Part shown: one piece after another, positions 1 to 64,000 of the stretch
How positions within the stretch are numbered: the first letter of the stretch is position 1
Layout of the letters: the number at the start of each line of letters is the position of its first letter
Assembly: GCA_001770415.1 (NCBI GenBank)
Contig: MEQX01000003.1
Location: 8,442-72,441, forward strand
Direction: 5' to 3'
DNA length: 64,000 nt
From: Betaproteobacteria bacterium RIFCSPLOWO2_02_FULL_63_19
Lineage (GTDB): Bacteria; Pseudomonadota; Gammaproteobacteria; Burkholderiales; SG8-39
Position numbers and translations under genes: made by a program
Notes under the pieces: model-generated
Database searches by the model: none
Seen by the model: the letters and a program-made list of their open reading frames with translations, nothing else
Told to the model about the DNA's origin: nothing

Positions 1-351
1 GTGGTCGTCGTCGTGCTCACGCTCGCCGCGATATCGATCCTCTCGCAAAAGCTGGGTTTCGAACGGGGGCTGTCGATCGGGCTGTTCCCGATCATCATTC
101 TGGCGATGACCATCGAACGCATGTCGATCGTCTGGGAAGAGCGCGGCGCGCTGGAGTCGGTGCAGCAGGCGCTCGGGAGCCTGGTGGTCGGAGCGCTGTG
201 CTACATGGTTATGAAGTTGGCGCTGGTTGAACACCTGGCATTCGTATTTCCGGAACTGTTGCTGGTGCTGCTCGCGATGATACTGCTGCTGGGCCGCTAC
301 TCGGGCTACCGATTGACGGAGTTGAGGCGTTTCAGGGAACTCGCCCGATGA
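1..351 (+). CDS. C-terminal fragment of a polytopic membrane protein (7-TM region of the transglutaminase-like family usually found beside RimK-type ligases); 5' end lies outside the window
   Basis: The frame-1 ORF is open at the window edge. It is strongly hydrophobic (LAAISILS, LFPIIILAM, LLLVLLAMILLLG). Its stop overlaps the next start (ATGA at 348-351). The family assignment is from memory of the usual gene neighbourhood. Confidence 0.5.
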   Translation: MVVVVLTLAAISILSQKLGFERGLSIGLFPIIILAMTIERMSIVWEERGALESVQQALGSLVVGALCYMVMKLALVEHLAFVFPELLLVLLAMILLLGRYSGYRLTELRRFRELAR

Positions 352-1304
352 TGGGGCTCCTTGGCGTGGCACGGACGCTGCGCGAGCGCGGCGTGATGGG
401 CATCAACGAGCGCAATGCCGAGTTCAACCTGGTCTACAACGAGCGCGCTCGCTACCCCCTGGTGGACGACAAGCTGCTCACCAAGGAACTCGCAACGAAG
501 GCGGGCGCGGCCGTGCCCAGGCTCTACGGCGTGATCGAGATCCAGCATCAGGTCGAAACGCTTGCGGCGCTGCTGGCGGATTACCAGGATTTCGTGATCA
601 AGCCGGCGCGCGGTAGCCAGGGCGACGGTATCGTGGTGGTCGTCGGGCGCTCCAGGAACAGCTACCGGCTGGCCGACGGCGCCCTGATGGAGCAGGCGGA
701 ACTCGAATTCCACGTCTCCAACATCCTCAGCGGCATCTTCAGCCTGGGGGAGCAGATCGACCGCGCGATGATCGAATACCGCGTGAACTTCGATCCGGTG
801 TTCGAGCGCATCACCTACCGCGGCGTGCCCGATATACGCATCATTGTGTTTGTCGGCGTTCCGGTAATGGCGATGGTGCGTCTGCCGACGCGCGCTGCCA
901 AGGGCAAGGCCAACCTGCACCAGGGTGCAATAGGATCAGGGGTGGACATTGCCACCGGGTGCACGCTCACCGCGGTATGGCGCGATCAAATAGTGACCGA
1001 GCACCCGGATACCGGCAACCCGGTGCAGGGCGTGCAGATTCCGCATTGGGACCGGCTGCTGGAGATCGCGGCGCAGAGTTACGAACTCACGGGCCTGGGG
1101 TATCTGGGCATTGATATCGTGCTCGATCGCGGTCTGGGTCCGCTCATTCTGGAGCTGAATGCGCGCCCCGGCCTCAACATCCAGATCGCCAACCGGGCCG
1201 GACTGCGTGCGCGCCTGGACGCGGTGCTGGCTCATCGCGCGCGGCTCGTGTCGATTGCAGACCGGGTCGCCTTCGCGCGCGAGCGCTTTGCGGCGGTTGC
1301 GTAG
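348..1304 (+). CDS. alpha-L-glutamate ligase-like (RimK-related) ATP-grasp protein
   Basis: 318-aa ORF. The N-terminus MGINERNAEFNLVYNERARYPLVDDKL and ATP-grasp-like motifs (FVIKPARGSQGDGI, LGIDIVLD, ILELNARPGL) are typical of this family. It is translationally coupled to the upstream membrane protein. Confidence 0.75.
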   Translation: MMGLLGVARTLRERGVMGINERNAEFNLVYNERARYPLVDDKLLTKELATKAGAAVPRLYGVIEIQHQVETLAALLADYQDFVIKPARGSQGDGIVVVVGRSRNSYRLADGALMEQAELEFHVSNILSGIFSLGEQIDRAMIEYRVNFDPVFERITYRGVPDIRIIVFVGVPVMAMVRLPTRAAKGKANLHQGAIGSGVDIATGCTLTAVWRDQIVTEHPDTGNPVQGVQIPHWDRLLEIAAQSYELTGLGYLGIDIVLDRGLGPLILELNARPGLNIQIANRAGLRARLDAVLAHRARLVSIADRVAFARERFAAVA

Positions 1305-1331
1305 CGCACGACGGTGCCGGACGCTCCGAAG

Positions 1332-2219
1332 CTAGAGGGATCCGGTCGTGTCGTCGAAGAGTTCGTCCACCTCGAGGCGGCGAGCGAGCAATCCTTGTTC
1401 GAAAGCGTATTCGATGGCGATCGTCAAGCTCGGTCGCAGCGCGTCGATGCCGAAGGGCAGCAGGTCGAGGTCCCCTTCGTCGGCAGGTGCGCCGGTTTGT
1501 CTGGATTCCCACAGCAGGCGGTAGATTTCCCGGATGATTTCCGGATTTGACCGAGACAACGACTCGCTGACCACGACCAGATGATTGATCGGCACGGCGC
1601 CATTGCGCCGGCACCAATCCCGAGCGGCTGCGTCAGGGTCCCTGATCAGTGGCTTCAGCGGTGAATCCTCCGGCACGGGCGCGCCGGCGACGGCCGCGTC
1701 GAGTTCACCGTCTCGGAGCATGGCGAGAAGTTCCTTGCCGGCCGGCGCACGTTCGGCGGTCGGCGGATCACGGTATTCCGCCACGTGCGCATCCTCGAAG
1801 GTGATCCAGTGAACGCGGTCCAGGTCGAGTTTGTAATCGTGCGCGAGAAAGCCGCGTATCCAGGTCGCCGTCGTGACCGAGTAGGACCGGATGCCCACGC
1901 GGCGCGAGGCAAGATCGGCAGGCGCCAGATCGCCACGCGTCGCGTTGTACACGAGATACTGATGCTGATGGCGCCCAAGCACGGTGGCCGGAACGAGCAC
2001 CAGCGGCGCACCCAGCGCTTTCGCCTGGAGAAAGGTGACGATCGCGAGTTCCGCGACATCGAAGGCCTGCTCGCGCACTACCCGTTTGAATGCGCGGTTC
2101 GGGACCTTTTCGTCGGCGAAATCCAGCACGACCCGCGTCGACCGGATCTCGCCATTCTTGAGCGCCCGGGTCCCCGGGTAATCCCCGAGCAGCACGCGCA
2201 GCTTCTCAAACTCACTCAT
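1332..2219 (-). CDS. PBP-fold NMT1-family protein, 4,5-dihydroxyphthalate-decarboxylase-like, no signal peptide
   Basis: The ORF is trimmed to the internal ATG (MSEFEKLRVLLGDYPGTRAL...). The pattern GDY.GTRAL..G, FDVAEL, DL..RRVG.RSY..T...W.RG.L and L..GELDA matches my memory of the PhtD/NMT1-like family. Confidence 0.5.
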   Translation of the reverse strand: MSEFEKLRVLLGDYPGTRALKNGEIRSTRVVLDFADEKVPNRAFKRVVREQAFDVAELAIVTFLQAKALGAPLVLVPATVLGRHQHQYLVYNATRGDLAPADLASRRVGIRSYSVTTATWIRGFLAHDYKLDLDRVHWITFEDAHVAEYRDPPTAERAPAGKELLAMLRDGELDAAVAGAPVPEDSPLKPLIRDPDAAARDWCRRNGAVPINHLVVVSESLSRSNPEIIREIYRLLWESRQTGAPADEGDLDLLPFGIDALRPSLTIAIEYAFEQGLLARRLEVDELFDDTTGSL

Positions 2220-2457
2220 TGGCGTCGTTCCAGTCGATAGGTTCTCGTCTACGGCGGCTCCATGGTATCCGCCCGAGGCGAACTTTGCTCGCCCGGTTCG
2301 ACGTGCATCGCGCAAGACGGATCCGCAAGCCGGATCTCGTCCGCGACCTGCTCCAGCCGAGCGAAGACGATTCGACGACTTGGTAGCGGTTGCACAGCCG
2401 ATTACCGGTCTGTTAAGGTGCGCGACAAATTGCCAACGCTGTGCGCTCGTCTAACCG

Positions 2458-2925
2458 ATGGCCATGAAGATACGGAATCAGACCGATTTTGCTACCGGAG
2501 TGCTGTATGTCGTTCTCGGCGGCTTCGCCGCGTTCATTGCCAGCGGCTACACGATGGGCACCGCGGCCGACATGGGAACCGGATTCTTTCCCTTCTGGCT
2601 GGGGGTGATCCTGGCGGCAATCGGCTTGGCGATTTGTGGCTCATCGGTCGCCTCGGGTGCCCCCATGGAAACCCTGTCTTCCTGGGATTGGAAGGCGCTG
2701 GGGTGGATCTGCGTGTCGATTCTGGCCTTTGCGCTGCTGTTCGAAGCGGCAGGAATGGTGCTTTCGATCTTTGTACTGGTCTTCGTTTCGTCGGTGGCCA
2801 GCCGCAAGTTCCGCTGGCAGGGCGCCATTGCCAACGCCTTCGTTCTTAACGTCATTTGTTACGGTGCCTTCGTCCGGCTTCTGAATATTCCGCTGCGCGT
2901 CTGGCCGGATCCGTGGTTTTGGTGA
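2458..2925 (+). CDS. tctB: tripartite tricarboxylate transporter small membrane subunit TctB
   Basis: 155-aa protein with 4 TM segments. It begins MKIRNQTDFATGVLYVVLGG (typical TctB start) and lies directly upstream of tctA. Confidence 0.75.
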   Translation: MAMKIRNQTDFATGVLYVVLGGFAAFIASGYTMGTAADMGTGFFPFWLGVILAAIGLAICGSSVASGAPMETLSSWDWKALGWICVSILAFALLFEAAGMVLSIFVLVFVSSVASRKFRWQGAIANAFVLNVICYGAFVRLLNIPLRVWPDPWFW

Positions 2926-2948
2926 AAATCCCGTAACAGCGGTTGAGC

Positions 2949-4448
2949 ATGGAGCTACTGCACAATCTGGAGACAGGTTTCGTTGCCGCGTTGACGCTGC
3001 AGAACCTGCTCTACTGTTTCGTGGGCTGTTTCCTCGGTACGTTGATTGGCGTGCTGCCGGGCCTCGGCCCCGTCGCGACGATCGCGATGTTGCTGCCCGT
3101 CACCTACACGCTGCCGCCGACAGCGGCCTTGATCATGCTGGCCGGAATCTATTATGGCGCGCAATACGGAGGATCGACGACGGCGATTCTGATCAATCTT
3201 CCCGGGGAATCGTCGTCGGTGGTGACCGCGATTGACGGTTACCAGATGGCCCGAAACGGGCGTGCGGGCGTCGCATTGTTCACGGCCGGCGCGGGCTCGT
3301 TCGTCGCGGGGTGCATCGGCGTACTGATTCTGGCGGGATTTGCCGTTCCATTGGTTGACGTGGCGTTTGAGTTCGGGCCGACGGAATACGCAGCGCTGAT
3401 GACTCTGGGTCTGGTCGGGGCGACGATCCTGTCATCGGGTTCGCTTCTGAAGGCCATAGGCATGGTCATTATCGGCCTGTTGCTCGGTCTGGTCGGAACC
3501 GATACCAACGGCGCGCCACGCTATTCGTTCGGCATCGACGAACTCTCCGACGGCATCGGCTTCGTGGCGATCGCGATGGGGGTTTTCGGTGTGGCGGAGA
3601 TCATCAGAAACGTGGAAAAGGACGAATCGCGGTCGTCGTCCGTTTCGAAAATCACAAGTATGTGGCCGACGCGCGCCGACATCGGCAGAATGGTGCCCGC
3701 GGTCCTGAGGGGCACGGCGATCGGCGCCTTCTTCGGGATCCTGCCCGGCGCCGGTGCCGCCGTTGCATCGTTCAGTTCTTATGCGATGGAGAAGAAGATC
3801 AGCAGCCGCCCCGAAGAGTTCGGGCACGGCGCTATCGAGGGGGTGGCGGGTCCCGAAGCGGCCAACAACGCTGCCGCGCAAACGGCGTTCATTCCTTTGT
3901 TGACCCTCGGACTTCCCGCAAGCGCCACGATGGCGATGATGCTCGGCGCGATGACCATCCACGACATTCAACCGGGACCCCAGGTGATGGCTTCGGATCC
4001 GGCGCTGTTCTGGGGCCTGATCGTCTCCATGTGGATCGGCAACCTGATCCTGATCGTATTGAACCTGCCAATGATCGGAATGTGGGTGAAGCTTCTCGCC
4101 GTGCCGTACCGGGCCCTCTACCCGGCCATTCTGGTCTTCTGCTCGATCGGCGTCTATACCGTTTCCAACTCCGATTTCGACATCTATCTCGTTTGCCTGT
4201 TCGGCGCCGTGGGGTACCTGTTTTCGAAATTGAACTGCGAGCCTGCGCCGCTGTTGTTGGGATTTGTCCTCGGGCCGCTGATGGAGGAGAACTTCCGCCG
4301 CGCTCTGCTGCTTTCCGACGGCGACTTCAGCGTCTTCCTCACGCGTCCGATACCGCTGGTTCTGCTTGTCATTACCGGCGCGCTGCTGGCCTCGATTCTT
4401 TTGCCGGCATTCCGGAGGACAAGGGAAAAGGCATTCGTCGAGAATTGA
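2949..4448 (+). CDS. tctA: tripartite tricarboxylate transporter permease TctA
   Basis: Roughly 500-aa polytopic protein. The N-terminus [11 protein letters not shown] and the motifs [23 protein letters not shown] and [10 protein letters not shown] are characteristic of TctA. I chose the ATG at 2949 rather than the TTG at 2943. Confidence 0.9.
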
Positions 4449-4458
4449 AACAGCGAGG

Positions 4459-4488
4459 AAAGCCACGTGGCGCACGCCACGCGGCTTT
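4459..4488. terminator. stem-loop between the convergent tctA and tctC genes (candidate bidirectional terminator)
   Basis: AAAGCCACGTGGCG-CA-CGCCACGCGGCTTT forms a 14-bp stem with one mismatch, flanked by A and T runs. It sits 10 nt after the tctA stop and 25 nt after the tctC stop. Confidence 0.4.
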
Positions 4489-4513
4489 GATGTCCGCTTG
4501 GGCGGCGGGCGAA

Positions 4514-5482
4514 TTACTTGCCCAGTTTTATACCGGCTTCGACGATCGTGGAACGCCAGTTCTCGATCTGGTCGCGCAGCCACCTGTCCAGTTCGGCAGC
4601 GGAACTGCCCACGGTCTGGAATGATTGCTTCTCGAAGCGGCTCTTGACTTCGGGCTGGTTGACGGCTTTTACGATTTCGGTGTTCAGCCGCGCGATGATT
4701 TCCGGCGGGGTTCTTGCCGGCGCGAAAAAGGCGACCCATTGCTCGCCGACGAATCCCGGCAGGGTTTCGGAAACAGTGGGCATGCCGGGTACCATGTCGC
4801 TGCGTTTGTCTGAGGTGATCGCCAGACCCCTGAGCCGTCCGCCTTTCAAGTAGGGTGTCACGGTCGGTATCGCGACGAACATGGCGTCGACCTGGCCTCC
4901 TGCCAGGTCCACGACCGCTGCTGCCCCTCCTTTGTAGGGCACCATCTTTATGTTGACCTTGGCCATCCGCTTGAACCGCTCCATGTACAGTCGCGCTGAC
5001 GAGCCCGGGCTCACCACCGCGAACTTGACCGATCCGGGCTTCTGTTTTGCGATATCAATCAGTTCCGCCACCGACTTTGCAGGGAAGTTGGCATTGACCA
5101 CCAGCATGGACGGTCCTTTGACGATCAGCGAAATGGGAGTCAGATCGTTCAGAGTGTCGTATTTCAATTTCTTGAAAAGCGACGGGTTGGTGGCGTGGCT
5201 GTCGAATACCGACAACAAGGTATAGCCATCGGGGGATGACTGCACCGCAGCCAATGTCCCGAGCGTTGCCCCCGCGCCGGGTTTGTTCTCGACCAGAACA
5301 TTCTGTCCGAGCGACTTCGTCAGTTCGGCCGCAACGAGTCGGGTGGTAATGTCGGCGAAGCCGCCGGGCCTGTTCGGGACAATCACTTTGATCGGCTTGG
5401 TCGGATAGGTCTGCGCGTAGGCAACGAGACTGCACAGGCCAACGACCGCGGCAAAGGCACACTTGAGCACGGCTTTCATCAT
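4514..5482 (-). CDS. tctC: Bug-family / TctC tripartite tricarboxylate transporter substrate-binding protein
   Basis: It has a signal peptide (MMKAVLKCAFAAVVGLCSLVAYAQ). Bug-family motifs are present: YPTKPIKVIVP..PGG, ENKPGAGA, PDGYTLL and VPYKG. The start is set at the ATG preceded by GGAGGAG. Confidence 0.85.
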   Translation of the reverse strand: MMKAVLKCAFAAVVGLCSLVAYAQTYPTKPIKVIVPNRPGGFADITTRLVAAELTKSLGQNVLVENKPGAGATLGTLAAVQSSPDGYTLLSVFDSHATNPSLFKKLKYDTLNDLTPISLIVKGPSMLVVNANFPAKSVAELIDIAKQKPGSVKFAVVSPGSSARLYMERFKRMAKVNIKMVPYKGGAAAVVDLAGGQVDAMFVAIPTVTPYLKGGRLRGLAITSDKRSDMVPGMPTVSETLPGFVGEQWVAFFAPARTPPEIIARLNTEIVKAVNQPEVKSRFEKQSFQTVGSSAAELDRWLRDQIENWRSTIVEAGIKLGK

Positions 5483-5723
5483 CGGCTTCTCCTCCACTAG
5501 TTGCTAAATTGACTGCTTATCCTCGGCTGGCAATAACTTTACCAAGATAAGGTCCGGCGCGTTGGACCCCGTTCCCCGCAACATCGACATCGCGGCCCTA
5601 CGGAGGCGCGACAGGCATGCACAATCCGATTCCGCTGCAGGATCGCCGAATTCTAAGCGCATTGGCCGGGATGCGACGTGCCACGCTGCGAAATGGCGCC
5701 GGATCGGCTGGGAAGGCGCCTTG

Positions 5724-6518
5724 TCATTTAGCAACCAATTCCTGGCGTCTTTGCGCCGCGTCCAGAAAATCCCGCATCACCGGGGTGGAGTCCAGCAGCT
5801 CCGGGTCTGACGAATGGAATTCGGGGTGCCACTGGAACCCGGTGACATAATTCTCACCTTTCATCCTGATCGCCTCGATAATGCCGTCGGCCGGGGACCG
5901 CGCCTCGACGATGAGGTCGTTGCCGAGTTTGTCGATCGCCTGGTGATGGATGCTGATCACGCGCCTGTGCGCAGTGTCGTCATAGAGACAGTCCAGCCGC
6001 GTGTCCGGGGTGAAAACGATCTCATGCGAATTCTCATCGTACAGTTCGCGGTTCAGATGGCGAATCGCGTCCGGGCGCTTGAATTCAATGTCCTGGTGCA
6101 GTGTGCCGCCCAGTGCAATATTGATTAGCTGGGCGCCGCGGCAGATGCCGAGCACGGGTTTGTTCTGGATCACGAATTCCCAGAACAGTTCGATCTCGTA
6201 GCGATCGCGCAGGCGGTCGCCGGCCCACTCGGGTCGCAACGGCTCCTCACCGTAGCTTTGAGGACTGATGTCCGCGCCTCCCTGGAGCACCAGGCCGTCG
6301 AACGCTTCGACCACGTCGTGGATCCGGATGCTGGAGCGTTGCAGTTCCGCTGACGAGCTGAGCGCAGGAATCATGAACACGAGCGCTCCATGGTACATGA
6401 TCCAGTGCGCCACGGACTGTTCCAGGTACTGAAGCACCTTGTTCCTGAATCCCAGTTCCACGGGCGGTGCGTGCATCAGGCGCGCTGAAAGCCCGATGCG
6501 CAGGGCGCGTTTGCGCAT
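5724..6518 (-). CDS. class-I glutamine amidotransferase / peptidase C26 (gamma-glutamyl-GABA hydrolase family)
   Basis: Contains the nucleophile elbow GICRGAQLIN and the C-terminal QWHPE motif typical of the PuuD/C26 family. It starts 1 nt after the ybdK stop. Confidence 0.8.
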   Translation of the reverse strand: MRKRALRIGLSARLMHAPPVELGFRNKVLQYLEQSVAHWIMYHGALVFMIPALSSSAELQRSSIRIHDVVEAFDGLVLQGGADISPQSYGEEPLRPEWAGDRLRDRYEIELFWEFVIQNKPVLGICRGAQLINIALGGTLHQDIEFKRPDAIRHLNRELYDENSHEIVFTPDTRLDCLYDDTAHRRVISIHHQAIDKLGNDLIVEARSPADGIIEAIRMKGENYVTGFQWHPEFHSSDPELLDSTPVMRDFLDAAQRRQELVAK

Positions 6519-6519
6519 G

Positions 6520-7638
6520 CTACGTCCCGGTCGCCCAGTGCTCGCTCTGCAGTCGAACGACTTCGGGAAGCGATTTCTCCGCCGCGTAGCGCTCGCGTAT
6601 CCACTTGGCGTCGTTGCCGCGCGTCAGGGAGTCGCGAACGGCTCTGCACGCGTCATCAGCGCCCAGTTCGATCGCGTGCTGCTCGATGCGCGCCAGCGTA
6701 TCGTCGATGTCGTCGCTGATCGAGATCCGCTGGTGCGTGCGCGGCTCGACCAGTTGGCCGTCCAGGCCAAAGCGGCAGGCCTGGAAGCGGTTGAACGCAT
6801 AGACGAGATAGTCGTCCTCGTCGGGCCGCAGCTGCACCTCGACGAGCAGATAGCGCGCGATCGATTGAACGTATCCGGCCAGCGCGGCGGCCTTTTCGAC
6901 GGTGAGCGGCGTGTCGCAGATGCGGATCTCGATCGAGCCAAATTCGGGTTTAGGGCGGATGTCCCAGTAGAAATCCTTCATCGACTCGACCATGCCCGTT
7001 GCCGCCATCTTGTCGAAATAGCGCTCGAAATCGGCCCATGAAAGCAGGTACGGGGCCCGGCCGCTGAGAGGGAAGGAAAGCACCGAGTTCAAGCGCGCGG
7101 AATCGAAGCGGGTATCAATGCCCTGTACGATCGGCGAGGAGGCGGTGAGCGCGATGAATTGAGGGATGTATCGCGCAAACAGATGAAGGAGCCGGAGCGC
7201 CTCATCGGCTCCGGAGCAGCCTACGTGAACGTGCTGGCCGAATATCGTGAACTGCTTCGCAAGGTACCCGTACAGCTGCGACAGGTGTTGGAATCGCGGT
7301 GTGTCATAGATCTTGCGTTCGCCCCAGTGCTGGAACGGGTGGGTGCCGCCGCCTGCGACCGCGATATCCAGGAATCGCGCCGCATCGAGCACCGCTCCGC
7401 GAATCTCTCGCAGTTCGCGGAGCAGCGAGCCGTAACTCGGCTGCACGGAAGTACTGATCTCGATCATGCTGCTGGTCAGTTCCGGCTTGATTTCTCCGGC
7501 GTGAGCGCGCCGACCGGCTACGCGCAGGAGGTCGTCGGACGACGCGACGAGATCGTAGGTGGCGGTCGACAGCAGCTGCAGTTCAAGCTCCACTCCAATG
7601 GTGAGTGGCTTGGACTGGGAAAAGGTCTCAAGCGGCAT
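6520..7638 (-). CDS. ybdK: carboxylate-amine ligase YbdK (glutamate-cysteine ligase family 2)
   Basis: 372-aa protein. The motifs TIGVELELQL, ELTSSMIEI.T, GTHPF and IRPKPEFGSIEIRICD are typical of GCS2/YbdK. Confidence 0.85.
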   Translation of the reverse strand: MPLETFSQSKPLTIGVELELQLLSTATYDLVASSDDLLRVAGRRAHAGEIKPELTSSMIEISTSVQPSYGSLLRELREIRGAVLDAARFLDIAVAGGGTHPFQHWGERKIYDTPRFQHLSQLYGYLAKQFTIFGQHVHVGCSGADEALRLLHLFARYIPQFIALTASSPIVQGIDTRFDSARLNSVLSFPLSGRAPYLLSWADFERYFDKMAATGMVESMKDFYWDIRPKPEFGSIEIRICDTPLTVEKAAALAGYVQSIARYLLVEVQLRPDEDDYLVYAFNRFQACRFGLDGQLVEPRTHQRISISDDIDDTLARIEQHAIELGADDACRAVRDSLTRGNDAKWIRERYAAEKSLPEVVRLQSEHWATGT

Positions 7639-7647
7639 GTCTCGTAC

Positions 7648-8862
7648 CTAGCGGTGGTGCTCGCCTGCGAGCTTGAGCGCGGCGAAGGTCATCACCGGGC
7701 CGGCCAGTTCGAGCACGACGATGGCGCCCAGCAGCGCAGACATCACGGACGCACCGAACTCCGGAAAAAGGGTCGCCGTGTCGAGCGTCAGCAGTAGCGC
7801 GACTCCGGACATCGGAGCCAGTGCGACGCCCAACGCGGCGGCCTGGCGCCAGCTCGCTCCGCTGGGTCTGGCAATGGCGGTGACGCCGACGATTTTGGCC
7901 AGCACGCGGCCGCAAACAAGGGCTGCTGCGACGGCGGCGCCGCGTGCCAATTGATCCATCGGAATCGACATGCCGCTGACGACGAACATGACGATGATGA
8001 GAACCGCGCCGGCGGATCCGAAATGCGGGGGATACACCAGCGGCCGGCCGCGGATCTGCCGCACGACGATCCCCGCCAGCAGCAACGGCAGCAACGGAGG
8101 CACGCGAAGCATCGCCGAGACCGAAACCGTGAGCGCGATCATTCCGAGCAGAAGAAAGGACAACACCTCTTCGTGGTCGCCCAGCCATCTTTCGAGGCGG
8201 CGAAACACGAGGGCAAACCCGGCCCCCGCGAGTACCGAACCGCAAAGCAGATAAGCCGGGTAGACCACGGCTTCAACCAGCGAGCCGCGGAATTCGTGAT
8301 GCAGCACGCCGACCATGAGGTTGACCCCCACGGCCGCGTAGATGGTGTTCAGGGCGGTGTGCAGCATCAGCCTTTCGGTGACCTGGCCCTGCGCGCGCAG
8401 TTCGGCGGCGATGCGCATCACCACCGAAGGCGAGGTGGCCATCGCGATGGTCGCCGCCGTCGCCGCGATCGCTTCGCGTGTGCCGAAATAACGCAATATC
8501 AGATATACCGTTGCGAAGCTTAGACTGGCCTCGAACAGGCTGGAGACCACCAGCCACCGATTGGTCATGAGCCAGCGCAGGTTTACCCGGGTGCCGAGTT
8601 CGAACAGCAGTATGCCCAGGGCAAGTTCGATGATCACCCGCCATTCGGTCGACGTGGAACCGCCGACGACCGCAAGCATTCCGGGGCCGGCGGCGAGACC
8701 GGTGAGAACGTAACCCGTCATTCGCGGCAGCCAGCCTGTCTTGGCGAACAGTTCACCGACAAGGACTGCGGCGATTAGCGCGACGGCCACCCACAGCGAT
8801 GGTGATGCTTGCAGCGGCCAGCTTGGAAGAAAACCGAATTGCGTTGCCAGCGCGGAGTTCAT
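7648..8862 (-). CDS. cation:proton antiporter (CPA2 / Kef-type membrane domain)
   Basis: 404-aa protein with about 12 TM segments and Na+/H+-exchanger-family character (LLFELGTRVNLR, ATSPSVV). No C-terminal KTN domain is present. Confidence 0.75.
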   Translation of the reverse strand: MNSALATQFGFLPSWPLQASPSLWVAVALIAAVLVGELFAKTGWLPRMTGYVLTGLAAGPGMLAVVGGSTSTEWRVIIELALGILLFELGTRVNLRWLMTNRWLVVSSLFEASLSFATVYLILRYFGTREAIAATAATIAMATSPSVVMRIAAELRAQGQVTERLMLHTALNTIYAAVGVNLMVGVLHHEFRGSLVEAVVYPAYLLCGSVLAGAGFALVFRRLERWLGDHEEVLSFLLLGMIALTVSVSAMLRVPPLLPLLLAGIVVRQIRGRPLVYPPHFGSAGAVLIIVMFVVSGMSIPMDQLARGAAVAAALVCGRVLAKIVGVTAIARPSGASWRQAAALGVALAPMSGVALLLTLDTATLFPEFGASVMSALLGAIVVLELAGPVMTFAALKLAGEHHR

Positions 8863-8919
8863 GGAGGTCGAGTAGGTCGTGGGTTCACCATAGCACGGGG
8901 CCGCCGTACCGCAACCCGC

Positions 8920-9993
8920 TCAGGGATGAGCATCCTCGCTGAACCACACGTCGGGCAGTTGCTCGCCGATCCCCGCGCTTCGGGCTTTCTCGAGGATCAG
9001 TGCGCCGACAGCGGCGAACTGCAGGCCGAGTCCGATGTTGTTTGCAAATGCGGTCGATTCATCAGCGCTCTGGCGTCCTTGCGCCATACCTGCAAGCAGC
9101 ATGCCCAGGTCCGGATAGGTGCTGAAGCGATTACCCTCGGCGTTCCACCATCCTGTTTCGTATTGTGACGCGACATTGGGAGTGCCGGGCATGACATTGT
9201 TCATCTGCTTTGCCTGATCGCGCGTGTGGATGACGACGCGCTGGCAGCGGTCCAGGACCGCCTGATCGAATTCCTGCGCTTTGATGCAACTTACGTGGAT
9301 ACCGGGCCTGACCCACTCCGGCTTGATTACCGGCACCAGCGACGAGGTCGAGGCCATGATGACGTCGGCTCCCTGCACGCAGCGCTCTGCCGAGTCGACG
9401 TCCACTATTTCCACCTGCGGATTCGCGGCGCGGGCCTCGGCCACGAACGCGCCTCTACTCTGCGCGCGCGGACTGTAGACCTGCACGCGCGTGAACGGGC
9501 GCACGGCAAGCGCGGCCATCAATTGCGCGCCCGCCTGCCAGCCAGTCCCTATCAGCGCCAGCGTGTGCGAGTCCTCACGCGCCATGTGCTTGAGTGCCAG
9601 CCCGTTTGCCGCACCGACCCGAAGGCGCTGTGCGACGCCATCCGGAAAGATCGCCAGCAACGCTCCTGTTTCGGTGCTGAACAGGAATACCAGGCCGACC
9701 CAGCGGCCGTCGGCGAGCGGTGTCTTCACGCGCCGCGGCATCCCCGCGATAACCGGGTGCGTAATGACGTCCGAGTTGATGCGCAGTGCCTGGATGCCGC
9801 GCGCGGGCCAGGTGCCGCCCATTTGTTTGAAAGCGTAGTAGCCGTCGGGATGCGCATTGGCGGAAATACTGTCGACGCGAGGCGACATCAGCGCCCGACC
9901 CGTGGCGAGGTCGCGATACATCGGCTCGAGTACCTCGAGGCAGTCGCGCATCGTGATCAGGTCCGCAATGGCTTCGTTGCTCAGTATCAGCAC
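8920..9993 (-). CDS. ornithine cyclodeaminase / mu-crystallin family protein
   Basis: 357-aa protein with a Rossmann-type LALIGTGWQAGAQL motif and overall OCD-family layout. Confidence 0.8.
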   Translation of the reverse strand: MLILSNEAIADLITMRDCLEVLEPMYRDLATGRALMSPRVDSISANAHPDGYYAFKQMGGTWPARGIQALRINSDVITHPVIAGMPRRVKTPLADGRWVGLVFLFSTETGALLAIFPDGVAQRLRVGAANGLALKHMAREDSHTLALIGTGWQAGAQLMAALAVRPFTRVQVYSPRAQSRGAFVAEARAANPQVEIVDVDSAERCVQGADVIMASTSSLVPVIKPEWVRPGIHVSCIKAQEFDQAVLDRCQRVVIHTRDQAKQMNNVMPGTPNVASQYETGWWNAEGNRFSTYPDLGMLLAGMAQGRQSADESTAFANNIGLGLQFAAVGALILEKARSAGIGEQLPDVWFSEDAHP

Positions 9994-10122
9994 GTCGCGC
10001 TCCGAATCGGTTGAGGTTCAACGTCGGGTGGCGCTCCGGCGCCGAAGTGCGCGCAGGACACCACCATGACCGGAGCGATTCTACGCGTTAAGCGAAGTAC
10101 GAGCGCGGCGTCGGATGCGCGA

Positions 10123-10341
10123 TCAGGGCGCTTGGTCCAGCCGGAAAAGCCTGTGCGCGTTGGTACGTCCTATCTTCTCGCGGTCGGCGTCGCTGATCGA
10201 CGCCACGTCGAACCAGTCGGCCGCGTGGTCTATGTTCTCGAACGGCCAGTCGATCCAGTGGTCTTTGGGCGCGAAAACCGCCGAATCCATGACCGTGTCT
10301 TCGATTGCGAAGTGCTCTTCGAGTCCGATCTTGCCTTGCAT
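10123..10341 (-). pseudogene. in-frame internally deleted remnant of an ACMSD/gamma-resorcylate-decarboxylase-type amidohydrolase
   Basis: The 72-aa ORF joins a family-typical N-terminus (MQGKIGLEEHFAIEDTVMDSAVFAPKDHW) directly to a family-typical C-terminus (DWPFENIDHAADWFDVASISDADREKIGRTNAHRLFRLD). About 250 aa of the TIM-barrel core are absent. Confidence 0.6.
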
Positions 10342-10363
10342 AGCTTGCTTCCTCACTGCGCGT

Positions 10364-11314
10364 TCAGGGTATGTCGTTGACGTCTCCCGGCGGTCCCTCG
10401 TGGTGGGGGGCAGTAACGTGGGCCGGCTGGACCGGATCGCGGCCCGCGGGAACGACGCGCGACAAGAACTCGATGACGGCGTTACCGAATATGTCGTTGC
10501 GGTCGCCCGCCACCATGTGGGCCGCCTCGCCCACATTGACGTATTCGCTGTGCGGGCACAGGCGCAAGAATTCCTGCGCCCCCTCTTCACTGAGCACATC
10601 GGACAGCCCGCCCCGCACAAGCAGCGTGGGCAAACGCAGGCGACGCGAACAGGCTTCGAGGCGCTCACGCCGTTTGTCGATATCGCGCCGTGCGGAGCGG
10701 AAGCGCGGATCCCAATGCCAGTGGTACTTGCCGTCGGCGCCCAAGCGCACGTTCTTCGCCAGGCCGTCGAGCGTGCGCGGCCGGCTGCGGTGCGGCTGGT
10801 AATTCGCGATCGCATCGGCCACTTCGCCGAGGGAACCGAATCCTTCCGGTTTCTGGTTCATGAATGCCCAGATCTTTTCGACGCCTGCGGGCTCGATGCG
10901 GGGACCGATATCGACGACCACCAGCGCGGTCGCGTCAACGTGATCCTCGCCAACTGCGACCAGGCCCGTTCCTCCACCCATCGAGGCGCCCACCAGCACC
11001 GGGCGGCGATTGCCCAGTGCGGCGACCACGCACTTGAGATCCTCGACCATGACGTCCTGCCCGTAGAGCCCGTCGGGGGCCCAGTCGGTATCGCCGTGGC
11101 CGCGTGCATCGAAGGCGATGCAATGGTAGCCCGCTGCGCCCAGCCTTTCGCCGGCCCCCTTCCACGCGTGGCGGGTTTGTCCACCGCCGTGCAGCAGAAT
11201 CACCAGCGGGCCGCTGGGATCGCCCCAGGCATCGCCCGCGATGCGGATACCTCCCGCTCCCGGCCAGAGGTGCATCGGATCGGGGGTGCCGGGAAGTCGC
11301 GTGCCTGCGCTCAT
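10364..11314 (-). CDS. alpha/beta-fold hydrolase
   Basis: Contains HGGGQTRHAW, the nucleophile elbow GASMGG and a C-terminal AAHMV His motif. Confidence 0.8.
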   Translation of the reverse strand: MSAGTRLPGTPDPMHLWPGAGGIRIAGDAWGDPSGPLVILLHGGGQTRHAWKGAGERLGAAGYHCIAFDARGHGDTDWAPDGLYGQDVMVEDLKCVVAALGNRRPVLVGASMGGGTGLVAVGEDHVDATALVVVDIGPRIEPAGVEKIWAFMNQKPEGFGSLGEVADAIANYQPHRSRPRTLDGLAKNVRLGADGKYHWHWDPRFRSARRDIDKRRERLEACSRRLRLPTLLVRGGLSDVLSEEGAQEFLRLCPHSEYVNVGEAAHMVAGDRNDIFGNAVIEFLSRVVPAGRDPVQPAHVTAPHHEGPPGDVNDIP

Positions 11315-11485
11315 GGGGTGAAGTATGGCCGAGATTCACCGATCGGTCTGGGACGCCCCGTGAACTCCCGACGAATCGAATCTGTTACCCTCCGCCCCGA
11401 CGGACGCCCTGTGCTGCGGCAACGGGCGAAGCGATACCGTCGCAGGAAATCATCATCCAGATCCGTATTTCCGGAGCAACGCGAA

Positions 11486-13264
11486 ATGTCCGCAAGCGAA
11501 TCCCGAAACCTCGAAGGCGCCGACAACTACTGGGGAACGTACGGCGCCGACGAATGGTCCGACGCAATTGTCGCCGCCATGGCCCTCGGCGGCGTCGAGC
11601 GCTTGTTCTTCGTCTCGGGGACCGAGATGAATTTCTTTCAGGAAGCCATCGCAAAGGCCCAAGTGCGCGGCTGGCCTGCGCCGAAACTGGTGAGCATGAT
11701 GCATGAGTCGGTCACACTCAATGCCGCGCTGGGAAGCGCAATGGTCAGTGGTCGCCCGGCGGCGACTACAGTACACGTGGACGTGGGCACGCTGCATTAC
11801 GGTGCGGCGCTTCACGCGGCTTGGCGCGGCGGTTATCCGGTGTTGATTACCGCAGGGACGGGCCCCAGAGCGTTTCCCGGATCGATGCGCGGCGCCCGGG
11901 AAACGCCGGTTCAGTGGATGCAGGAACCGCGCGACCAGGGCGAAATCGTCCGGCAGTACACCAAGGCCGACCACCGCATGGAACACCAGGACAATCCGGG
12001 CCTGATGGTCAGCCGGCTGCTTCAAATCGCGATGAGCGAACCCAAGGGGCCCGTCTACTTGGCGATCCCGCGGGAAACGGCGATGTTGCCTTTCGCGGGG
12101 ACGACGCGATTTCCGACGCGTGACCAGATGGGCCTCGCACGGCCGACGTGGCCCGATCCGGATGATGCACGCGAGATCGCACGCTGGCTGGTGAAGTCCG
12201 AGAACCCGTGCATGTACACGGATCGGGCCGCGCATGATCCGCTGGCCGTACCGGAACTGGTTCGGCTCGCCGAACTGCTGGCGGTTCCGGTGATGGAGTC
12301 CGGCAACGCCGACCGCCTGAGTTTTCCGGTGACCCATCCGCTGTACGGCGTCGGGCCGAGCGCCCGTGACGCGGACGTCGTGCTCGCATTCGAATCGGTC
12401 ATTCCTTACGTGCCCGGGCTGGACTCACCGGCGGCAAACGCGAAGATCGTACGCGTGAGCGTCGATCCGGTCCTGTCGCGCTTCAAAACCATGGAGTTTC
12501 GCGCCGATAAGTGGATCTCGGCTTGGCCCTCCTGCGTGGCGAAGGCACTCTATCGTGCAGCCGAAGGCATGTTGGACAAGAGCGATCTGTCGCGCATCGC
12601 CGATCGCAGGCAGCGCCTCGAGCGGCGCCGGCGAGAGATGAATGCGAAGCAGGTGGCGCTCGCCGTGGACGCCGGAAAACTGTCCAGGCCGACCGGGCGC
12701 TGGGTGGCCTATCAGCTCGGTCGCGCCCTCGCGCCCGAGGCGATCCTGTTGAACGATGCGTTGAGCAATGGTCCCCAGGTTCACGCGTACGCGGCGCGGG
12801 AACAGCCCGGCACGTACTTCCGAAGCGGCAGCAGCGCCGGCGGCTGGGGGTCGGGCGCCGCGTTCGGGGCGAAACTGGCAGCGCCCGAGCGCGACGTCGT
12901 GCTGGCCAGTAGTGACGGCTACTTCTCGTTCGGCACGCCGATGGCGGCGCTGTGGGCCGCCCGCTACCACAATGCGCCCTTCCTGTCGGTGGTGTTCGTC
13001 AACGGCACTTACAGCACCGGTACGACCGGGCTGCAAAATTCCTACCCGGACGGCTATGCGGTCCGCGGCAACAACTACGCGGGTGGAACCTTTGATCCGC
13101 CGCCGGATTTCGCCAGACTGGCGCAGGCCGCGGACGGCTATGGAGAATACGTCACCGAGACCGCCGATGTCGGTCCCGCGATCGCGCGCGGTCTTGACCG
13201 AGTGCGCGCGGGATGTCCGGCCGTCATCGCGGTGCGCGTTGCTGGGCCATTGCAGGGGGTATGA
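11486..13264 (+). CDS. thiamine-diphosphate-dependent enzyme (acetolactate-synthase-like family)
   Basis: This is the C-terminal 592 codons of the 1049-aa track ORF. An N-terminal TPP Pyr domain (LFFVSGTE...HESVTLNAALG) and a C-terminal PP domain (SSDGYFSFGTPMAALWAA, NG.Y) are recognisable. The start is the first ATG downstream of the divergent hydrolase gene. Confidence 0.8.
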   Translation: MSASESRNLEGADNYWGTYGADEWSDAIVAAMALGGVERLFFVSGTEMNFFQEAIAKAQVRGWPAPKLVSMMHESVTLNAALGSAMVSGRPAATTVHVDVGTLHYGAALHAAWRGGYPVLITAGTGPRAFPGSMRGARETPVQWMQEPRDQGEIVRQYTKADHRMEHQDNPGLMVSRLLQIAMSEPKGPVYLAIPRETAMLPFAGTTRFPTRDQMGLARPTWPDPDDAREIARWLVKSENPCMYTDRAAHDPLAVPELVRLAELLAVPVMESGNADRLSFPVTHPLYGVGPSARDADVVLAFESVIPYVPGLDSPAANAKIVRVSVDPVLSRFKTMEFRADKWISAWPSCVAKALYRAAEGMLDKSDLSRIADRRQRLERRRREMNAKQVALAVDAGKLSRPTGRWVAYQLGRALAPEAILLNDALSNGPQVHAYAAREQPGTYFRSGSSAGGWGSGAAFGAKLAAPERDVVLASSDGYFSFGTPMAALWAARYHNAPFLSVVFVNGTYSTGTTGLQNSYPDGYAVRGNNYAGGTFDPPPDFARLAQAADGYGEYVTETADVGPAIARGLDRVRAGCPAVIAVRVAGPLQGV

Positions 13265-13548
13265 ATGCGCCGTTGCGAATTTCGCGTGCACGGCCCGCAC
13301 CGGAATGTCGCCTCAGCCCGCGGGCCGCTCGGGGCGGATTTCGGCATGCCGCTGAGTAGCCGCGGCACTGGTGCGCCCTGGCTACGGGATCAAATGGTCC
13401 GGGAATTCCCGTATGGCGAGCATTCAGACAATACCACGGCCTTCTCTCGATTCAGGCCTAACATCGAACGGACGGGCCGCAAGCGCCGCGCGGCATCAGC
13501 CGTCAGTGCTGGTCCGCCGTTCACCAAGACGATGGCTTTATTGGCGTC

Positions 13549-13577
13549 TTGACGTTCTGACGTCTAAGCGTCATAAT
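13549..13577 (+). promoter_or_regulatory. candidate sigma-70 promoter and operator of the toxin-antitoxin operon
   Basis: TTGACG (13549-13554), a 17-nt spacer, then CATAAT (13572-13577). The spacer holds TGACG/CGTCA repeats and a GACGTC palindrome (13559-13564). Confidence 0.4.
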
Positions 13578-13815
13578 GCCGCGCATGGATAGCCAAAAAC
13601 GCGCCACTGTGTATTTCGAGCCCGATGTGCACCGGGCCCTACGCCTGAAGGCGGCGGCCTCGGATCGCTCTATCTCCGATATGGTCAACGATGCGGTCAA
13701 ATCCGCTCTGGCCGAAGATGCCGAAGATCTTGCGGCATTCGCCAAGAGAAAGAACGAGAAGAGCGTGTCCTTCGATACCTTCGTGCAGGGCCTGAAGCGG
13801 CGTGGCCGGATATAG
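13576..13815 (+). CDS. ribbon-helix-helix antitoxin (CopG/ParD-like)
   Basis: The RATVYFEPDVHRALRLKAAASDRSISDMVNDAV segment is an RHH fold signature. It sits directly upstream of, and overlaps, a RelE/ParE toxin gene. The true start may be the ATG at 13585 (see findings). Confidence 0.75.
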   Translation: MPRMDSQKRATVYFEPDVHRALRLKAAASDRSISDMVNDAVKSALAEDAEDLAAFAKRKNEKSVSFDTFVQGLKRRGRI

Positions 13816-14065
13816 GCTGCTGATCAAGGCCTCGGCCACGAAGGAGCTTGAGGCAGTTGATACCAAGGCCGACCGTCAACGCATTGTTGCGAAAATTCAG
13901 GCCTTGGCGGCGAATCCCCGACCGCAGGGTTCGGAGAAGCTCGCGGGCTACGCCGATCGCCACCGCGTACGACAGGGGAATTACCGGATCATCTACCTCG
14001 TTGACGACGAGCTTCGGGAAGTCACGATCTTTAGGATCGGGCATCGGAAGGATGTCTACCGGTAA
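13802..14065 (+). CDS. RelE/ParE-family type II toxin
   Basis: 87-aa protein. The motifs YRLLIKASATKELE, NPRPQGSEKL, RVRQGNYRIIY and VTIFRIGHRKDVY are characteristic. It has a GTG start overlapping the antitoxin 3' end by 14 nt. Confidence 0.8.
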   Translation: MAGYRLLIKASATKELEAVDTKADRQRIVAKIQALAANPRPQGSEKLAGYADRHRVRQGNYRIIYLVDDELREVTIFRIGHRKDVYR

Positions 14066-14098
14066 GCCATCTAAGCGCTTCGAACGGACGCCGCAGAC

Positions 14099-14114
14099 CT
14101 CGCTCGCGAGCGAG
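14099..14114. terminator. perfect 16-nt palindrome downstream of the toxin gene (candidate terminator hairpin, no T tract)
   Basis: CTCGCTCGCGAGCGAG is self-complementary and lies 34 nt after the toxin stop. Confidence 0.25.
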
Positions 14115-14369
14115 TCGTGCCGGTGCCCGCAACTTAGCGATTTTCGGTGCTAAGGGGCGCCTTGGCATTGGTTGCTGCTGAGCCAACCACGAATCGTCTC
14201 TGGATCGTGGAGCCAGGCCGTGTACGTATACGCGCGTGACCGGGGGGGCGTGCCTGACCCGCCCAAGGACGAGCAACTCCTTATTTCTTACGCGGCGCGG
14301 TGTAACCTTCCGGAAAGCGTCGCCGATATCGAAAAGGTTCTCAGAGGGGCCTGGTCAGGGAGGCAAGAG

Positions 14370-14999
14370 ATGTCCGATAAAGGATTGTCGACGCTTACGG
14401 ATGACGAGCACCAGATCGCAAGTTCGCTCGTTCGTTGGGGGTACGCCCGGGACAGCGACGATTGGGAAACGCTCGCAGGATGTTTCCACGACGATGCGAC
14501 AATCCACATCTCCTGGATATCGGCCAGCGCGGAGGAGTTTGTCGCCCGCTCACGCGCGATGGCCGCGAGGCGCAGGCCCGGCGACCATATGAAGCACGTG
14601 ATCGCGCCGCCGTGGATACGCGTTCACCGGGACCGTGCGTTTGCCCGGTGCAACGCAAACCTGTATATCCGGTCGACGATCGACGGCTGCCAGTTCGACC
14701 TGCAGTGCTGGATCCGTTTTTTCGATCTGCTGGAAAAACGGCAGGGGGTCTGGCGCATCGTCAAACGCACCGGCGTCTACGAAAAGGACCGGATGGACCC
14801 GGTCGACCCGCGCCTCGTTCCGAAGGACTTCTTCGCCGGCGTGGATCTGTCGACCTTTCCTGCGTCTGCGAGATATCTCTGCTACTGGGCCACTCGCCAC
14901 GGATTGTCGCCTACGACCAACATCATCTCGGTCTACAGCGACAACGAACGCGCGCTACGCGAGGAATCGGAGGCGTGGCTCGAAAGTGCACAGGCGTGA
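14370..14999 (+). CDS. SnoaL-like / NTF2-fold protein
   Basis: The ORF is trimmed to an ATG preceded by GGGAGG. The segment IASSLVRWGYARDSDDWETLAGCFHDDATI...W is typical of SnoaL_4-type NTF2-like proteins. Confidence 0.65.
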   Translation: MSDKGLSTLTDDEHQIASSLVRWGYARDSDDWETLAGCFHDDATIHISWISASAEEFVARSRAMAARRRPGDHMKHVIAPPWIRVHRDRAFARCNANLYIRSTIDGCQFDLQCWIRFFDLLEKRQGVWRIVKRTGVYEKDRMDPVDPRLVPKDFFAGVDLSTFPASARYLCYWATRHGLSPTTNIISVYSDNERALREESEAWLESAQA

Positions 15000-15164
15000 T
15001 GACCTAGTCGAGCGGTGGCGAGCGGACTGCTGACTCGATCCGCAATGTCGGCACGAGCCTGACCGTCGCGTGCTTCAGCGGCGCGATTCCTGTTTGACGC
15101 CGCGCGACAAACTGACGGGGTGCTACTATCGCGCCTCGTTATCTTCTGCGAACGGGACAAACTG

Positions 15165-16148
15165 ATGGAACCGCTACCGAGGGGCGCGAACTTCATGCGC
15201 TGCAAGTTTCTTTGGGAAATCGGCCTGCACATAGCAGGCGATCCAGCGACGCCGTATTACGGAAACCGCGATATGTGCATCACGATCGGCAAGGGATCCG
15301 GCGACGCCTTCCAACCGTGGCTGCGCATGGCAACGGGTGCCGCCCACCTGGCGCACGCGGTGGCCCGCAACGAGCTCGATCTCGCGATAGTCAATCCATC
15401 GGCCATGCTGACCCAGGCTTACCGAGGCACGGGGCTGTTTCCGAAGCCGCTGCCGCTGCGTATCGTCGCGAACTATCCTTCCTGGGACCGCTTTGTCTAT
15501 ATGGTGCATCCGCGAACCGGGATCACCTCACTGTCGCAGATCAAGGAGCGCCGCTATCCGCTCAGGCTTTCAACCCGCGAGGACCGCACGCATTCGACAC
15601 GCGTATTGATCGAGCAGACATTCGCGGCGTACGGTTTTACGCTCGCCGACTTCGAGTCTTGGGGCGGCAGCCTTCAGCTGAACACCGGGCCCGGGGACAA
15701 GCGGCGAATGGCCGCGCTGCAAGAGGGGAACATTGATGCTGTTTTCGACGAAGGGCTGATTACCTGGTTCGACGAGGCGCTCGCTGCCGGCATGCAGCCG
15801 ATCACGCCGGAGGCCGAGGTACTTGGCAAGTTGGAAGCGATCGGCTGGCGCAAGGTCGTGATGCCGGCCGGGCGTTTCCCCAACCTGAAGGTCGATCATC
15901 TGTGCATCGACTTCGGCGGCTGGCCCCTGTATACGCGCGCCTCCTTGCCCGAAGAGGACGCATACAAGGTATGCGACGCAATCGCCGCGCGCGAAGCCCA
16001 GATCGCGTGGGAAGACGCAAAGGGCTGGTCGCCGTTTCAGGGGGCGGGCCAGCTGGGGCGCGAAACGGAGGCCACACCGATGGACGTTCCGATGCACCCC
16101 GGAGCGGCCCGCTGGTTCCGAGAGCACGGCGTCGAGGTGAAGGCCTGA
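15165..16148 (+). CDS. periplasmic-binding-protein-fold protein (TAXI/NMT1-like) without a signal peptide; function unknown
   Basis: Long ORF with host-like codon usage. Resemblance to TAXI-type solute receptors is weak. No hydrophobic N-terminus and no adjacent transporter genes. The start codon is uncertain (15165 or the ATG at MRCKF). Confidence 0.45.
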   Translation: MEPLPRGANFMRCKFLWEIGLHIAGDPATPYYGNRDMCITIGKGSGDAFQPWLRMATGAAHLAHAVARNELDLAIVNPSAMLTQAYRGTGLFPKPLPLRIVANYPSWDRFVYMVHPRTGITSLSQIKERRYPLRLSTREDRTHSTRVLIEQTFAAYGFTLADFESWGGSLQLNTGPGDKRRMAALQEGNIDAVFDEGLITWFDEALAAGMQPITPEAEVLGKLEAIGWRKVVMPAGRFPNLKVDHLCIDFGGWPLYTRASLPEEDAYKVCDAIAAREAQIAWEDAKGWSPFQGAGQLGRETEATPMDVPMHPGAARWFREHGVEVKA

Positions 16149-16295
16149 ATTTCGACCCGCCGTCACGCCGGCGTGGGCTCTTTTGGCCGAAGAATCCAGC
16201 GGCGCGTACCCACGCGTTTCCCGGTGATGCGCGCGCGTCCTGAACCGGGCCGGGCCGAGCGACGCCGTTGAACTATCGCGTGCGCCTCGGGTCGC

Positions 16296-16607
16296 TCAGG
16301 CGATCTTGTTGCTCGGGTTCTGCAGCACCGCCGACGTGGCGGCGAAATCGGACGATCCACGCAATCTGCGCACGATCGCTTCGTAATGCGACTTCAGCCG
16401 GCCGGCGACCCAAGCGCTGCGGGCGGCCTGAGCCTGGCGCCGGATGGCTTCGATATCGAGGTCAAATTCCGGCAGACTGTCCGGTGCGATATTGCTTTGC
16501 ACAATATGGTCCTTGGAGGACGTGAGTTCCCATGCAGCAACGTCTATCCCGCCAAAAACCGTTTCGGAACGCCGAACGTGTTCATCGGGGTGGGGCTGGA
16601 ATTTCAT
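16296..16607 (-). CDS. hypothetical protein (103 aa)
   Basis: The ATG is preceded by GGAAAGGA with 6-nt spacing. I recognise no family. Confidence 0.45.
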   Translation of the reverse strand: MKFQPHPDEHVRRSETVFGGIDVAAWELTSSKDHIVQSNIAPDSLPEFDLDIEAIRRQAQAARSAWVAGRLKSHYEAIVRRLRGSSDFAATSAVLQNPSNKIA

Positions 16608-16909
16608 CGTAATTCCTTTCCTATCTGTTTGAGCCAGCATCATTAAACAAGCGTAGCTGCTCAAGATATCGACGCTTGGGCCGACAATCAAATCGCTTGT
16701 TTGGATGGGTCTAATTGTTCGGACTTATAGCTGATCTAACGTGATGATGCGATGCACAAATCCTGGCCAAAATAGGTCATTCGGCAGCCCGGATTTACTC
16801 CAATTGCGGGCCTTTGCAACTGTTTTATGTTGCCAACGGTCCGCGGGGACGGCAGTTGCCTGCGATAGAATTTGACCACGCCATCAACGAACACCTCCGA
16901 GGAGCGAGC

Positions 16910-17152
16910 ATGTCGGACGAAGACTTGAAGAACGAACTGGAGCGCCTCCGTCGCGAAAACGCTGCACTGAAGAAAGGCGCGGCCACCGGCATTACGATGA
17001 AAGTCAGCGAAAAGGGCGGACTTTCGGTCTACGGAATGGGGCGCTTTCCGATAACGCTTTACAAGGAGCAGTGGCTCAAACTCCTCGATATGTCCGACGA
17101 CATTCGGGCGTTTATTGACGCGAACGCAGCGGCGTTGAAGACGAAGGGATGA
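16910..17152 (+). CDS. small hypothetical protein (80 aa) with an N-terminal coiled-coil-like segment
   Basis: The ATG is preceded by GAGGAG. The sequence LKNELERLRRENAALKK is followed by VSEKGGLSVYGMGRFPITLYKEQW, a pattern I recall from small conserved hypothetical proteins. Confidence 0.5.
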   Translation: MSDEDLKNELERLRRENAALKKGAATGITMKVSEKGGLSVYGMGRFPITLYKEQWLKLLDMSDDIRAFIDANAAALKTKG

Positions 17153-17406
17153 GAACTGCGCACCCACGTCGCGACGAGACCGTTGTGCGTCCGTAAGCGA
17201 GGGTTCTGCAATCGGCCCTGAGTCCGCGCCGCTCGACGGACCTGCGGCGATTGCCGGTGCGTGAGCGGCGAGCGGTCGATCGCGGTCCTTCGTCGGTTCG
17301 GCAATAGTGACTGCCTGGAGGACACGCGCCGGCCGCCGTGGCCCGATCGGACGATGCGGGCGGTCACAACTGGACAAATCTGTCGAACGACTCAGGGGTA
17401 TTGCAC

Positions 17407-18481
17407 ATGTTGATCTTCAGGCAATTGGTGGACCCGCCTTCGTCCACCTATACGTACCTTCTCGCCGACAGCCGGACTGGAGCAGCGGTGATTATCGACC
17501 CGGTGTTCGAACAGATGCGCCGCGATATGGCGCTGATCAGTGAATTGGGGCTGCGGCTGCAGTATGTGCTCGAAACGCATGCACACGCCGACCACGTAAC
17601 GGGTGCGTGGATGCTCAAGCGCCAGTCCGGATGCCAGATCGCGGTGGCGCGATCGAGCGGCGCCCATGGGGCGGATCGGGGCCTTTCCCACGGCGACAAG
17701 ATCGAATTCGGCACGCGCCATCTTCTGGTGCGCGCGACGCCCGGCCATACCGATGGTTGCGTCACGTACGTACTCGACGACGAGAGCATGGCTTTCACCG
17801 GGGACTGCCTGCTGATCCGCGGCAGCGGAAGGACCGATTTCCAGCAGGGCGATCCCCGTCGCATGTACCGCTCCGTGCATACCCAGATATTCAGCCTGCC
17901 GCAGGCCTGCCTGCTCTACCCCGCTCACGACTACCGGGGACTCACCGTCACCAGTGTTCGCGAAGAGCGGCGCTTCAACCCGCGCCTCGGCGGTGAGATT
18001 AGCGAAGAGGACTTCGTCGGTTACATGAAGAACTTGGCGCTGCCGCACCCGCGGCAGATCGATGTCGCCGTGCCCGCCAATCTTGTTTGCGGCCGGCCCG
18101 ATGATGAGAATCTGGACCTGGCAGCGCCTGACTGGGCGCCGCTCGTCTACACGTTCGCCGGCATTTGGGAAATTCAGCCGCAAAGCCTCGAAGAAGTCGC
18201 CGACACGGTGCAGATCATTGACGTGCGCGAACCGGCCGAGTTCGATGGACCGCTCGGGCGCATTGATGCGGCCCGACCGATCCCTCTCGGAGAACTCGCT
18301 CGCCGCGCCGAGGAAATCGATCGCAGTCGCCCCGTGGTAACGGTCTGTCGCGCTGGGGGGGCGTTCGGCGCAGGCCGTGGCGATACTGCAAAAGGCCGGA
18401 TTTGCCGATATAGCCAACCTCGCGGGAGGCATGCTTCGCTGGAGGGCTGACGGGCACCCGGTCATCGGCGGCGGAGACTAA
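17407..18481 (+). pseudogene. persulfide dioxygenase (ETHE1-like MBL fold) - rhodanese fusion, interrupted by a +1 frameshift in a G7 run (or a sequencing error)
   Basis: The MBL motif ETHAHADHVTG and the ETHE1-like core are intact. The rhodanese domain reads VVTVCRAGG and then goes out of frame at GGGGGGG (18355-18361). Skipping one G restores RSAQAVAILQKAGFADIANLAGGMLRWRADGHPV and a stop at 18479-18481. Confidence 0.75.
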
Positions 18482-18750
18482 GCTGGAAGCCATGTCGAAG
18501 CGCAGGGTGGGAAGTTTCCCCGGGTAATCCGGGAAGGTACGCGTCGGACGGGCTTTGATCGCTGACGCGGCGATAGTCGCCGCTTTGGGCCAACGGTCGA
18601 TGTGCAGTTCCCGCGACCGTGACTCGATTCTCAATCAGGTTTGCGCCTGGGAGCGCGGGGCAAGGAAGCCGATCGCGGGCGAGGTACGCAAAGAGTCATA
18701 TAATCCGCACACGTTCGAAATTCGACCGCATGCAAGCGAGGATCAACCAC

Positions 18751-18984
18751 ATGCCCATTTATGAATACGAGTGTCTCGGCTGCCGCAAGGAGTTCGAAAT
18801 TCTGGTGCGCGAATCATCGCCGCCGCCGGCATGCCCGGACTGCAGCAGTACCAACTTGCGCAAGAAGCTGTCGGCGTTTGCGGCGTTGACCTCCGGCGCG
18901 GCCTCACCGAACGCGATGCCCGCTGCGTGTCAAACCTGCGGCATACCGGGAGGTCCGGGCGCCTGCGGATTTCAGGGCCACTAG
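18751..18984 (+). CDS. FmdB-family zinc-ribbon protein
   Basis: MPIYEYECLGCRKEFE...CPDCSS is the canonical FmdB/CxxC_CxxC_SSSS signature. The ORF is trimmed to this ATG. Confidence 0.8.
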   Translation: MPIYEYECLGCRKEFEILVRESSPPPACPDCSSTNLRKKLSAFAALTSGAASPNAMPAACQTCGIPGGPGACGFQGH

Positions 18985-19002
18985 CGGCGAACGGCTGCGC
19001 GC

Positions 19003-19404
19003 CTAGGGCCGCTTTGTTGCCAGTTCCTGCAACTGTCCGGCAACACATTTGCGGTGCTCGGCGCGCGTGAGTATGTTCTTGCATGCGGCCAGTGCCAGAA
19101 CGTGTGCCTCGCAGCGTTCCTTGTTGCGCGCCATGCTGCAGTCGCGTGGCTTGGGCGGCGTGAATTTCGCGGTAGGTGCCGGAAAATGCATGCATGCGCG
19201 CCATTCGTCGTCGGTCTTGCTTCTGCAGGACTCGATAGCCTGGTTGAGCGCTGCGCAACGCGCTTTGTCTTTCCATTTCGCGCAGTCCATCGGGTACGTG
19301 CCGGGCATCTTTTCCATCACCGCTCCTGAAGGCATTGCGGCAGCGGCAGTGGAAAATGTGGCAGCGATTAGGGCTGCGGCCAGCGCCGGGAGGTAGGGTT
19401 TCAT
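19003..19404 (-). CDS. secreted Cys-rich hypothetical protein
   Basis: The ATG is preceded by AAGGAGA. It has a signal peptide (MKPYLPALAAALIAATFSTAAAA) and eight Cys residues in the mature part. Confidence 0.6.
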   Translation of the reverse strand: MKPYLPALAAALIAATFSTAAAAMPSGAVMEKMPGTYPMDCAKWKDKARCAALNQAIESCRSKTDDEWRACMHFPAPTAKFTPPKPRDCSMARNKERCEAHVLALAACKNILTRAEHRKCVAGQLQELATKRP

Positions 19405-19793
19405 CGGGTCTCCTTTCATTCAGAGTCCACCGGCATGTGGCGAATTAAACAACCACATCACCGATCCGCGATACTGTGTCTGATAGTAAGGTCAATCTAC
19501 GCCTGCGCCACAGCGCCGGTTTGACTCCCGTCAAGCTTCCGGCGACTAGCGCTTTGCGGCTTCGAGTCGTCGTCGAATGGCCGAACGGAATCCTCATCTG
19601 AATCCAGCGGTTGCCTGCGTCGTGTCGCCGTTTTCGGCATCCTGCGCGACATCGCGCGCCTGGCGCAGTCGCCCGAATCTTGTTGTCGGGACCACATTCC
19701 TCTTCTATCCAGGGGCGCGCTCCGATATCATCCCCGCACCGGACGCGGAACGGTCCTGCAAAGCGCCGATGTTGCGCGTAGTGAAGAACTGAT

Positions 19794-20993
19794 ATGCACA
19801 ATCGAAGAATTCTCGTGTTGTATGCGCTGGCTTTCCTGGCGACTCTGGGCTACGGAATAATGATTCCGACCCTTTCGGTTCACGCGCACGCGCTCGGGGC
19901 CGATCACGCCGCCATCGGAATGATCATTTCCGCATTCGCGGCAGCGCAGCTATTGACCCAGATTCCCATGGGACGTCTCTCAGACAGGATTGGCCGGGTC
20001 GCCCTCGTGGTCACGGGCTTTGGCCTGATGGCCCTCGCCGCCACGCTGTTTCATTTCGCGACCAGCCCGGCGCAGTTCGTGGCGTTGCAGGCGCTTGCCG
20101 GTGTTGGTGCAGGGTGTCTGTGGCCGCCTCTGATGGCCATGCTGACCGACGATGTCGAACCTGCCGCGCGAGGCACATTGATGGGGATATTCAACACGGT
20201 GTTCTTCCTCGGGGTCGGCATCGGTCCGCTGGTAGGCGGAGTCATCGCTGGTGCATACGGGCATGACGCGGTGTTCAATGCGTGGACGGGCGTGGCGCTG
20301 CTGGGCGGACTGCTTTGTTTTGCCGCGATCAGGGAGTCGGCAACGGAAAAGCGGGCTGTAGCGGCGGGCGTTCGCGCTTCAATGGCGGCCAATACTCCGC
20401 TGATCAAGCCGGGTCTTTGGAGTACGTTTGCCGCAGGGTGCGTGATTCGTTCACGCGGGGGCGTCTGCACGAGCTTCAACAATGCGTTGCTTCCGCTTTA
20501 CGCGATTGCGCTTTTCGATGCGACGCCGGCGATGATCGGAAGCATCATGTTCATCCATGGACTAGGCATGGCCTTCTTCAATATCCCGGGAGGCATGATG
20601 AGCGACCGCGTGGGGCGCAGGCTTCCAGCGCTGGCGGGGTCGTTGATCGCGACGGCCGGCGTGTTGTGGTATTCGGCGGCGACCGGTTACTGGGCGCTGT
20701 TCGCTGCGGTCGGGTTGGCCGGGGCAGGCAATGCTTTCAGTACGCCCGCTGTGGCGGCGCTGACCGCCGACGTATGCGACCCCAGGCGCAGAGGTGAGGC
20801 GTTCGGATATTTCCTGACCTCTTTCAATCTCGGAATGGTCTTGGGCGCGTTGGTGTTCGGCTTCGTTTCGGAGGCGCTGGGTCTGTGGGGTGCGGTTTTC
20901 ACCTGGGGCCTCACCAGTTTCGTTCTATCTCTGTTTGGCCTGCTCATTCGAGAGACTGCCACGCGACGCTCACCGGAGCTTGCGCAAGCATAG
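19794..20993 (+). CDS. MFS transporter
   Basis: 399-aa protein with about 12 TM segments and the MFS loop motif GRLSDRIGR, repeated as SDRVGRR in the second half. Confidence 0.85.
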   Translation: MHNRRILVLYALAFLATLGYGIMIPTLSVHAHALGADHAAIGMIISAFAAAQLLTQIPMGRLSDRIGRVALVVTGFGLMALAATLFHFATSPAQFVALQALAGVGAGCLWPPLMAMLTDDVEPAARGTLMGIFNTVFFLGVGIGPLVGGVIAGAYGHDAVFNAWTGVALLGGLLCFAAIRESATEKRAVAAGVRASMAANTPLIKPGLWSTFAAGCVIRSRGGVCTSFNNALLPLYAIALFDATPAMIGSIMFIHGLGMAFFNIPGGMMSDRVGRRLPALAGSLIATAGVLWYSAATGYWALFAAVGLAGAGNAFSTPAVAALTADVCDPRRRGEAFGYFLTSFNLGMVLGALVFGFVSEALGLWGAVFTWGLTSFVLSLFGLLIRETATRRSPELAQA

Positions 20994-21143
20994 GGATTCG
21001 AACGGGTTACTAGGTATCGCCGGCCAGCGCGCCGCGTGAGACGCGCGATATCGGCAGTGCCCTAGCGCAGCACCCGGGTGCCGGCGGTGTCGTGTGTGGT
21101 GGATTCTCGTCCACGGTCGAATCAGCGAGCACCCCGGCGAAAT

Positions 21144-21848
21144 CTAGACGCCAAGGTACCGGTGCTGTATGTCCGCGTTTGCCTCGAGTTCGACTGACGT
21201 ACCGCTCCAAACGACGCGGCCTTTTTCGAGCACGAAATGGCGGTGCGCGACGCGGGTCAGCGCGCGTAGATCCTTGTCGATTACCAGTATCGACAGCCCT
21301 TCGGCCTTCAACTGCTCGATGGAGCGGAAAATGTCGTGCCGAATGAGCGGCGCGAGGCCTTCGGTTGCCTCATCCAGAATCAACAGTCGGGGATTGGTCA
21401 TCAAAGCGCGGGCAATTGCGAGCATCTGCTGCTCGCCGCCGGACAACTGGTTTCCGTAATTTCCACGGCGCTCGGCCAGATTGGGAAAGAATTGAAACAC
21501 GCGCTGCAACGTCCACTGTTTGGACTGTTGGCGGCGGGTGGCAGCGGTGGCGATCAGATTCTCGACGACCGTCAGATTCGGAAACACCTGTCGGCCTTCG
21601 GGGACCAGTCCAAGTCCGGCCTGAGCGACGCGATAGGAGGGTAGACCGGTCAGCGGCTTGCCCTCGAAAAGCACCTGTCCGGATCGCGGCCGCATCATTC
21701 CCATCACCGAACGCACCGTCGTGGTCTTTCCCATGCCGTTGCGTCCCAGCAGCGTGACTACCGTGCCTGCTTCGACCGTGAAGCTCACCCCAAAGAGCAC
21801 TTGGCTTCGCCCATACGCCGTCTCGAGGTCGCGAACTTCCAGCATCAC
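21144..21848 (-). CDS. Liv-type (branched-chain amino acid family) ABC transporter ATP-binding protein, LivF-like
   Basis: Contains Walker A GRNGMGKTT, the signature LSGGEQQML and Walker B LLILDE. Confidence 0.85.
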   Translation of the reverse strand: MMLEVRDLETAYGRSQVLFGVSFTVEAGTVVTLLGRNGMGKTTTVRSVMGMMRPRSGQVLFEGKPLTGLPSYRVAQAGLGLVPEGRQVFPNLTVVENLIATAATRRQQSKQWTLQRVFQFFPNLAERRGNYGNQLSGGEQQMLAIARALMTNPRLLILDEATEGLAPLIRHDIFRSIEQLKAEGLSILVIDKDLRALTRVAHRHFVLEKGRVVWSGTSVELEANADIQHRYLGV

Positions 21849-22600
21849 TCCAGCTCCTCCTCGCCCAGATACGCCTTGCGTACCTCCGGATTGGCGCGAA
21901 TCTCCTCTGGGGTGCCTGTCGCCACGATGCGCCCATACACGAGCACCGACAGGCGGTCGGCAAGTCTGAACACGGCGTCCATGTCGTGCTCGACGAGCAA
22001 GATAGTGAGACCGCCCTTCAAATGCGTCAAAAACTCGATCATGCGCTGCGATTCTTCCGTTCCCATGCCCGCCATCGGCTCATCAAGCATGAGCATCCTC
22101 GGCCGTGTCGCGAGCACCATGGCGACTTCGAGCTGTCGCTGTTCGCCGTGCGCGAGGTTCGCAGCCAGTACGTCGGCGCGCGCCCCGAGACCCACCTCTT
22201 CGACAATTCGTCGTGCGGGCTCGCGCAATGCCGGTTCATCGCGGGCGGCCCGCCAGAAACGGAAGCTGTGACCGGAATGGGCCTGGACCGCCAGTGCCAC
22301 GTTGTCCAGCGTCGTGAATTCGGGGTAAATGCTGGTGATCTGGAAGGAGCGCGCGAACCCCTTGTGGGATCGAGCCGGCGCATCGAGTGGGGTAATGTCC
22401 TCGCCGGAAAAATGGATGCTTCCGGCGTCAGGCCGCAGGTTGCCCGCGAGTTGACCGATCAGAGTGGTCTTCCCGGCGCCGTTGGGGCCGATCACCGCAT
22501 GCGTCTCGCCCTCGAGGATCTGCAGATGAACGTTGTCCGTGGCCTGCAGCGCGCCGAACGCCTTGCATAGCCCGCGAATGTCCAGCAGCACCTCAGCCAT
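21845..22600 (-). CDS. Liv-type ABC transporter ATP-binding protein, LivG-like
   Basis: Contains Walker A GPNGAGKTT, LAHGEQRQLEV and LMLDEP, plus a C-terminal LivG-type extension. It overlaps its neighbours by 4 and 8 nt. Confidence 0.85.
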   Translation of the reverse strand: MAEVLLDIRGLCKAFGALQATDNVHLQILEGETHAVIGPNGAGKTTLIGQLAGNLRPDAGSIHFSGEDITPLDAPARSHKGFARSFQITSIYPEFTTLDNVALAVQAHSGHSFRFWRAARDEPALREPARRIVEEVGLGARADVLAANLAHGEQRQLEVAMVLATRPRMLMLDEPMAGMGTEESQRMIEFLTHLKGGLTILLVEHDMDAVFRLADRLSVLVYGRIVATGTPEEIRANPEVRKAYLGEEELE

Positions 22601-23534
22601 GCCGGCCTCCGGCGAGCCAGCCGGCCAGCCCGCGTTTGGCGAACAGCACTACCAGCACCAGGAACGGTCCGAAGATGATCTGCCAGTGCTCGGTCCATCC
22701 GGACAGGAGATTCTCCAGTACCAGCAGCACCAGCGCGCCGGCGACCGGCCCCGCCGTGCTGCCCATGCCGCCAAGTATGACCATGAACATGATGTCGCCA
22801 GATATGGTCCAGTGCATGATGTGTGGCGACAGGTACTTGGTGTGGTTGACGTACAGCGCGCCCGCGAGACCGCAAATTGCGCCGGCGATCACGAACGCGA
22901 CCAGGCGGTAGGCATAGGGTGAAAAACCGATCGCCCGCGTGCGCGCTTCGTTGGACTTCGCCGCACGGATCACCATGCCGAAGCGCGAGTGGACCAGGCG
23001 GTGGACGATCACAAGCGTCAACACCAGGATCGCCAGGACCAGGTAATAGAAGGCGACCGGGTCACCAAGATCGATGAGGTTCCCGAACTGGCTCAGTCGC
23101 TTCAGGCCCATGCCGTCGTCCCCGCCGTATTCATCGACGGAAATGCCCAGGAAATAGAGCATTTGCGTAAAGGCCAATGTGATCATGATGAAGTAGATAC
23201 CGCTGGTCCGTATCGAAACCGAGCCGATCGCCAGTGCGACCAGAGCCGAGGCACCGATTGCCACCAGCCACTGCAACGGGCCGCTGTGGATGCCGTAAAA
23301 AGCCATGACCGCCACCGAGTAGGAACCGATCCCGAGGTAGGCGGCGTGTCCGAAGGACACCATGCCTCCGTAGCCGAGGATCAGATCCAGACTGACCGCG
23401 GCGATCGCAAGTATCATCACGCGCCGCAGCAGGTCGATGTAGAAGGGCTGATTCAGCATCCCGGCGACCGGCGGCACCAGCGCCAGCAGCGCCAGTCCGG
23501 CGAGTACCACGACGAGGCCCCGGTGTCCGCGCAT
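22593..23534 (-). CDS. Liv-type ABC transporter permease, LivM-like
   Basis: The hydrophobic C-terminal 313 codons of the 496-aa track ORF, containing GYGGMVSFGHAAY. Its start lies 2 nt after the livH-like stop. Confidence 0.8.
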   Translation of the reverse strand: MRGHRGLVVVLAGLALLALVPPVAGMLNQPFYIDLLRRVMILAIAAVSLDLILGYGGMVSFGHAAYLGIGSYSVAVMAFYGIHSGPLQWLVAIGASALVALAIGSVSIRTSGIYFIMITLAFTQMLYFLGISVDEYGGDDGMGLKRLSQFGNLIDLGDPVAFYYLVLAILVLTLVIVHRLVHSRFGMVIRAAKSNEARTRAIGFSPYAYRLVAFVIAGAICGLAGALYVNHTKYLSPHIMHWTISGDIMFMVILGGMGSTAGPVAGALVLLVLENLLSGWTEHWQIIFGPFLVLVVLFAKRGLAGWLAGGRHG

Positions 23535-23536
23535 GC

Positions 23537-24460
23537 TCAGTGTCCCCGTTCCGGGAACAGGCCTTCGGGCCTGAGCGCCAGAACGACGGCCATCAGCAGG
23601 TAAATGAGCATCGAGGCGAGCGCCGGTCCCGCCGACTGCGCCGCGCTTGGCGTGATCACCAGCGCGAGCAAGGGCTTGAGGAATGCACGCCCTAGCGTGT
23701 CGACCATGCCGACGATGAGAGCGCCGGCCATCGCGCCGCGGATCGAGCCGATGCCGCCGATGACGATCACCACGAACACCTGGATCAGGATCGATTCGCC
23801 CATGCCCGGCTGGACCGCATAGATCGGACCGGCCATCACCCCGGCGAGCCCGGCCAGCGCGGCGCCGAAGCCGAAGACGATGGTGTACAAGAGCCGGATG
23901 TTGATGCCCAGTGCGGCGACCATGGCGCGGTTGGACGCCCCTGCCCGGATCAGCATGCCCAGCCGCGTCCGCGTGACGACGTACCAGAGCAGGAACGCCA
24001 CCGCGATGCCGATCGCGATGATCAGCAGGCGGTACAGCGGATAGCGCAGGTCGGGCAGAAGCTCGACGTGCCCCGAGAGCCATTCCGGCAGGCTGGTGTA
24101 CAGCCCGCTCCTTCCCCAGACGATCGCCACGAGTTCGTTGAAAAACAGGATCAGGCCGAACGTTGCGAGCACCTGGTCCAGATGGTCCCGGTCATAAAGC
24201 GTGCGTAGCGCGACGACTTCGACGATCACGCCAACGACCAGTGTGGCTGGGAGCGCGAGCAGCGCGCCGATGACGAACGACCCCGACCACTGGTAGAACG
24301 AGGTGGCAAAATACGCCCCGATCATGTACAGCGACCCGTGCGCGAGGTTGACCAGGTTCATGATCCCGAAGACCAGCGTCAGGCCGGCCGCCATCAGGAA
24401 CAGCATGACGCCGAACTGGACCCCGTTCAGTACTTGTTCGGTGATGAGAATGAGGTTCAT
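23537..24460 (-). CDS. Liv-type ABC transporter permease, LivH-like
   Basis: The N-terminus LNGVQFGVMLFLMAAGLTLVFG..NLVNLAHG is typical of LivH. Confidence 0.85.
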   Translation of the reverse strand: MNLILITEQVLNGVQFGVMLFLMAAGLTLVFGIMNLVNLAHGSLYMIGAYFATSFYQWSGSFVIGALLALPATLVVGVIVEVVALRTLYDRDHLDQVLATFGLILFFNELVAIVWGRSGLYTSLPEWLSGHVELLPDLRYPLYRLLIIAIGIAVAFLLWYVVTRTRLGMLIRAGASNRAMVAALGINIRLLYTIVFGFGAALAGLAGVMAGPIYAVQPGMGESILIQVFVVIVIGGIGSIRGAMAGALIVGMVDTLGRAFLKPLLALVITPSAAQSAGPALASMLIYLLMAVVLALRPEGLFPERGH

Positions 24461-24556
24461 CTCGGGGCGATCCGTCTATGCCGCATGCCGACAAGATACA
24501 ACAAAAAGGGGCGCGGTCGGCCCGCGCCCCCAACGCTCAATCGCGCACGACCGCGA

Positions 24557-25723
24557 CTACATGTTGCAATCCTTTGCGTAGGCGTCGCGGTGGTCCGAGA
24601 ACACGGTCGTCTCGATCTGCATCTGCACGCCGTTGGCCCCCTTGACCGCTTTCGCCAGGTAGAAATTCTGGATCGGGAAGTGGTTGTTGCCGTAGCGGTA
24701 CTTGCCGCGGGTCGAGGCGTAGTCCGCCTTGAGCATTTCCGCCATCAGCGCCTTGGCATCCAGGTTGCCCTTAGTCGCGCGCACCGCGGCATCGATCAGC
24801 ATGATGCCGTCGTAACTTTGCGACCCGTAATAGGCCGGCGTGTACTTGAACTTCTTGCGGAAATCGGCGACATATTTCTGGCTCGCCGGATTCTTCAGGT
24901 CGGGGCTCCAGTAGCGCGTTTCCCACTGGCCCACGGCCGCGTCCTTGAGCGCGGGCAGGGTGACTTCGTCAACGGTGTAGGACGAGTACAGCGGGATCTG
25001 ACCGCGCAAGCCCGCCTGGGTGTACTGCTTGACGAACTGGATGCCCATGCCGCCCGGCAGGAACACGAACACCGCTTTCGGCTTCTTGGCGCGCAACTGG
25101 CTGAGTTCGGCCTGGTAATCCTGTTGGCCGAGCTTGGTATATACCTCGTCCGCGATTCGTCCCTTGAAGTAGCGTTTGAAGCCGGTCATCATGTCCTTGC
25201 CGGCCGCGTAATTCGGCGCGATAAGGTATACATCGTTGAACTTCTGGTCCTGCATGTACTTGCCCATCGCCTCGGGCGTCTGGTCGTTCTGCCAGGACGA
25301 GGAGATGAACAGCGGGTTGCACTCCTTGCCCGCCAGCTGGTGCGGCCCCGCGTTGGTGCTCATCATGATCTTGCCGGCGCTGGTGACCGACGGGGCTACC
25401 GCGAGCAGCACGTTGGACCATATGATCCCCGCGACGATATCGACGCGGTCCTTTTTAAGCATCTCCTCGGCGACCTGCTTGCCGACGTCCGGCTTGCGCT
25501 GGTCGTCGCCGAAGATGACCTCGGTCTGCAGACCACCGACCTTGCCGCCCAGGTGCTGCAGCGCAAGTTCGACCGAGTCCTTCATGTGTTTGCCGATGAT
25601 CCCTGCGGGCCCTGACAGCGTGGTGATGAAGCCGATCTTGATCTTGTCGGCCGCATGCGCCGGCCCGACCGCGAACATTGCCGCAACCGAAAGGGCGATT
25701 GCGCCACGAATGGAAGGTTTCAC
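24557..25723 (-). CDS. Liv-type ABC transporter substrate-binding protein
   Basis: It has a signal peptide, then the KIKIGFITTLSGPAG motif of type-I PBPs in the LivK family. Confidence 0.85.
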   Translation of the reverse strand: MKPSIRGAIALSVAAMFAVGPAHAADKIKIGFITTLSGPAGIIGKHMKDSVELALQHLGGKVGGLQTEVIFGDDQRKPDVGKQVAEEMLKKDRVDIVAGIIWSNVLLAVAPSVTSAGKIMMSTNAGPHQLAGKECNPLFISSSWQNDQTPEAMGKYMQDQKFNDVYLIAPNYAAGKDMMTGFKRYFKGRIADEVYTKLGQQDYQAELSQLRAKKPKAVFVFLPGGMGIQFVKQYTQAGLRGQIPLYSSYTVDEVTLPALKDAAVGQWETRYWSPDLKNPASQKYVADFRKKFKYTPAYYGSQSYDGIMLIDAAVRATKGNLDAKALMAEMLKADYASTRGKYRYGNNHFPIQNFYLAKAVKGANGVQMQIETTVFSDHRDAYAKDCNM

Positions 25724-26088
25724 GATTTGTTCCTCCTAAGAACTTGAGTGACCGCAGGAGTCTAGCAAGAGGCCCCGGTGGTGTCCAGACGGACCGATGG
25801 CGGGTCCGCGGGCACGATCCAAGCTGCGTGCGCCGGTGTCCTCCCGCGCACATGTTCCCGGTTGCGTCGAATCTCGGTTACACCTGTGCGGCGTCGCCGG
25901 GCGGGGTGAACGCCGTGTGCGCTGCCTTGAAATCGTGTCCGAAACGCCGCGCTATAGTCCTAACGTTCTCATCCCGGCTCCGGCGAGTTAAGGGGACGTG
26001 CCGAGGTGTCGAAGCACGGTGGCCGGTGGGCTACCTCCGCGTAGGTTTCGCGCGCCGACCACGGCCGCCCGGGACGGACAAGGACGTC

Positions 26089-27111
26089 TCAGGGCCGCCA
26101 ACTCTGCAGAATGCGCATGTAGTTTCCACGTTCAAACGCCGCAGGATCGGGGCTGCGCGCCAAGTTCATGCAGCCGCGCATCTTGGAGAGCGAATCGTAG
26201 CCCCGCTCCTCGAGTACGCGTTCGAGACCCCTCCGCAGCGTTGCCAGTTGTTGCGGCCCGTGTTTGAGCAGGGCAGAAACGACCTGCACCGCGTGAGCGC
26301 CGGCCATCACGGCCTTGACGGCGTCTTCCGGCTTGTGGACGCCGCCCGAGACCGCGAGCTCGAGTTTGCGCTGCGCAGACAGAATCGCCAGCCATCGCAG
26401 TCGCAGCAGGATCTCCGACGAGTTAGAGAGATGCAGTTCATTGCGGACTTCCAGGCGCTCAATGTCGATATCGGGTTGGTAGAACCGATTGAACAGAACC
26501 AGAGCGTCGGCGCCTGCGGTTTCCAGCCCTGCGGCGAAGTGAGAAAGTGACGAGAAAAACGGCGAGAGTTTTACCGCGATCGGAATACGGATAGCCTGCT
26601 TCACGGCGCGAACGATGTCGAACGTGCGCTTCTCGACGTCTGCGCCGTCCTCCGCGGCGTTCGTGGCTACGTAGTACACGTTGAGTTCCAGCGCATCGGC
26701 GCCCGCTTGCTCCATGAGCTTCGCGTACTCGAGCCAACCCGTCGCAGTGACGCCGTTAAGCGAGGCAATGACCGGCACTTGCACCGCCGCCTTGATTCGG
26801 CGGATCTGTTCGAGGTATGCCTGCGGGCCGAGGCGGAACTCGGAGGGCCCCGGGAAGAATGAACTGGCTTCCGCAAACTCGTTGACGTGCGATTCGATGT
26901 CAAAGCGGGTGCGGCCCTGCTCGTGTTCGATCTGCTCCTCGAACAGCGAATGCATCACGATCGCTGCGGCGCCCGCGTCCTCGAGACGGCGCACCATGTC
27001 CATGTCGTCCACCATCGGCGAGGCGCCGGGCATGAAAGGATGCGGCAGCTCCAGGCCCAAATAGCGAGTTGACAGATCGATCGAAGCAGTTGTGGTTGCC
27101 GATGTGTTCAT
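26089..27111 (-). CDS. dihydroorotate-dehydrogenase-like flavoprotein (class-1 DHOD fold, PFOR-associated)
   Basis: This is the C-terminal 340 codons of the track ORF, beginning MNTSATTTASIDLSTRYLGLELPHPFMPGAS. It has a TIM-barrel DHOD-like pattern (IASLNG, ADALELN, KLSP). Its start overlaps the nifJ stop (ATGA). Confidence 0.75.
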   Translation of the reverse strand: MNTSATTTASIDLSTRYLGLELPHPFMPGASPMVDDMDMVRRLEDAGAAAIVMHSLFEEQIEHEQGRTRFDIESHVNEFAEASSFFPGPSEFRLGPQAYLEQIRRIKAAVQVPVIASLNGVTATGWLEYAKLMEQAGADALELNVYYVATNAAEDGADVEKRTFDIVRAVKQAIRIPIAVKLSPFFSSLSHFAAGLETAGADALVLFNRFYQPDIDIERLEVRNELHLSNSSEILLRLRWLAILSAQRKLELAVSGGVHKPEDAVKAVMAGAHAVQVVSALLKHGPQQLATLRRGLERVLEERGYDSLSKMRGCMNLARSPDPAAFERGNYMRILQSWRP

Positions 27112-30100
27112 TGGGTCACTTGTCCTGGTTGTACGGCGCTGGCGGGTTGCCGCGACGCGGGGGCTGCCGCCGCAGGATCGGCTGCGCGCGGCGCTGGCTG
27201 CACGGGGGTGACCGGACGTGCCATGTGCTCGTAAAGAGCGCGCCGCTCTTCTGACTTGTGCTGCAGCAGGTGCATCAGATCCCGGAATCGCATCGGGTCC
27301 TGCTGCTCGACCATGCGGAAGCGCGTTTCGTTGCGGCAGAAATCGATCACTTTTCCTATTGAGGGCATCGAATCGACATGCAGCGGGCTCTTCCCGGGAC
27401 CAGCGTGGCGCGGATCGTAGCGGTACAAAGGCCAGTAACCGGTGTCGACGGCCAGTTGCTGCTGGGCGGCGCCGTACGCCATGTCGTAGCCATGCGCGAT
27501 GCAATGCGAATACGCGATGATCAGTGACGTTCCCGGGTAGGCTTCGGCCTCGGTGAAAGTCTTGACGGTCTGCGCATCGCTGGCGCCGAAAGCAACCTGT
27601 CCGACGTAGACGCTGCCATAGGACATCGCAAGCAGACCAAGGTCCTTCTTCGCGATGGACTTTCCCGCGGCAGCGAACTTTGCGGCCGCGCCGGTGGGCG
27701 TGGCCTTGGATTGCTGGCCGCCGGTATTGGAATAGACCTCGGTGTCCATGACCAGCACATTCACGTCGCGCCCTGAGGCCAGCACGTGGTCCAGCCCGCC
27801 GTACCCGATGTCGTACGCCCAGCCATCGCCGCCGACGATCCAGACGCTCTTGCGCACCAGATAGTCCGCAAGCAGTTCGAGCCGCCGGGCCTCGGGCCGG
27901 AAGCTGCTCTTGAGTTTTTCGCGCAACATCGCAACGCGGGCACGTTGGGCGCTGAGCGCCGCCTCGCCCTGCTGTGGGGCGCCCAGCAATTCGCGAACCA
28001 GGGCGTCGCCGACGTCGGCTCCGAGCACGCTCAGCAGTTCCTGCGCCTGTCGCGCGTGCTGATCGACCGCGAGGCGGAAGCCCAGGCCGAATTCCGCATT
28101 GTCCTCGAACAGGGAATTGCTCCAGACAGGACCCAGGCCCTCACGGTTCGCAGCATAAGGCGTCGTTGGCAGATTGCCTCCGTAGATCGACGAGCAGCCG
28201 GTGGCGTTGGCGATCATCGCACGGTCGCCGAACAATTGCGTCAGCAGTTTGACGTACGGCGTTTCGCCGCAGCCGTTGCAGGCGCCCGAGTACTCGAACA
28301 GCGGCTCGAAGAACTGGGTTCCCATGACGTTGAGCGGCAGCTTGCTGCGGTCGGACTCGGGCAACTCCAGGAAGTATTCGTAGTTGTCGCGCTCGGGCGC
28401 GCGCAGCGGCCCCTGCGGGACCATTTCGATGGCTTTTTGACGCGGGTTCAGCTTGTCCCTGGCGGGACATACTTCGACGCACAGACGGCAGCCGGTGCAA
28501 TCCTCCGGCGCCACCTGCAGGGTATAAACGCTGCCCTGAAAATACTTGCCCTTGAATTCGTCCCACTGGAAGGTGGGCGGTGCTCCTTTAGTCAATTCCG
28601 GCGGATAGACTTTCGCTCGTATGGCTGCATGCGGGCACGCGAGCACGCACTTGTTGCACTGGGTGCAGACCACCGGGTGCCACTGCGGAATCTCGAGCGC
28701 CAGATTGCGCTTCTCCCATTTCGCGGTCGCGGTTGGCCAGGTTCCGTCGACAGGGAAAGCGCTCACCGGCAGCGCATCCCCCTTGCCCGAGAGCATGACC
28801 GCGGTCACCCGCTTGACGAAGTCCGGCGCTTTGGCCGAGACGATAGGGGGTAGGTAGATCTCCGAGCGTGCTTCGGCTGGCACCTCGACCTGATGCAGAT
28901 GGGCGAGAGCGTCGTCGACCACTGCGTAATTCCTGTTCACCACATCCTCGCCTTTGGCGGAGTAGGTCTTCTTTATCTGACGTTTGATGTAGCCGATCGC
29001 CTCCTCGCGCGGGAAAATCGCTGCAAGCGCGAAAAAGCAAGTCTGCATCACCGTATTGACGCGTCCTCCCATCCCTGCACGCCGCGCCACGTCATAGGCG
29101 TCAATGGTGTAGACCTTCAGTTTCAAGTCGATGATCCGCTGCTGTATTTCTCGCGGCAGTTCGTCCCAAAGCTTTTCGGGCGCAAAGAGTGAATTGATGA
29201 GCAGCGTACCGCCGGGGGTCGCCATTTCGAGTACGTCGTAGCGCTCGAAGAAACTCCATTGATGCACCGCGACGAAACCTGCGCGTCGGATGAGATAGCT
29301 CGATCGAATGGGTCTTGGTCCGAAGCGAAGGTGAGAAATGGTGATGGCGCCGGATTTCTTCGAGTCGTAGACGAAGTAGCCCTGCGCGAACTGGTCGGTC
29401 TCCTCGCCTATGATCTTGATCGAGTTCTTGTTCGCGCCCACCGTACCGTCCGCCCCGAGCCCATAGAACACGGCGCGAACGACGTCCGCGGGTTCAATGT
29501 CGAAGGAGGCGTCAACCGGCAGCGAAAGGTGGGTGACGTCGTCGACGATGCCGACCGTGAAGGACCGGCGCGCTTGCTTCTGCGCCAATTCCTCGAATAC
29601 GGCGCGCGCCATGGCAGGGGTGAATTCCTTGGACGAAAGTCCGTACCGTCCGCCCGCGACCTGCACCTGCACCTTTTTCTTCGCCCCGCGCTGTTCGGCG
29701 TCGCGCAGCGCCGCCACCACATCGAGGTAAAGCGGTTCGCCGATCGCTCCCGGCTCCTTGGTGCGGTCGAGCACCGCGATCGCGCGCGTGCTCGGAGGAA
29801 GTGCTTCGACAAATTCCGCTACAGGGAACGGACGGAACAAGCGCACCTTGAGCAGGCCCACCTTTTCACCGCGCGAGGCCATCCAGTCGACGAGTTCATG
29901 CGCCGTTTCGGCGCCCGAACCCATCATGACGATCACGCGCTCGGCTTCGGGATGGCCGACGTAGTCGAATAGGCGATAGCGCCGCCCGGTGACCGCGGCG
30001 AAGCGCTCCATCGCCGCCTTCACCATTCCCGGACAAGCATCGTAGTAACCATTACAGGCCTCGCGGGCCTGAAAAAATACGTCAGGATTTTGCGCCGTGC

Positions 30101-30758
30101 CCCGCACCACCGGCCGGTCGGGCGACAGCCCCCGGCGACGATGGTCGGTAATGGCTTCTTCGTCCACCAGGGCGCTCAGTTCGTCGTTCGAGAGTATCGC
30201 TATCTTGGACACTTCGTGCGAAGTGCGAAACCCGTCGAAGAAGTGCAGGAAGGGTATGCGCGTTCCCAGCGTGGCCGAGTGGGCGATGGCGGCGAAGTCC
30301 TGCGCTTCCTGGACCGAGCCGGAGGCCAGCATTGCAAAACCGGTCGAGCGGCAGGCCATCACGTCCGAGTGGTCGCCGAATATCGAAAGGGCGTGCGTGG
30401 CCACGGTGCGCGCCGAGACGTGCATCACGAAAGGGGTGAGTTCGCCGGCGATCTTGAACATATTGGGGATCATCAGCAGCAGGCCCTGCGACGCGGTGAA
30501 CGTGGTCGCCAGCGCCCCGGCCTGGAGCGCCCCGTGGACCGCGCCGGCGGCGCCTCCTTCGGACTGCATTTCGGTGACCTGGGGGACCGTGCCCCAGAGG
30601 TTCTTCGCGCCCTGTGCGGCCCACTCGTCGGAATACTCGCCCATGTTGGAGGACGGTGTGATCGGATAAATGGCGATCACCTCGCTCAGGCGGTAGGCAA
30701 CCGAGGCCACGGCCTGGCTCGCATCTAGGGTTTGCATCGTCATTGGCGTAGTGCTCAT
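27108..30758 (-). CDS. nifJ: pyruvate:ferredoxin (flavodoxin) oxidoreductase
   Basis: 1216-aa protein. Contains YPITPSS, the MQSEGGAAGAVHGAL domain I motif, two ferredoxin CxxCxxCxxxCP motifs (CTQCNKCVLACP, CTGCRLCVEVCP) and the TPP motif GGDGWAYDIG. Confidence 0.95.
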   Translation of the reverse strand: MSTTPMTMQTLDASQAVASVAYRLSEVIAIYPITPSSNMGEYSDEWAAQGAKNLWGTVPQVTEMQSEGGAAGAVHGALQAGALATTFTASQGLLLMIPNMFKIAGELTPFVMHVSARTVATHALSIFGDHSDVMACRSTGFAMLASGSVQEAQDFAAIAHSATLGTRIPFLHFFDGFRTSHEVSKIAILSNDELSALVDEEAITDHRRRGLSPDRPVVRGTAQNPDVFFQAREACNGYYDACPGMVKAAMERFAAVTGRRYRLFDYVGHPEAERVIVMMGSGAETAHELVDWMASRGEKVGLLKVRLFRPFPVAEFVEALPPSTRAIAVLDRTKEPGAIGEPLYLDVVAALRDAEQRGAKKKVQVQVAGGRYGLSSKEFTPAMARAVFEELAQKQARRSFTVGIVDDVTHLSLPVDASFDIEPADVVRAVFYGLGADGTVGANKNSIKIIGEETDQFAQGYFVYDSKKSGAITISHLRFGPRPIRSSYLIRRAGFVAVHQWSFFERYDVLEMATPGGTLLINSLFAPEKLWDELPREIQQRIIDLKLKVYTIDAYDVARRAGMGGRVNTVMQTCFFALAAIFPREEAIGYIKRQIKKTYSAKGEDVVNRNYAVVDDALAHLHQVEVPAEARSEIYLPPIVSAKAPDFVKRVTAVMLSGKGDALPVSAFPVDGTWPTATAKWEKRNLALEIPQWHPVVCTQCNKCVLACPHAAIRAKVYPPELTKGAPPTFQWDEFKGKYFQGSVYTLQVAPEDCTGCRLCVEVCPARDKLNPRQKAIEMVPQGPLRAPERDNYEYFLELPESDRSKLPLNVMGTQFFEPLFEYSGACNGCGETPYVKLLTQLFGDRAMIANATGCSSIYGGNLPTTPYAANREGLGPVWSNSLFEDNAEFGLGFRLAVDQHARQAQELLSVLGADVGDALVRELLGAPQQGEAALSAQRARVAMLREKLKSSFRPEARRLELLADYLVRKSVWIVGGDGWAYDIGYGGLDHVLASGRDVNVLVMDTEVYSNTGGQQSKATPTGAAAKFAAAGKSIAKKDLGLLAMSYGSVYVGQVAFGASDAQTVKTFTEAEAYPGTSLIIAYSHCIAHGYDMAYGAAQQQLAVDTGYWPLYRYDPRHAGPGKSPLHVDSMPSIGKVIDFCRNETRFRMVEQQDPMRFRDLMHLLQHKSEERRALYEHMARPVTPVQPAPRAADPAAAAPASRQPASAVQPGQVTQ

Positions 30759-30837
30759 CGAAAGGTCCTTGTGACTGCATGGCCGCGTTCTCCGTCAGGG
30801 AGAACAGGGGGGCCATCCTATTTCAAAACGGGGCGCC

Positions 30838-30862
30838 GTGCCTTTGACCTAGGTTAAGGCAC
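30838..30862. promoter_or_regulatory. inverted repeat upstream of nifJ containing a CRP/FNR-like half-palindrome
   Basis: GTGCCTT-N11-AAGGCAC has 7-bp arms. The core TTGACCTAGGTTAA loosely resembles TTGAT-N4-ATCAA. It lies about 80-100 nt upstream of the nifJ start. Confidence 0.25.
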
Positions 30863-31370
30863 GCATTGGACAGTCAATCGCGTCGGACCGGTCCAATTTA
30901 TTGATCCTCGACCGATCGCCGCTGCACGTGTCGATCGGGGAGTCGGATGACGGCGCGGCATGGTCGTGCAGCGGTCCGTCGTCTGTTCGGCTGCAACGGG
31001 TTCGATTTCCGCCATCGCGTCGAGCGCAACACGACATTTGGCAACGGCTCCGCCTCGGAACTACCGCGCCTTGGATTCACGCTGGAAGGCACTCCGCCCC
31101 AAGGTGTCCGAATGTCGGCCGATTTCTCGAGTCCCGGGGCTCGGCCGGGACTTAATCGCGTTTCTCGATGCTGCATAGGAAAAAAATGCGGCCGGAAAGC
31201 GAATGCATGCTGTTGAAAGTATTAATCAATATTTGGTCGGACCGCCGTGGTATGTACAAGAAAAATATACTTCGGGTGCGTCACGGTACCCCTGATTGGC
31301 GCCAGACGCGTCTCGGCTATTGGATCTAAGGCATTGACTCGATTGCCGCTTTTTCGCTGATTGCAGTCTG

Positions 31371-31386
31371 TGGCATGGAGGTTGCT
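31371..31386 (+). promoter_or_regulatory. sigma-54 (-24/-12) promoter
   Basis: TGGCATGGAGGTTGCT against the consensus TGGCACG-N4-TTGCW: GG and GC have exact spacing and there is one mismatch in the -24 hexamer. It lies 45 nt upstream of the ATG at 31431. An NtrC-type activator is encoded 9 kb downstream. Confidence 0.6.
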
Positions 31387-31430
31387 GTATTTGGGTCAAA
31401 CGGAAGCGCGAATGCATCGAAGGTGGTCAC

Positions 31431-31892
31431 ATGAGCGAAAAAGCCAAAGTTCTGATCGTCGATGACCAAGAGGTGGTTCGTTTGAGCTATCTCAGGTCGC
31501 TGGGCAGCGAACACTGTAGGGTGGACGTGGCGGCAAGTGGCGAGGAAGCGCTGCTGACGATGCAGCAACGCAAATTCGATCTGGTCCTCCTCGACCTGCG
31601 GATGCCTGGTATGGACGGTATGGACGTGCTTAGGACGATCAAGCAGACGTGGCCCGACACCGAAGTGGTCATGATTACCGGATACCCCACGGTCGAGACG
31701 GCGAAAGAGGCGGTTCGGTTGGGTGCACATGGCTACCTGGCCAAACCACTCGGTCCGGACGATATCGTCAATGCGGCAAACGACGCCGTCATCCAAAAGA
31801 AGTGGACGCTGCGCAAGGACTGCGGGAATGCAGGCCTGGGCACGGGTTTGCACACCGATGAGTGGAAGAAGACCGAGGGCGCTGCTTGCTGA
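31431..31892 (+). CDS. stand-alone response-regulator receiver (CheY-like) protein
   Basis: Contains VLIVDDQ, the phospho-acceptor context LVLLDLRMPGMDG, then VVMITGY and AKP. No output domain is present. Confidence 0.85.
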   Translation: MSEKAKVLIVDDQEVVRLSYLRSLGSEHCRVDVAASGEEALLTMQQRKFDLVLLDLRMPGMDGMDVLRTIKQTWPDTEVVMITGYPTVETAKEAVRLGAHGYLAKPLGPDDIVNAANDAVIQKKWTLRKDCGNAGLGTGLHTDEWKKTEGAAC

Positions 31893-32485
31893 TCGTGTGG
31901 GCTAGATTGCCGTGCGAAGACGCCAAGGCGACGCGTGAAGCGAGTCAGGAGTCATAAATTGTTCGCGGTCGATATTGACGGGATGATCGAAAAGAGCGAC
32001 TAGCGGGGCCCTTTGGCAGGGGTCAACGCTGCAATAACTGCCGAGGAGGGGGCAGGAAGCGCTGAGCAGGCTGGGCAGCGAAAACTACGAAGTGGTTTTC
32101 ACTGGAATAAGAATGCGAATGGATGGCATGAACGGGCTGCAAGTGCCCAGGCGCGTGAACGAGGACCAACCTTGGCTCGCGTGGGCCGTTGTCATCGGTC
32201 CGGCCACGTATGTGCATGGCCGCCGCAATCCGGCGGCAGGCGTTAGCGGATTCTTCTACAAAAAGCCTTGCGCGAGCTCGGTCAAATCCCATTCGGCAAA
32301 GCTCGACCTCCCGGAGCACGCGGCGACGTCGGAATTAAGGTTGTCGCCGCGCCGGAGACGCACGCATGCTGCTGCTTCGGGGGCAGCCGGCCAGATTTCC
32401 TCACGTGAAGTCGCCAATACGACCTCCTAATGACCCCTCTAAACAATAAAGCCGTTTCGAAGCCAAGCAATTTGCGGAGGCACAC

Positions 32486-33649
32486 ATGGTTCTGCTGATC
32501 GTAGTCGTCACGATTATCGTTTTCGTAATTGTCGACTTTTCGCTGCGCGTATATCTACAGAGGAGGCGGGAATTACAGCTCAGGAAAGAACGCGAGAAGG
32601 CTCTTGACATCGGACTGAAACTGGACTTTTCGGAGGAAGCAAAGACTCTCAAGCGAGTGGAGGTCAAGGATCCAAAGGCAAGAATCTTGGCCGTCGACGA
32701 CGAGCCGATAATCCTGGACAGCTTCAGGAAGATTCTCGTCGTCGCTGGCTATAGCATCGACACGGTGGAAAAAGGGAGCGAAGCACTGGGGCTAATTTTG
32801 AAAAATGACTACGACTTCGTTTTTACAGACCTGAAGATGCCGGAAATGGACGGCCTGGAGGTAACCAAGGCAGTCAAGCACCTGCGCCCCGATATAGACG
32901 TGATAGTCATCACCGGATACGCGTCCATCGAAACCGCCGTCGAGACGATGAAGTACGGGGCGATGGACTACGTACAGAAACCATTTACCGAGGACGAACT
33001 CATCGAGTTCTTCAACAAGTCGCTCATCCGGCGCAAGGACCGGATCGAACGTCAAATGAAGCCGACGGTCCGCTTGATCACCCCATCGGTGAAGGAGTCG
33101 GCGTCAATGCACGAGTTCAATGTGCCGGCAGGGATATTCGTCTCTCAGAATCATACCTGGGTCAATATAGAGATGAACGGTACCGCGCGTGTCGGAATAG
33201 ACGATTTCGTACGCAAGATCATCGGAACGATCGATCAGGTCGCGCTCCCGAAACTGAACAAGGAAATAGAAAAGGGCGATCCGCTTTTCTCCATCACAAA
33301 AGATTCTCGAACCATGGACATCGCCTCGCCGATAAGCGGAAAAATCAGTTTGGTAAACGCCGAGCATGTCGAGCATCCGGAATGGATCGGATCAAAGCCG
33401 TTCGAGCTCAGTTGGATGGTCTGTCTCGATCCGTCGAATCTCTCCGAGGAATTGCGTTCGCTGAAGATTGGCGCAGATTCAGTCAACTGGTACAGGAAGG
33501 AAATTGACAGGTACAGCGAAATTGCAACCGCAATCGAGGGAGAAGACGCCGGTACCGGCCGACCGGAGAAGGGAGGTGACAAGGGAGGGAAACCCAGGGC
33601 AGACGAGAAATTCATGGCCGAGTTCGCTAACGCATTTCTGCTGAAATAG
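32486..33649 (+). CDS. membrane-anchored receiver domain fused to a GcvH-like (glycine-cleavage H fold) domain
   Basis: An N-terminal TM helix (LLIVVVTIIVFVIVDF) is followed by a REC domain at about 32678-33030 (ILAVDDEP, FTDLKMPEMDG, VIVITGY, QKP). The region at about 33120-33440 aligns without gaps, by eye, to E. coli GcvH (H.W, GT..VGI, LP, GD, DI..P.SG.I..VN). Confidence 0.8.
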   Translation: MVLLIVVVTIIVFVIVDFSLRVYLQRRRELQLRKEREKALDIGLKLDFSEEAKTLKRVEVKDPKARILAVDDEPIILDSFRKILVVAGYSIDTVEKGSEALGLILKNDYDFVFTDLKMPEMDGLEVTKAVKHLRPDIDVIVITGYASIETAVETMKYGAMDYVQKPFTEDELIEFFNKSLIRRKDRIERQMKPTVRLITPSVKESASMHEFNVPAGIFVSQNHTWVNIEMNGTARVGIDDFVRKIIGTIDQVALPKLNKEIEKGDPLFSITKDSRTMDIASPISGKISLVNAEHVEHPEWIGSKPFELSWMVCLDPSNLSEELRSLKIGADSVNWYRKEIDRYSEIATAIEGEDAGTGRPEKGGDKGGKPRADEKFMAEFANAFLLK

Positions 33650-33701
33650 TCGACACGGTTCGGGAAGCTGTTTGTTCGTCGATTCTCCGAGAGAGGTAGC
33701 C

Positions 33702-34220
33702 ATGATCAAATATCTTTTCGCAACGGTATCGGCAGTAATGTTTGCTGCAGCCGGCCCGCCTGCAGGGGCAGCCCCTCCAAAGGCCGCGGCGCCCGAGACG
33801 GCGGCGTCCGGCGCTGCGTCTTTGAGCGTGGTGGCGCCGGAAATACCGTCGGAAATCATTATTCCGTCTTCGGTGGGCGCGATCAGGTTCCCGCACCAGA
33901 TGCACATAAAAGATCTTTCGGTCAAGTGCGTCGACTGCCACCATCAGATAAACGCCAGGCCATTGAGCACCCCGCATCCGGACTATTTCAGCTCGACCTG
34001 GATCAACTGCAGGACTTGCCACGAGCAATCGGAGAAGCTCTCGAAGAAGGCGTTCGTCTGCTCGGAGTGCCATACGGCCCGGCCGAAAAATATCGCGGAT
34101 GAAACACTCAGCGCAAAAGTGGTGGTTCACAAACAGTGCTGGAAGTGCCACGCGGTGGGCACCGGCAAGGAGGCAAGCAAAGCCTGTGAAAAGTGCCATT
34201 CGGGCAAGAAGCGCTTCTGA
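33702..34220 (+). CDS. periplasmic c3-type multihaem cytochrome (5 CXXCH motifs)
   Basis: It has a signal peptide and the c3-like opening FPHQMHIKDLSVKCVDCHH. The five motifs are CVDCH, CRTCH, CSECH, CWKCH and CEKCH. Confidence 0.85.
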   Translation: MIKYLFATVSAVMFAAAGPPAGAAPPKAAAPETAASGAASLSVVAPEIPSEIIIPSSVGAIRFPHQMHIKDLSVKCVDCHHQINARPLSTPHPDYFSSTWINCRTCHEQSEKLSKKAFVCSECHTARPKNIADETLSAKVVVHKQCWKCHAVGTGKEASKACEKCHSGKKRF

Positions 34221-34264
34221 TCAGGGCTGTTCGATTGATTTTCGGTCTCTGGTAAGGACAGATC

Positions 34265-35149
34265 ATGGATAGAAGACGGTTTTTCGCGACTGCCGGTACC
34301 GCCGCCGGGACGCTGCTGCACATGAAGAAGTCGGAGGCCGCGAACGCCAAGGAGGGCAAGGAGTTTGTCGGCGTGCTCGTCGATACGACAAGGTGCATTG
34401 GGTGCCGAGCCTGCGAAGTTGCCTGTTCGGTGGCATGGAACAATTTTGTTCCGGACGTAAAGAATGACAACGCGCTCGATCATCGCAGAGATACCAGCGA
34501 TAAGCAGTACACGGTCGTCAATCGTTTCAAGACCGAAAAGGGAGATGTATTCGTGAAGAGGCAGTGCATGCATTGCTGGCAGGCGGCTTGTGTCGCGATG
34601 TGCCTGGTGAATGCAATGTACAAGACCAAGGAGGGACCTGTTACCTGGAATGGAGAGAAATGCCTGGGGTGCAGATTTTGCATGGTGGCCTGTCCGTTTG
34701 ACATTCCAAAAGCTGAGTATCTTTCATGGAATCCAAGAATCATGAAGTGCCACATGTGCTATGAGAGACTGCAGGAGGGAAAGAAGCCCGCATGCGTGGA
34801 AGCGTGCCCGGCCGATGCGTTGATGTTCGGTCAAAAGCGAGAACTGATGGAAATCGCACGGCATCGCGTATACAGCCACCCAGACAAATATGTGCACCAG
34901 ATATACGGCGAGCAGGAAGCCGGTGGAACAGGTTGGCTCTACCTCTCCGCCGTTCCATTCGATCAGATAGGGTTCAGAACCGATCTTGGCACGACGCCTT
35001 ATCCAGAATACACGAAACAGTTTCTGGTTTCCGTGCCGCTCGTTCTATTCGGTGTTCCGGCACTGCTGCTAGGGCTGAGCGAGCTGTCGGATAGAAAGAA
35101 TGAAGTTCGCGAAAGCGAAGGATGGACAGAGACGGGGGCGGACGAATGA
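34265..35149 (+). CDS. Tat-exported 4x[4Fe-4S] ferredoxin-like subunit (HmcB/NrfC/DsrO/HybA family) with a C-terminal TM helix
   Basis: It has the twin-arginine signal MDRRRFFATAG. Four cluster motifs are present: CIGCRACEVAC, CMHCWQAACVAMC, CLGCRFCMVACP and CHMC-X11-CVEACP. A hydrophobic tail (FLVSVPLVLFGVPALLLGL) follows. Confidence 0.9.
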   Translation: MDRRRFFATAGTAAGTLLHMKKSEAANAKEGKEFVGVLVDTTRCIGCRACEVACSVAWNNFVPDVKNDNALDHRRDTSDKQYTVVNRFKTEKGDVFVKRQCMHCWQAACVAMCLVNAMYKTKEGPVTWNGEKCLGCRFCMVACPFDIPKAEYLSWNPRIMKCHMCYERLQEGKKPACVEACPADALMFGQKRELMEIARHRVYSHPDKYVHQIYGEQEAGGTGWLYLSAVPFDQIGFRTDLGTTPYPEYTKQFLVSVPLVLFGVPALLLGLSELSDRKNEVRESEGWTETGADE

Positions 35150-36345
35150 ACACCACCGCAATTGGCACAAGCGAATTCAACCGGGTCGCGAGTTTCATTT
35201 GGCAGGAATTGAAGCCGCGGGGCAAGTGGCTTACCCCGTTCAATGTCATCTCCATTCCGATCATATTGCTCGGCATTGGAATCCTGTATTTCCGTTTTGT
35301 ATACGGGATCGGATTCGTCACCAATCTCAACCAATACTACCCGTTGGGTATCTGGATCGGATTTGACGTGGTGACCGGAGTGGCTCTTGCCGGCGGGGCC
35401 TACGTCATCACCTTCGTCGTCTATGTGATGAGAATGGAAAAATATCATTCCATAGTCAGAGTGACGGTCTTGAACGGATTGTTAGCGTACATCTTCTATG
35501 CTGGGGCACTGACACTGGATCTGGGACGGCCCTGGCACATCGTCAATCCGATCATCGGGAATTCGTTCGGCTACAACTCAGTGCTGTTCCTCGTTTCGTG
35601 GCATTTTCTGCTCTATATGCTCACGATGGCGCTGGAGTTTTCGCCGGTCGTTGCGGAATGGGCCCAGCTTGAGAAAGCGCGGAAATTTCTTTCCGGCCTG
35701 ACGCTCGGTGCGGTGATATTCGGTATTACGCTTTCTATTCTGCATCAATCCGGTCTTGGCGCCCTGTTCCTGATGGCCAAGCCGAAGATCCATCCGCTTT
35801 GGTATTCGGAATTCATACCGGTCATGTTCGTCGTGTCAAGCATTTACGCGGGACTCTCGATGATCATATTCGAGGGAACGATCAGCCACAAAGTCTTTAG
35901 AGACCTGCTTGCTGGCCAAGATCATCATCGCTATGAGGAGATCATCCTTGGTCTGGGCAAAGGTGCGGCCATCACGATGTTCGTCTATTACTTCTTCCAG
36001 GCGCTGCTGTTCATACATGAAGAACGCTGGGAACTCATAACGGATGCTTGGGGTTACTGGTATCTCCTCGAGGTCATCGGTCTGGTGCTCATACCCTGTT
36101 TCATGTACGCGTACGCGGTGCGCAACAGGAACCTCGGAATACTCAAGGTGGCGGCCGTCCTGGCCCTGCTGGGCATAATCCTCAACAGGCTGAACGTGAC
36201 CGTCATCGCGTACCGCTGGTATGACGTGGACAAGTATTACCCGTCATGGCAGGAGATCGTCGTGACGCTCACGGTGGTCTTCACCGAGATATGGATCTTC
36301 CGCTGGATTGTTACCCGCATGCCGGTCTTCGGCAAGAGACGATAG
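35146..36345 (+). CDS. NrfD-family polytopic quinone-interacting membrane subunit (HmcC/DsrP-like)
   Basis: 399-aa protein with about 10 TM segments. Its start overlaps the FeS-protein stop (ATGA). The position after a Tat-FeS subunit is the canonical NrfCD-type arrangement. Confidence 0.85.
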   Translation: MNTTAIGTSEFNRVASFIWQELKPRGKWLTPFNVISIPIILLGIGILYFRFVYGIGFVTNLNQYYPLGIWIGFDVVTGVALAGGAYVITFVVYVMRMEKYHSIVRVTVLNGLLAYIFYAGALTLDLGRPWHIVNPIIGNSFGYNSVLFLVSWHFLLYMLTMALEFSPVVAEWAQLEKARKFLSGLTLGAVIFGITLSILHQSGLGALFLMAKPKIHPLWYSEFIPVMFVVSSIYAGLSMIIFEGTISHKVFRDLLAGQDHHRYEEIILGLGKGAAITMFVYYFFQALLFIHEERWELITDAWGYWYLLEVIGLVLIPCFMYAYAVRNRNLGILKVAAVLALLGIILNRLNVTVIAYRWYDVDKYYPSWQEIVVTLTVVFTEIWIFRWIVTRMPVFGKRR

Positions 36346-36354
36346 GAGCCGCGA

Positions 36355-36533
36355 TGGAGTACTACACGTATGTAAACATATTCGAGACCAAGGGCCTGGA
36401 ATACCTCCTGTTGATGTGCTTCTTCGCCCTGTTCATCTATCTGGTGAGATACCTGTCGGGCCCCGGAAAGAAGGATTCGGCTCCCCGTGACGGGAGCGCG
36501 GCGGGCGGCCGGATGAAAGGCGCCGGGCATTGA
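36355..36533 (+). CDS. small single-TM protein (59 aa), possible accessory subunit
   Basis: The ATG lies 9 nt after the nrfD-like stop and is preceded by AGGAG. One TM helix (LEYLLLMCFFALFIYLV) is present. The C-terminal tail lies in a GC-rich patch, so the 3' end is uncertain. Confidence 0.4.
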
Positions 36534-36660
36534 CCGTGCGAGCGGAAGCCAGCGATGAGCGGCGCACCGACGACGAGCGCCGGCGGCATGCGCCGATGAG
36601 GGGCATTGTCCGGGCGCCGTTGCGCGGTCGTCGTCCGGCTGGCGAGCGCGTCGAGCACCG

Positions 36661-38532
36661 ATGAAATTCGCCGGAACCAAGATCGGCCTGAAGCTGGTCC
36701 TTGCGGTCGGCGTCATCACGATCGTCATCATCGGCGCCTTTTCCTACCTGAGCATCAACGCGCAGAGCGATGCGCTGCTCTCGCAGGCCGGAATACACGC
36801 GAACAAGCTGAGCGAGGCGATAAAGAACAGCACGCACACGAGCATGCTCGAGAACAGGAAAGACGAGATTCACGCGATCATCAACACGGTCTCGCACGAA
36901 CCGAGCATTCTCGAGATACGGATATTCAACAAGGAAGGGGTCGTCACGTTCTCGTCGCGGGAGAATTCGACCGGCAAGATGGTCGACAAGCGCGCCGAGA
37001 GCTGCTACGCATGCCACACGGAGAACCAGCCATTGCGAAGGCTTTCGATCGACAAGAGAATGCGCATCTACAGGATCAGTTCGAATTCGCCGCGCATACT
37101 GGCCGTCATCAATCCCATCTACAACGAGCCCTCGTGCTACCAGGCGGCGTGCCATGCACACCGCCGGGACCAGACGGTGCTGGGCGTGCTGGACGTAAAG
37201 ATGGACCTAAAGGACGTCGATCGGCAGATCGAAGACAGCAAACTCAGGTTGATCATCTTTGCCGCCATTGCGACTCTTGCTTTAAGCCTATTCATTGCAT
37301 ATTTCGTGAGACGGTGGGTCGGAAAGCCCGTTAGCGAACTGGTAAAAGCGACCAACCAGGTAAGCCTGGGGAACTTGAATTACACGATAGAAGACCCAGG
37401 GAAGGACGAACTGGGAATCCTGGCCACGTCCTTCAACAAGATGACGAAGAGTCTTGCGGATGCCAAGCTGCAGCTCTTCCAGGCCGACAAGATGGCTTCG
37501 TTAGGGCGGCTTGCCGCCGGCGTAGCTCACGAAATAAATAACCCGCTTACGGGTGTATTGACCTACAGCAGTTTTCTGCTTAAGCGAGTCAAGGACAATC
37601 CAGAACTGCAGGAAAACCTTGAGGTAATAGTTCGAGAAACCATACGGAGCAGGGAGATCGTAAAGAGTCTGCTCGACTTCTCACGGCAATCGATTCCCAA
37701 AAAGCATAGTGCAGACATAAGCAAGATCATCAAGAGCGCAATCGAAGTGGTTTCCAATCAGCTCGTACTCAAGGAAATCCAGCTGGATGCGCAGCTGGAT
37801 GAGTCTTTGCCGGAAATCACGGTTGACGCAAACCAGATCCAGCAGGTGCTAATCAACCTGCTGGTCAACGCAGCGGACGCGATCGGAGAGGGCGGCGGTA
37901 AGATTTCCATCGTTCCATCTCTGATTTCTCTTCCGCCGCACGGTCTGGCGAGGATCAAAGCTGCCGTTTGCCCAAAGAGGCACGACCTGATGGATAACGA
38001 AGTTCGAAGTTACGGGCTGCCGACCGTGAGGCTGAAGGCCATTTCGAAGGGGACAGAGGGGATCATCAACCTGGATCCCATTTATGGAAAGAACCGGCAC
38101 CAGTACGGTTTGGAACTGGATCAAGGAGGGGACTTGCAGTTGTCCTGCCCCCAGTGCAATACGTCATTGATAGACGAATCCATACGGTGCCCGAAATGTC
38201 GTTCGACGGTATACAGTTTCGAAACGCCCCCGGACGGGGTGCTGGAAGGCTGTACGAACCCGGACTGCGGTTGGCAACGCTGGCAGGCAATGGATGATAC
38301 CGGCCAGAAAGATTACATCGAACTGAGGATCGCGGATACGGGTCAGGGGATCCCAAAGGAGGATCTATCCAGGATATTCGAACCGTTCTTCACCACGAAG
38401 GGGCAGTACGGGAATGGCCTGGGACTCGCGGTCATATGGGGAATAATCGACAACCATAACGGAACGATCAGCGTGGAAAGTGAACTCGGCAAGGGGACGG
38501 TGTTCGTCATTCATTTGCCGATGCAGAATTGA
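36661..38532 (+). CDS. sensor histidine kinase: periplasmic loop with haem-c motifs, HAMP, HisKA, and HATPase with a large Cys-rich insertion
   Basis: TM1 and TM2 flank a loop of about 170 aa carrying CYACH (37003-37017) and CYQAACH (37135-37155). It also has a HAMP domain, the H-box GVAHEINNPL, the N-box LLVNAADA, G1 DTGQGI and G2 GNGLGL. Confidence 0.9.
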   Translation: MKFAGTKIGLKLVLAVGVITIVIIGAFSYLSINAQSDALLSQAGIHANKLSEAIKNSTHTSMLENRKDEIHAIINTVSHEPSILEIRIFNKEGVVTFSSRENSTGKMVDKRAESCYACHTENQPLRRLSIDKRMRIYRISSNSPRILAVINPIYNEPSCYQAACHAHRRDQTVLGVLDVKMDLKDVDRQIEDSKLRLIIFAAIATLALSLFIAYFVRRWVGKPVSELVKATNQVSLGNLNYTIEDPGKDELGILATSFNKMTKSLADAKLQLFQADKMASLGRLAAGVAHEINNPLTGVLTYSSFLLKRVKDNPELQENLEVIVRETIRSREIVKSLLDFSRQSIPKKHSADISKIIKSAIEVVSNQLVLKEIQLDAQLDESLPEITVDANQIQQVLINLLVNAADAIGEGGGKISIVPSLISLPPHGLARIKAAVCPKRHDLMDNEVRSYGLPTVRLKAISKGTEGIINLDPIYGKNRHQYGLELDQGGDLQLSCPQCNTSLIDESIRCPKCRSTVYSFETPPDGVLEGCTNPDCGWQRWQAMDDTGQKDYIELRIADTGQGIPKEDLSRIFEPFFTTKGQYGNGLGLAVIWGIIDNHNGTISVESELGKGTVFVIHLPMQN

Positions 38533-38549
38533 TGCCCCGATGCTGGCGG

Positions 38550-38565
38550 GGGCACGAACTATGTG
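38550..38565 (+). promoter_or_regulatory. weak sigma-54-like promoter candidate upstream of the 9-haem cytochrome gene
   Basis: GGGCACGAACTATGTG has a good -24 element (GGCACG) at correct spacing. The -12 element is TGT instead of TGC. It lies 57 nt upstream of the ATG at 38622. Confidence 0.25.
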
Positions 38566-38621
38566 ACTGCCGGATAGCGCTCGCCGCAAAAGTTATCGTG
38601 ATGCAACGAAAGAGGAGTGAA

Positions 38622-39947
38622 ATGGGCATTGGCCGGAGCAGACTGGAGACAACGGGTACGGCGTTCCACACGGAGTTTGTTGTCGCTGTCGGGATTGCGG
38701 TGTTGGCGGCAGTGCTCACTGTTGCGAGCCCGCGCGCTGGCGCCGCCGAGGGCGCGCTTTCGCAACTGGATCAGCAATGTCTGGCCTGCCATTCCGCAGA
38801 GGGACTCGAGAAGAAGCTTGATAACGGAGAGAAGCTCTCGATGCACGTGGATGGGGCGGCATTTGAGAAATCTGTGCACAACAAGATTGGATGCCCGGTC
38901 TGCCATGCCAATACCTCGTTCGAGAATCATCCTCCGGTCAAGACGAAAATCAGCAGTGTCCGCGAGTATTCGCTTTCGCAGAACAAGGTTTGCGAATCGT
39001 GTCACGCACCAATACTCAAACTGTACGAAAGCAGCATTCATGCCGCGCTTCTGCGCTCGGGGAATGCGTACGCCCCCATATGCACGGACTGCCACAGTCC
39101 CCATGCGGTGATGGCGAAAGCCGCCTATGACAAAGCAAGCGGGACTCCCTGCAGCAAGTGTCACGATCCCATTTTCAAGGCGTACGCCAGCAGTGTGCAT
39201 GGTAACGCCGGCCTGGACTGCTCGAACTGCCACCGTGCTCATGAAGTTACTGCCGCGACCGCGGGAGACCAGTTGAAGGACGCCTGTCTGGCGTGTCACC
39301 AAGGCGCCTTGGACAGCCACAAGACTTGGTTGCCGAATGCCGGCCGGCATTTCGACGCAGTGTCTTGCCCGGCCTGTCATTCGCCTAAAGCCAAGCGCAG
39401 GGTTGACCTCAGGCTATATGACAATGCAGCGCAACAGCGCGTCGCGGAAAAGAAGGGTGTGCCACAGTTCGAAAGCCGCATTCGCCTGGTCGATTCCAAG
39501 GGTTCTGGTTTGGACGCGATGGCGCTGCACAGCCTGCTTACCGGGTTCAACCGTGACGGAACGGACAACAGGACAACGCTGCGGGGCCGACTGGAGGTCA
39601 GCGACGGTGTCGACGCGCATCGACTCGTGCGAAGCAAAGGGGCGATACAGGATTGCGCCAAGTGCCACCGGCAGGGGGCCGATCCGTTCCAGAGCGTCAC
39701 GGTATCCATTGTCGGTCCGGATGGCAGGCCGGTACGCTATGGCGCCAAGCCGGAGGTCCTGAATTCGATGATTTCGGTGGATTCGGTGGGCGGCTTCTAC
39801 GCAATCGGCGGAACGAGGATCAAGCTGCTCGACTGGCTCCTGGCTCTCGCGGTGCTAGGCGGCATAGGCGTGCCGCTCGGCCATCTGACCATAAACTGGC
39901 TTGTAAAGCGATACGCGAAAAGGATCGGCGGCAAGGAGGACTCCTAG
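38622..39947 (+). CDS. membrane-anchored nonahaem cytochrome c
   Basis: The ATG is preceded by AGAGGAG. It has a signal/anchor segment and nine CXXCH motifs (CLACH, CPVCH, CESCH, CTDCH, CSKCH, CSNCH, CLACH, CPACH, CAKCH). A C-terminal TM helix (LLDWLLALAVLGGIGVPLG) is present. Confidence 0.85.
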   Translation: MGIGRSRLETTGTAFHTEFVVAVGIAVLAAVLTVASPRAGAAEGALSQLDQQCLACHSAEGLEKKLDNGEKLSMHVDGAAFEKSVHNKIGCPVCHANTSFENHPPVKTKISSVREYSLSQNKVCESCHAPILKLYESSIHAALLRSGNAYAPICTDCHSPHAVMAKAAYDKASGTPCSKCHDPIFKAYASSVHGNAGLDCSNCHRAHEVTAATAGDQLKDACLACHQGALDSHKTWLPNAGRHFDAVSCPACHSPKAKRRVDLRLYDNAAQQRVAEKKGVPQFESRIRLVDSKGSGLDAMALHSLLTGFNRDGTDNRTTLRGRLEVSDGVDAHRLVRSKGAIQDCAKCHRQGADPFQSVTVSIVGPDGRPVRYGAKPEVLNSMISVDSVGGFYAIGGTRIKLLDWLLALAVLGGIGVPLGHLTINWLVKRYAKRIGGKEDS

Positions 39948-40027
39948 GACGATACGCGATGCGGGGTTGATCAGAGCCGTGCGTCGTCCCGTCAAAGCCG
40001 AGCTCCCATAGGTAGAAGGAATACGCG

Positions 40028-40666
40028 ATGCCAAGAATATATGTTCACCCGCTTCCCGTCAGAATCTGGCACTGGATCAACGCGCTCGGATTCGTGGCGA
40101 TGATCGTCACCGGATTCCAAATACGTTACATCGGATTAATCGATCTGATGTCATTCCGGACGGCGGTGGTCTTGCACGACTGGATCGGTTTCGTACTAAT
40201 CGGCAATTTCTTTATCTGGTTACTGTTCTATCTGTTCTCAGACAAGATCAAGGTGTATCACCCCGAATTGAGCCCGATGAAGCATTTTCGCCAGAGTTTC
40301 CGGCAGGCTCTGTATTACGGCTACGGCATCTTCAAAGGTGAACCCAATCCACACCACGTTAGCGTCTATCAAAAGTTCAATCCAATGCAAAGCATGAGTT
40401 ATCAGGTCATTATGCTGCTCCTGGTGCCACTGCAGTTCTGGACCGGAGTGCTGCTGTGGGACGTCAAGCGCTTTTCGGGAATGATCGATGCGCTCGGAGG
40501 TGTACGGGTGGTAGATACGGCACACGTGCTTATCTTTATCTTCTTTTCGGGATTTATCTTCATACACGTCTACCTGGCTACGCTGGGCCACACTCGCATG
40601 GCTCACATCAAGTCAATGTTCACCGGATATGAGGACATAGACGAAGAACACCCCGCTGGCCGTTGA
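40028..40666 (+). CDS. b-type cytochrome membrane subunit (Ni/Fe-hydrogenase-cytb / PhsC / FdnI-like family)
   Basis: 212-aa protein with 4 TM segments. The family-typical opening is VRIWHWINALGFVAMIVTGFQI, with conserved His residues in TM helices (HW, HD, HVLIF, HVYLA). Confidence 0.85.
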   Translation: MPRIYVHPLPVRIWHWINALGFVAMIVTGFQIRYIGLIDLMSFRTAVVLHDWIGFVLIGNFFIWLLFYLFSDKIKVYHPELSPMKHFRQSFRQALYYGYGIFKGEPNPHHVSVYQKFNPMQSMSYQVIMLLLVPLQFWTGVLLWDVKRFSGMIDALGGVRVVDTAHVLIFIFFSGFIFIHVYLATLGHTRMAHIKSMFTGYEDIDEEHPAGR

Positions 40667-40790
40667 TCGAGGCGCGCAGGGGCGCGAGCGCAGGCGCGGC
40701 GGCCGCCGGTTTCCGCAGGTCACCGCGGGCATCCCTGGTTCGATCCGAGGCGCAAGCCTTTCCCGCCGCACGTGTGCGCGCCGCTCCGCG

Positions 40791-42215
40791 TCAGGCGGGC
40801 CGAGACTCTCCGGCATTCTGTTCGGTATCCCGGACGCGGATGCCATACTTCTTCATGAGCGCCTGGAAGTTCGCGCGCTGCATGCCGGTCTCCTCGGCAC
40901 TTCGGGTCACGTTCCATGCGTTTCTCTTCAGGGCCTCGATCACGAAAAGGCGCTCGATGCCTTCAACCGATTTCTCCCGCGCGGTCTTCTTTATCTTCTT
41001 CAGTTCGTCACTGGTTCTGGGTACGTCCAGATCGGGTTGCACCACCAATTCGACGATGTTGACCAGGTGGGCCTGACGGACCATCCGGTCGCCGGCGAGG
41101 ATCACCGCACGGTGGATGGTGTTCTCCAGCTCGCGCACGTTCCCGGGCCAGCCGTAGTTCATCAGCACGCTCATTGCGCCTTCTGAGAATTCTTCCACTT
41201 TCTTTCCAAGTTCTTCGCTGAATACCCTTAGAAAGTGGAAGGCAAGGGCGGGAATGTCGTCTTTCCGTTCGCGCAGCGGCGGCACCGTAATGGGAAAAAT
41301 ATTAATGCGGTAATAGAGGTCCTCACGGAATGTTCCATCGGCTACCATCGCCTTGAGGTCCTTATTGGTGGCGGTGATGAGCCTGAAATTGGCGGCCTGC
41401 GTCCGCGTGTCGCCTACGGCCTTGAATTCGCGTTCCTGGATGACCCGCAGTAGCTTGGCCTGGGTCGAAAGGGTGATGTTGCCTATTTCGTCCAGGAACA
41501 GGGTCCCATTGTCCGCGAGTTCAAACAACCCGCGCTTGTTGGCCACTGCGCCGGTGAACGCGCCCTTGACGTGTCCGAACATCTCACTCTCCAGCAAGTT
41601 CTCGCTCAGCGAGTTGCAGTCAACCGCGACGAAGGGCTTGTCCTTTCTGAGACTGTTGTAGTGGATCGCACGCGCGATCAGTTCCTTTCCGGTTCCGCTA
41701 TCGCCGGCGAGCATGACCGTGCTGCTGGTCGGTGCGCACTTTGCGATCAGCCGGTATACGGTCTGCATCTGCGGGCTGGCCCCGATGATGTTCTCGAAGC
41801 GGTACTTCGAACTGACTTCACTCTTGAGGTTGGTGTTCTCCTGCAGCAGTTGACGCCTCTCTAATGCGCGCTTCACCACCAGTTTCAGTTCATCCGGGTC
41901 GAAGGGCTTGGGCAGGTAGTCGAAAGCGCCCAGCTTCATCGCGCGTACCGCCGTATCAATCTGCGATAGACCGGTGACCATTATTACGTCGATGTCCGGA
42001 TGTGCTTCCTTGACCCTGCGCAGGACTTCCAGCCCGTCGATTCCAGGCATCATGATGTCCAGGATCACGAGGTCGTAGGGGGTTTCATCGATCTCTTGGA
42101 TTGCCTGCAGTCCGTCCCGTACGGCTTCGACGGTGTAATCGCCGCTGCCGAGTATGCGCAGACAGCTTCTGATGATGATTTCTTCGTCGTCGACGACCAG
42201 TATTCTGGCGCTCAT
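40791..42215 (-). CDS. sigma-54-dependent response regulator (NtrC family: REC-AAA+-Fis HTH)
   Basis: REC domain (ILVVDDE, LVILDIMMPGIDG). AAA+ domain with Walker A GDSGTGKE, the GAFTGA loop and RVIQEREF. C-terminal HTH (WNVTRSAEETGMQRANFQALMKKYGI). Confidence 0.95.
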   Translation of the reverse strand: MSARILVVDDEEIIIRSCLRILGSGDYTVEAVRDGLQAIQEIDETPYDLVILDIMMPGIDGLEVLRRVKEAHPDIDVIMVTGLSQIDTAVRAMKLGAFDYLPKPFDPDELKLVVKRALERRQLLQENTNLKSEVSSKYRFENIIGASPQMQTVYRLIAKCAPTSSTVMLAGDSGTGKELIARAIHYNSLRKDKPFVAVDCNSLSENLLESEMFGHVKGAFTGAVANKRGLFELADNGTLFLDEIGNITLSTQAKLLRVIQEREFKAVGDTRTQAANFRLITATNKDLKAMVADGTFREDLYYRINIFPITVPPLRERKDDIPALAFHFLRVFSEELGKKVEEFSEGAMSVLMNYGWPGNVRELENTIHRAVILAGDRMVRQAHLVNIVELVVQPDLDVPRTSDELKKIKKTAREKSVEGIERLFVIEALKRNAWNVTRSAEETGMQRANFQALMKKYGIRVRDTEQNAGESRPA

Positions 42216-43852
42216 TGACTGCTCCCGCTGCTCTCCATCTTTTCCGGCGTCGGCTCGATCGGCAGAAACACGCGGAAGGTCGATCCCTCACCCTCGGTGC
42301 TCTCTACCTCAATCGCGCCGCCGTGTGCCTTCACGATGCCGTGGCTCACGGACAATCCAAGTCCCGTACCGCTTCCTACCTTCTTGGAAGTGAAGAACGG
42401 GTCGAAAACGCGATGAATAATATTTTCCGGGATGCCGCAACCGGTGTCGATGACCGATATCTCCACCATGGGGACAGGCGGCGCGCCCGGTTCGGGTGGC
42501 CTCGGGTCGGGACAGCGGCGGGTGCGCACGGTAATGCCGCCTTTTTCTTCGATTGCGTGCTGCGCGTTGACGAGCAAGTTCATGATTACCTGCTTGAACA
42601 GGTCCTCATCGACCCACACCAACGGTAAGTCAGTGTCGAGTTCGAGGGTGATCTCGATATTGCGTAGGTGTGCGGGTCGCTCGATGATCCGAGTGGTGTC
42701 TTCGATGATCGGATTGAGGTCGGCAAATTTCTTTTCCGGCGGCCTTTCGCGTGCAAAATCCAGCAGCCTGCGGATGATCGCCGCGCAGCGCTTGGTTTCC
42801 CGGATGATCAGGTCCAGGTCCTCCGCGTCCGGGCTATCGTCCGGCAGCTTCTGGCGCAGCAGGTGGGCGAAGGTGAGAATACCGGTCAATGGATTGTTGA
42901 GTTCGTGGGCGATTCCCGCTGCCAGCAGACCTACGGACGCCAGTTTCTCCCCGCGAACAGCTTCGGCCTGCGCAGCGCGCAGTTCGCGGGTCCGTTTTTC
43001 CACTTTCTCTTCCAGTGTGTGAGCCCATTCGTGCAACTCCAGCCTGGATTGCCTGAGCGCTCTGGTCATGGCGTTGAACGATCCGGACAACTGTCCGAAT
43101 TCGTCGTCGCTGCGCACGGGTATTGTCTGTTCGAGGTCTCCGGAGGCAAGCCGTCTGGCACCTTCTTCCAAGTCGTTCAGGGGAACCTGAATCAGGCGAT
43201 GCACGAAGAAGGCGACCATGACAGAGGCCACAACGATGAAGCACAGCGAAAACAGGGCGATGGTCAGCGCATTGGCGCGCAATCCACGGTCGATGTCCTC
43301 CAGCGAATAGACGATATCCAGTACGCCAAGCACGGACGTGGTCTTTGCATGCTGGTGGCAGGCCGCTGTGTAGCACGAGGGCTCGTTGCGTATTACCTCC
43401 ATGCTGCCGAGCATGCGCCTGCCTTCGGGCGTAGTAAATGTCCAAGTTCGTTCATGTCTGGGCACCTGCTCCAGTGGCTGTTTGCTCTGGTGACAGTGGG
43501 AGCAGGCTTCGGCTTTGCGATCCAGCGTCTGCCCGATTTCCGATGCGTCGGTGGAATGCGTGATCTTGCCCTCTTTACTCAGGATTCGGACCTTGTCGAT
43601 GGTGCCCTTGTTGCTGACGTCGCGAATAATCCTGTCGACGTAATCGGGTTGATTCTGAAGCATCGCGTAGCGCGTGCTCTTGGTGATGACCTCGGACAAC
43701 TGGGTGACGCGGTCGGAAACGTTCGCCAGGAGTTCTTGGCGCTGATGCCAGATGACCAGTGCAACGAAGGCCGACATGACCGTCGTTAGCGCAAGTGTCA
43801 AGTACAGGGCGACCTTGAACTTGAGAGTTTCCGGACGCATGCGTGCCTTCAC
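42212..43852 (-). CDS. sensor histidine kinase, paralogue of 36661-38532, with haem-c motifs in the periplasmic loop
   Basis: It has the same architecture. CSHCH (43490-43504) and CYTAACH (43355-43375) lie at equivalent positions. HAMP, H-box GIAHELNNPL, N-box LLVNAQHA, G1 DTGCGI and G2 GTGLGL are present. Its stop overlaps the activator start (ATGA). Confidence 0.9.
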   Translation of the reverse strand: MKARMRPETLKFKVALYLTLALTTVMSAFVALVIWHQRQELLANVSDRVTQLSEVITKSTRYAMLQNQPDYVDRIIRDVSNKGTIDKVRILSKEGKITHSTDASEIGQTLDRKAEACSHCHQSKQPLEQVPRHERTWTFTTPEGRRMLGSMEVIRNEPSCYTAACHQHAKTTSVLGVLDIVYSLEDIDRGLRANALTIALFSLCFIVVASVMVAFFVHRLIQVPLNDLEEGARRLASGDLEQTIPVRSDDEFGQLSGSFNAMTRALRQSRLELHEWAHTLEEKVEKRTRELRAAQAEAVRGEKLASVGLLAAGIAHELNNPLTGILTFAHLLRQKLPDDSPDAEDLDLIIRETKRCAAIIRRLLDFARERPPEKKFADLNPIIEDTTRIIERPAHLRNIEITLELDTDLPLVWVDEDLFKQVIMNLLVNAQHAIEEKGGITVRTRRCPDPRPPEPGAPPVPMVEISVIDTGCGIPENIIHRVFDPFFTSKKVGSGTGLGLSVSHGIVKAHGGAIEVESTEGEGSTFRVFLPIEPTPEKMESSGSSQ

Positions 43853-44213
43853 CTCGCGTGATGTATCGGAGGCGATGGAAGGCTGTCGTCGCGTCTGGGA
43901 AATTCTGGGAACACCGGCTCCACGCAGTTTCGTTTCTCGATCCTCTTGTCCGACGGGTCGGATGGATGATTAGGCTAGCATTGTGACGAGAGCGGCAATT
44001 GACCCGCATCAAACCGGAAGGCGCAGCATTGCGGCCGGTGTCATGCGTGGCGTGCCCGGGCCGGCGGCATCCAACGGGGTGCATCGTCGGCACATCCGGT
44101 ATCCCGAAACCGCATCAACCGGTGACCGGTATGCCGTGTCGCTGCGGAATCCTCGGCGTATGATTCGCGAAAGACTGAATCCGGGAAAACGCAAATCTGT
44201 CGAGGTGAACGAG

Positions 44214-45197
44214 ATGAGGGCAGCTTTTTACACCCAGCAGGGACCAGCACGCGAAGTCATACGGCTCGGAGAATTGCCTGATCCGCACCCGGGTCCGGGG
44301 GAAGTCAGGGTCAGGATCCATGCCTCGGGGGTAAATCCGACCGATACATATACGCGCAGTGGTATTCGTCGTCGCGGAATGCCCTTCAGGACCATCGTGC
44401 CCAACCAGGACGGCGCCGGGCTTATCGATGAGGTGGGCGAGGGGGTCAGTCGCGAGCGCATTGGCGAGCGCGTCTACGTCACGATGGCCCAGTGGCAGCG
44501 ACCCTGGGGCACCGCAAGCGAGTTTGTCGCCTTGCCGGCCGAACGCGCTATTCGCCTGCCGCAGCAGGCGAGTTTTGAGCAGGGGGCATGTCTGGGCGTG
44601 CCGATCCTTACCGCGCACTATGCGCTCGCGCTCTATGGCGGCATCGTCGGGCAGACAGTATTGGTCCAAGGCGGAGCAGGCGGGGTGGGCTTCTATGCCG
44701 TTCAGTTCGCGAAGTTGCAGGGCGCGGCGACCGTCATTGCCTCGGTAAGCAGCGATCAGAAGGGGCAGATTGCGCGATCAGCTGGCGCGGACCATGTCGT
44801 CAATTACAGGACCGATGATCTCGCGGCGCGCGTTTCGGAGATCACCTCTGGTGGCGGCGTGCGGCGCGTGCTCGAAGTAGACTTTGCGGCAAACGCCGCA
44901 GCAATTCCGCAACTGCTCGGCAAATGCGGAACGGTTGTGGTCTATGGGTCGAGAGGCCCAGAGGGTACGGTTGCCGCGACCTGGGGAATCCAGAACCAAC
45001 CAACGATTCGTTTCATTTACATGTATGAGCTTCCGGCTGAGGCATACGTCGCCGCCTACGCGGATGTCGAGCGCTGGATGACGCAGGGCAAGCTGAAGCA
45101 CCTGCCGGTAAAGACCTTTTCGCTGGAGCAGACCGGTGCGGCGCATGATTGGGTCGAGCAGGGCGCCGGCGGTGTTCGCGCGGTAGTGACGCTTTGA
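44214..45197 (+). CDS. NADPH:quinone oxidoreductase / zeta-crystallin-type MDR family protein
   Basis: Contains GEVRVRIHASGVNP.D and the Rossmann motif VLVQGGAGGVGFYAVQ. The ORF is trimmed to the ATG at MRAAFYT. Confidence 0.85.
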   Translation: MRAAFYTQQGPAREVIRLGELPDPHPGPGEVRVRIHASGVNPTDTYTRSGIRRRGMPFRTIVPNQDGAGLIDEVGEGVSRERIGERVYVTMAQWQRPWGTASEFVALPAERAIRLPQQASFEQGACLGVPILTAHYALALYGGIVGQTVLVQGGAGGVGFYAVQFAKLQGAATVIASVSSDQKGQIARSAGADHVVNYRTDDLAARVSEITSGGGVRRVLEVDFAANAAAIPQLLGKCGTVVVYGSRGPEGTVAATWGIQNQPTIRFIYMYELPAEAYVAAYADVERWMTQGKLKHLPVKTFSLEQTGAAHDWVEQGAGGVRAVVTL

Positions 45198-45296
45198 TGC
45201 AGCATTAACGCGTCCGCGCAACCCCCGACGCGCCGAACGCCCGGCAGTGTGCTTCGTCGGCGCGTGCCCCGGTCCCGGATCCTGCGAATTTTCAGA

Positions 45297-45330
45297 CCGG
45301 AAACCGGACCCGGTGACGGGTCCGGTTCCG
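45297..45330. terminator. strong stem-loop between convergent genes (candidate bidirectional terminator)
   Basis: CCGGAAACCGGACCCG-GTGA-CGGGTCCGGTTCCG forms a 14-bp stem with one bulged A. It lies 100 nt after the qor-like stop and 28 nt after the small-ORF stop. Confidence 0.4.
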
Positions 45331-45357
45331 TGTAGCGTTAGTCTGCCAGATCCAGAC

Positions 45358-45423
45358 TTACGGCTTCTTTGGTGCCTTTTTCTTGCCTTTCGACTCTTTG
45401 CGTTTGTCCCGTCCCTTTGCCAT
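45358..45423 (-). CDS. tiny lysine-rich ORF (21 aa, MAKGRDKRKESKGKKKAPKKP)
   Basis: The ATG is preceded by AAAGGAG with 7-nt spacing, and the hairpin at 45297-45330 follows the stop. There is no further support. Confidence 0.35.
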   Translation of the reverse strand: MAKGRDKRKESKGKKKAPKKP

Positions 45424-45718
45424 GTCTGAACTCCTTTCGGTTATGGGGCTGGAAACCGTACCCAGCCTAAAAAACATTCTACATTGGCGAGGCGACCGAG
45501 GGATGGCGGCCGCGCAGGCGAACACGCAACGGGTTCCGTACCGTGTCGTCGTTCGCGACGGTGTTCGTTCCGCAGCGCTGGGGAACGAATGCGCGCGCCA
45601 GCGGGCGTGTTTCGGAACCTGCAGGTTCGTCGCGCTCGAAGTGACCGAGCCGAGCTCGAAGCGCAATGCTGACGAAGCGCTGACTGTTCGCGGCTCGGAA
45701 CACCGGCGTACGGACCAT

Positions 45719-46093
45719 TCAGCGGGGATACCGCGTTCGGACCGAGCCGGAATTAAGCAGCAGTCCCGCCACAGCCGTGACCGCGGCGACAGCCCCGAGA
45801 ATGACGGCCGCAGTCGTCCACGCCCTGCCCTCCAAACTGCGGGCCTGAACGATCTGGCAAGCCGTGACGATCCAGTTCACGGCCGCACCATATGCCATCG
45901 CCTGTAGCAGCATCAGGATCCAACGCTTGCGGTACAGGAACAGCAGCGGCGATAGCAGGCATAAGCCCAGCAGCGCGGGGCTGCCGGCACGCAGGAAATG
46001 TGCGCCCGCGAGCAGCGCGGCTACGGTGTAAAGACCTACGACGGCCACGAACTGAATTTTTGATGCGATTTTCACCCCGCTCGTAGTTACCAT
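45719..46093 (-). CDS. hypothetical membrane protein (4 predicted TM segments)
   Basis: 124-aa hydrophobic ORF. I recognise no family. Confidence 0.55.
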   Translation of the reverse strand: MVTTSGVKIASKIQFVAVVGLYTVAALLAGAHFLRAGSPALLGLCLLSPLLFLYRKRWILMLLQAMAYGAAVNWIVTACQIVQARSLEGRAWTTAAVILGAVAAVTAVAGLLLNSGSVRTRYPR

Positions 46094-46405
46094 TTGCAGG
46101 CGTCAATCTGCTTTTCGATTTCGGCGCTCCGCAAGACGACCAAGAACGCATTGATATCATTCACGCCTGAACGGCTTTGCGCGAATGCCACCGCCGCTCC
46201 AAGCGAGTAGGATACCGCTTCCGCGTTGTCTGCTAAGGGCAGTGACCGTATTCGTCGTGTCGCTTCGATTCATCTGCCGAACAAGACGCGGCAACACGCC
46301 GCGGCCTACCTCCAAATTTTCGTTCAAGCAGCAGATTCTCGCGGTGACGCTCACGGGGCACGTGCGCATAGGGGGACAACAAGTGCACTCGAAGAAGAGG
46401 ATCTG

Positions 46406-47872
46406 ATGATCGAAATCATTCCGGAGCAGGAGCGCGTCTCAAGGATTCTGGGAGCCGGTTTGCCCGAGTCGGCGGTGCTCGCGTTCGTCCGTGACCTGGA
46501 TTCGCCACGTGTCGACGCAGGCGGCACCTCACCACGGGCGGCGACCCTCGGCCGCGACAGTCAACGCGTTGGTCTAACCTGTCGTCAGGGACGCGATCTT
46601 CTGACCCTGCTGCCTCCGAAATCCAGGCGTAACGCGGCGGAGAAGATCGCAGGCCATGCGTTGGTGCACTTGCTTGCCGACACGGTCTGGCGCTTCTTCC
46701 GCGCCTACCGCAACCCGATTTACGACGCGCTGACCGAGGGACGCAGGCGAACGCTTCGCGTCGAGGACCTCGCGTGGCGGGCGGCTGAGCTGCTGCCGCA
46801 CGTCATGCCCTCGCGCACCGACCTGGCTCGGGAAAGCCAAAGCATGCAGATGGACAAGGATGGCATGGAGATCCACCAGGGGCTCTTCTTTGCACAGATG
46901 TTGAGCGATGCAGACATAGGCAGACATCTGTGCATGGCGATGCTTAAGCCCTTGCCTGAAGCGATCGAACGCCTGCCGGAGTTTACGACTAAAGGCGCGG
47001 TGAACCTGGGTCTGGTCCGCGTCGCCGCCAAGGGCGACGCGGGATACCTGTATTTCTGCAATACGCGTACCCTAAACGCCGAGGACGACGATTCGCTGGT
47101 GGCGCAGGAAATAGCCTGCGACCTGATCCTGCTGCATCCGGGCCTGCGTATGGGCGTGCTGCGCGGCGGTCCGGTGGAGCACGCGAAGCACAAGGACAGG
47201 CGTGTGTTCTCGGCAGGAATCAACTTGACGCGAATCTACCAGGGCAAACAGAGCTACCTTTTCTACCTCACGCGCGACATGGGACTGGTGAACAAACTGT
47301 ACCGGGGTTTGGTGCCGGTGAATCGTGATGGCACGCTGGACATCCACCCCGATGAGCCAGAGAGCACGCTTGAGAAGCCGTGGCTCGGAGTGGTCGATGC
47401 ATTCGCGATTGGAGGAGGCTGCCAGTTGCTTCTGGTGATGGATTACGTGATCGCGGAATCGGGTGCCTACCTCAGTCTTCCTGCGCGAAAGGAGGGGATA
47501 ATTCCGGGCTGCGCCAACCTGCGTCTGCCTCGATTCACGGGCGAGCGGCTGGCGCGCGAGGCGATCATGTTTGACAAGACGTTCCGCGTCGATGAGCAGG
47601 AAGCGCGCACGTTGGTCAACGAGGTCCATGAACGCGACGCGCTTGACGCAGCCGTGGAGCGGTGCGTGGCGAACGCAGTCGATTCGGGCATGGTCAGCGC
47701 CGGAGGAAACCGCAAGGCGGTTCGGGTTCAGTCCGAGCCGCTGGACACATTCCGCTGCTACATGGCGGCCTATGCGTACGAGCAGGCGTTTTGTCACGTT
47801 AGCGAACAACTCGCATACAACCTGGAACGTCACTGGATCGCCAGGCAGCGCCGGTCTTCAGCGGCGCAATGA
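46406..47872 (+). CDS. crotonase-superfamily protein with a long N-terminal helical extension (possibly DpgC-like cofactor-independent dioxygenase)
   Basis: The ATG follows GAAGAAGAGGA. The crotonase core is recognisable (VFSAGINL, AFAIGGGCQLLLVMDYVIA, ARKEGIIPG.ANLRL). The size and N-terminal domain recall DpgC, from memory and unverified. Confidence 0.6.
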   Translation: MIEIIPEQERVSRILGAGLPESAVLAFVRDLDSPRVDAGGTSPRAATLGRDSQRVGLTCRQGRDLLTLLPPKSRRNAAEKIAGHALVHLLADTVWRFFRAYRNPIYDALTEGRRRTLRVEDLAWRAAELLPHVMPSRTDLARESQSMQMDKDGMEIHQGLFFAQMLSDADIGRHLCMAMLKPLPEAIERLPEFTTKGAVNLGLVRVAAKGDAGYLYFCNTRTLNAEDDDSLVAQEIACDLILLHPGLRMGVLRGGPVEHAKHKDRRVFSAGINLTRIYQGKQSYLFYLTRDMGLVNKLYRGLVPVNRDGTLDIHPDEPESTLEKPWLGVVDAFAIGGGCQLLLVMDYVIAESGAYLSLPARKEGIIPGCANLRLPRFTGERLAREAIMFDKTFRVDEQEARTLVNEVHERDALDAAVERCVANAVDSGMVSAGGNRKAVRVQSEPLDTFRCYMAAYAYEQAFCHVSEQLAYNLERHWIARQRRSSAAQ

Positions 47873-48045
47873 CGATAGGGCTCGATCGTGTGCGACACCC
47901 TTCCGGGGCGATTATGGATATGTCGTGTTCCGGGGGGCGTCTGGGTTATTGTGGCGCGCGCGGTCCGGGTTGATTGTCGCCCCGGCTTTCAAAGCGCCCG
48001 GAAAAACAGCACAATACGCAATCCAATTGTCAAGGAGGTATACCA

Positions 48046-49332
48046 ATGAACCGCATACCACAGCAGCCGATCGATGCCAATGAACTGGCGCAGGTCACCG
48101 ACGTCGGGCGCCGGCGATTTATCGCCGGCTTGGGAGCCTCCGCGGCAATCGTATCGAGCGGATCGCTGATGCGCCCCGCTTGGGCACAGTCGACCCTCAA
48201 CGTGGGCGTCCTGCTGCCGACTTCGGGCTTTCAGGCTTTCATTGGCAAGTCCTGCAAGTTGGGCGCGGACATCGCCCCCAACGTGTTACCCGGGCTTGGC
48301 TACGGCATGCCGATCCGGCTTATGCACGCGGACACGGAGACCAACGTCGACGTGGCTCGTTCGCGCGCCGAACGGCTGATCAACGATGGCGCGCACGTGC
48401 TGGTCGGTGCGTTCGACTCGGGCGCGTCAGCGGCAATCGCCCAGGTGTGCGAGCAGAAGGGCGTACCGTTCATTGTCAATATTGCCGCCGCACCGCAGAT
48501 AACCGAGCAAGGCTACAAGTTCACTTTCCGCAATTTTCCGACGGCAATCGACCTCGTACGCAACGGACTGGCGTTGATAGGCGACATATTCCACGCGACC
48601 AATACCGTGCCGAGGACAGCGGTGTTCATGCACGTGAACGACACCTTCGGGCAGGCCATGGCCAGGGGCATAGGCGCCATCCTTCCGCGGTTGGACTTCC
48701 TGCCATTCAAAGTGGTCGAAACGATCGCTTATGACCCGGCGGCCAGGGACCTTTCGGTCGAGGTTGCCAAAGCGAAGGCGACGAAGGCGGATTTTCTGAT
48801 GCTGGTTTGCCGTTTGAACGACGCGATCCTGGTACGCCGGGAGATGGTCAAGCAGCGCTGGAGCCCGATGGGGATCATCGGGCCGGGAAATCCGGGCATG
48901 TACGAAGCGCAGTTCTACAACGCACTGGGCAAACTTTCCGAATATTGCATGTCGAACGTGCCTTGGTACAACCCGAAAGCGCCGCTTACGCATTCGATTG
49001 AACGCGCTTTCAGAAAGTCGTTCCCGAAGGAAAAACTGATGTTCCATGCACTCAATGTGGGCTTCACCGTCGAGGCAATCATGATCGCCGCCGATGCGTA
49101 CAAGCGCGCCAGGACGACCGACGCCAAGGCTCTCGCCGACGCCATCCGCCAGACCAGCATCGCCAACCGGATGATGATCGGCGGTCCGATCAAGTTCAAT
49201 GCCAAAGGACAGGTTGAGGGTATCAAGTCGGCGTGCATTCAAAACTTGAAAATGCGCCCGACGGTAGTTCTGCCAGCCGCGAGCGCCGAGGCGAAGCCGG
49301 TCTTTCCGATGCCTGGTTATCGGAAAGCGTGA
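48046..49332 (+). CDS. Liv-type ABC transporter substrate-binding protein with a twin-arginine-like signal
   Basis: The ATG is preceded by AAGGAGG. It has the signal GRRRFIAGLGASAAIV...AWAQ, then LNVGVLLPTSG, a type-I PBP opening. Confidence 0.85.
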   Translation: MNRIPQQPIDANELAQVTDVGRRRFIAGLGASAAIVSSGSLMRPAWAQSTLNVGVLLPTSGFQAFIGKSCKLGADIAPNVLPGLGYGMPIRLMHADTETNVDVARSRAERLINDGAHVLVGAFDSGASAAIAQVCEQKGVPFIVNIAAAPQITEQGYKFTFRNFPTAIDLVRNGLALIGDIFHATNTVPRTAVFMHVNDTFGQAMARGIGAILPRLDFLPFKVVETIAYDPAARDLSVEVAKAKATKADFLMLVCRLNDAILVRREMVKQRWSPMGIIGPGNPGMYEAQFYNALGKLSEYCMSNVPWYNPKAPLTHSIERAFRKSFPKEKLMFHALNVGFTVEAIMIAADAYKRARTTDAKALADAIRQTSIANRMMIGGPIKFNAKGQVEGIKSACIQNLKMRPTVVLPAASAEAKPVFPMPGYRKA

Positions 49333-49562
49333 GTGGTGTGGCATGGGGCGTGGGGCATGGCATCCCGCGCCGCGTGCTTCGAGCCGAAAGCGCGGGAACC
49401 CTTGGGCTTCCGCGTCTTTCCGGAGATTGGGATCGCACGAATTCCCAACATCCGGAACCCTGCATGACGTTGCAGTCTTCGCCCGCCTCAGTCGAATTTG
49501 AGTCCTAAGAAAGAAACCCGAGCCTCCGCCTCCGGCGCCGCCAGTGTGCGCGGCATCGCCCT

Positions 49563-50432
49563 ATGCCGCTAGAACTCGTCGCGAATGTCACGATTGCCGG
49601 ACTACTCACCGGACTTGTGTACGGTCTGATGGCTCTTGGGCTATCGGTCATCTTCGGAGTCGTGAGGGTGGTCAATTTCGCGCACGGCGAGATGATGACT
49701 ATCGCCATGTATGCCGCCGTCGTGCTGTTCGCCGCGTTTGGGATGGACCCGTTTATCGCGTTGTTTCCGGTGGCCGCGGTGTTCTTTCTGTTCGGTTATG
49801 CCCTGCAGGCAGGGCTGATCAATCCGTTCATCACGCGGCCAGAGCACACCCAGTTCATGTTGGTGCTGGCCGTGGCGATTATCATGGTGAATGGCCTGCT
49901 GATGGCGTTCGGGCCCGATGCGCGCAACGTCCCGGTGGACTACGCGCTCGACTCGTTCGGCATTGGCCCGTTGTTGCTCGACAAGGTCCGTGTCTATGCG
50001 GCGGTCGCAGCGGTGGCGGCTGCCGGCGGGCTGTTCCTGTTTTTCAAGTTCACGCCGACTGGAAGTGCGATCCGCGCCTGCGCCGATAACAATCTCGGAG
50101 CCAAGGTGGTCGGGCTCAACGTCAAGAGGTATTACGCGCTTACTTTCGGGTTGGGATCGGCGTGTGTCGGTGCCGCGGGCTGCCTGATGGTTCTGCTGGT
50201 CGATGTGACACCGGTGCTCGGTCCCGGCTATACGCTGCTTGCATTCATAATCGTTATTGTCGGCGGACTGGGCTCGATGGCGGGTGCGCTGCTCGGAGGT
50301 GTGCTGATCGGCGTTTCGGAAGCACTGGCGGGTCTGTATTTCACTCCGTCGGCAAAAAGCATGTTCAGCTTTGCACTGCTCATTCTCGTCCTGCTGCTGC
50401 GCCCGCAGGGGCTGCTCGGCAAGCGCTCCTGA
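49563..50432 (+). CDS. Liv-type ABC transporter permease, LivH-like
   Basis: The N-terminus GLLTGLVYGLMALGLSVIFGVVRVVNFAHGE is LivH-typical. Confidence 0.85.
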   Translation: MPLELVANVTIAGLLTGLVYGLMALGLSVIFGVVRVVNFAHGEMMTIAMYAAVVLFAAFGMDPFIALFPVAAVFFLFGYALQAGLINPFITRPEHTQFMLVLAVAIIMVNGLLMAFGPDARNVPVDYALDSFGIGPLLLDKVRVYAAVAAVAAAGGLFLFFKFTPTGSAIRACADNNLGAKVVGLNVKRYYALTFGLGSACVGAAGCLMVLLVDVTPVLGPGYTLLAFIIVIVGGLGSMAGALLGGVLIGVSEALAGLYFTPSAKSMFSFALLILVLLLRPQGLLGKRS

Positions 50433-50447
50433 GCGGATCGTATAGCG

Positions 50448-51464
50448 GTGAAAGCGCTTATCGCCAGGACCCCGAAACGCGCAATGCTGCTGATGGCGGT
50501 TCTCACGGCAGCATTGCTGATCTTGCCCGCGTTCGCCGACACCTACATCCTGTCGGTGGCGATACTGATTCTCTACTTTGCCTATCTCGGGCAGGCGTGG
50601 AACGTGATGATGGGTTTTTGCGGGCAGCTGTCTCTGGGTCATTCGTTGTACGTGGGCGTTGGAGCCTACGTTTCGGCGGCGCTTTTCGTGCACTTCGGCA
50701 TACAGCCCTGGCTCGGCGTCTGGGCAGCCGTGCTGGCTTGCATGGCTGCCGGAGCGGCGATCGGCGTCCTGGCATTTCGCTTCGGAATCGGCGGCGTATA
50801 TTTCGCACTGCTCACCATCGCCTTCGCTGAATTCACCCGCATCGGCTTCGATCACCTGCGATGGGTCGGCGGCTCGGGCGGGTTTTTTCTCCACGTGGCA
50901 CAGCGTGAATTCAATGACGTACTGGCTCTGCGCGGGTCACCGGCGATGTTCTATTACGTAATGCTGGTTGCAACGGTGGCCGCGTTTGTATTCTGCGCTT
51001 GGCTACTGCACACGCGGATCGGCTATTACTGGCAGGCGATCCGCGAGGATCCCGAGGCGGCTCAGGCGCTGGGCATCAACACGTTCAGATACAAGATGCT
51101 GGCCATCGTCATATCGTCCGGCATGTCGGCCTTCGGGGGCGTGTTTTTCGCCTTCTACTACAACAATCTGTTCCCGGAGCAGATCTTCAGCATGAGCCGC
51201 TCGATCGAGATCATTCTCGGGCCCATCATCGGCGGCATTGGCACGCTGTTCGGGCCGATCCTGGGAGCGGCAGTACTGACGGTGCTTGCGGAAGGCATCA
51301 CCGAACTCATGGCGGCGTTTGGATGGGAGATTCCCGGCGTGAAGCAGGTGTTCTACGGCGCGTGCCTGCTGGCGGTGATCGTGTTTGTGCCGCGCGGAAT
51401 CTGGCCCGCGCTAGCGCGTTGTCTAGGTTTGGAGAGCCGGGGAAAAGGGCCCCGCGATGGCTGA
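50448..51464 (+). CDS. Liv-type ABC transporter permease, LivM-like
   Basis: Hydrophobic protein containing GFCGQLSLGHSLY. It has a GTG start. Confidence 0.85.
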   Translation: MKALIARTPKRAMLLMAVLTAALLILPAFADTYILSVAILILYFAYLGQAWNVMMGFCGQLSLGHSLYVGVGAYVSAALFVHFGIQPWLGVWAAVLACMAAGAAIGVLAFRFGIGGVYFALLTIAFAEFTRIGFDHLRWVGGSGGFFLHVAQREFNDVLALRGSPAMFYYVMLVATVAAFVFCAWLLHTRIGYYWQAIREDPEAAQALGINTFRYKMLAIVISSGMSAFGGVFFAFYYNNLFPEQIFSMSRSIEIILGPIIGGIGTLFGPILGAAVLTVLAEGITELMAAFGWEIPGVKQVFYGACLLAVIVFVPRGIWPALARCLGLESRGKGPRDG

Positions 51465-52185
51465 CACATTATTATCGGTACGCGCTATTTCGAAGAGTTT
51501 CCACGGCCTGCGCGCGATTGCCGGGGCTTCCTTCGAGGTCGAAGAGGGTCATATCGTTGCGCTGATCGGTCCCAACGGCGCCGGCAAAACGACCTGCTTC
51601 AACATGATCGCCGGCGTGTTCGTGCCGGACGAAGGGGAGATACGCTTCGCCGGGGGACGAATCGATGGAATGAGGGCCGACCAGGTATGCGTTGCCGGGA
51701 TTGGGCGCACGTTCCAACTCGTCAAGCCATTTGCGGGATTAAGCGTTATGGACAACGTGATCGTTGGCGCACTACGCAGGAACAAGCATGTGGATGTGGC
51801 AAGGCGCAAGGCGCAAACGATATTGGATCAATTGGGACTTACGCAAAAAAGCGACCAGCCTGCTTCTGCGCTTACGCTGCCGGACCGCAAGCGCCTCGAG
51901 GTGGCGCGGGCACTCGCCACGGAGCCGCGGTTGCTTCTGCTCGATGAGGTGATGGCGGGCCTGAGGCCGACCGAAACGGACCAGATGGTGGCGATATTTC
52001 GCAACCTCAACCGGGAACAGGGGCTGACGATCCTGCTGATCGAACACGTGATGCGTGCGGTCATGGCGCTCTCCAAGGAGATCCACGTGCTGCATCACGG
52101 GGAACTGATCGCAAGCGGGTCGCCCGATGAGATCGTAAGGCATCCGGCCGTACTGGAGTGTTACCTGGGCGAGGAGACGGTCTGA
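51457..52185 (+). CDS. Liv-type ABC transporter ATP-binding protein, LivG-like
   Basis: Contains Walker A GPNGAGKTT and LLLLDE, plus a LivG-type C-terminus. Confidence 0.85.
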   Translation: MADTLLSVRAISKSFHGLRAIAGASFEVEEGHIVALIGPNGAGKTTCFNMIAGVFVPDEGEIRFAGGRIDGMRADQVCVAGIGRTFQLVKPFAGLSVMDNVIVGALRRNKHVDVARRKAQTILDQLGLTQKSDQPASALTLPDRKRLEVARALATEPRLLLLDEVMAGLRPTETDQMVAIFRNLNREQGLTILLIEHVMRAVMALSKEIHVLHHGELIASGSPDEIVRHPAVLECYLGEETV

Positions 52186-52889
52186 TGCTGGAGGTATGCG
52201 ACCTCGATCTGTATTACGGGGATGCGCAGGCGCTGGACCGCGTGTCGCTGAAGGTTGACGACGGAAGTATCGTCGCTATCGTCGGGGCGAATGGAGCCGG
52301 CAAGTCGAGCCTCATAAGGGCTATCGCGGGGATCGAGAAGCCGCGTTCGGGCCAGATCTGCTTCCGCGGGCAAGACATCACTGGATGGGAAAGTTACCGG
52401 ACCTGCGACCTTGGTATCGGGCAGGTGGCAGAAGGCCGGCAAATATTTCCCAGCCTCACGGTCCAGGAAAACCTAGAGACGGGTGCGATGCTGCATCGAG
52501 CGCGGGCAAGCAGGCGGCGGATACTGACCGATGTATTCACGATGTTTCCGCCGCTCGCGGAGCGCCGCAGTCAACTTGCGGGGACGATGTCCGGCGGGGA
52601 GCAGCAGATGCTCGCGATCGGGCGATGCCTGATGGGGCGGCCCGAAATGATCATGTTCGACGAGCCGTCGCTGGGACTGGCGCCGACGGTGGTGCACGAA
52701 GTATTCCGCGCGATCCGCGAGTTGAACGAGAAGGGAATGACCATACTGCTGGTGGAGCAGAACGTGGCTGTGTCGCTCAAACTTGCGTCGCAAGCCTACG
52801 TGCTTGAGAACGGAAAAATAGTGATGGAAGGGCGTGGCGAGACGCTGCTCACGGATGACGGTATCCGCCGTTCGTATCTCGGGCTTTGA
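52185..52889 (+). CDS. Liv-type ABC transporter ATP-binding protein, LivF-like
   Basis: Contains Walker A GANGAGKSS, MSGGEQQML and IMFDEP. Its ATG overlaps the previous stop (TGATG). Confidence 0.85.
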   Translation: MLEVCDLDLYYGDAQALDRVSLKVDDGSIVAIVGANGAGKSSLIRAIAGIEKPRSGQICFRGQDITGWESYRTCDLGIGQVAEGRQIFPSLTVQENLETGAMLHRARASRRRILTDVFTMFPPLAERRSQLAGTMSGGEQQMLAIGRCLMGRPEMIMFDEPSLGLAPTVVHEVFRAIRELNEKGMTILLVEQNVAVSLKLASQAYVLENGKIVMEGRGETLLTDDGIRRSYLGL

Positions 52890-52912
52890 GCAGCAGCTGT
52901 CGGCCCGAACGG

Positions 52913-53305
52913 CTACAGCTTCGATGTGTGCAATGCGCTCCTGTGCTCGAGTTCGTTCTGGCAGTCCGTGCAACGAACCGCCGACGGATAAGCGCGCAGA
53001 CGCTCGGTTGCGATTTGTTCTCCGCAGTCGACACACACGCCGAACCGGCCCTCGGTAATGCGGGCCTCGGCAGCTTCAACTGCACGCAATTCCTCGATGT
53101 CCCGGCTGGCGATCGCAAGATCCAGGCCGCTTGCCGCTTCCAGTAACGCCTTGTCGCCTCCGTCGGTCACCGATACCGCGTCAGGCGCGACCCGTTCGCT
53201 CCTGGCCTGGGCGAGCTTGGACTCGATTTCGGACATCAAATGCGCCTTGCGGCGCGTCAACTCCGCACGAAATTCATCGATTTGTGAAGGACTTAATGCT
53301 TCCAT
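52913..53305 (-). CDS. DksA/TraR-family C4 zinc-finger protein
   Basis: It has a coiled-coil N-terminus and the motif CVDCGEQI-X14-CTDC. Confidence 0.8.
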   Translation of the reverse strand: MEALSPSQIDEFRAELTRRKAHLMSEIESKLAQARSERVAPDAVSVTDGGDKALLEAASGLDLAIASRDIEELRAVEAAEARITEGRFGVCVDCGEQIATERLRAYPSAVRCTDCQNELEHRSALHTSKL

Positions 53306-53468
53306 ACGTTACCTCGTTCCATGAACTCAGCATAATGCGGCGTGGTCCGATCCCATTGATTAGGATCAAGTTCGGGTTCGGGCCTGGTCACGCCTATTGA
53401 AATGCCAGCGCGGCGCCACAATTCATCTGCATGAACCCGCGCTTGGCGGGCCATCGTCGGGGGAAGCT

Positions 53469-54329
53469 ATGGGAAATTTTTCGAAAGACGTGACATCGGC
53501 GAGCTTCGAAAAGGACGTGTTGCTGGCATCTTCGGAGGTGCCGGTGATCGTCGATTTCTGGGCGTCATGGTGCGCACCCTGCAAGGTGCTGAAACCGATA
53601 CTGGAGAAACTTGCCGACGAATATCGCGGAAAGTTCAAGCTTGCAAAGGTGGACACGGAAAAGGATCCGGAGCTGGCTGCCCGATTCGGTGTGCGCGGTA
53701 TTCCGAACGTGAAGGCGTTCGTCGGTGGTGCGCTGGTGGCAGAGTTCAGCGGCGCGATTCCGGAGCCATCGGTGCGCGCATTCATCGACAAGATCATCCC
53801 GAGCCCGTCGGAGAGGCTTCGCCTGCAGGCGAACGCGGCAATGCGCGAAGGGGATTTCGAAACTGCTGAAAGCCGTTTGTACGAGGCCGTTAAGCTCGAT
53901 CCAGGCCACCGTGAGGCCAGGCTTGACCTCGTCGGAGCACTGATTGCACGGCACGCATACTCAGAGGCGGACCTCGTCTTGGCGCAGTTGGCGGAACGGG
54001 AACGCAGCGAGCGGGGCGACGCGTACGCAAGGCAGATTATGTTGTGGAAAAAGGGGCAGAGCCTGCCTGCCTCGACCGACCTTGCGGCGCAGGTGGAGAG
54101 CCGGCCTGGAGACCTCGACTTGCGGCTCCAGCTCGGCGAGCGGCTGGTCGCGGAGAGCGACTATGAAGGCGCGTTGTGTCATCTGATCGAGGTCGTTCGG
54201 GGTGATCGGGGGGCGCTGCGCGAGCAGGCCCGACGGACAGTACTTGAGGTGTTCAACCTGGCGACCGATGGCGGGCAGACCGAGATGGTAGGCCGTTACC
54301 GACGCCTGCTCGCAAGCGCGATCTACTGA
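53469..54329 (+). CDS. thioredoxin-domain protein with a C-terminal TPR-like domain (YbbN/CnoX-like architecture)
   Basis: The active site is DFWASWCAPCK. The C-terminal helical repeats are typical of the Trx-TPR family. The ORF is trimmed to the ATG at MGNFSKDV. Confidence 0.8.
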   Translation: MGNFSKDVTSASFEKDVLLASSEVPVIVDFWASWCAPCKVLKPILEKLADEYRGKFKLAKVDTEKDPELAARFGVRGIPNVKAFVGGALVAEFSGAIPEPSVRAFIDKIIPSPSERLRLQANAAMREGDFETAESRLYEAVKLDPGHREARLDLVGALIARHAYSEADLVLAQLAERERSERGDAYARQIMLWKKGQSLPASTDLAAQVESRPGDLDLRLQLGERLVAESDYEGALCHLIEVVRGDRGALREQARRTVLEVFNLATDGGQTEMVGRYRRLLASAIY

Positions 54330-54494
54330 CACGCGGCCCGCGTTGCTAGACCCAAAGATATGGCCTTGGCGCGCGTTTTGCGGCAGAATCGCTGCAGCCT
54401 AATGTACGCCTCAGTTTGCCGCAGGTATTCTGGACGTCGCTAGGCGTACGGTTCCGGTGGCGGACTGGCTGCCCCGGACGGTCCGGTTCGCAGC

Positions 54495-55088
54495 ATGGCG
54501 ATGAACGTACCACTCATACTGACGCTCGATTTTCACGGTGTGCCGCACCGCTGGGTGACTTGGCAGCAGGCCTGTTTCTATCACGCCAAGAACCTCGTGG
54601 CATGGACGCTGGGCGAGGCCGCGTTCACGTTTTATGGAGGTGTCAGTCGCGCGACAGGCTCGCGTTCATCGATAACGACGAATTCGATCATTGCCATCCG
54701 AGGCAAGGCGATGGCGATGAAGAGTTTCAGCCAAGTTCCTCCGCTCAACAACCGTGAGCTGTTCCGGCGCGATCGGCATATCTGCGGATATTGCGGTGGA
54801 GAATTCGGATTCATGAGGCTCACGCGCGACCACATCACGCCGGTGTCGCGAGGCGGCCGTGACAGTTGGATGAACGTCGTCACTGCATGCCGGCACTGCA
54901 ACGGACTCAAACGCAACCGCACGCCAGAGGAGGCAGGGCTGCAGCTGCTCTTCACGCCTTATGTTCCAAATAAGGCCGAATACCTCATTCTCACCAACCG
55001 CAAGATCCTCGCGGATCAGATGGGCTTTCTTGTTCAGCATGTGTCGACGCACAGCCGGGTGCTGAAACTCGCCGGCGCCGCGGCCTGA
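54495..55088 (+). CDS. HNH endonuclease
   Basis: Contains CGYCGG...DHI.P.S.GG....N.V.AC..CN..K, the HNH motif. Confidence 0.8.
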   Translation: MAMNVPLILTLDFHGVPHRWVTWQQACFYHAKNLVAWTLGEAAFTFYGGVSRATGSRSSITTNSIIAIRGKAMAMKSFSQVPPLNNRELFRRDRHICGYCGGEFGFMRLTRDHITPVSRGGRDSWMNVVTACRHCNGLKRNRTPEEAGLQLLFTPYVPNKAEYLILTNRKILADQMGFLVQHVSTHSRVLKLAGAAA

Positions 55089-55091
55089 GCC

Positions 55092-55757
55092 GTGGCCGGA
55101 GTGCGGGCGCGGGTCCGCAAGCGTACGAGTTCCGTGTTCCGGATTCCGGAGTTCTGGAGCAGAGCCAGGCGAAGCCTGTCACAGCGCGACCCGGTACTTG
55201 CCGGAATCATCCGTGCCCACCCTGCAGCGGCGTTGCGCGGGCGTGGTGACCCATTTCAGACGCTCGCGCGCTCGATCGTAGGGCAGCAAATCTCCGTCAA
55301 GGCAGCCGACAGCGTCTGGAGGCGATTTCTTGACGCCGTCGTAAAGGTGCGCCCTGCAGCCGTGCTGGGAACCGAAGTGCCGACGTTGCGCAACTGCGGC
55401 CTTTCGCAGCGCAAAGTCGAATATTTGATGGAGATCGCCAGGCAGTTTGCCAACGGAGCAGTCAACCCGGGCGAATGGGACACGCTCGATGACGAAACCG
55501 TGATCGAGCAGCTGGTCCGTGTTCGCGGGGTGGGTCGCTGGACTGCCGAGATGGTGCTCATTTTTGGGCTCTTGCGCCCGAATGTTCTGCCTCTGGATGA
55601 TCTTGGCCTGCAGCGCGCCGTGAGTCTGCAGTATTTCGCGGGCAGACGCGTATCGATGCGGACCATCGAAAAGCTGGCGCGCAACTGGCAGCCCTGGCGG
55701 TCGGTGGCAACATGGTATCTCTGGCGCAGCCTCGATCCGGTGCCCGTGGAATACTGA
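55092..55757 (+). CDS. DNA-3-methyladenine glycosylase II family (AlkA-like, HhH-GPD)
   Basis: Contains the HhH-GPD segment VRGVGRWTAEMVLIF...LPLDDLGLQRA. It has a GTG start. Confidence 0.8.
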   Translation: MAGVRARVRKRTSSVFRIPEFWSRARRSLSQRDPVLAGIIRAHPAAALRGRGDPFQTLARSIVGQQISVKAADSVWRRFLDAVVKVRPAAVLGTEVPTLRNCGLSQRKVEYLMEIARQFANGAVNPGEWDTLDDETVIEQLVRVRGVGRWTAEMVLIFGLLRPNVLPLDDLGLQRAVSLQYFAGRRVSMRTIEKLARNWQPWRSVATWYLWRSLDPVPVEY

Positions 55758-55878
55758 TCTCCCCGGTCAGCGGCGATAAGACACCCGTGTGCATAGCGGC
55801 CGATGCCGGCGATTGCGAACCGGGTGGGCTTCTGGCGACCGTCGGGTAGAATGAGCTGATGGAACAGCGGACTGCCCA

Positions 55879-56847
55879 ATGAAGACTGCGTTTCTCGATT
55901 TTGAGCAGCCGATCGCAGAACTCGAGGCCAAGATCGAGGAGCTGCGTTTTGCACAGGAAGCCTCGGCGGTGGACATCTCCGTCGAAATCCAGCGCCTGCA
56001 GAAGAAGATCCAGGCCGTCACCAAGGAGATTTACGCGAAGCTCACGCCGTGGCAAGTGGCGCAGGTGGCTCGCCACGCTCAGCGACCATATACGCTTGAT
56101 TACATTGACTTTATTTTCACAGATTTCGAGGAACTCCACGGCGACCGTTCGTTCGGCGAGGACCCGTCGATCGTCGGCGGTCTGGCGCGTTTCAACGGAC
56201 AGTCGGTCATGGTTATCGGGCACCAGAAGGGGCGCGACACCAAGGAAAAGATTCTGCGCAACTTCGGCATGCCGCGGCCCGAGGGTTACCGGAAGGCAAT
56301 GCGCCTGATGCGCTTGGCGGAGAAATTCGGCATTCCGGTCGTCACGTTCGTCGATACACCCGGCGCTTATCCGGGCATCGGAGCGGAGGAGCGCGGACAG
56401 TCCGAGGCGATCGGGCGCAATCTCTACGTCATGGCGGAACTGCAGGTGCCGATCGTTTGCACGGTGATCGGCGAAGGGGGCTCAGGCGGCGCGCTTGCGA
56501 TCGCTGTTGGTGACGTGGTCATGATGCTGCAGTATGCGACCTATTCGGTGATTTCTCCCGAGGGCTGCGCGTCGATTCTATGGAAGAGTTCGGAAAGGGC
56601 GCCGGAGGCGGCGGAGATCCTCGGTATCACCGCGACGCGACTCAAATCGCTGGCGCTAGTGGACAAGATCGTCAGTGAGCCGCTTGGCGGGGCTCACCGT
56701 GACCCGGCTGGAGCAGCGCAGAACCTGAAGAAGGCCCTGCAGGACGCCTTGCGGCAACTTTCCGATAAGGGCGCGACCAAGCTTGTCGAGGAACGCTTCG
56801 AGCGCCTGATGAGCTATGGCAAGTATCGGGAACTCGAACTCAAGTAG
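55879..56847 (+). CDS. accA: acetyl-CoA carboxylase carboxyltransferase subunit alpha
   Basis: Contains [36 protein letters not shown] and [10 protein letters not shown]. Confidence 0.95.
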
Positions 56848-58192
56848 CCTTCGCGATGGCGTCGCCGCAGCATTGCGCTCGGTCGTTTATCCGCGGGCGC
56901 GGCTGGTGGTCGGACTGTCGGGAGGCGCGGATTCGGTCGCGTTGCTCGCGATCCTCGCGGATTTGAAGCGAGCGATGGGTTACTCGCTGCGCGCCGTTCA
57001 CGTTCACCATGGGATCAGCCCGAACGCATCAGCCTGGGCGCAATTCTGCGTGGAGCTTTGCGATGGGCTGGGGGTGCCGCTTCATGTCGAACGCGTCAGT
57101 GTCGATGAGTACCGCCAGCTCGGTGTCGAGGGCGCGGCGCGGCATGTGCGCTACGCAGTGTATGCGCGCGAGGATGCCGATTTCGTCGTGCTTGCGCATC
57201 ATCGCGACGATCAGGCCGAGACGCTGCTGCTTCAGTTGTTGCGTGGTGCCGGTCCGCTTGGTATGGCAGGCATGCCGGCGGTGCGCGTTTTGACTGGATC
57301 GAAGGCGAGGATACTACGGCCACTGCTGGGATTTGCTCGTACCGATATCCGAGCCTGGGCGCGCGAGCGGGGTTTGAGGTGGATCGATGACGAGAGCAAC
57401 GACGACGCATCAAGACAGCGGAACTTTGTCCGTCATCGTCTGTTGCCGTTGGTCGAGGAACGATTCCCCGCGGCCCGCGCGACCTTGGCGCGGGCCGCAA
57501 TGCACCAGGCTGAGTCAGGAGCACTGACTGAGCAACTAGCGCGGATGGACAGGGATGAGTTGGCGAGCCCCGGCGAGGAGAACGACGTAGGAGTCGCGCA
57601 ATTGCGTCAGTTGGGGGCGATACGAGCGAAGAATGTGCTGCGATCACTGCTGCGTGCACGATCGATTCGCGCGCCGACGTCGGCACAACTCGACGAACTA
57701 TGGCGGCAGCTTGTCGATGCGCGCGCTGACCGTGCGGTCATGTTGCGCGTTGAGGGGTGGGAACTACGGTGTTACCGCGGCCGGATACGGGTCGAGCGTT
57801 CGCGCGCTCCGGTGCCCGCGGATTTTCAGCGGATCTGGAGAGCTGAAAACAAGCTCTTGCTACTCGAACTGGGCGGAGTGCTCCGGTTCAAGCCAGAAGA
57901 GGGCCGGGGGCTGAGCGCTGAGCGGCTCCGCGGGGCTGAGGTAACAGTGCGTGTGCGCGCGGGCGGGGAGCGGTTGCAGCAGGACGCGCGCCGGCCGCGG
58001 CGTACGCTTAAGAACCTTTTTCAGGAGAAGGCCATTCCTCCCTGGCAGCGGGAACGCTGGCCGCTGCTTTACTGCGGCGATCAGCTGATTTGTGTGCCCG
58101 GGATCGGCGAGAGCTATTCGTGGAAGGCACGGCGCGAGGAAGCAGGGCTGATCGTGAGCTGGCAGACGTTGGACGACGCGGGACGAAAATAA
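56816..58192 (+). CDS. tilS: tRNA(Ile)-lysidine synthase
   Basis: Contains the PP-loop SGGADS and the HHRDDQAET motif. It sits in the conserved position after accA. Confidence 0.9.
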
Positions 58193-58215
58193 GAACGCCC
58201 TAAGGCCAAGCCGCG

Positions 58216-59613
58216 TCAAGCTTGCATCACCGTTTCCTGCATCGAATTGAAAACGACACGCACGCAGGTTCCGGTGCCGGAAGACGCGTCCTTGATCTCG
58301 ACGCTCGCGGCATGCCTGTCCGCGATTTCCGCGACTATCGAAAGACCCAGTCCGCAGCCTTCGCCACCAGTGCCGCGGATTCTGTAGAAACGCTCGAAGA
58401 CGCGCGCGCGTTCGGACTCCGGAATTCCTCTTCCATTGTCTTCCACCTCAAGGATCGACTTGGAACCGTGCGTATACGTGCGAAAAGTGATCGCGCCGCC
58501 CGAATCCGTGTACGCGATTGCGTTGTCGAGCAGATTGCCGAGCAACTCCCGGAGAAGCGTCGCGTCTCCGTCGATCCATGCGTCTCCCATGTCGAAGCCA
58601 AGGTCGATATCCTTCGCGAGCGCGCGTGGAATCCAGAAATGCGTCGCGTGGTCCACAAGCTCGCGAAGATTGATCGGATTTCTGCAGGGCGTGTGGCCGA
58701 CTCCCGGCTCCGCGCGTGCGAGAGCAAGCAACTGGTTGACCAAACGCGTTGCGCGTTCGGTCTCGCCGGCGATGATGTCCAACAATGCGCGTATCTCGTT
58801 CGGATTCGCTTCATCACGGGCGAGCTCCGCGTGGGTCTTGAGTCCGGCGAGCGGCGTGCGAAGTTGATGGGCGGCATTGGCAATAAAGCGTCTTTGTCTA
58901 TCGATGGCGCCGTCGAGACGGTTGAACAAATTATTCAGGGTTCTCACCAGCGACCTGATCTCTTTCGGCGTGTCGTTTTCGTTTACGGGATGAAGGTCGG
59001 CAGCAGAACGCGAATCGATTTCCTCGCGTAGGCGCTCCAGCGGCTTGAGCCCCCGCAAGATTCCGTACCCGAGCATTAGCATGGCCAGGAGGAAGAAAAT
59101 CGCTTCGGGAATCAGCGTGGACAGCAAAAGATCCCTGACCAGCCGATCGCGCTTCTCGACGGTTTCCGCGACCTGTACCAGCACTCGGCCGCCCGAGCGG
59201 GGGACCCCCAGCACGGCGACTCTGACGCGCCTTCCTTCGATAACGCTGTCGTAGTAGTTGTGATCGTAGGCAAGTTCCGGGTACATGTTCGGGGGCAGCG
59301 CAATGTGCGCGGTTCCCGCGATTCTTCGGCCGCTGCGCCCCATTACCTGGAAATACATGCGGTCGACGCTGTCTACACGCAGCGCTTCGAGCGCGATTTT
59401 CGATAGACCGATCTCGATATTGCCTTCGCGGTCACGGCGCAACTGGCTTGCGATGGCGAGCGCGGGGTCTAGAAGCGCGCTGTCATAGGCGTCCCGCGCG
59501 GCTCGGACCGCAGTGAGATAGGCAGACCAGGCGCTGAGCGCGGCGAGGGCGATCAGCGGCCAGATAAGCCAGCGCCCGAGCAGTTTCCTTATACTACGAT
59601 GCTCGCCGCCCAT
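58216..59613 (-). CDS. two-component sensor histidine kinase (QseC/TctE-like)
   Basis: Two TM segments, the H-box AAHQLRTPL, the N-box LLDNAI, G1 DNGRGI and G2 GCGLGL. Confidence 0.85.
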   Translation of the reverse strand: MGGEHRSIRKLLGRWLIWPLIALAALSAWSAYLTAVRAARDAYDSALLDPALAIASQLRRDREGNIEIGLSKIALEALRVDSVDRMYFQVMGRSGRRIAGTAHIALPPNMYPELAYDHNYYDSVIEGRRVRVAVLGVPRSGGRVLVQVAETVEKRDRLVRDLLLSTLIPEAIFFLLAMLMLGYGILRGLKPLERLREEIDSRSAADLHPVNENDTPKEIRSLVRTLNNLFNRLDGAIDRQRRFIANAAHQLRTPLAGLKTHAELARDEANPNEIRALLDIIAGETERATRLVNQLLALARAEPGVGHTPCRNPINLRELVDHATHFWIPRALAKDIDLGFDMGDAWIDGDATLLRELLGNLLDNAIAYTDSGGAITFRTYTHGSKSILEVEDNGRGIPESERARVFERFYRIRGTGGEGCGLGLSIVAEIADRHAASVEIKDASSGTGTCVRVVFNSMQETVMQA

Positions 59614-60277
59614 CCGGGTCTTCGACCATGTAGCCGAAGCCGCGTACGGTCCGGATCCTAATGCCCGCCTCCTCCAGCTTGCCCCTCAGGCGTGAAACAT
59701 AGACTTCGATCGCATTGGGAGTCAGTGAGACGTCCCAACTGCACAGCGCTTGCAGCATCTGATCTTTGCTGACCACCTGGCCCGCGCGCGGGATCAGATA
59801 TTCGAGCACTCCCCACTCGCGCGGCGTCAACTCAAGTTCCTTTTCGCCGATATACGCTCGACGCGCCTTGGCGTTGAGCGACAGGCCACCGATGCGCATC
59901 GTCGGACCGTGCACTGCCTGGCTGCGTCGCAGCACGGCGCGCACGCGCGCTTCCAACTCGGGCAGGGAAAACGGTTTAGTAACGTAGTCATCGGCACCCA
60001 GGTCCAGTCCGCTCACGCGGTCGGTTTCGGCACCGCTCGCGGTAAGGACAAGAATGCTTCCGACGCTGTTGTCTTCACGCAGCTGTTTTAGGACCTCGAA
60101 TCCATCGATGCCGGGCAGACCGATATCGAGCACGACCAGATCGTAATGCTCCTCTTTGCATGCTCGCAGTGCGAGTTCGCCGGTTCCGGCGTGATCCACG
60201 GCGTAGCCGGAGCGGCGCAGTGTGCGCAACAGACCGTCGGCCAAGGGCTTGTCATCTTCGACAATGAGAATGCGCAT
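59594..60277 (-). CDS. OmpR/PhoB-family response regulator
   Basis: REC domain (MRILIVEDD, LVVLDIGLPGIDG) with a winged-helix C-terminus (RTVRGFGY). Confidence 0.9.
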   Translation of the reverse strand: MRILIVEDDKPLADGLLRTLRRSGYAVDHAGTGELALRACKEEHYDLVVLDIGLPGIDGFEVLKQLREDNSVGSILVLTASGAETDRVSGLDLGADDYVTKPFSLPELEARVRAVLRRSQAVHGPTMRIGGLSLNAKARRAYIGEKELELTPREWGVLEYLIPRAGQVVSKDQMLQALCSWDVSLTPNAIEVYVSRLRGKLEEAGIRIRTVRGFGYMVEDPDGRRAS

Positions 60278-60642
60278 GCCAACCTACTGATCGAATTGAT
60301 TATTCAGCATATCATGCGGCGCCGATTTTCGGGTGCGTGATTACGCGGCTGCCGAAAAAAAGAGAGCGTGGGAGCACGAAGGACTCCCACGCTTTCAGAG
60401 GAGGATAAGAGACTACCTGCGCACATTACGTCTTGAAAGCTTGCAAACACCTGACAAGTTGCTTACATCGGGCTGACTTCGGCGGAGCGGGGCTGGGAGG
60501 TACGCATCGCGCCCGAGACCGAGCTCTGACGCAGCGCGCTCGCACATTTCGGTCCCACAAACGACGACATGGGCGCAAATCCTTGATAAAATGGAAAATT
60601 ACGCGATCGCTTTGCACCCTGTCAGACATTGGAGATCCACGC

Positions 60643-61068
60643 ATGGCCGCAGAACAAACCCTGTCCATCATAAAGCCCGACGCGGTGGCGAAAAACGTGA
60701 TCGGACAGATCTACGCGCGTCTCGAAGCCGCCGGACTACGGATCGTGGCGGCCCGGATGATGCGCCTGTCAGAATCACAGGCGGAGGGCTTTTATGCGGT
60801 CCATCGTGAACGACCTTTTTTCCGGGACCTAGTGAAATTCATGATCTCGGGTCCTGTCATGATCCAGGTTCTCGAAGGGGAAGACGCGATAGCAGAATAT
60901 CGCGATCTCATGGGCGCGACCGATCCCAAGAAAGCGGCCAAGGGCACGATTCGGTCGGATTTTGCCGCGTCGATCGATGCAAACGCGGTCCATGGATCGG
61001 ACGCGCCGGAAACGGCGCGCACCGAGATTGCGTATTTCTTTCCCAGCTTCGAAATTCTGTCGCGCTAG
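60643..61068 (+). CDS. ndk: nucleoside-diphosphate kinase
   Basis: Contains [10 protein letters not shown] and the NAVHGSD active-site His. The protein is 141 aa. Confidence 0.95.
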
Positions 61069-61079
61069 AGTTGGTTTCG

Positions 61080-62258
61080 ATGTCCGTCAATCTTCTCGGT
61101 TTGGACGCGCAGGCGCTGCAAGCGTTTGTCGTCGAGATAGGCGAGAAGCCGTTTCGCGCCAGACAGCTCATGCGTTGGGTGCACGGTACCGGGGAGAGCA
61201 GTTTCGCCGACATGACCGACCTGGCTAAGAGCCTGCGCGCGGCGCTGCAACACCGGGCAGTGGTGGTCGCACCGCGTGTTATCAGCGACCGCGTGTCCGA
61301 GGACGGCACGCGCAAGTGGCTGCTGGACGTGGGCAACGGCAACGCGGTGGAAACCGTGTTCATTCCGGAGCCGAGCCGCGGCACGTTGTGCGTTTCGACA
61401 CAGGCCGGCTGCACTCTCGCCTGTGAGTTTTGTTCGACGGGCAAACAGGGATTCAACCGCAATCTCACCACGGCGGAGATCGTCGGCCAGCTATGGCTTG
61501 CAAATCGAACCCTGAGGGTTGCGCCGCCGGGTGATCCCGAGACCCGCGGAGACGTGGACGCAGGTCCGCGCCACCTCGAACGCAACGAGGCACCCAAAGA
61601 ACGTGGTGGCGACGTGCGCGTCGCCTGCGGGGACCGCGCGGTGAGCAACGTCGTGCTCATGGGCATGGGTGAGCCGCTGCTGAATTTCGACAACGTTGTC
61701 CCGTCGCTGCGGCTGATGCTCGATGACAACGCTTACGGGTTGTCGCGCCGGCGGGTGACGGTGTCCACTTCGGGTGTCGTTCCGCTCATCGACAGGTTGC
61801 GCGACGAATGTCCGGTGGCCCTGGCCGTGTCGCTGCATGCGCCGAATGATCCGTTACGCGATCAACTGATGCCTATCAACCGAAAATATCCACTGCGCGA
61901 ACTGCTTGACGCATGCATCAGGTATCTCGGGCGCTCGCCGCGCGATTTCATTACATTTGAATATGTCATGCTCGCCGGGGTGAACGACGGCAGGCAACAT
62001 GCAACGCAACTGATTGCGCTGTTGGCCGGAGTACCGGGCAAAGTCAATCTGATACCGTTCAACCCGTTCCCCGGCGCGCGATTCCAGCGCTCGCCGCACG
62101 AGGCGATACGCCGCTTCAGTGACTATTTGAACTCTGCAGGGATTGTGACGACAACGCGCAGGACCCGAGGCGATGATATTGATGCGGCATGCGGTCAACT
62201 TGCCGGGCAGGTTCGTGACCGAACACGGCGGATAATCAGGATGGAGGCGGCAGGATGA
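61080..62258 (+). CDS. rlmN: 23S rRNA/tRNA (adenine-C2)-methyltransferase, radical SAM
   Basis: Contains [11 protein letters not shown], the radical-SAM motif [11 protein letters not shown], plus MGMGEPL and [13 protein letters not shown] chose the ATG at 61080 (the TTG at 61071 is also possible). Confidence 0.95.
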
Positions 62259-63076
62259 GTTTTCGATACCAATGGCTTGGGATTGTCTTTTTGCCCGTCT
62301 TGCTCAGCGGTTGCGCGGGGTCGCCCACCATTGCCGACAGCGTGGCGATGGAGACCGCCGTCAGCACCGCGAACGAATCGGGTGTCATTATCGGAGAAGT
62401 AAGTGCACCGCGCGATCGTGCGCGCGTGCACACCGAGCTCGCGGCCGCCTATTACGAGCGCGGGAATCTCGGCGTGGCGCTCGAAGAATCGCGAATCGCG
62501 ATCACGGCGGATTCCGACTATGCGTTGGCCTACAACATACTCGGGCTCGTGCATCTGGACCTGAAAGAGCTACCTCAGGCACAGCAGAGTTTCGAGCGCG
62601 CGCTGCAGTTGGCGCCGAACGATCCGGATATCAACCATAACTACGGCTGGTTCCTGTGCCAATCCAACCGCGAGGAGCAGTCGCTCAGATATTTCCTCAC
62701 AGCAATCAAGAACCCGCTTTATCGGACGCCGCAGAAATCGTACGCGCTAGCGGGCGCATGCGCGCAGCGCAAAGGCAATCAGAGCGCGGCGCGTGACTAC
62801 TTCGAGCGGGCGCTGAAACTCGACCCCAACCTACCCCTTGCGCTCGTCAATCTTGCCAAGATCAAGTACCGGGTGGGGGAACTCGTCGCAGCCCGCGACC
62901 TTGTCGGTCGCTATAACAGCATCGTCGAGCCGACCGCCGAGTCGTTGTGGCTCGCGTTGCGCATTCAGCGTCGGCTCGGTGAGCGAAGTGCGGAAGCCCG
63001 ATTGGCAGCGGAACTGGGGAGGCGGTTTCCCGGTTCGAAGGAACACGAGGCTTTGGTTGGGGGCCGCTACGAGTGA
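62255..63076 (+). CDS. pilW: type IV pilus biogenesis/stability TPR lipoprotein PilW
   Basis: It has a lipobox (LLSGC) and TPR repeats. It sits in the conserved position between rlmN and rodZ. Confidence 0.75.
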
Positions 63077-63951
63077 GCGAACTACCCGTGCAACCGCAGG
63101 AAGGCGAGAATATCGGCCCCGGTGCCATGCTCGCGCGCGCCCGCGCAGAGCGGGGGCTCAATATTGCCGAGGTCGCGGAGCACATCAAGTACAGGATAAG
63201 GCAAATCGAGGCGCTCGAAGCCGACGACTACAGAAGGCTGCCGGAGAGCACTATCGTGCGCGGCATGATTCGCGGTTACGTGAAATTTGTCGGATTGGAT
63301 CCCGCGCCGTTTCTGAAAGCTCTCGATCGCTACATGGTTCCCACCCAGGCGAACGTCGATTTGCGGACGCGGCGAATCCCCTTTCCAGATGGAAACAAGC
63401 GCGCGACACGCCTCTACGTTGCGCTTTCGATCATTGTGCTGCTGGCAATCATCGTGGTTCTATACGAATGGCATTTTTCGGTCCTGCCGCCTCCCACGGT
63501 CGTTAGTGCTCCTCCGACGCGAGCGGCGCCGGCACCGGCAATTCCGGCAAGGGCCAGTACTGTGGTTTCAGCGGCTCCCACAAAGCCCGCGATGCCCGCG
63601 GGAGCGCTCACCCCCGCGGCTCCCGCTAGGCCGCTCGTGCCTGCGGCGCCAGTCATGGCTGAGGCGCCGGTTGCGACACCGTCCGCCGAAGCGGTTATGC
63701 CGAGTACGGACGGGATGCCGCGTATCCAGTTCCAGTTTCAGCGCGAGTCCTGGGTGGAAATCAAGGATCGCGCTGGCAAGATCCTGCTTTCGCAGCTTAA
63801 TTCGGCCGGTACGCAGAAGGTTGTGGAAGGCGAACCCCCGTTTTCAGTCACTATAGGCAACGCCGCAGGGGTCCGTGTCACGTACAAGGGCGTACCGGTG
63901 GACTTGAAGCAACACATGAAGTCCGACGTCGCGCGGTTGACGCTTGAATAA
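63073..63951 (+). CDS. rodZ: cytoskeleton protein RodZ (HTH + TM + Pro/Ala-rich linker + C-terminal domain)
   Basis: N-terminal HTH (LARARAERGLNIAEVAEHIKYRIRQIEALE), a single TM segment, a PA-rich linker and synteny. Confidence 0.75.
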   Translation: MSELPVQPQEGENIGPGAMLARARAERGLNIAEVAEHIKYRIRQIEALEADDYRRLPESTIVRGMIRGYVKFVGLDPAPFLKALDRYMVPTQANVDLRTRRIPFPDGNKRATRLYVALSIIVLLAIIVVLYEWHFSVLPPPTVVSAPPTRAAPAPAIPARASTVVSAAPTKPAMPAGALTPAAPARPLVPAAPVMAEAPVATPSAEAVMPSTDGMPRIQFQFQRESWVEIKDRAGKILLSQLNSAGTQKVVEGEPPFSVTIGNAAGVRVTYKGVPVDLKQHMKSDVARLTLE

Positions 63952-63952
63952 C

Positions 63953-64000
63953 ATGGCTGACAGCAAAATCGAGCGACGCGCGACGCGTCAGGTTCGTGTT
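63953..64000 (+). CDS. ispG: 5' end of 4-hydroxy-3-methylbut-2-enyl-diphosphate synthase (truncated by the window end)
   Basis: Only 16 codons are visible (MADSKIERRATRQVRV). The RR.TRQV pattern and the position after rodZ fit ispG. Confidence 0.5.
   Translation, partial: MADSKIERRATRQVRV

Follow-up and report, generated by a model that had tools for sequence, protein, structure and literature searches.

A betaproteobacterial gene cluster predicted to combine two quinone/periplasm respiratory modules with their own regulators

The block of 12.7 kb described here is best viewed as a chromosomal respiratory cluster in which two quinone/periplasm modules, likely oxidising quinol, are accompanied by their own regulators; we assign a probability of about 0.6 to this view as a whole. 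The block lies in a 64,000-nt stretch of the genome of Betaproteobacteria bacterium RIFCSPLOWO2_02_FULL_63_19 (contig MEQX01000003.1), which was analysed at full length and is referred to as the window. It appears to be a betaproteobacterial version of Geobacter Cbc3 plus CbcBA; Cbc3, CbcB, CbcD, and BccR were matched by their published description. All eleven genes (g1–g11) listed in the first-pass annotation were recovered at the same positions. They form, as proposed there, a single functional neighbourhood with two quinone-linked electron-transfer modules, two haem-motif kinases, an NtrC-type activator, and a receiver-GcvH fusion, and Pfam/NCBIfam matches confirmed that the component families are those of Hmc/Nhc/Cbc complexes. 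A decayed response-regulator gene, absent from that list, was also detected. The unusual element of the block is the pair of an insert-bearing, putatively dihaem-sensing kinase and a membrane-anchored receiver with a non-lipoyl H-protein fold.

Two predicted electron-transfer modules

Module A (g3–g6, forward strand) starts with a periplasmic five-haem cytochrome of the c3/c7 type (g3, 33702..34220, 172 aa; five CxxCH motifs; Pfam Cytochrome_C7 and Cytochrom_CIII), which shows the lowest conservation in the cluster (54–73% identity). It is followed by a Tat-exported four-[4Fe-4S] protein of the HmcB/HybA type (g4, 34265..35149; Tat motif, 16 Cys in four motifs, C-terminal TM helix at residues 253–271) and an NrfD-family membrane subunit of the HmcC/HybB type with 10 hydrophobic segments, counted as 10 TM (g5, 35146..36345; Pfam NrfD). 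The last gene encodes a single-TM protein of 59 aa (g6, 36354..36533), called in L001 and L002 and kept after the NrfD gene in L086, L088, L084, L004, L005, and L009 with 55–77% identity. We consider g3–g6 a probable Cbc3/Hmc-type module, which would serve as a second quinone/periplasm module in the inner membrane. The match with Cbc3 is based on subunit composition: Geobacter Cbc3 comprises a five-haem cytochrome c, an FeS protein, and a b subunit, and its CbcX is annotated with five haems, as is g3. A c3-type multihaem cytochrome, a four-[4Fe-4S] HmcB-type protein, and an NrfD-type HmcC subunit are common to g3–g5, Cbc3, and the Hmc/Nhc/Tmc complexes; the small TM protein g6 recalls HmcD and NhcD. 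In contrast to Hmc, g4 and g5 scored under the equivalog cut-offs of HmcB (333 bits, cut-off 420) and HmcC (381 bits, cut-off 550), and the cytochromes of Hmc/Nhc/Tmc complexes carry 16, 9, or 4 haems. Unlike Cbc3 and all these complexes, g3–g6 always occur together with the kinase g7 and the receiver-GcvH protein g2.

The g4 and g5 proteins also matched HybA/HybB (216 and 238 bits), FdnH, NrfC, DsrO, and PsrB/PsrC-type models, and the nearest solved structure for g4 was FdnH (E 7e-37). Such matches would be expected if module A coupled a periplasmic enzyme (hydrogenase, formate dehydrogenase, or sulfur/polysulfide reductase) to the membrane, or were a true Hmc-type complex. We regard this as highly improbable: the block, its surroundings, and all orthologous loci contained neither a catalytic subunit of the molybdopterin or NiFe kind nor a cytoplasmic subunit of the HmcE/HmcF type, and the steady partners of g4 and g5 are cytochromes and the kinase-receiver pair.

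Module B includes a nine-haem cytochrome c anchored by a C-terminal TM helix (g8, 38622..39947, forward strand; nine CxxCH motifs) and a 4-TM b-type cytochrome (g9, 40028..40666, forward strand; Pfam Ni_hydr_CYTB, E 2e-26). The g8 protein matched the seven-CxxCH protein of PDB 28pb (E 1.7e-19), labelled only as "Cytochrome c", which is probably CbcA; a solved CbcA structure is listed in a review. The anchor histidine of g8 (GVPLGH) is conserved in five loci, and a His in the membrane anchor is a published feature of CbcA. The g9 protein matched the PhsC-type ("thiosulfate reductase cytochrome b"-like) NCBIfam model under its cut-off (E 9e-35). Its invariant histidines 15, 50, 166, and 180 are all in TM segments, and its identity was 84–92% in L086, L088, and L090 and 69% in Georgfuchsia toluolica (L092). 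Published cbcBA homologues are described with such an anchor His and, next to a BccR-like regulator, a b subunit that is "thiosulfate-reductase-like", and we read g8–g9 as CbcA/CbcB; g8, g9, g10, and g11 together appear to match the Geobacter cbcA-cbcB operon with a BccR-type activator and a kinase. The earlier statement that the combination is not a named complex is not supported, as g8-g9-g10 correspond to the genetically characterised cbcBA/bccR and g3–g5 to Cbc3 by composition.

With CbcBA (Cbc5, GSU0593-0598), the block shares the C-terminally TM-anchored multihaem c with its anchor His, the adjoining dihaem b subunit, which has 4 TM helices and is of the "thiosulfate reductase cytochrome b" type, a neighbouring gene for an NtrC-family activator (BccR in Geobacter, g10 here), and a sigma-54 promoter heading an operon whose first genes are small regulators including a receiver. 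The Geobacter operon likewise includes a receiver gene and depends on sigma-54/BccR. A HAMP protein with two haem sites is nearby in both cases; in Geobacter this is CbcD, and in the block it corresponds to the sensor parts of g11 and g7. The differences are the number of haems (nine in g8 vs. seven in Geobacter CbcA), the orientation of the activator gene (g10 is convergent and coupled to a full kinase gene, whereas Geobacter bccR is divergent), the lack of CbcC and CbcE counterparts in the block, and the six-gene module and pseudogene between the promoter and g8. In addition, the host is a betaproteobacterium, and the function of the system here is a predicted one. The fused c-b cytochromes CbcL/MtrH/MtoC, which occur in Betaproteobacteria and 15 phyla, also combine a multihaem c and a dihaem b membrane domain at the quinone pool; in contrast to them, g8 and g9 are separate proteins and the b domain of g9 is PhsC/CbcB-like, unlike CbcL. 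CbcB and CbcL have no sequence homology (Joshi et al.). In the Melioribacter version of the cluster, a fusion of the CbcL/MtrH/MtoC kind replaces g8 and g9.

Receivers, kinases and the sigma-54 site

A sigma-54 type -24/-12 element (TGGCATGGAGGTTGC at 31371-31385, or TGGCATGGAGGTTGCT at 31371..31386, forward strand; one mismatch) is located 44 nt upstream of g1 (31431..31892, forward strand, 153 aa), a single-domain receiver (Pfam Response_reg, E 4e-32) with orthologues of 59–82% identity in L086, L088, L090, and L092. Taken alone, the site is not significant (four matches across the window vs. 5.3 expected). Its position is conserved in five orthologous loci: the element precedes the orthologous receiver gene by 38–54 nt in L086 (twice), L088, L090, and Georgfuchsia. 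This conserved site heads only the small receiver gene, at a distance of 7 kb from g8 in the window; in L088, the receiver unit is on the opposite strand, apart from the cytochrome operon. The first-pass description of the whole as a sigma-54-controlled system is therefore not supported. The region ahead of g2 showed no sigma-54 site in any of the loci (the scan of other internal intergenic regions covered the window plus a few loci); that g10 controls the cytochrome genes is therefore something we infer, and the extent of the operon is likewise predicted.

Downstream of g1, tblastn revealed a pseudogene of a receiver-plus-TM-repeat response regulator (32044..32397, forward strand), with 40–41% identity over 99–116 aa to REC2/REC3 of L086 and RECa of L088 (E 1e-16 to 6e-18). 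Its N-terminus is gone with stop codons upstream, the TM repeats are lost, and the phospho-acceptor Asp is replaced (FTDIKMPGM to FTGIRMRMDGM).

The convergent pair on the reverse strand consists of g10 (40791..42215), a BccR-like NtrC-family sigma-54 activator with receiver, AAA+, and HTH_8 domains (Pfam Sigma54_activat, E 5e-69; GAFTGA at residue 218; 74% identity to its syntenic counterpart in Georgfuchsia), and the histidine kinase g11 (42212..43840; Pfam HAMP, HisKA, and HATPase_c). The two genes overlap by 4 nt and appear to be translationally coupled. The second histidine kinase, g7 (36661..38532, forward strand), is paralogous to g11 (36% identity) and has a putative dihaem sensor loop, HAMP, HisKA, and an ATPase domain split by a Cys-rich insert of ~125 aa (CPxC...CPxC), which g11 lacks. 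In both kinases, CxxCH and Cx4CH are found within a loop of ~165 aa bounded by two TM helices (residues 12–30 and 198–216 in g7; motifs at residues 117 and 160 in g11). CxxCH was present in 19/19 kinases compared and Cx4CH in 17/19; of the other two, one has its motif lengthened by a residue and one is a truncated sequence. Both sensor loops are predicted to bind haem covalently.

The partner of g7, g2 (32486..33649, forward strand, 387 aa), is composed of a TM helix (residues 2–20), a receiver (Pfam Response_reg, E 3e-30), and a GcvH-like domain (Pfam GCV_H, E 2e-19). This C-terminal domain matched E. coli GcvH structures (E 8e-14) and has the H-protein fold signature common to GcvH and lipoate-binding H-like proteins. 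Unlike in GcvH, it is joined to a receiver and a membrane anchor, and the lipoyl Lys is replaced by Ser in the alignment with the E. coli protein; Lys was found at this position in 0/12 orthologues from several phyla. Since the output of g2 is a non-lipoylated H-protein fold and not a DNA-binding domain, it probably works by contacting other proteins at the membrane. Homologues of g2 with 77–84% identity numbered more than 100 in metagenomes. In Ignavibacteriota, Bacteroidetes, Gammaproteobacteria, and an unclassified MAG, g2-like genes have a full-length g7 orthologue (50–67% identity) as a neighbour; the orthologue from Elusimicrobia (L017; 53% identity, tblastn match over 99% of g7) has its reading frame broken after 151 aa. 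HmcBC-like genes adjoin the joint g2-like and g7-like genes in most loci from other phyla, and this arrangement was found in at least seven phyla.

In the proposed scheme, the periplasmic loop of g11 would hold two c-type haems and sense the periplasmic redox state, and g11 would phosphorylate the BccR-like g10, which would activate the sigma-54 promoter heading the receiver unit. In the presumed ancestral layout of the Georgfuchsia type, this promoter heads REC, REC-TM, cbcA, and cbcB. Module A moves with its own signalling pair, the kinase g7 and the membrane-tethered receiver g2. The phosphorylation partners among the kinases and receivers are putative assignments.

Direction of electron flow

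The g8–g9 pair would act as a CbcA/CbcB-type bc complex through which the quinone pool and multihaem cytochromes of the periplasm exchange electrons. The most likely role, by analogy with CbcBA, is quinol oxidation feeding periplasmic carriers that serve extracellular acceptors or acceptors of low potential, with reduction of the periplasm as the trigger; no outer-membrane conduit was found in the window. This direction is suggested by CbcBA, the only relative tested genetically, which drains menaquinol, and by Georgfuchsia toluolica, a cultured Fe(III)/Mn(IV)/nitrate reducer with a syntenic operon.

Both facts argue against the same machinery running in reverse, with electrons entering from reduced donors in the periplasm or outside the cell (Fe(II), reduced humics, a partner cell, or an electrode) and reaching the quinone pool through low-potential cytochromes, and no Cyc2/Mto-type oxidation genes were found within the window. 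We consider the reverse flow rather unlikely, although HybA/HybB, which follow HmcBC as the closest enzyme relatives of g4/g5, deliver electrons to quinone, and CbcL/MtoC-type c-b cytochromes, found in Fe(III) reducers as well as in Fe(II)-oxidising Betaproteobacteria, are regarded as bidirectional. The host is, moreover, an uncultured betaproteobacterium of aquifer sediment. Betaproteobacteria are usually ubiquinone users, and bis-His multihaem cytochromes reduce ubiquinone more readily than ubiquinone reduces them. By its potential, ubiquinone would be expected to accept electrons from low-potential cytochromes rather than to donate to them. The first-pass annotation had read the system as periplasm-to-quinone, which was an assumption.

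Composition and origin

The G+C content of the block (0.562) is 0.057 lower than that of the flanks (0.619). This difference, noticed earlier by eye, was confirmed; its attribution to third codon positions was largely not, as GC1 drops by 0.092, GC2 by 0.062, and GC3 by only 0.035. The qor-like gene, previously considered strongly GC3-biased compared to the block, has a GC3 of 0.69, no higher than the block genes. The dip is mostly a matter of amino-acid composition (codon positions 1 and 2), with third positions almost host-like; the low G+C is explained by conserved K/I-rich, A/R-poor proteins, whose synonymous sites would have already drifted to host values.

Together with a mildly lower tetranucleotide correlation (r 0.80–0.85 in the block, 0.87–0.91 in the flanks, with one flank window at 0.79), the G+C dip could indicate a recent import of the whole 12.7-kb block from a lower-G+C donor, e.g., Desulfuromonadia or Desulfovibrionia. 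Such an import would agree with the differing chromosomal contexts of the orthologous clusters in L086, L088, and L084, the absence of the block from the nifJ relative L091, and the copies of at least 80% identity on short contigs binned to unrelated phyla. We find it improbable, since four-fold sites are nearly host-like (G+C 0.737 in the block vs. 0.773 in the flanks), the same dip recurs in Georgfuchsia, L086, L088, and L090, and the closest homologues of the block proteins all belong to Betaproteobacteria MAGs, the named ones on long contigs being Betaproteobacteria. Integrase, tRNA, and flanking direct repeats were sought and not found, in agreement with the first-pass annotation, which had nevertheless called the block foreign.

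In Georgfuchsia toluolica, the CbcBA-like half is found at the same nifJ-DHO_dh locus in the order sigma-54 site, REC, REC-TM, cbcA-like, cbcB-like, and convergent kinase-NtrC. It is more diverged (49–74% identity) than nifJ and DHO_dh (80–83%), as vertical descent predicts. Given its position at nifJ there, this half appears to be ancestral and old in the host lineage, not foreign. The g2–g7 genes appear to be a separable unit nested within it, and the difference from Georgfuchsia may reflect insertion here or loss there. The gene order from g2 to g9 is kept in L086, L087, L088, and L090; in L084 and L085, the contig stops within or just after g7. Nor are these components unexpected in a betaproteobacterium, as had been thought: clustering at 90% identity gives 227 members for g5 and 302 for g9, and the named ones are Betaproteobacteria.

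Gene content and resemblance to Cbc and Hmc complexes

The eleven genes reported in the first-pass annotation at 31.4–43.9 kb (g1–g9 on the forward strand, g10 and g11 on the reverse strand, between nifJ and a qor-like gene) were all recovered by ORF mapping, translation and domain scans, and gene calls made independently on identical metagenome contigs agreed with the ORF map of the window. Gene g1 encodes a single receiver, and g2 an N-terminal transmembrane (TM) helix followed by a receiver and a GCV_H domain. The g3 product contains five CxxCH motifs; g4 is a Tat-type protein that ends in a TM helix and has 16 cysteines, the number for four 4Fe-4S clusters; g5 belongs to the NrfD family (10 TM helices), and g6 is a 59-aa protein with one TM helix. 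The kinases g7 and g11 are paralogues with 36% identity to each other. The g8 product has nine CxxCH motifs and is anchored by a TM helix at its C-terminus, and g9 is a Ni_hydr_CYTB cytochrome with four TM helices. Gene g10 combines the Pfam domains Response_reg and Sigma54_activat (E = 5e-69), the latter an AAA+ domain with GAFTGA at residue 218, with a weak C-terminal HTH_8 match (18.5 bits vs. the Pfam cut-off of 22), and has the architecture of an NtrC-family sigma-54 activator. In sequence searches, g5, g9 and the sensor loop of the kinases matched no solved structure, the Rfam scan of the whole window returned nothing, and terminator and sigma-70 scans yielded counts at or below chance.

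The combination had initially not been recognised as a named complex. Published features of Geobacter CbcBA (Cbc5) and its sigma-54 activator BccR were found at g8 and g10, with g9 as a candidate b subunit. The Geobacter cbcBA operon is sigma-54 dependent and includes a receiver gene, and its products are needed to respire acceptors below about −0.21 V. According to Joshi et al., CbcA is anchored by a C-terminal helix that provides a haem-b His, CbcB, for which the usual annotation is 'thiosulfate reductase'-like, is a conserved b cytochrome with four TM helices, and cbcBA homologues occur near BccR-like regulators. The g8 protein matched PDB 28pb, a solved cytochrome with seven CxxCH motifs, with an E-value of 1.7e-19; this entry is presumably the new crystal structure of seven-haem CbcA cited in a 2026 review. 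Its TM helix is located at residues 402–420, and the motif GVP[LI]GH in the anchor is conserved in five loci. As a homologous multihaem c cytochrome with a His-bearing C-terminal TM helix, g8 would qualify as CbcA-like, but it has nine haems rather than seven. Gene g9 (Pfam Ni_hydr_CYTB, E = 2e-26; best NCBIfam model of PhsC type, below cut-off), whose TM histidines are invariant, is a candidate CbcB counterpart, being adjacent, 4-TM and of the PhsC/'thiosulfate reductase' type.

The subunit composition of g3–g5 resembles that of Geobacter Cbc3 (CbcXVW, GSU1648–1650), annotated as a five-haem c cytochrome, an FeS subunit and a b subunit; a five-haem c cytochrome, an iron-sulfur subunit and a membrane 'b' subunit are encoded together here, which suggests a Cbc3-type module. 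The best NCBIfam models were HmcB for g4 (333 bits, cut-off 420) and HmcC for g5 (381 bits, cut-off 550). Both scores lie under the cut-offs, and these proteins were regarded as family-level relatives of the Desulfovibrio Hmc subunits, not as equivalogs. Hmc contains the 16-haem HmcA, whereas g3 has five haems, and no HmcE/HmcF-like (CCG, Hdr-like) gene was found in the block or in orthologous loci. The block appears to extend CbcBA/BccR-type and Cbc3-type systems to Betaproteobacteria. The homologues listed by Joshi et al. came from Deltaproteobacteria, Calditrichaeota, Bacteroidetes, Verrucomicrobia and Chloroflexi; Betaproteobacteria were not among them.

Composition and origin of the block

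The lower G+C content noted by eye is real (0.562 in the block vs. 0.619 in the flanks); the frequent A/T at third codon positions held responsible for it accounts for a minor part only. Compared with 29 flank genes, the 11 block genes had GC1 lower by 0.092 (p = 6e-5), GC2 by 0.062 (p = 0.003) and GC3 by 0.035 (p = 0.02), and G+C at four-fold sites was 0.737 vs. 0.773. The qor-like gene, described as strongly GC3-biased, had a GC3 of 0.69, not above that of the block genes. Relative to flank proteins, those of the block contained twice as much Lys and 1.4 times as much Ile, with Ala and Arg at about two thirds of the flank level; the compositional anomaly is thus mainly an amino-acid signature. 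Neither four-fold-site G+C nor GC3, compared with the flanks, revealed foreign synonymous codon usage. The tetranucleotide signature of the block was slightly off, and one flank window was just as low. A matching G+C dip was present in all orthologous clusters of high-G+C hosts (loci L086, L088, L084, L009, L090 and that of Georgfuchsia toluolica) and absent where the host composition already matches (Ignavibacteriota, Acidobacteriota, Elusimicrobia).

In agreement with the initial report of no integrase, tRNA or direct repeats, no tRNA was detected in the 64 kb, no integrase was present among the flank genes checked, and repeats, whether direct or inverted, around the edges of the block and the g2–g7 junctions did not exceed chance or paralogue level. 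The block lacks the marks of a classical genomic island or mobile element, and a foreign origin of the whole block, for which the G+C dip would speak, is a weak explanation. A lone HNH endonuclease gene is located at 54495–55088, between a thioredoxin-TPR gene and accA, with no other mobile-element genes nearby.

More than 100 metagenomic homologues of g2 shared 77–84% identity with it, and those with names on long contigs were assigned to Betaproteobacteria or Burkholderiales. Clusters at 90% identity comprised 227 members for g5 and 302 for g9. The search with g3 gave only 495 matches, of which the two named ones came from a Betaproteobacteria MAG and a Bacteroidetes MAG. A genome scan with the g2 alignment, in which the pattern KMPEMDG is generic for receivers, had few proteobacterial loci and no Geobacter among the matches listed. 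The g2-to-g9 order is repeated in L086/L087 (SG8_41-like), L088 and L090, and contigs L084 and L085 stop within or just past g7. Flanks vary among the orthologous loci; the kinase-NtrC pair is upstream and co-directional in some and downstream and convergent in others, and the receiver (REC) unit may lie on either side.

The arrangement of the window is shared by a contig whose nifJ is 90.5% identical. The block is absent from a MAG with an 84% identical nifJ (L091); upstream of nifJ there are a peptidase gene and a Liv transporter, not qor, and the comparison yielded no clear insertion site. The isolate genome of G. toluolica (nifJ 83%, DHO_dh 80% identity) contains only part of the block, at its nifJ–DHO_dh locus. 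The order there is a sigma-54 site, a small receiver gene (65% to g1), a receiver-plus-TM-repeat (REC-TM) gene, and genes for cytochromes with nine haems (49% to g8) and of b type (69% to g9). Genes for a kinase (57%) and an NtrC protein (74%) are convergent to these, and g2–g7 are absent from the locus. The G+C content of this cluster is 0.530 vs. 0.590 in its surroundings.

Genes g1 and g2 are separated by 593 bp that are not an empty gap but contain a decayed REC-TM gene (32044–32397) with 40–41% identity (E-values 1e-16 to 6e-18) to intact counterparts in related loci. Its N-terminus is gone, stop codons are present, and the phospho-acceptor Asp is substituted; a 105-aa ORF without family is called at this position on identical contigs. 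Intact counterparts are located in L086 (7303–8049 and 8379–9377), L088 (18552–19343, reverse strand) and G. toluolica (L092, 8358–9119, reverse strand). The output part of this family consists of 2–4 hydrophobic-hairpin repeats ('KNVALFFAAPFIGLAY...'), with no Pfam family recorded in the precomputed gene tables of these three loci, and the gene always comes after a sigma-54 site and a small REC gene.

Since the CbcBA-like half is syntenic in G. toluolica and g2–g7 are missing there, the block is composite. The CbcBA-like half is ancestral in the host lineage; its proteins diverged more than their housekeeping neighbours, which fits vertical descent. Genes g2–g7 form a separable module, flanked by the REC unit on one side and cbcA on the other; in the window, the REC-TM gene at this junction has decayed. 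Both insertion of this module in the window lineage and its loss in Georgfuchsia would fit the gene orders compared.

Genes like g2 and g7 occur together without g8–g11 in Gammaproteobacteria (L005), Planctomycetia (L009), Acidobacteriota, Ignavibacteriota and Elusimicrobia, and HmcBC-like genes accompany the pair in most loci of other phyla. In Melioribacter sp. Ez-97 (L018), the order is FeS protein, NrfD, c3-type cytochrome, kinase, REC-GcvH, TM-REC-GcvH, a multihaem-c::cytochrome-b fusion and more cytochromes, indicating that the association of both module types is old. The stretch after its two REC-GcvH genes (11342–16867) encodes the fusion (800 aa), a c554-like cytochrome, a 421-aa protein without family match and a 401-aa multihaem cytochrome, which together might provide a route for electrons to the cell surface.

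Cluster proteins 55–90% identical to those of the window were also found on 3–13 kb contigs (L004, L084/L085, and those of proteins P0006 and P0360, the latter ~68% identical to g3) binned as Sulfotelmatobacter, Geobacteraceae, Brocadiaceae and Bacteroidetes. The ntrC and Exo_endo_phos neighbours of L084 recur in L088, which may point to mis-binning and not to transfer.

Sigma-54 sites and candidate regulatory elements

In the window, L086 (twice), L088, L090 and G. toluolica, the sequence TGGCAYGGNNGTTGC precedes the g1-type receiver gene by 38–54 nt. Any one match of this type is expected by chance; the evidence is therefore positional conservation, and it is by this conservation only that the predicted sigma-54 control of the receiver unit is shown. 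The first-pass annotation had called the whole block sigma-54-controlled, which stands for the receiver unit and not for g2: no sigma-54 site was detected upstream of g2 in any locus scanned, and the aligned upstream regions share a conserved ribosome-binding region only. In L088 the REC unit points away from the cytochrome operon. Predicted sigma-54 control of cbcAB would hold for the Georgfuchsia arrangement, where the site directly heads REC, REC-TM, cbcA and cbcB; in the window, such control of g8 would require 7 kb of read-through.

The palindrome GACAATTRTCAA is present 270–390 nt upstream of the g2-like gene in L004 (2376–2387), L084 (7621–7632), L088 (9611–9622) and L089 (4666–4677), in all of which kinase-NtrC genes are directly, or apparently directly, upstream. 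It is a candidate regulator-binding site. The palindrome was not present upstream of g2 in the window, and one further copy lies elsewhere in L018.

Kinases, the receiver-GcvH protein and possible function

All 19 kinases examined, from at least six phyla, contain CxxCH in a loop between two TM helices, and 17 of them contain Cx4CH in the same loop; the exceptions have an extra motif residue (one) or a truncated sequence (one). In composition, this sensor part resembles CbcD, a HAMP protein for which two haem sites are annotated. The g7 subfamily has an extra Cys-rich insert of ~125 aa (CPxC...CPxC) in the ATPase domain, between the N and G1 boxes. In the g2 family, both the phospho-acceptor motif and the juxtamembrane linker are conserved. 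At the lipoyl-Lys position of E. coli GcvH, g2 has a Ser, and in 12 g2 orthologues the position is occupied by S, D, H, E, N, R or T, never by the Lys conserved in glycine cleavage H proteins. The AlphaFold2 model of g2 (20-sequence alignment) had a mean pLDDT of 56.8, with only the GcvH-like part confident.

The g2-type GcvH-like domains amounted to 1249 representatives (50% identity, E ≤ 1e-10) and also occur in many ~230-aa proteins with an N-terminal extension; P0190, a 1391-aa FAD-oxidase/4Fe-4S/CCG (Hdr-like) fusion, contains three. These architectures hint at a wider link of the GcvH-like fold to redox complexes. A literature search for receiver-GcvH fusions found nothing relevant. We tentatively propose, with odds of roughly one in three, that g2 and g7 are an undescribed multi-phylum two-component pair dedicated to HmcBC/Cbc3-type quinone modules, with a non-transcriptional output gating electron flow. 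Via its non-lipoylated H-protein fold, the phosphorylated g2 receiver would dock either on the membrane complex, from the cytoplasmic side, or on the insert of the kinase, and would thereby act as a redox valve controlling a respiratory complex post-translationally. The conserved pair is an uncharacterised target for studies of periplasmic redox sensing and control of quinone-linked complexes.

The block most likely encodes two modules transferring electrons from the quinone pool to periplasmic cytochromes under periplasmic redox sensing. Because of the analogy with CbcBA and the Fe(III)-reducing lifestyle of Georgfuchsia, the modules may be outlets for low-potential or extracellular acceptors. 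Reverse flow, from the periplasm to the quinone pool, is a serious rival to this outlet role: c-b cytochromes of related type can run in either direction, and ubiquinone is the usual quinone of Betaproteobacteria. The CbcBA/BccR-like operon, found here and in a cultured Fe(III) reducer, is a candidate for the inner-membrane step. CbcBA was proposed by Joshi et al. as a marker of extracellular electron transfer near the thermodynamic limit, and the portion of the Georgfuchsia proteogenomic paper considered here discusses iron reduction via MtrCAB only. With hundreds of near-identical copies, the cluster is common in metagenomes from sediment and groundwater, and it may matter in subsurface iron and humic cycling.

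Two further genes of the window were recorded. A 1049-aa thiamine-pyrophosphate enzyme is encoded at 10115–13264, its first ~480 residues without a Pfam match. A metallo-beta-lactamase-rhodanese fusion, with the architecture of persulfide dioxygenase-like enzymes, is encoded at 17338–18450, near genes for a GCS2 glutamate-cysteine ligase and a TctABC (Bug-type) transporter.

Follow-up and report, generated by a model that had tools for sequence, protein, structure and literature searches.

The gene under study, hereafter RG1, occupies positions 32486..33649 of the forward strand of the window, that is, the 64,000-nucleotide stretch of contig MEQX01000003.1 from Betaproteobacteria bacterium RIFCSPLOWO2_02_FULL_63_19 that was analysed here. 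Its open reading frame, its translation and Pfam describe a 387-aa membrane-tethered response regulator with a GcvH-like output. On the same strand follow genes encoding a small periplasmic cytochrome c of the c7/c3-like type with five CxxCH motifs (33702..34220), an HmcB/HybA-like, C-tail-anchored 4Fe-4S protein with a Tat signal (MDRRRFF) and a Fer4_11 domain (34265..35149), an HmcC/HybB-like integral membrane subunit of the NrfD family (Pfam NrfD, 35146..36345), a single-TM peptide of 59 aa called as a gene (36354..36533, N-terminus MEYYTYVNIFETKGLEYLLL), and HK1, a HAMP histidine kinase with periplasmic CYACH and CYQAACH motifs and a 154-aa Cys-rich insertion in its catalytic domain (36661..38532). 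The cytochrome c, FeS, NrfD and kinase genes 3' of RG1 are separated by -4 to 127 nt, in line with the original prediction that RG1 heads a cytochrome/FeS/NrfD operon. Against the NCBIfam models, the FeS protein scores 333 bits for HmcB (under the cut-off of 420) and the NrfD protein 381 bits for HmcC (under the cut-off of 550), while no NCBIfam family matched the 59-aa peptide.

Further downstream, domain and motif scans identified a CbcA-like cytochrome c with nine CxxCH motifs and a C-terminal TM anchor (38622..39947, forward strand), followed on the same strand by a CbcB-like b-type cytochrome of the PhsC/cyt b561 family (40028..40666; Ni_hydr_CYTB, 93 bits in Pfam; 120 bits against the NCBIfam thiosulfate reductase cytochrome b). 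The reverse strand carries a sigma-54-dependent response regulator with a REC-AAA+-HTH_8 organization in Pfam, termed BccR-like by analogy with the published description (40791..42215), and HK2, a HAMP kinase paralogous to HK1 (42212..43852) that possesses the same pair of periplasmic haem motifs (CSHCH and CYTAACH) and no catalytic-domain insertion. HK2 pairs with the sigma-54 regulator, which points to a separate transcriptional branch. Upstream of RG1, a standalone single-domain receiver of 153 aa (31431..31892, forward strand; Pfam REC, 111 bits), kept at this place in betaproteobacterial loci, is preceded at 45 nt by a candidate sigma-54 -24/-12 element, TGGCATGGAGGTTGCT (31371..31386, forward strand), proposed from its match to 9/11 consensus positions. 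This is the only site with a good sigma-54 match; a conserved sigma-54 promoter directly 5' of RG1 was rejected, the best scores in 48 loci being barely above those of shuffled sequence. No Rfam match at E <= 0.1 was obtained over the whole 30.7-44.5 kb region, including the 590-bp gap that precedes RG1, and no tRNA gene was found in the window.

RG1 begins with a hydrophobic run (residues 1-24, 32486..32557) predicted to be a transmembrane helix that anchors RG1 in the inner membrane and modelled as helical by AlphaFold2 (pLDDT about 85), followed by the Arg/Lys-rich stretch RRRELQLRKEREK, whose position suggests, by the positive-inside rule, an N-out/C-in orientation. A juxtamembrane segment (residues 25-64, 32558..32677; ...ALDIGLKLD..EAKTLKRVEV..PKA) is near-identical in the alignment consensus and in orthologs from other phyla (L062, P0068 and P0039). 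Then comes the receiver domain (32678..33055), which matches Response_reg (PF00072) over residues 67-174 and profile positions 1-108 of 111 with 105 bits for a cut-off of 30.2. Its signature is complete, with the D71/D72 acidic pocket, the phospho-acceptor D115 in FTDLKMPEMDG and the switch residues T143 and K165, all of them invariant or nearly so across alignment A4. GCV_H is matched by residues 220-326 with 70.4 bits for a cut-off of 22.2, and the Pfam and NCBIfam searches assigned REC and GCV_H alone to RG1, with no DNA-binding or sigma-54-activating output domain. The anchor, the full receiver and the combination of Response_reg with GCV_H announced by the original prediction are thus all borne out in the 387-aa product. 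We discarded the idea of a pseudogene or degenerate remnant because the ORF is intact, independent contigs from ENA, JGI and Logan yield exactly the same protein, and conservation of the scaffold residues is strong from one phylum to another. Distinct full-length orthologs with a minimum of 77% identity number more than 120.

The GcvH-fold domain (residues 210-328, 33113..33469), delineated by Pfam, alignment, AlphaFold2 and fold search, was said to align without gaps to E. coli GcvH and to carry a Ser in place of the lipoylated Lys, with a Lys two positions earlier. HMMER confirms this reading: residues 211-325 align to the E. coli protein (3a8i/3a7a), the first 103 columns without gap, and the ESVKA motif pairs with TKDSR in the hairpin SITKDSRTMDI (33290..33322), placing Ser274 in the lipoyl-lysine column and K272 two positions before it. 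The loss is family-wide, as a Lys occupies this column in 1/133 related ORFs and in none of the 90 RG1/RG3-type proteins. This hairpin varies more than any other part of the domain, whereas the motifs VPAG, HTW, GIDDF, SPISG, WY..E and F384 of the scaffold show little or no variation, which argues for selection acting on the domain in another role. RG1 also misses the NCBIfam cut-offs for GcvH (65.3 for 115.85 with TIGR00527, 69.3 for 117 with NF002270), and neither gcvT nor gcvP was found within about 10 kb of RG1 or among the scanned ORFs of the window. The fold is nevertheless that of a full H-protein in the AlphaFold2 model, the GcvH-like part being modelled at a pLDDT of about 90 and superposing on solved H-proteins with a TM-score of about 0.9 and an rmsd of 1.6-1.8 A over about 127 residues; the Foldseek matches include 3a8k, 3ab9 and 1onl (TM about 0.9).

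Taken together, the lysine loss and the missed cut-offs bear out the original prediction that the domain is probably not a lipoyl carrier. We also considered that a residue displaced from the canonical site, such as K272, could still bear a lipoyl, octanoyl, biotinyl or other group, with the domain shuttling reducing equivalents or an acyl group to the redox module. The Lys two positions before the canonical site would fit such a role, as would the fact that GcvH-like lipoate-binding proteins serve Hdr-like redox complexes in sulfur oxidisers. However, modification of lipoyl domains needs a lysine at the exact position of the turn, and among the 90 RG1/RG3-type proteins no hairpin column holds a conserved Lys: the K272 column (-2) has one in 7% of them, column 0 in 0%, and the richest one (column -3) reaches 47%, at a position where the window protein has a Thr. 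This poor conservation across orthologs, in the most variable part of the domain, led us to reject the idea that a shifted lysine is modified instead, and we regard a cryptic cofactor carrier as close to refuted. The suggestion of a swinging-arm-like output falls for a related reason, since no conserved hairpin residue could bear a prosthetic group. The topic of GcvH-like lipoate-binding proteins and Hdr-like complexes in sulfur oxidisers is mentioned in PMC10332631.

Beyond the H-protein fold, RG1 is prolonged by a C-terminal extension (33470..33646) made of a long helix (residues 329-356) with the conserved W335-Y336-x-x-E339, a low-complexity spacer and a terminal amphipathic helix (residues 369-387) with the conserved F380 and F384; AlphaFold2 places these helices at 330-356 and 369-385. 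The extension is also carried by REC-less relatives of RG1. The receiver is modelled with a pLDDT of 45-64, and pTM is about 0.5, in both AlphaFold2 runs (50 and 61 sequences), and for this reason no claim of an interface between the receiver and the GcvH-like domain was retained; the flexible linkers and this pTM in the two models are consistent with a tethered, mobile output.

Examination of MAGs and metagenomes, from which all the members come, indicates that RG1 belongs to a conserved gene set. Using a 10-sequence alignment as query (the 16-sequence alignment A1 was too divergent), the order REC-GcvH-like protein, pentahaem cytochrome c, Tat FeS protein, NrfD, "NIFETKG" peptide and kinase was recovered in 80 species-level genomes, all of them MAGs, from at least 10 phyla, which answers the question of distribution and neighbours raised with the original prediction. 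The REC domain is fused to the GcvH-like domain in 73/73 genome loci, and the pentahaem cytochrome c gene comes directly after RG1 in 71 of 76; the FeS gene is found in 67/70, the NrfD gene in 63/66, the peptide gene in 55/63 and a kinase gene, at any position, in 43 of the 45 loci with both flanks. The peptide, of about 45 aa, is near-invariant, including at its N-terminus across phyla. In an unbiased reverse search starting from its DNA motif alone, NrfD was directly upstream of the motif in 45/48 cases and a GcvH-like gene was present in 14 of the 16 loci with enough flank. Furthermore, 34/66 metagenome loci encode the peptide and a GcvH-like domain as a single fusion protein. Clustered at 50% identity, the GcvH-like family comprises at least 500 clusters that match the profile with E <= 1e-30, and its metagenomic members number in the thousands.

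The inputs of the GcvH-like output vary and consist of a receiver, a periplasmic PBP_like_2 domain followed by a TM helix, or the peptide anchor, while the REC and GcvH-like domains are predicted to be cytoplasmic in every variant. REC-less and PBP-fused GcvH-like genes also flank FeS/NrfD pairs, as illustrated by P0199, which is an RG1 with the receiver precisely deleted and adjoins FeS/NrfD genes. The GcvH-like domain is not an obligatory structural subunit, since one locus (L127) encodes the cytochrome/FeS/NrfD/peptide set without any GcvH-like gene or kinase, and tethering to the membrane is not universal, since the RG2 paralogs are soluble proteins without the tail. Relatives' loci add further receivers, in the form of a REC-multi-TM protein and of the RG2 and RG3 paralogs, and these, with the standalone receiver, make the wiring of the phosphorelay ambiguous. 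Adjacency and fusion indicate a functional linkage, and they do so equally whether the protein regulates the complex, undergoes maturation together with it or sends signals from it.

A role in maturation would fit a cytoplasmic module located at the membrane. The GcvH-like domain and its tail might bind the Tat signal peptide, the unfolded FeS protein or the NrfD/peptide pair during cofactor loading and insertion, like the dedicated redox-enzyme maturation proteins, with the receiver of RG1 making this step signal-dependent. The GcvH-like gene lies immediately 5' of the Tat-signal FeS gene in the REC-less and PBP-fused clusters, and the existence of the complex without it at L127 is what an accessory factor would predict. 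On the other hand, clusters hold two or three paralogs, one of them soluble, a permanent fusion to a subunit-like peptide would be odd for a transient chaperone, and the Pfam and NCBIfam searches brought no similarity to known families of maturation proteins. We know of no precedent for a Tat chaperone controlled by a receiver, and an assembly or export role appears quite improbable.

The kinases provide the other end of the putative pathway. In HK1 orthologs, one CxxCH and one Cx4CH motif are found in 60/60 sequences, so that haem motifs are kept in all type-A kinases (60/60) as well as in the 11/11 type-B kinases sampled, and the Cys-rich insertion is conserved in 41/49. The type-B clusters encode no cytochrome c and their kinase retains both haem motifs. 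Such features could fit a role in signalling in which the GcvH-like domain and its tail contact the haem kinases and not the redox complex, and modulating, as accessory sensors, as phosphate sinks or through feedback, the output that runs from the kinases to the sigma-54 regulator; the FeS protein, NrfD and the peptide may then form a quinone-pool antenna passing electrons to the periplasmic haems of the kinase. Indeed, where the cytochrome c is missing, the kinase becomes the obvious periplasmic electron partner of the FeS protein, the insertion of HK1 could act as a docking site, the PBP_like_2-TM-GcvH-like arrangement resembles a transmembrane sensor with its cytoplasmic transmitter, and receivers are many at each locus. 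The co-occurrence with kinases (the 43/45 given above) and their joint absence with the GcvH-like gene at L127 go in the same direction. Yet the fusion partner of the GcvH-like domain is the peptide that follows NrfD and not the kinase, REC-less GcvH-like genes abut FeS/NrfD genes on contigs without a visible kinase (L007-L010), and a receiver fused upstream makes the GcvH-like domain the recipient of the kinase signal and not its source. We hence consider such a relay or co-sensor as rather unlikely.

From the observed architecture, lysine loss, synteny, fusions and haem motifs, we propose that RG1 is a pseudo-H-protein, tethered to the membrane and controlled by phosphorylation, which docks on the FeS/NrfD module from the cytoplasm and tunes it, a proposal that we see as evenly balanced between holding and failing. 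On the cytoplasmic side, the GcvH-like domain and its tail would form the dedicated partner of a redox module in the membrane, composed of the Tat-exported FeS protein, the NrfD-type quinone-interacting subunit and the peptide of about 45 aa, with the pentahaem cytochrome c in this lineage. HK1, encoded nearby in the same gene string, would read the periplasmic redox poise through its two c-type haem motifs and phosphorylate D115 of RG1; the receiver would then alter the engagement of the GcvH-like domain and tail with the cytoplasmic face of NrfD and the peptide, and the activity or the assembly of the quinone:cytochrome module would be tuned after translation. In parallel, HK2 and the sigma-54 regulator would set transcription. 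Among these steps, RG1 probably docks on the complex from the cytoplasm, and phosphotransfer from HK1 to RG1 is reasonably likely, whereas regulation of activity by RG1 can be put forward only tentatively. More doubtful is the general scheme of a dihaem kinase acting on a pseudo-H-protein that gates electron or proton flow through an NrfD quinone module, or its assembly, within a widespread family of accessory subunits with swappable inputs. That RG1 links kinase signalling with the respiratory module, and not with transcription, had been suggested from the single locus, and it now receives comparative support from the synteny in 80 genomes, the GcvH-like/peptide fusions, the REC-less and PBP-fused versions next to FeS/NrfD genes and the lack of a DNA-binding domain, the separate HK2 and sigma-54 regulator being able to serve transcription.

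RG1 shares with GcvH (PF01597, TIGR00527) the fold and the scaffold motifs H-x-W, VGI(T/D)D, LP, SP(V/I)SG and GW. It differs by the missing lipoyl-lysine in its family, by scores under the NCBIfam equivalog cut-offs, by the absence of gcvT/gcvP nearby, and by a domain that is membrane-tethered, receiver-fused and prolonged by conserved helices over about 60 residues. That an H-protein fold can be recruited outside glycine cleavage, in redox or stress pathways, is already seen with LbpA of the sulfur-oxidising sHdr system and with GcvH-L of Staphylococcus and Streptococcus, the structure of the latter (5a35) being among the structural matches of the RG1 model. LbpA and GcvH-L are soluble carriers of lipoate that still have the lipoyl-lysine, whereas the RG1 family is without a modifiable residue and membrane-tethered. 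In its presumed mode of action, RG1 would rather recall, by analogy, the response regulators CheY, RssB and CpdR, whose outputs bind proteins and not DNA, as well as EIIA-Glc and PII/GlnK-AmtB, where membrane proteins are regulated in dependence on phosphorylation; the common point is a small cytoplasmic domain whose covalent state determines engagement of a target at the membrane. EIIA-Glc belongs to the same barrel-sandwich hybrid motif superfamily as the H-protein, but the sequence relation of RG1 to these systems is limited to the receiver or to the distant hybrid-motif fold. To our knowledge, no response regulator with a GcvH-fold output has been described, nor are we aware of an NrfD-type complex shown to be a direct target of a two-component system. 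The searchable literature likewise holds no account of the RG1 architecture, as the original prediction had supposed.

As for the membrane module, the FeS and NrfD subunits are most similar to HmcB/HybA and HmcC/HybB, as in Hmc/Nhc-type modules and the three-protein modules associating a cytochrome c, a tail-anchored FeS protein and a HybB-like subunit, and the Hmc complex also has a small hydrophobic subunit, HmcD. Unlike Hmc, the window has no 16-haem HmcA, its cytochrome having five haem motifs, and no HmcE or HmcF. A published survey of three-protein modules found no conserved flanking genes for its examples, whereas the RG1 clade has a fixed set comprising the GcvH-like protein(s), the invariant peptide and the dihaem kinase. 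With the Cbc5 cluster (cbcEDCBA) and its sigma-54 regulator BccR (GSU0590-0598) of Geobacter sulfurreducens, the locus has in common a C-anchored multihaem cytochrome c, a dihaem-b-type PhsC-like cytochrome, the NrfD/FeS/cytochrome trio and a sigma-54 receiver-regulator transcribed divergently, to which the sigma-54-like promoter candidate of the window may be added. This likeness is one of domain composition, set against the published description of Cbc5, which differs in gene order and reports no REC-GcvH-like protein. Rrf1 (DVU_0530) of the Desulfovibrio hmc operon was considered as a founding REC-GcvH protein and set aside on the description given in a 2026 preprint, which treats Rrf1 as structurally matching CstR, a CheY-like receiver of a single domain.

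The RG1 family is large and unstudied, and it adds a new class of output to the repertoire of response regulators. Its carrier organisms come from sediments, groundwater and wetlands and drive the cycling of iron, sulfur and carbon. The tuning of bacterial respiratory chains is mostly ascribed to transcription, and a fast, direct phosphorelay control of a quinone-interacting complex would, if true, represent a different level of regulation. The parts list is compact: a 387-aa regulator, a peptide of about 45 aa, the FeS and NrfD subunits and a dihaem kinase. Finally, public annotation mislabels the members of the family as "glycine cleavage system H protein", "CheY-like" or even "histidine kinase", which can inflate the glycine-cleavage calls in metabolic reconstructions of MAGs.

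RG1, the 387-aa product of the forward-strand ORF at 32486–33649, is called as an identical protein in independent ENA, JGI and Logan contigs and counts, by every sequence criterion, as a response regulator. Its residues 1–24 form a hydrophobic helix directly followed by RRRELQLRKEREK, and the rest of the protein is thus predicted, by the positive-inside rule, to reside in the cytoplasm. Pfam analysis revealed a Response_reg domain at residues 67–174 (105 bits) with all signature residues (D71/D72, the acceptor D115 in FTDLKMPEMDG, T143, and K165), a GCV_H domain at residues 220–326 (70.4 bits versus a cut-off of 22.2), and no DNA-binding domain. The original prediction of an N-terminal membrane helix, a complete receiver (REC) and a GcvH-like domain aligning without gaps to E. 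coli GcvH, with a Ser in place of the lipoylated Lys, is borne out in every element: the HMMER alignment with the E. coli H-protein is ungapped for the first 103 columns and sets ESVKA opposite TKDSR, so that the lipoyl-Lys column is occupied by Ser274, with K272 two positions before. The AlphaFold2 model of the C-terminal domain has a pLDDT of about 90, and superposition of its GcvH-like part on solved H-proteins gives a TM score of about 0.9 and an rmsd of 1.6–1.8 Å. In the RG1 models, the TM, GcvH-like and helical-tail elements are confident, the linkers are of low confidence, and the pTM is about 0.5; they are compatible with a tethered, mobile output but support no claim of an interface between REC and the GcvH-like domain, and the receiver itself is poorly modelled.

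The loss of the lysine extends to the whole family. Among 133 GcvH-like ORFs taken from 90 related loci, the lipoyl column holds Asp (42), Ser (34), Gly (21), Asn (9) or other residues, and Lys only once, in a REC-less paralog. In 90 RG1-type proteins, Lys occurs in 0% at the lipoyl column and in 7% at the K272 column, and reaches its maximum, 47%, at column −3, a position held by Thr in RG1. The hairpin is the least conserved region of the domain. VPAG, HTW, GIDDF, and SPISG are nearly or fully invariant, as are the WY..E helix and the terminal W/F..F...F helix of the C-terminal tail; this invariance of the scaffold motifs led us to reject a decaying remnant. The domain is therefore a conserved pseudo-H-protein and not a carrier, as had been thought probable from Ser274, and a cryptic cofactor carrier is very improbable. 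While the fold is that of GcvH, the RG1 domain lacks the defining lysine, scores under the equivalog cut-offs (65.3 versus 115.85 for the NCBIfam GcvH model) and does not share the genomic association, and should thus not be filed as GcvH.

Gene neighborhoods were counted in 80 genome loci picked via the GcvH-like domain, using tblastn and HMM matches on raw contigs. A fused REC precedes the GcvH-like domain in 73/73 loci, followed in order by a c7-like cytochrome (71/76), an FeS protein (67/70), NrfD (63/66), a small single-TM peptide (55/63, this short peptide being detected imperfectly) and a HAMP kinase (50/59), the kinase being found anywhere in the locus in 43/45. The window carries this string on one strand with intergenic distances of −4 to 127 nt, so that the predicted placement of the gene at the head of a cytochrome/FeS/NrfD operon holds here and, in the same order, in most genome loci. 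One or two additional REC-GcvH-like paralogs lie 3′ of the kinase in 28 of 51 loci, either RG2 (about 262 aa, soluble, without tail) or RG3 (about 387 aa, with TM helix and tail), the lipoyl lysine being absent from both; CbcA/CbcB-like cytochromes occupy a position 3′ of the kinase in 16/51, in a betaproteobacterial lineage that includes the window. The FeS and NrfD proteins of the window are nearest to HmcB/HybA and HmcC/HybB, though they score under the equivalog cut-offs. The FeS protein carries a twin-arginine signal and is anchored at its C-terminus; that the GcvH-like module acts on this subunit as a tethered assembly or Tat-proofreading factor seems unlikely.

The 590-bp stretch (31893–32485) that separates RG1 from the standalone REC gene is devoid of a convincing gene: gene callers place there an ORF of 100–105 aa that has no Pfam match, and no Rfam match was obtained. 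Close relatives (e.g. L014, 5937–6674) encode in that place a 245-aa protein with a REC and a C-terminal multi-TM region, and the window genome thus appears to have lost this gene.

The peptide of the window (59 aa, 36354–36533) starts with MEYYTYVNIFETKGLEYLLL, and no family model matches it. Its N-terminus, M-E-x-Y-x-Y-V-N-I-F-E-T-K-G-L-E-Y-L-L-L, shows almost no variation, from Betaproteobacteria through to Planctomycetia and Ignavibacteria, and is predicted to face the periplasm; in loci L011–L173, the peptide after NrfD is 41–59 aa long. Because the 80 genome loci had been chosen via the GcvH-like domain, the search was repeated in metagenome contigs from the peptide DNA motif alone, yielding at least 120 matching stretches, of which 80 listed loci were analysed. 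Among the loci listed, NrfD is directly 5′ of the peptide in 45/48, a GcvH-like gene is present in 14 of the 16 with at least 4.3 kb upstream, and in 34/66 a GcvH-like + tail protein begins with the peptide; two, L127 and L130, have no GcvH-like gene. L127 (contig Ga0316576_10002740) carries the genes for the cytochrome c, FeS protein, NrfD, and peptide but, with flanks exceeding 4 kb on each side, neither a GcvH-like gene nor a haem kinase. Hence, the redox core can occur without the regulatory pair, whose two genes were, in this one case, lost or gained together. One alternative, that the module addresses the kinases and the FeS/NrfD unit is their quinone-pool antenna, is possible, if rather doubtful. 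The RG1 architecture, lysine loss, synteny, fusions and haem motifs are observed; best supported among the readings is a role of the GcvH-like + tail module as the cytoplasmic-side partner of the FeS/NrfD/peptide module, on which it would dock.

The reverse search also defined two cluster types. Type A is that of the window; type B has the order X-TM-GcvH-like, FeS, NrfD, peptide::GcvH-like fusion, kinase, and sigma-54 regulator, has no cytochrome c gene, and keeps both kinase haem motifs with unchanged spacing. P0224 (L091, 4171–5874) comprises a signal peptide, a PBP_like_2 periplasmic domain, a TM helix, and a GcvH-like domain and tail with an LQDGG motif; in this one locus examined, it lies directly 5′ of an FeS/NrfD pair without a cytochrome c gene. 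This architecture of ~560 aa has at least about 90 representatives and is one of the two commonest classes among the matches listed in the profile search. P0199 is an RG1 with the receiver precisely cut out. With a REC, a periplasmic binding domain or a bare anchor as input, the GcvH-like + tail module is thus constant and its inputs vary. Lysine-less H-protein folds were recruited to a redox enzyme a second time, independently, in P0201 (L092, 3234–7409; 1391 aa), where three such GCV_H repeats are fused to FAD_binding_4/FAD-oxidase_C, a 4Fe-4S dicluster and two HdrD-like CCG domains.

CxxCH and Cx4CH are the two motif types of c3-type cytochromes. All 60 orthologs of HK1 (36661–38532, +) have exactly one of each in the periplasmic domain, and this kinase is thus very likely a c-haem redox sensor; its paralog HK2 (42212–43852, −) has the same pair (CSHCH and CYTAACH). 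The ATPase domain of HK1 contains, between the N-box and the G1-box, a 154-aa insertion with 7 Cys (CPKRH..., CPQC...CPKC..., CTNPDC) and a weak Pfam match to the DZR zinc ribbon, an unusual zinc-ribbon-like module within a kinase catalytic domain; it is present in 41/49 orthologs and absent from HK2. A sigma-54 activator and HK2 form a divergent pair (40791–43852, − strand; domain hits), which gives the locus a dedicated transcriptional branch. A candidate −24/−12 site, TGGCAT-N5-TTGCT (31371–31386, +), is a good match 45 nt 5′ of the standalone receiver gene and is consistent with control by the divergent activator (40791–42215); no comparably conserved site was found directly 5′ of RG1 in 48 related loci. 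With the receiver inserted between the anchor and the GcvH-like + tail module, the haem-sensing kinase, presumably HK1, would switch engagement of the module through RG1, adding post-translational control of activity to sigma-54 transcription. The original interpretation, with its proposal that a GcvH-fold output couples kinase signalling directly to the respiratory module, is thus supported in part: the non-carrier domain stood, as did the novelty of the output, and we infer the docking, the pairing with HK1 and an influence on activity. Functional analogies are offered by GlnK-AmtB and by EIIA-Glc, a member of the same hybrid-motif superfamily whose phosphorylation state governs its regulation of membrane transporters.

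No description of a GcvH-fold output class, or of this architecture, was found in the literature searched, in agreement with the initial impression. What is new is the output of this response regulator, which is unprecedented, and the accessory family that goes with its NrfD-type module. Modules of a cytochrome, a tail-anchored FeS protein and a HybB-like protein are already a known kind; a published survey of these reports no conserved flanking genes in its own examples, whereas the accessory set of the RG1 clade is fixed. As a REC-GcvH precedent, Rrf1 from the hmc operon of Desulfovibrio was rejected, since the one paper found regards it as structurally matching a CheY-like receiver with a single domain. 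Geobacter Cbc5/BccR has, by published description only, the same parts list: a C-anchored multihaem c, a PhsC-like cytochrome b, an NrfD/FeS/cytochrome trio, and a sigma-54 regulator transcribed divergently. In the window, HK1 is followed (38622–40666) by a cytochrome that has nine CxxCH motifs and is anchored at its C-terminus, and by a PhsC-like cytochrome b; with the divergent regulator, they make up the parts list of the low-potential CbcBA/BccR system of Geobacter.

Evidence on the family is comparative throughout, and its source organisms are uncultured. With the full protein as query, a word-indexed search retrieved more than 120 distinct full-length orthologs at ≥77% identity, and a profile search run exhaustively over 1.84 billion representatives gave at least 500 clusters at E ≤ 1e-30. 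When one genome was scanned for each species, 90 relatives were obtained; no cultured organism turned up in these searches. The 80 kept, all MAGs, are closest in Burkholderiales and other Betaproteobacteria and extend to several Gammaproteobacteria orders, Ignavibacteria and Bacteroidota, Acidobacteriota, Gemmatimonadota, KSB1 and Zhuqueibacterota, Planctomycetia, and Desulfobacterota. Databases name RG1 orthologs 'CheY-like', 'response regulator', 'histidine kinase' or 'sigma-54 dependent...'. JGI and NCBI MAG records regularly name family members 'glycine cleavage system H protein' or 'lipoate-binding protein', and REC-fused ones 'histidine kinase' or 'sigma-54 dependent DNA-binding response regulator'; for a domain that lacks the lysine and is tethered to the membrane, such names are either wrong or without support. 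The 64-kb window has no tRNA. Across the whole locus (about 31000–44000), G+C drops from about 0.63 to 0.52–0.59, and orthologous loci of ~80% protein identity occur in MAGs labelled Geobacteraceae, Sulfotelmatobacter, Brocadiaceae, Enterobacteriaceae, and Burkholderiales, labels possibly affected by binning errors; the G+C fall and the scattered labels suggest that the cluster moved by horizontal transfer, or reflect such errors.

Follow-up and report, generated by a model that had tools for sequence, protein, structure and literature searches.

What can a periplasmic haem protein, an iron-sulfur protein and a quinone-interacting membrane protein do together when no catalytic subunit is encoded with them? 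This question is raised by four co-directional genes found in the ORF survey of the window, i.e. the whole stretch of DNA that was analysed (64 kb). The four genes are the following:

33702..34220, + strand: periplasmic pentahaem cytochrome c, subunit A (172 aa, five CXXCH)
34265..35149, + strand: Tat-exported, C-tail-anchored 4x[4Fe-4S] ferredoxin-like subunit B, HmcB/HybA-like (294 aa)
35146..36345, + strand: cofactor-less 10-TMH NrfD-family quinone-interacting membrane subunit C, HmcC/HybB-like (399 aa)
36354..36533, + strand: single-TM small subunit D, weakly HmcD-like (59 aa, conserved N-terminal motif YVNIFETKGLEY)

We consider it probable, judging from the sequences, that the products of these genes form an electron-transfer complex of the Hmc/Nhc type that faces the periplasm and interacts with quinone. 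It would have no catalytic subunit of its own and would probably be electrogenic.

The block was compared with 80 related loci, each with up to 8 kb of flank; all of these genomic relatives were metagenome-assembled genomes (MAGs), from about ten or more phyla. The order cytochrome, FeS protein, NrfD-like protein and small TM protein (A-B-C-D) was kept in 68/68 related loci with upstream sequence available, and the five haem motifs, the 16 Cys and the small ORF were all retained across them. Since the same order recurred in all 68 loci, the four-gene block is far beyond chance. Public gene calls on eight metagenome contigs also yielded the same four products. No molybdopterin, sirohaem, NiFe or octahaem-reductase gene recurred in the 80 loci within the flanks of up to 8 kb, and genes for the NiFe hydrogenase small and large subunits (HybO, HybC) were found neither in the window block nor in the 80 related loci. 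The initial annotation had described a module without a catalytic subunit, a redox loop or electron-entry point rather than a terminal reductase. A catalytic gene in the cluster elsewhere was looked for in the 80 loci and none was conserved, which supports that description. Besides the four genes, only signalling genes were kept, joined in Betaproteobacteria by a second cytochrome module.

The cytochrome gene has the ribosome-binding site GAGAGAGG, and its product starts with a Sec-type, signal-like hydrophobic stretch followed by an Ala/Pro-rich linker. Exactly five CXXCH motifs were present (residues 76, 103, 120, 146, and 162), as first annotated, and their spacing of 27/17/26/16 was kept in 68/68 homologues. 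Five additional His (H65, H68, H81, H92, and H143) were invariant, indicating bis-His haems; low-potential haems of this kind would be consistent with quinone reduction. The Pfam matches were Cytochrome_C7 and Cytochrom_CIII. In NCBIfam, residues 56-125 aligned with the c7 triheme domain and residues 102-167 with the C-terminus of HmcA and NhcA. As judged from these alignments, the protein is a c7-like triheme part joined to an HmcA/NhcA-like C-terminus. The count of five haems thus stands, and the earlier label of a c3-type cytochrome is better replaced by this composition than kept as a c3 with one more haem. HmcA itself and the nine-haem NhcA were rejected as identities for this five-haem protein, given 29.9 bits on the HmcA model (cut-off 400), of which only the last 66 positions were matched, and 30.4 bits on the NhcA model (9HemeCytC, cut-off 640) in NCBIfam. 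Neither an NrfB match nor a NapC/NirT or NrfH match was obtained in Pfam and NCBIfam, the type being c7/cIII with five haems. The PDB matches were weak (GSU1996, PpcA, and the nonahaem cytochrome 1duw), and the predicted structure had a pLDDT of 45.

The FeS protein carries the twin-arginine motif MDRRRFF; its 16 Cys fall into four cluster motifs, and its C-terminal tail is hydrophobic. Among its homologues, the 16 Cys were invariant, the twin-arginine motif was present in 79/80, and the C-terminal helix was conserved, bearing out the proposal that this subunit has its own membrane anchor. It scored 333 bits on the NCBIfam model of HmcB (cut-off 420), 216 on HybA (cut-off 263), and 96 on NrfC (cut-off 378). 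Its identity to Escherichia coli HybA was 35%, and its top PDB match was FdnH (1kqf_B).

The start codon of the NrfD-like gene overlaps the stop codon of the FeS gene as ATGA at 35146-35149, confirming the overlap annotated at 35146. The protein has a Pfam NrfD match and about 10 hydrophobic helices, and has the features of the 10-TMH branch of the NrfD/PsrC superfamily (HybB/HmcC/QrcD/DsrP/ActC). Its NCBIfam scores were 381 bits on HmcC (cut-off 550), 239 on HybB (cut-off 450), 72 on QrcD, and 17 on NrfD (cut-off 348); other members of its family reached 395-397 bits on HmcC. It was 28% identical to HybB and had more than 7000 homologues, the best 120 of which were 71-90% identical to it. The structures nearest to its AF2 model (pLDDT 67) were the ActC chains of alternative complex III (TM 0.63-0.70).

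The best curated NCBIfam families were therefore HmcB and HmcC, followed at a clear distance by HybA and HybB; NrfC, NrfD, QrcC, and QrcD were far lower, and the Dsr, Psr, and Ttr models were also left far behind. This HMM comparison, suggested at the time of the initial annotation, placed the FeS and NrfD-like proteins best with HmcB and HmcC at scores below the equivalog cut-offs, i.e. not inside a characterised complex.

The second rank of HybA and HybB raises the question of whether the FeS-NrfD pair might anchor to the membrane a catalytic enzyme whose gene lies elsewhere in the genome, the cytochrome then acting as a relay. Related tail-anchored FeS/HybB-like pairs do serve NiFe and FeFe hydrogenases (PMC10924467), and the analysis covers 64 kb of the host genome. 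However, no linked gene was seen in 80 loci from many phyla despite the otherwise tight operon structure, and a dedicated cytochrome favours soluble redox partners, like those of Nhc and Qrc (PMC8076601, PMC6303296), over a docked enzyme. We regard such an anchor as very unlikely. Candidate enzymes of this type are a periplasmic hydrogenase, a formate dehydrogenase, and an octahaem reductase.

The small ORF starts 8 nt past the NrfD stop and is preceded by a GGAG site at a distance of 7 nt. It was rightly recognised as a 59-aa ORF in the initial annotation, and its start is at 36354, the coordinate then given (36355) being one base out of frame. The suggestion that it is an additional subunit agrees with its presence directly after the NrfD gene in 72 related loci, over which the consensus was M-E-x-Y-x-Y-V-N-I-F-E-T-K-G-L-E-Y-L-L-L. 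The family comprised 57 representative clusters, all of 36-114 aa. On the NCBIfam HmcD model, 16/39 members matched at E <= 1, the best with 8.2e-5 and 22.5 bits (cut-off 34), and the window copy gave no match. In position and length the ORF agrees with HmcD, and it appears to be a conserved subunit that is weakly HmcD-like.

The gene order A-B-C-D is that of hmc and nhc (PMC10924467, PMC8076601). This order, the alignment of the cytochrome C-terminus, and the weakly HmcD-like ORF support the proposed Nhc/Hmc class, and the complex is most likely related to the Hmc/Nhc complexes of sulfate reducers, with five haems in its cytochrome.

Residues R89, Y99, E148, and H184 of HybB, whose mutation impairs H2 oxidation (Lubek 2019, as cited in PMC8076601), correspond to R105, Y115, E164, and H200 of the NrfD-like protein. 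These proton-path residues were conserved, and the Y, E, and H were invariant in 81 sequences. Electrogenicity has been shown for Qrc, whose proton channel is predicted to be present in HybB and HmcC as well (PMC6303296). Since the cytoplasm-to-quinone proton-path residues of HybB, QrcD, and HmcC are conserved, the complex is most probably Qrc- or Hyd-2-like. The putative quinone-site Glu (HybB E133, NhcC E141) was replaced by Leu149 in 78/81 members and S190 by Ala, so that the quinone site may differ from the models.

The complex most likely functions as an electrogenic periplasmic cytochrome:quinone oxidoreductase, for which we infer the following path from homology. The cytochrome, with its five bis-His haems, would exchange electrons with a redox partner in the periplasm; from the haems, electrons would pass to the tail-anchored HmcB/HybA-like protein with its four [4Fe-4S] clusters and on to the HmcC/HybB-like subunit, which has 10 helices and no cofactor and whose quinone site would lie near the periplasmic face. 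The 59-aa HmcD-like helix would be a fourth, structural subunit. The electrons for quinone reduction would come from the periplasm and the protons from the cytoplasm, forming one electrogenic half of a redox loop, and the complex might also run in reverse, driven by the proton-motive force.

The genes around the block bear on both the direction of flow and its control:

31431..31892, + strand: single-domain receiver protein at the upstream edge of a low-GC block (153 aa; Pfam Response_reg)
32486..33649, + strand: protein with an N-terminal TM helix, a receiver (REC), and a non-lipoylated GcvH-like domain (387 aa; Pfam Response_reg plus GCV_H)
36661..38532, + strand: HAMP histidine kinase with c-haem motifs in its periplasmic sensor (623 aa; Pfam HAMP, HisKA, HATPase_c)
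38622-39947, + strand: cytochrome with nine CXXCH counted and a C-terminal TM helix (Pfam, NCBIfam)
40028-40666, + strand: cytochrome b561/PhsC-like protein, PhsC/Ni_hydr_CYTB-type (Pfam, NCBIfam)
40791-42215, - strand: sigma54-dependent response regulator (ORF, motifs), conserved in Betaproteobacteria-type loci
42212-43852, - strand: second haem-motif histidine kinase (ORF, motifs), conserved in Betaproteobacteria-type loci

A GC dip extends from about 31.0 to 44.0 kb and spans the regulators at 40791-43852 too. Homologues of the single-domain receiver protein (55-67% identity) occur upstream or nearby in Betaproteobacteria-type loci, and a sigma54-type -24/-12 match, TGGCATGGAGGTTGCT, lies at 31371-31386. 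The module at 38622..40666 was found in about 19/80 loci, mostly betaproteobacterial/Burkholderiales MAGs, and in a few loci binned otherwise (L007, L036, L038, and L060); it was absent from most other phyla.

This second module gives some weight to the opposite physiological direction, in which the same architecture would work as a quinol dehydrogenase with a function like that of CymA, NetBCD, or the Cbc complexes of Geobacter. Electrons from (mena)quinol would be passed to multihaem cytochromes, periplasmic or outer, that serve acceptors outside the cell or in the periplasm. We regard this direction as possible but not probable. The nine-haem cytochrome and cytochrome b module lies 2 kb downstream in the window and in other Betaproteobacteria-type loci, haem-sensor kinases and a sigma54 regulator are nearby, and further cytochromes of at least four haems, including 11-, 17-, and 19-haem proteins, were close to the block in 25/80 loci. 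The three N-terminal haems of the cytochrome are c7-like, as in Geobacter periplasmic carriers, and Cbc4, a comparable cytochrome-FeS-membrane trio, has been proposed for extracellular electron transfer (bioRxiv 10.1101/2025.04.14.648717). Nevertheless, extra multihaem cytochromes were absent from 55/80 loci and are thus outside the conserved unit, the window showed no porin-cytochrome genes, and the cytochrome type is unlike CbcS and NrfB. Moreover, quinone reduction is the main activity of the closest relatives that have been characterised, namely Hyd-2, Qrc, and probably Hmc (PMC6303296).

The extent first assigned to the cluster held for the four genes and missed two neighbours that are also conserved across phyla, namely the upstream TM-REC-GcvH-like gene and the downstream haem-sensor kinase. 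In nearly all related loci, the former directly preceded the cytochrome gene, and the latter adjoined the block in 59 loci. The association of the block with these two proteins is new, and the block is spread through many uncultured phyla together with this unusual signalling gene set. The kinase has an invariant CXXCH (C115-H119) and CX4CH-x-H (C159-H167) among 60 homologues. In the TM-REC-GcvH-like protein, the receiver residues DD, D115, T143, and K165 were conserved, and the lipoyl-Lys column (E. coli GcvH K65) held S, G, D, E, and others across the aligned domains, with S in the window protein. Since the lipoyl Lys is lost, a role of the domain as the lipoyl carrier of glycine cleavage was ruled out. 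At least 4827 homologues were found at E <= 1e-5, not all necessarily of this architecture; all of the 120 matches listed were REC + GCV_H and were named only "response regulator" or "CheY-like". We infer from co-conservation that the expression or activity of the complex is probably under the control of these two neighbours, the c-haem sensor kinase next to the block and the receiver-GcvH-like protein anchored in the membrane.

A closer involvement of these proteins was also considered, in which the complex would primarily be a redox-sensing or phospho-regulated device whose cytoplasmic side would include the membrane-anchored proteins with GcvH-like domains. It would report the redox state of the periplasm or quinone pool to the two-component system, or receiver phosphorylation would gate it. 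The two signalling genes flank the block across phyla, the receiver keeps its phospho-acceptor residues, the lipoyl Lys is lost, and GCV_H domains surround the FeS-NrfD pair in several architectures (REC+GCV_H, TM+GCV_H, and PBP-like+GCV_H). In cytochrome-less relatives, the place of the small ORF is taken by GCV_H-domain proteins whose N-termini were also matched by the small-ORF family HMM; in 6/8 of these relatives, the small-subunit motif and helix that directly follow the NrfD gene are fused to a GCV_H domain (E 1e-13 to 1.6e-4), which is a second new feature. However, regulators are commonly encoded next to their target operons without being subunits, and a 16-Cys wire, five haems, and invariant proton-path residues suit energy transduction and exceed the needs of a sensor. 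A primarily sensing device is unlikely in our view. It is rather doubtful that the non-lipoylated GcvH-like domains are cytoplasmic-face subunits of the Hmc-like complex, more than neighbouring regulators; if they are, a phosphorelay with the c-haem sensor kinase would post-translationally gate a quinone-linked respiratory module, or would use it as a redox-sensing input. We know of no respiratory complex described as coupled to a response regulator in such a manner.

The block was also compared with known systems. Aeromonas NetBCD is a comparable trio of cytochrome c, 4x[4Fe-4S] protein, and NrfD-like protein that has no catalytic partner and has been proposed to act between the quinone pool and periplasmic cytochromes; it differs in being Nrf-type, the window proteins having only 96 bits on NrfC and 17 on NrfD. 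Geobacter Cbc4 (CbcSTU) is likewise a cytochrome c, 4x[4Fe-4S], and NrfD-like trio that lacks a catalytic subunit and has been proposed to connect the quinone pool with periplasmic cytochromes, but CbcS is a membrane-anchored NapC/NirT-type tetrahaem cytochrome (bioRxiv 10.1101/2025.04.14.648717). The Cbc part of the class first proposed is thus reduced to a functional analogy. Alternative complex III (ActABCDEF) provides the best structural neighbours of the NrfD model, and ActA is also pentahaem with c7-like elements (weak match of the window cytochrome to 6btm_A and 8k9e_A); however, the sequence similarity is marginal, and the block lacks the ActB molybdopterin-like domain, ActD, ActE, and a second NrfD-like subunit (ActF). 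E. coli hydrogenase-2 has the same FeS/NrfD dimeric module in HybA/HybB, with the tested HybB residues conserved here, whereas in the block the HybO and HybC genes are missing, a cytochrome c stands in for the hydrogenase, and the scores are below the HybA and HybB cut-offs.

Desulfovibrio vulgaris HmcABCDEF resembles the block in providing the best models (HmcB/HmcC), in its tail-anchored, Tat-exported FeS protein, and in a response-regulator gene near the operon (rrf1) (PMC10924467); the small subunit of the window family is weakly HmcD-like. It differs in that all window scores are under the equivalog cut-offs and HmcA has 16 haems instead of five. Furthermore, HmcE (NarI-like cytochrome b) and HmcF (cytoplasmic CCG FeS protein) were absent from the conserved block in the 80 loci, so that there is no transmembrane electron path to the cytoplasm. 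NhcABCD of Desulfovibrio desulfuricans, a proposed cytochrome:quinone oxidoreductase, likewise consists of four genes for a cytochrome c, a 4x[4Fe-4S] protein, a 10-TMH NrfD-like protein, and a small hydrophobic protein, without a cytochrome b, cytoplasmic, or catalytic subunit (PMC8076601), and the C-termini of NhcA and the window cytochrome align. However, NhcA has nine haems compared to five in 172 aa here, the putative quinone-site E141 of NhcC is Leu in the window protein, the hosts of the window family are not sulfate reducers, no TpIc3 context is visible here, and the window block is linked to the REC-GcvH-like and haem-kinase genes. A tail-anchored FeS protein with a HybB-like protein and a c-cytochrome is a recognised stand-alone module type (Gallego-Parrilla et al. 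2024, PMC10924467). The Ohc-type module, of three to four genes, shares with the block the Tat tail-anchored FeS protein, the HybB/NrfD-like quinol oxidase, and the periplasmic c-cytochrome(s). An example with an eight-haem cytochrome lies beside the block in one related locus (L065); its NrfD and FeS proteins share only 34% and 42% identity, respectively, with those of the window, and its score on HmcC (314 bits) is lower than that of the window NrfD-like protein. No conserved flanking genes are reported for Ohc-type modules (PMC10924467), whereas the window family has strictly conserved signalling genes on its flanks and a conserved small subunit.

Cytochrome-FeS-NrfD modules that lack a catalytic subunit join periplasmic carriers to the quinone pool and conserve energy in many anaerobes; to our knowledge, work on them has so far been confined almost entirely to sulfate reducers (Hmc, Nhc and Qrc) and Geobacter. 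The initial annotation had proposed such a wire, running from haem through FeS to quinone, and the four ORFs that it named (a cytochrome, an FeS protein, an NrfD-like protein and a small TM protein) were all present in the ORF analysis:

33702-34220, + strand: pentahaem cytochrome (A), 172 aa, with a hydrophobic signal-like N-terminus, a good ribosome-binding site and five CXXCH motifs
34265-35149, + strand: FeS protein (B), 294 aa, beginning with MDRRRFF, with 16 Cys in four cluster motifs, and ending in a hydrophobic helix
35146-36345, + strand: NrfD-like protein (C), 399 aa, its ATG lying within the ATGA that holds the FeS stop codon
from 36354, + strand: small ORF (D), 59 aa, starting 8 nt after the NrfD stop, behind GGAG

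The ATGA overlap at 35146 and the membrane anchor of the FeS subunit were found as claimed, and the hydrophobic tail is kept in the homologues. The small ORF exists, but its start had been placed at 36355, one base away from the in-frame start at 36354. Gene callers predicted the same four products on eight public metagenome contigs that encode an identical NrfD protein, and the window cytochrome shares 99% identity with a protein recorded as 'hypothetical protein' in Betaproteobacteria bacterium RIFCSPLOWO2_12_FULL_63_13. In public records, the block proteins are named only 'hypothetical' or 'NrfD/PsrC family'. The scans for sigma70 promoters and terminators yielded matches at or below chance, and the Rfam scan gave no match.

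Databases contain more than 7000 relatives of the NrfD-like protein, and the best 120 are 71-90% identical to it. One genome per GTDB species was scanned with exact peptide patterns, which more divergent copies in cultured organisms would escape, and 80 loci were obtained, all from MAGs. By MAG assignment, the carriers are Burkholderiales and other Betaproteobacteria, Ignavibacteria, Thermoanaerobaculia and other Acidobacteriota, Lysobacterales, Calditrichota, Gemmatimonadota, Krumholzibacteriia, Binatia, Planctomycetia, Spirochaetes and others, sampled from groundwater, sediments, lakes and reactors. The membrane subunit is conserved at 57-90% identity across these MAGs. The motif YVNIFETKGLEY, together with the NrfD sequence, could serve as a handle for recognising carriers of the block. 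A tblastn search against plasmids returned only HybB, at about 29% identity.

All ORFs of the 80 loci were then compared with the window proteins. The small ORF, whose conservation the initial annotation had suggested examining, follows the NrfD gene in all 72 loci with an NrfD at least 63% identical. The cytochrome precedes the FeS gene in 68 of the 68 loci in which that DNA is present, the four exceptions being contigs cut upstream. All related cytochromes have the five CXXCH motifs claimed for the window protein, at constant spacing, and in six of them, mostly of Lysobacterales MAGs, the N-terminus is extended and bears an extra haem. The FeS homologues retain all 16 Cys, the tail and the Tat motif (79/80).

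In Pfam, the FeS protein belongs to Fer4_11, the membrane protein to NrfD and the cytochrome to Cytochrome_C7/CIII. Closer placement of the family is by curated NCBIfam HMM scores. This HMM placement, also suggested by the initial annotation, gave HmcB as the best model for the FeS protein (333 bits, cut-off 420), with HybA next (216, cut-off 263), and HmcC as the best for the membrane protein (381 bits, cut-off 550), followed by HybB (239), QrcD (72) and NrfD (17); both best scores are below their cut-offs. In the cytochrome, the stretch with haems 1-3 (residues 56-125) aligns with the c7 triheme domain, and residues 102-167 align with the extreme C-terminal ends of HmcA and nine-haem NhcA. 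Since five His beyond those of CXXCH are invariant in the alignment of 46 homologues, five bis-His haems are expected. The AF2 model of the cytochrome from this 46-sequence alignment had a pLDDT of 44.6, too low for use.

The small protein is strikingly conserved, with the consensus MExYxYVNIFETKGLEYLLL..F..L....RYL, and its family comprises 57 representative clusters, all of 36-114 aa. Among 18,950 models, the one matched by most family members was the 38-position NCBIfam model HmcD; of the 39 small or fused members, 16 have a match to it at E <= 1, and the best of these reaches E 8.2e-5 and 22.5 bits, below the cut-off of 34. For the window copy, the HmcD model gave no match. From these weak matches of its relatives, its position and its size, the 59-aa ORF, previously listed as a possible additional subunit, is probably a divergent, weakly HmcD-like subunit of the HmcD/NhcD type. 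By the positive-inside rule, its acidic N-terminal motif would be periplasmic and its basic C-terminus cytoplasmic.

In the PDB sequence search, the NrfD-like protein had no match at E <= 0.01. Its AF2 model (pLDDT 67, pTM 0.68) had its best superpositions with the 10-helix ActC of alternative complex III (TM 0.63-0.70), with ActF and PsrC next. The alignment with E. coli HybB showed 28% identity. In HybB, mutation of R89, Y99, E148 or H184 impairs H2 oxidation (Lubek 2019, as cited in PMC8076601), and the proton channel proposed for Qrc is predicted to be common to HybB and HmcC as well (PMC6303296, PMC8076601). These residues correspond to R105, Y115, E164 and H200 of the NrfD-like protein; across 81 sequences, the Y, E and H never vary, and the R position is R or K. 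K214, H216, E309 and R348 are likewise invariant. The quinone-site Glu of HybB (E133) and NhcC (E141) corresponds to Leu149 in 78 of the 81 members, and the HybB S190 position is Ala in this family; the quinone site or the quinone type may thus differ from that of HybB/NhcC.

FeS/NrfD dimeric modules bind quinone close to their proximal cluster and to the periplasmic face, and Qrc in liposomes reduces menaquinone with periplasmic electrons and cytoplasmic protons at an H+/e- of 1 (PMC6303296, PMC8076601). All elements of the Qrc scheme, namely the haems, the 16 Cys and the R/Y/E/H path, are conserved in the block, and for this reason we consider it most likely that the block would act as an electrogenic periplasmic cytochrome:quinone oxidoreductase. 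A serious rival is a quinol dehydrogenase, by analogy with CymA, NetBCD or Cbc, and the case for it is strongest in the 25 of the 80 loci where large multihaem cytochromes are adjacent. With the proton-motive force as its driver, the electrogenic oxidoreductase could itself run in reverse.

Across phyla, the conserved unit extends beyond the four genes to a signalling gene on each side:

32486-33649, + strand: TM-REC-GCV_H protein, 387 aa, with an N-terminal TM helix, a receiver and a GCV_H domain, immediately upstream
36661-38532, + strand: HAMP histidine kinase, downstream, with an invariant CXXCH and CX4CH-x-H in its periplasmic part

Both are beside the block in nearly all loci. The receiver retains the acidic pocket, the phospho-acceptor Asp, the Thr and the Lys. 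When the GcvH-like domains were aligned with E. coli GcvH, the lipoyl-lysine column held S, G, D or E; therefore, these domains are not lipoyl carriers. A lipoyl arm as cytoplasmic electron acceptor was rejected on this ground, and because NrfD-type subunits have no transmembrane cofactors. The TM-REC-GCV_H protein has at least 4827 scored matches, and the 120 listed, at 77-99% identity, all combine REC and GCV_H; by these matches the architecture is abundant in metagenomes. Public entries give these proteins no names beyond 'response regulator' or 'CheY-like/glycine cleavage H', and our literature search brought up no relevant report in which a receiver is fused to GcvH or a GcvH-like gene adjoins an NrfD module.

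The cytochrome is missing from eight more distant loci, in which NrfD is 54-64% identical. Upstream of the FeS gene, several of them encode TM+GCV_H or PBP-like+GCV_H; downstream of NrfD, most encode a protein of about 235 aa that ends in a GCV_H domain (Pfam-checked in three), and in six of the eight its N-terminus is matched by the small-subunit HMM (E 1e-13 to 1.6e-4). What is new is the obligatory genomic association of the block with a receiver, a c-haem sensor kinase and GcvH-like domains that are not lipoylated, together with the fusion in relatives. The fusion proteins (3319-4011 in the related locus L085, 9318-10028 in locus L084, and similar ones) weakly match the NCBIfam model NF045810, 'GcvH-related protein' (GcvH_rel_desulf), at a best E of 4e-10, below cut-off. 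Going by its name, this model may have been built on proteins of Desulfovibrio-type organisms; these might then have a GcvH-like partner as well.

Outside the Betaproteobacteria-type loci, two further genes follow that of the kinase, one for a soluble REC+GCV_H protein and one for a second TM-REC-GCV_H paralogue. The window has the genes of the Betaproteobacteria-type loci:

31431-31892, + strand: single-domain receiver
38622-40666, + strand: 9xCXXCH cytochrome with a C-terminal TM helix, then a PhsC/b561-type cytochrome b
40791-42215, - strand: sigma54-dependent regulator
42212-43852, - strand: second haem-motif HAMP kinase

The pair at 38622-40666 is a second quinone-linked module resembling a split CbcL-type arrangement, and accompanies the block in about 19 loci, mostly of the Betaproteobacteria type. 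Each of the two kinases has a periplasmic CXXCH and C-x4-CH-x-H (CYACH/CYQAACHAH at 36661-38532, CSHCH/CYTAACHQH at 42212-43852), which suggests that both are sensors with covalently bound haem; conservation of the haem motif was established for the first. The best sigma54 match of the window, TGGCATGGAGGTTGCT at 31371-31386 (+), is a one-mismatch -24/-12 site about 45 nt 5' of the receiver gene, with the overall count of sigma54 patterns at chance.

From about 31.0 to 44.0 kb, the GC content is 52-59%, compared with 62-63% in the flanks, and the dip spans the whole cytochrome/regulator block. This coincidence fits a horizontally acquired island and the cross-phylum distribution. On long contigs of different phyla, the membrane subunits are 71-78% identical, which likewise fits horizontal acquisition. 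Immediately upstream of the block are a 1216-aa pyruvate:ferredoxin oxidoreductase (27108-30758, -) and a dihydroorotate-dehydrogenase-like gene (26089-27111, -), both syntenic in near-identical metagenome contigs. The two genes point to an anaerobic or facultative lifestyle of the host.

The block had been described as having no catalytic subunit. All other ORFs of at least 120 aa in the 80 loci were clustered, and no additional gene family occurred in more than about 10% of the loci; nor was there any recurring gene for a molybdopterin, sirohaem, NiFe or FeFe hydrogenase, or octahaem reductase. Several apparent 'conserved extra genes' were discounted, as the largest families include apparent antisense or alternative-frame shadow ORFs of high-GC loci. 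Judged on these sequences, the block lies outside every curated equivalog and, as had been claimed, has no conserved catalytic partner.

Specialists would expect the architecture; its breadth, its degree of conservation and its signalling linkage are not documented. Should the block act as an electrogenic quinone reductase or as a reversible quinol oxidase, it would be a widespread, unaccounted point of electron entry or exit in the respiratory chains of uncultured facultative anaerobes. The invariable linkage to the receiver-GcvH-like protein and the small-subunit/GcvH-like fusions lead to a testable hypothesis, namely direct signalling control of a respiratory complex.

The Ohc-type module (Gallego-Parrilla et al., PMC10924467) is distinct from the window family, which is closer to HmcC. 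In a gammaproteobacterial MAG (locus L065, 12287-15352), a module of this type, with a canonical octahaem cytochrome, a tail-anchored FeS protein and an NrfD-like protein, adjoins the pentahaem system; the two therefore coexist and are not interchangeable orthologues. The NrfD of that octahaem module is 34% identical to the window protein and scores 314 with HmcC and 270 with HybB, and this identity and the lower HmcC score also set the two families apart. As for the Nhc/Hmc/Cbc class originally assigned, the A-B-C-D order and the HMM scores support the Nhc/Hmc part, that is, a probable Hmc/Nhc-type complex whose cytochrome is minimal, with five haems, and whose small subunit is conserved and weakly HmcD-like. 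As for the Cbc part, in Geobacter Cbc4 (CbcSTU) the CbcS is a NapC/NirT-type membrane-anchored tetrahaem cytochrome, which makes that trio an analogue only.
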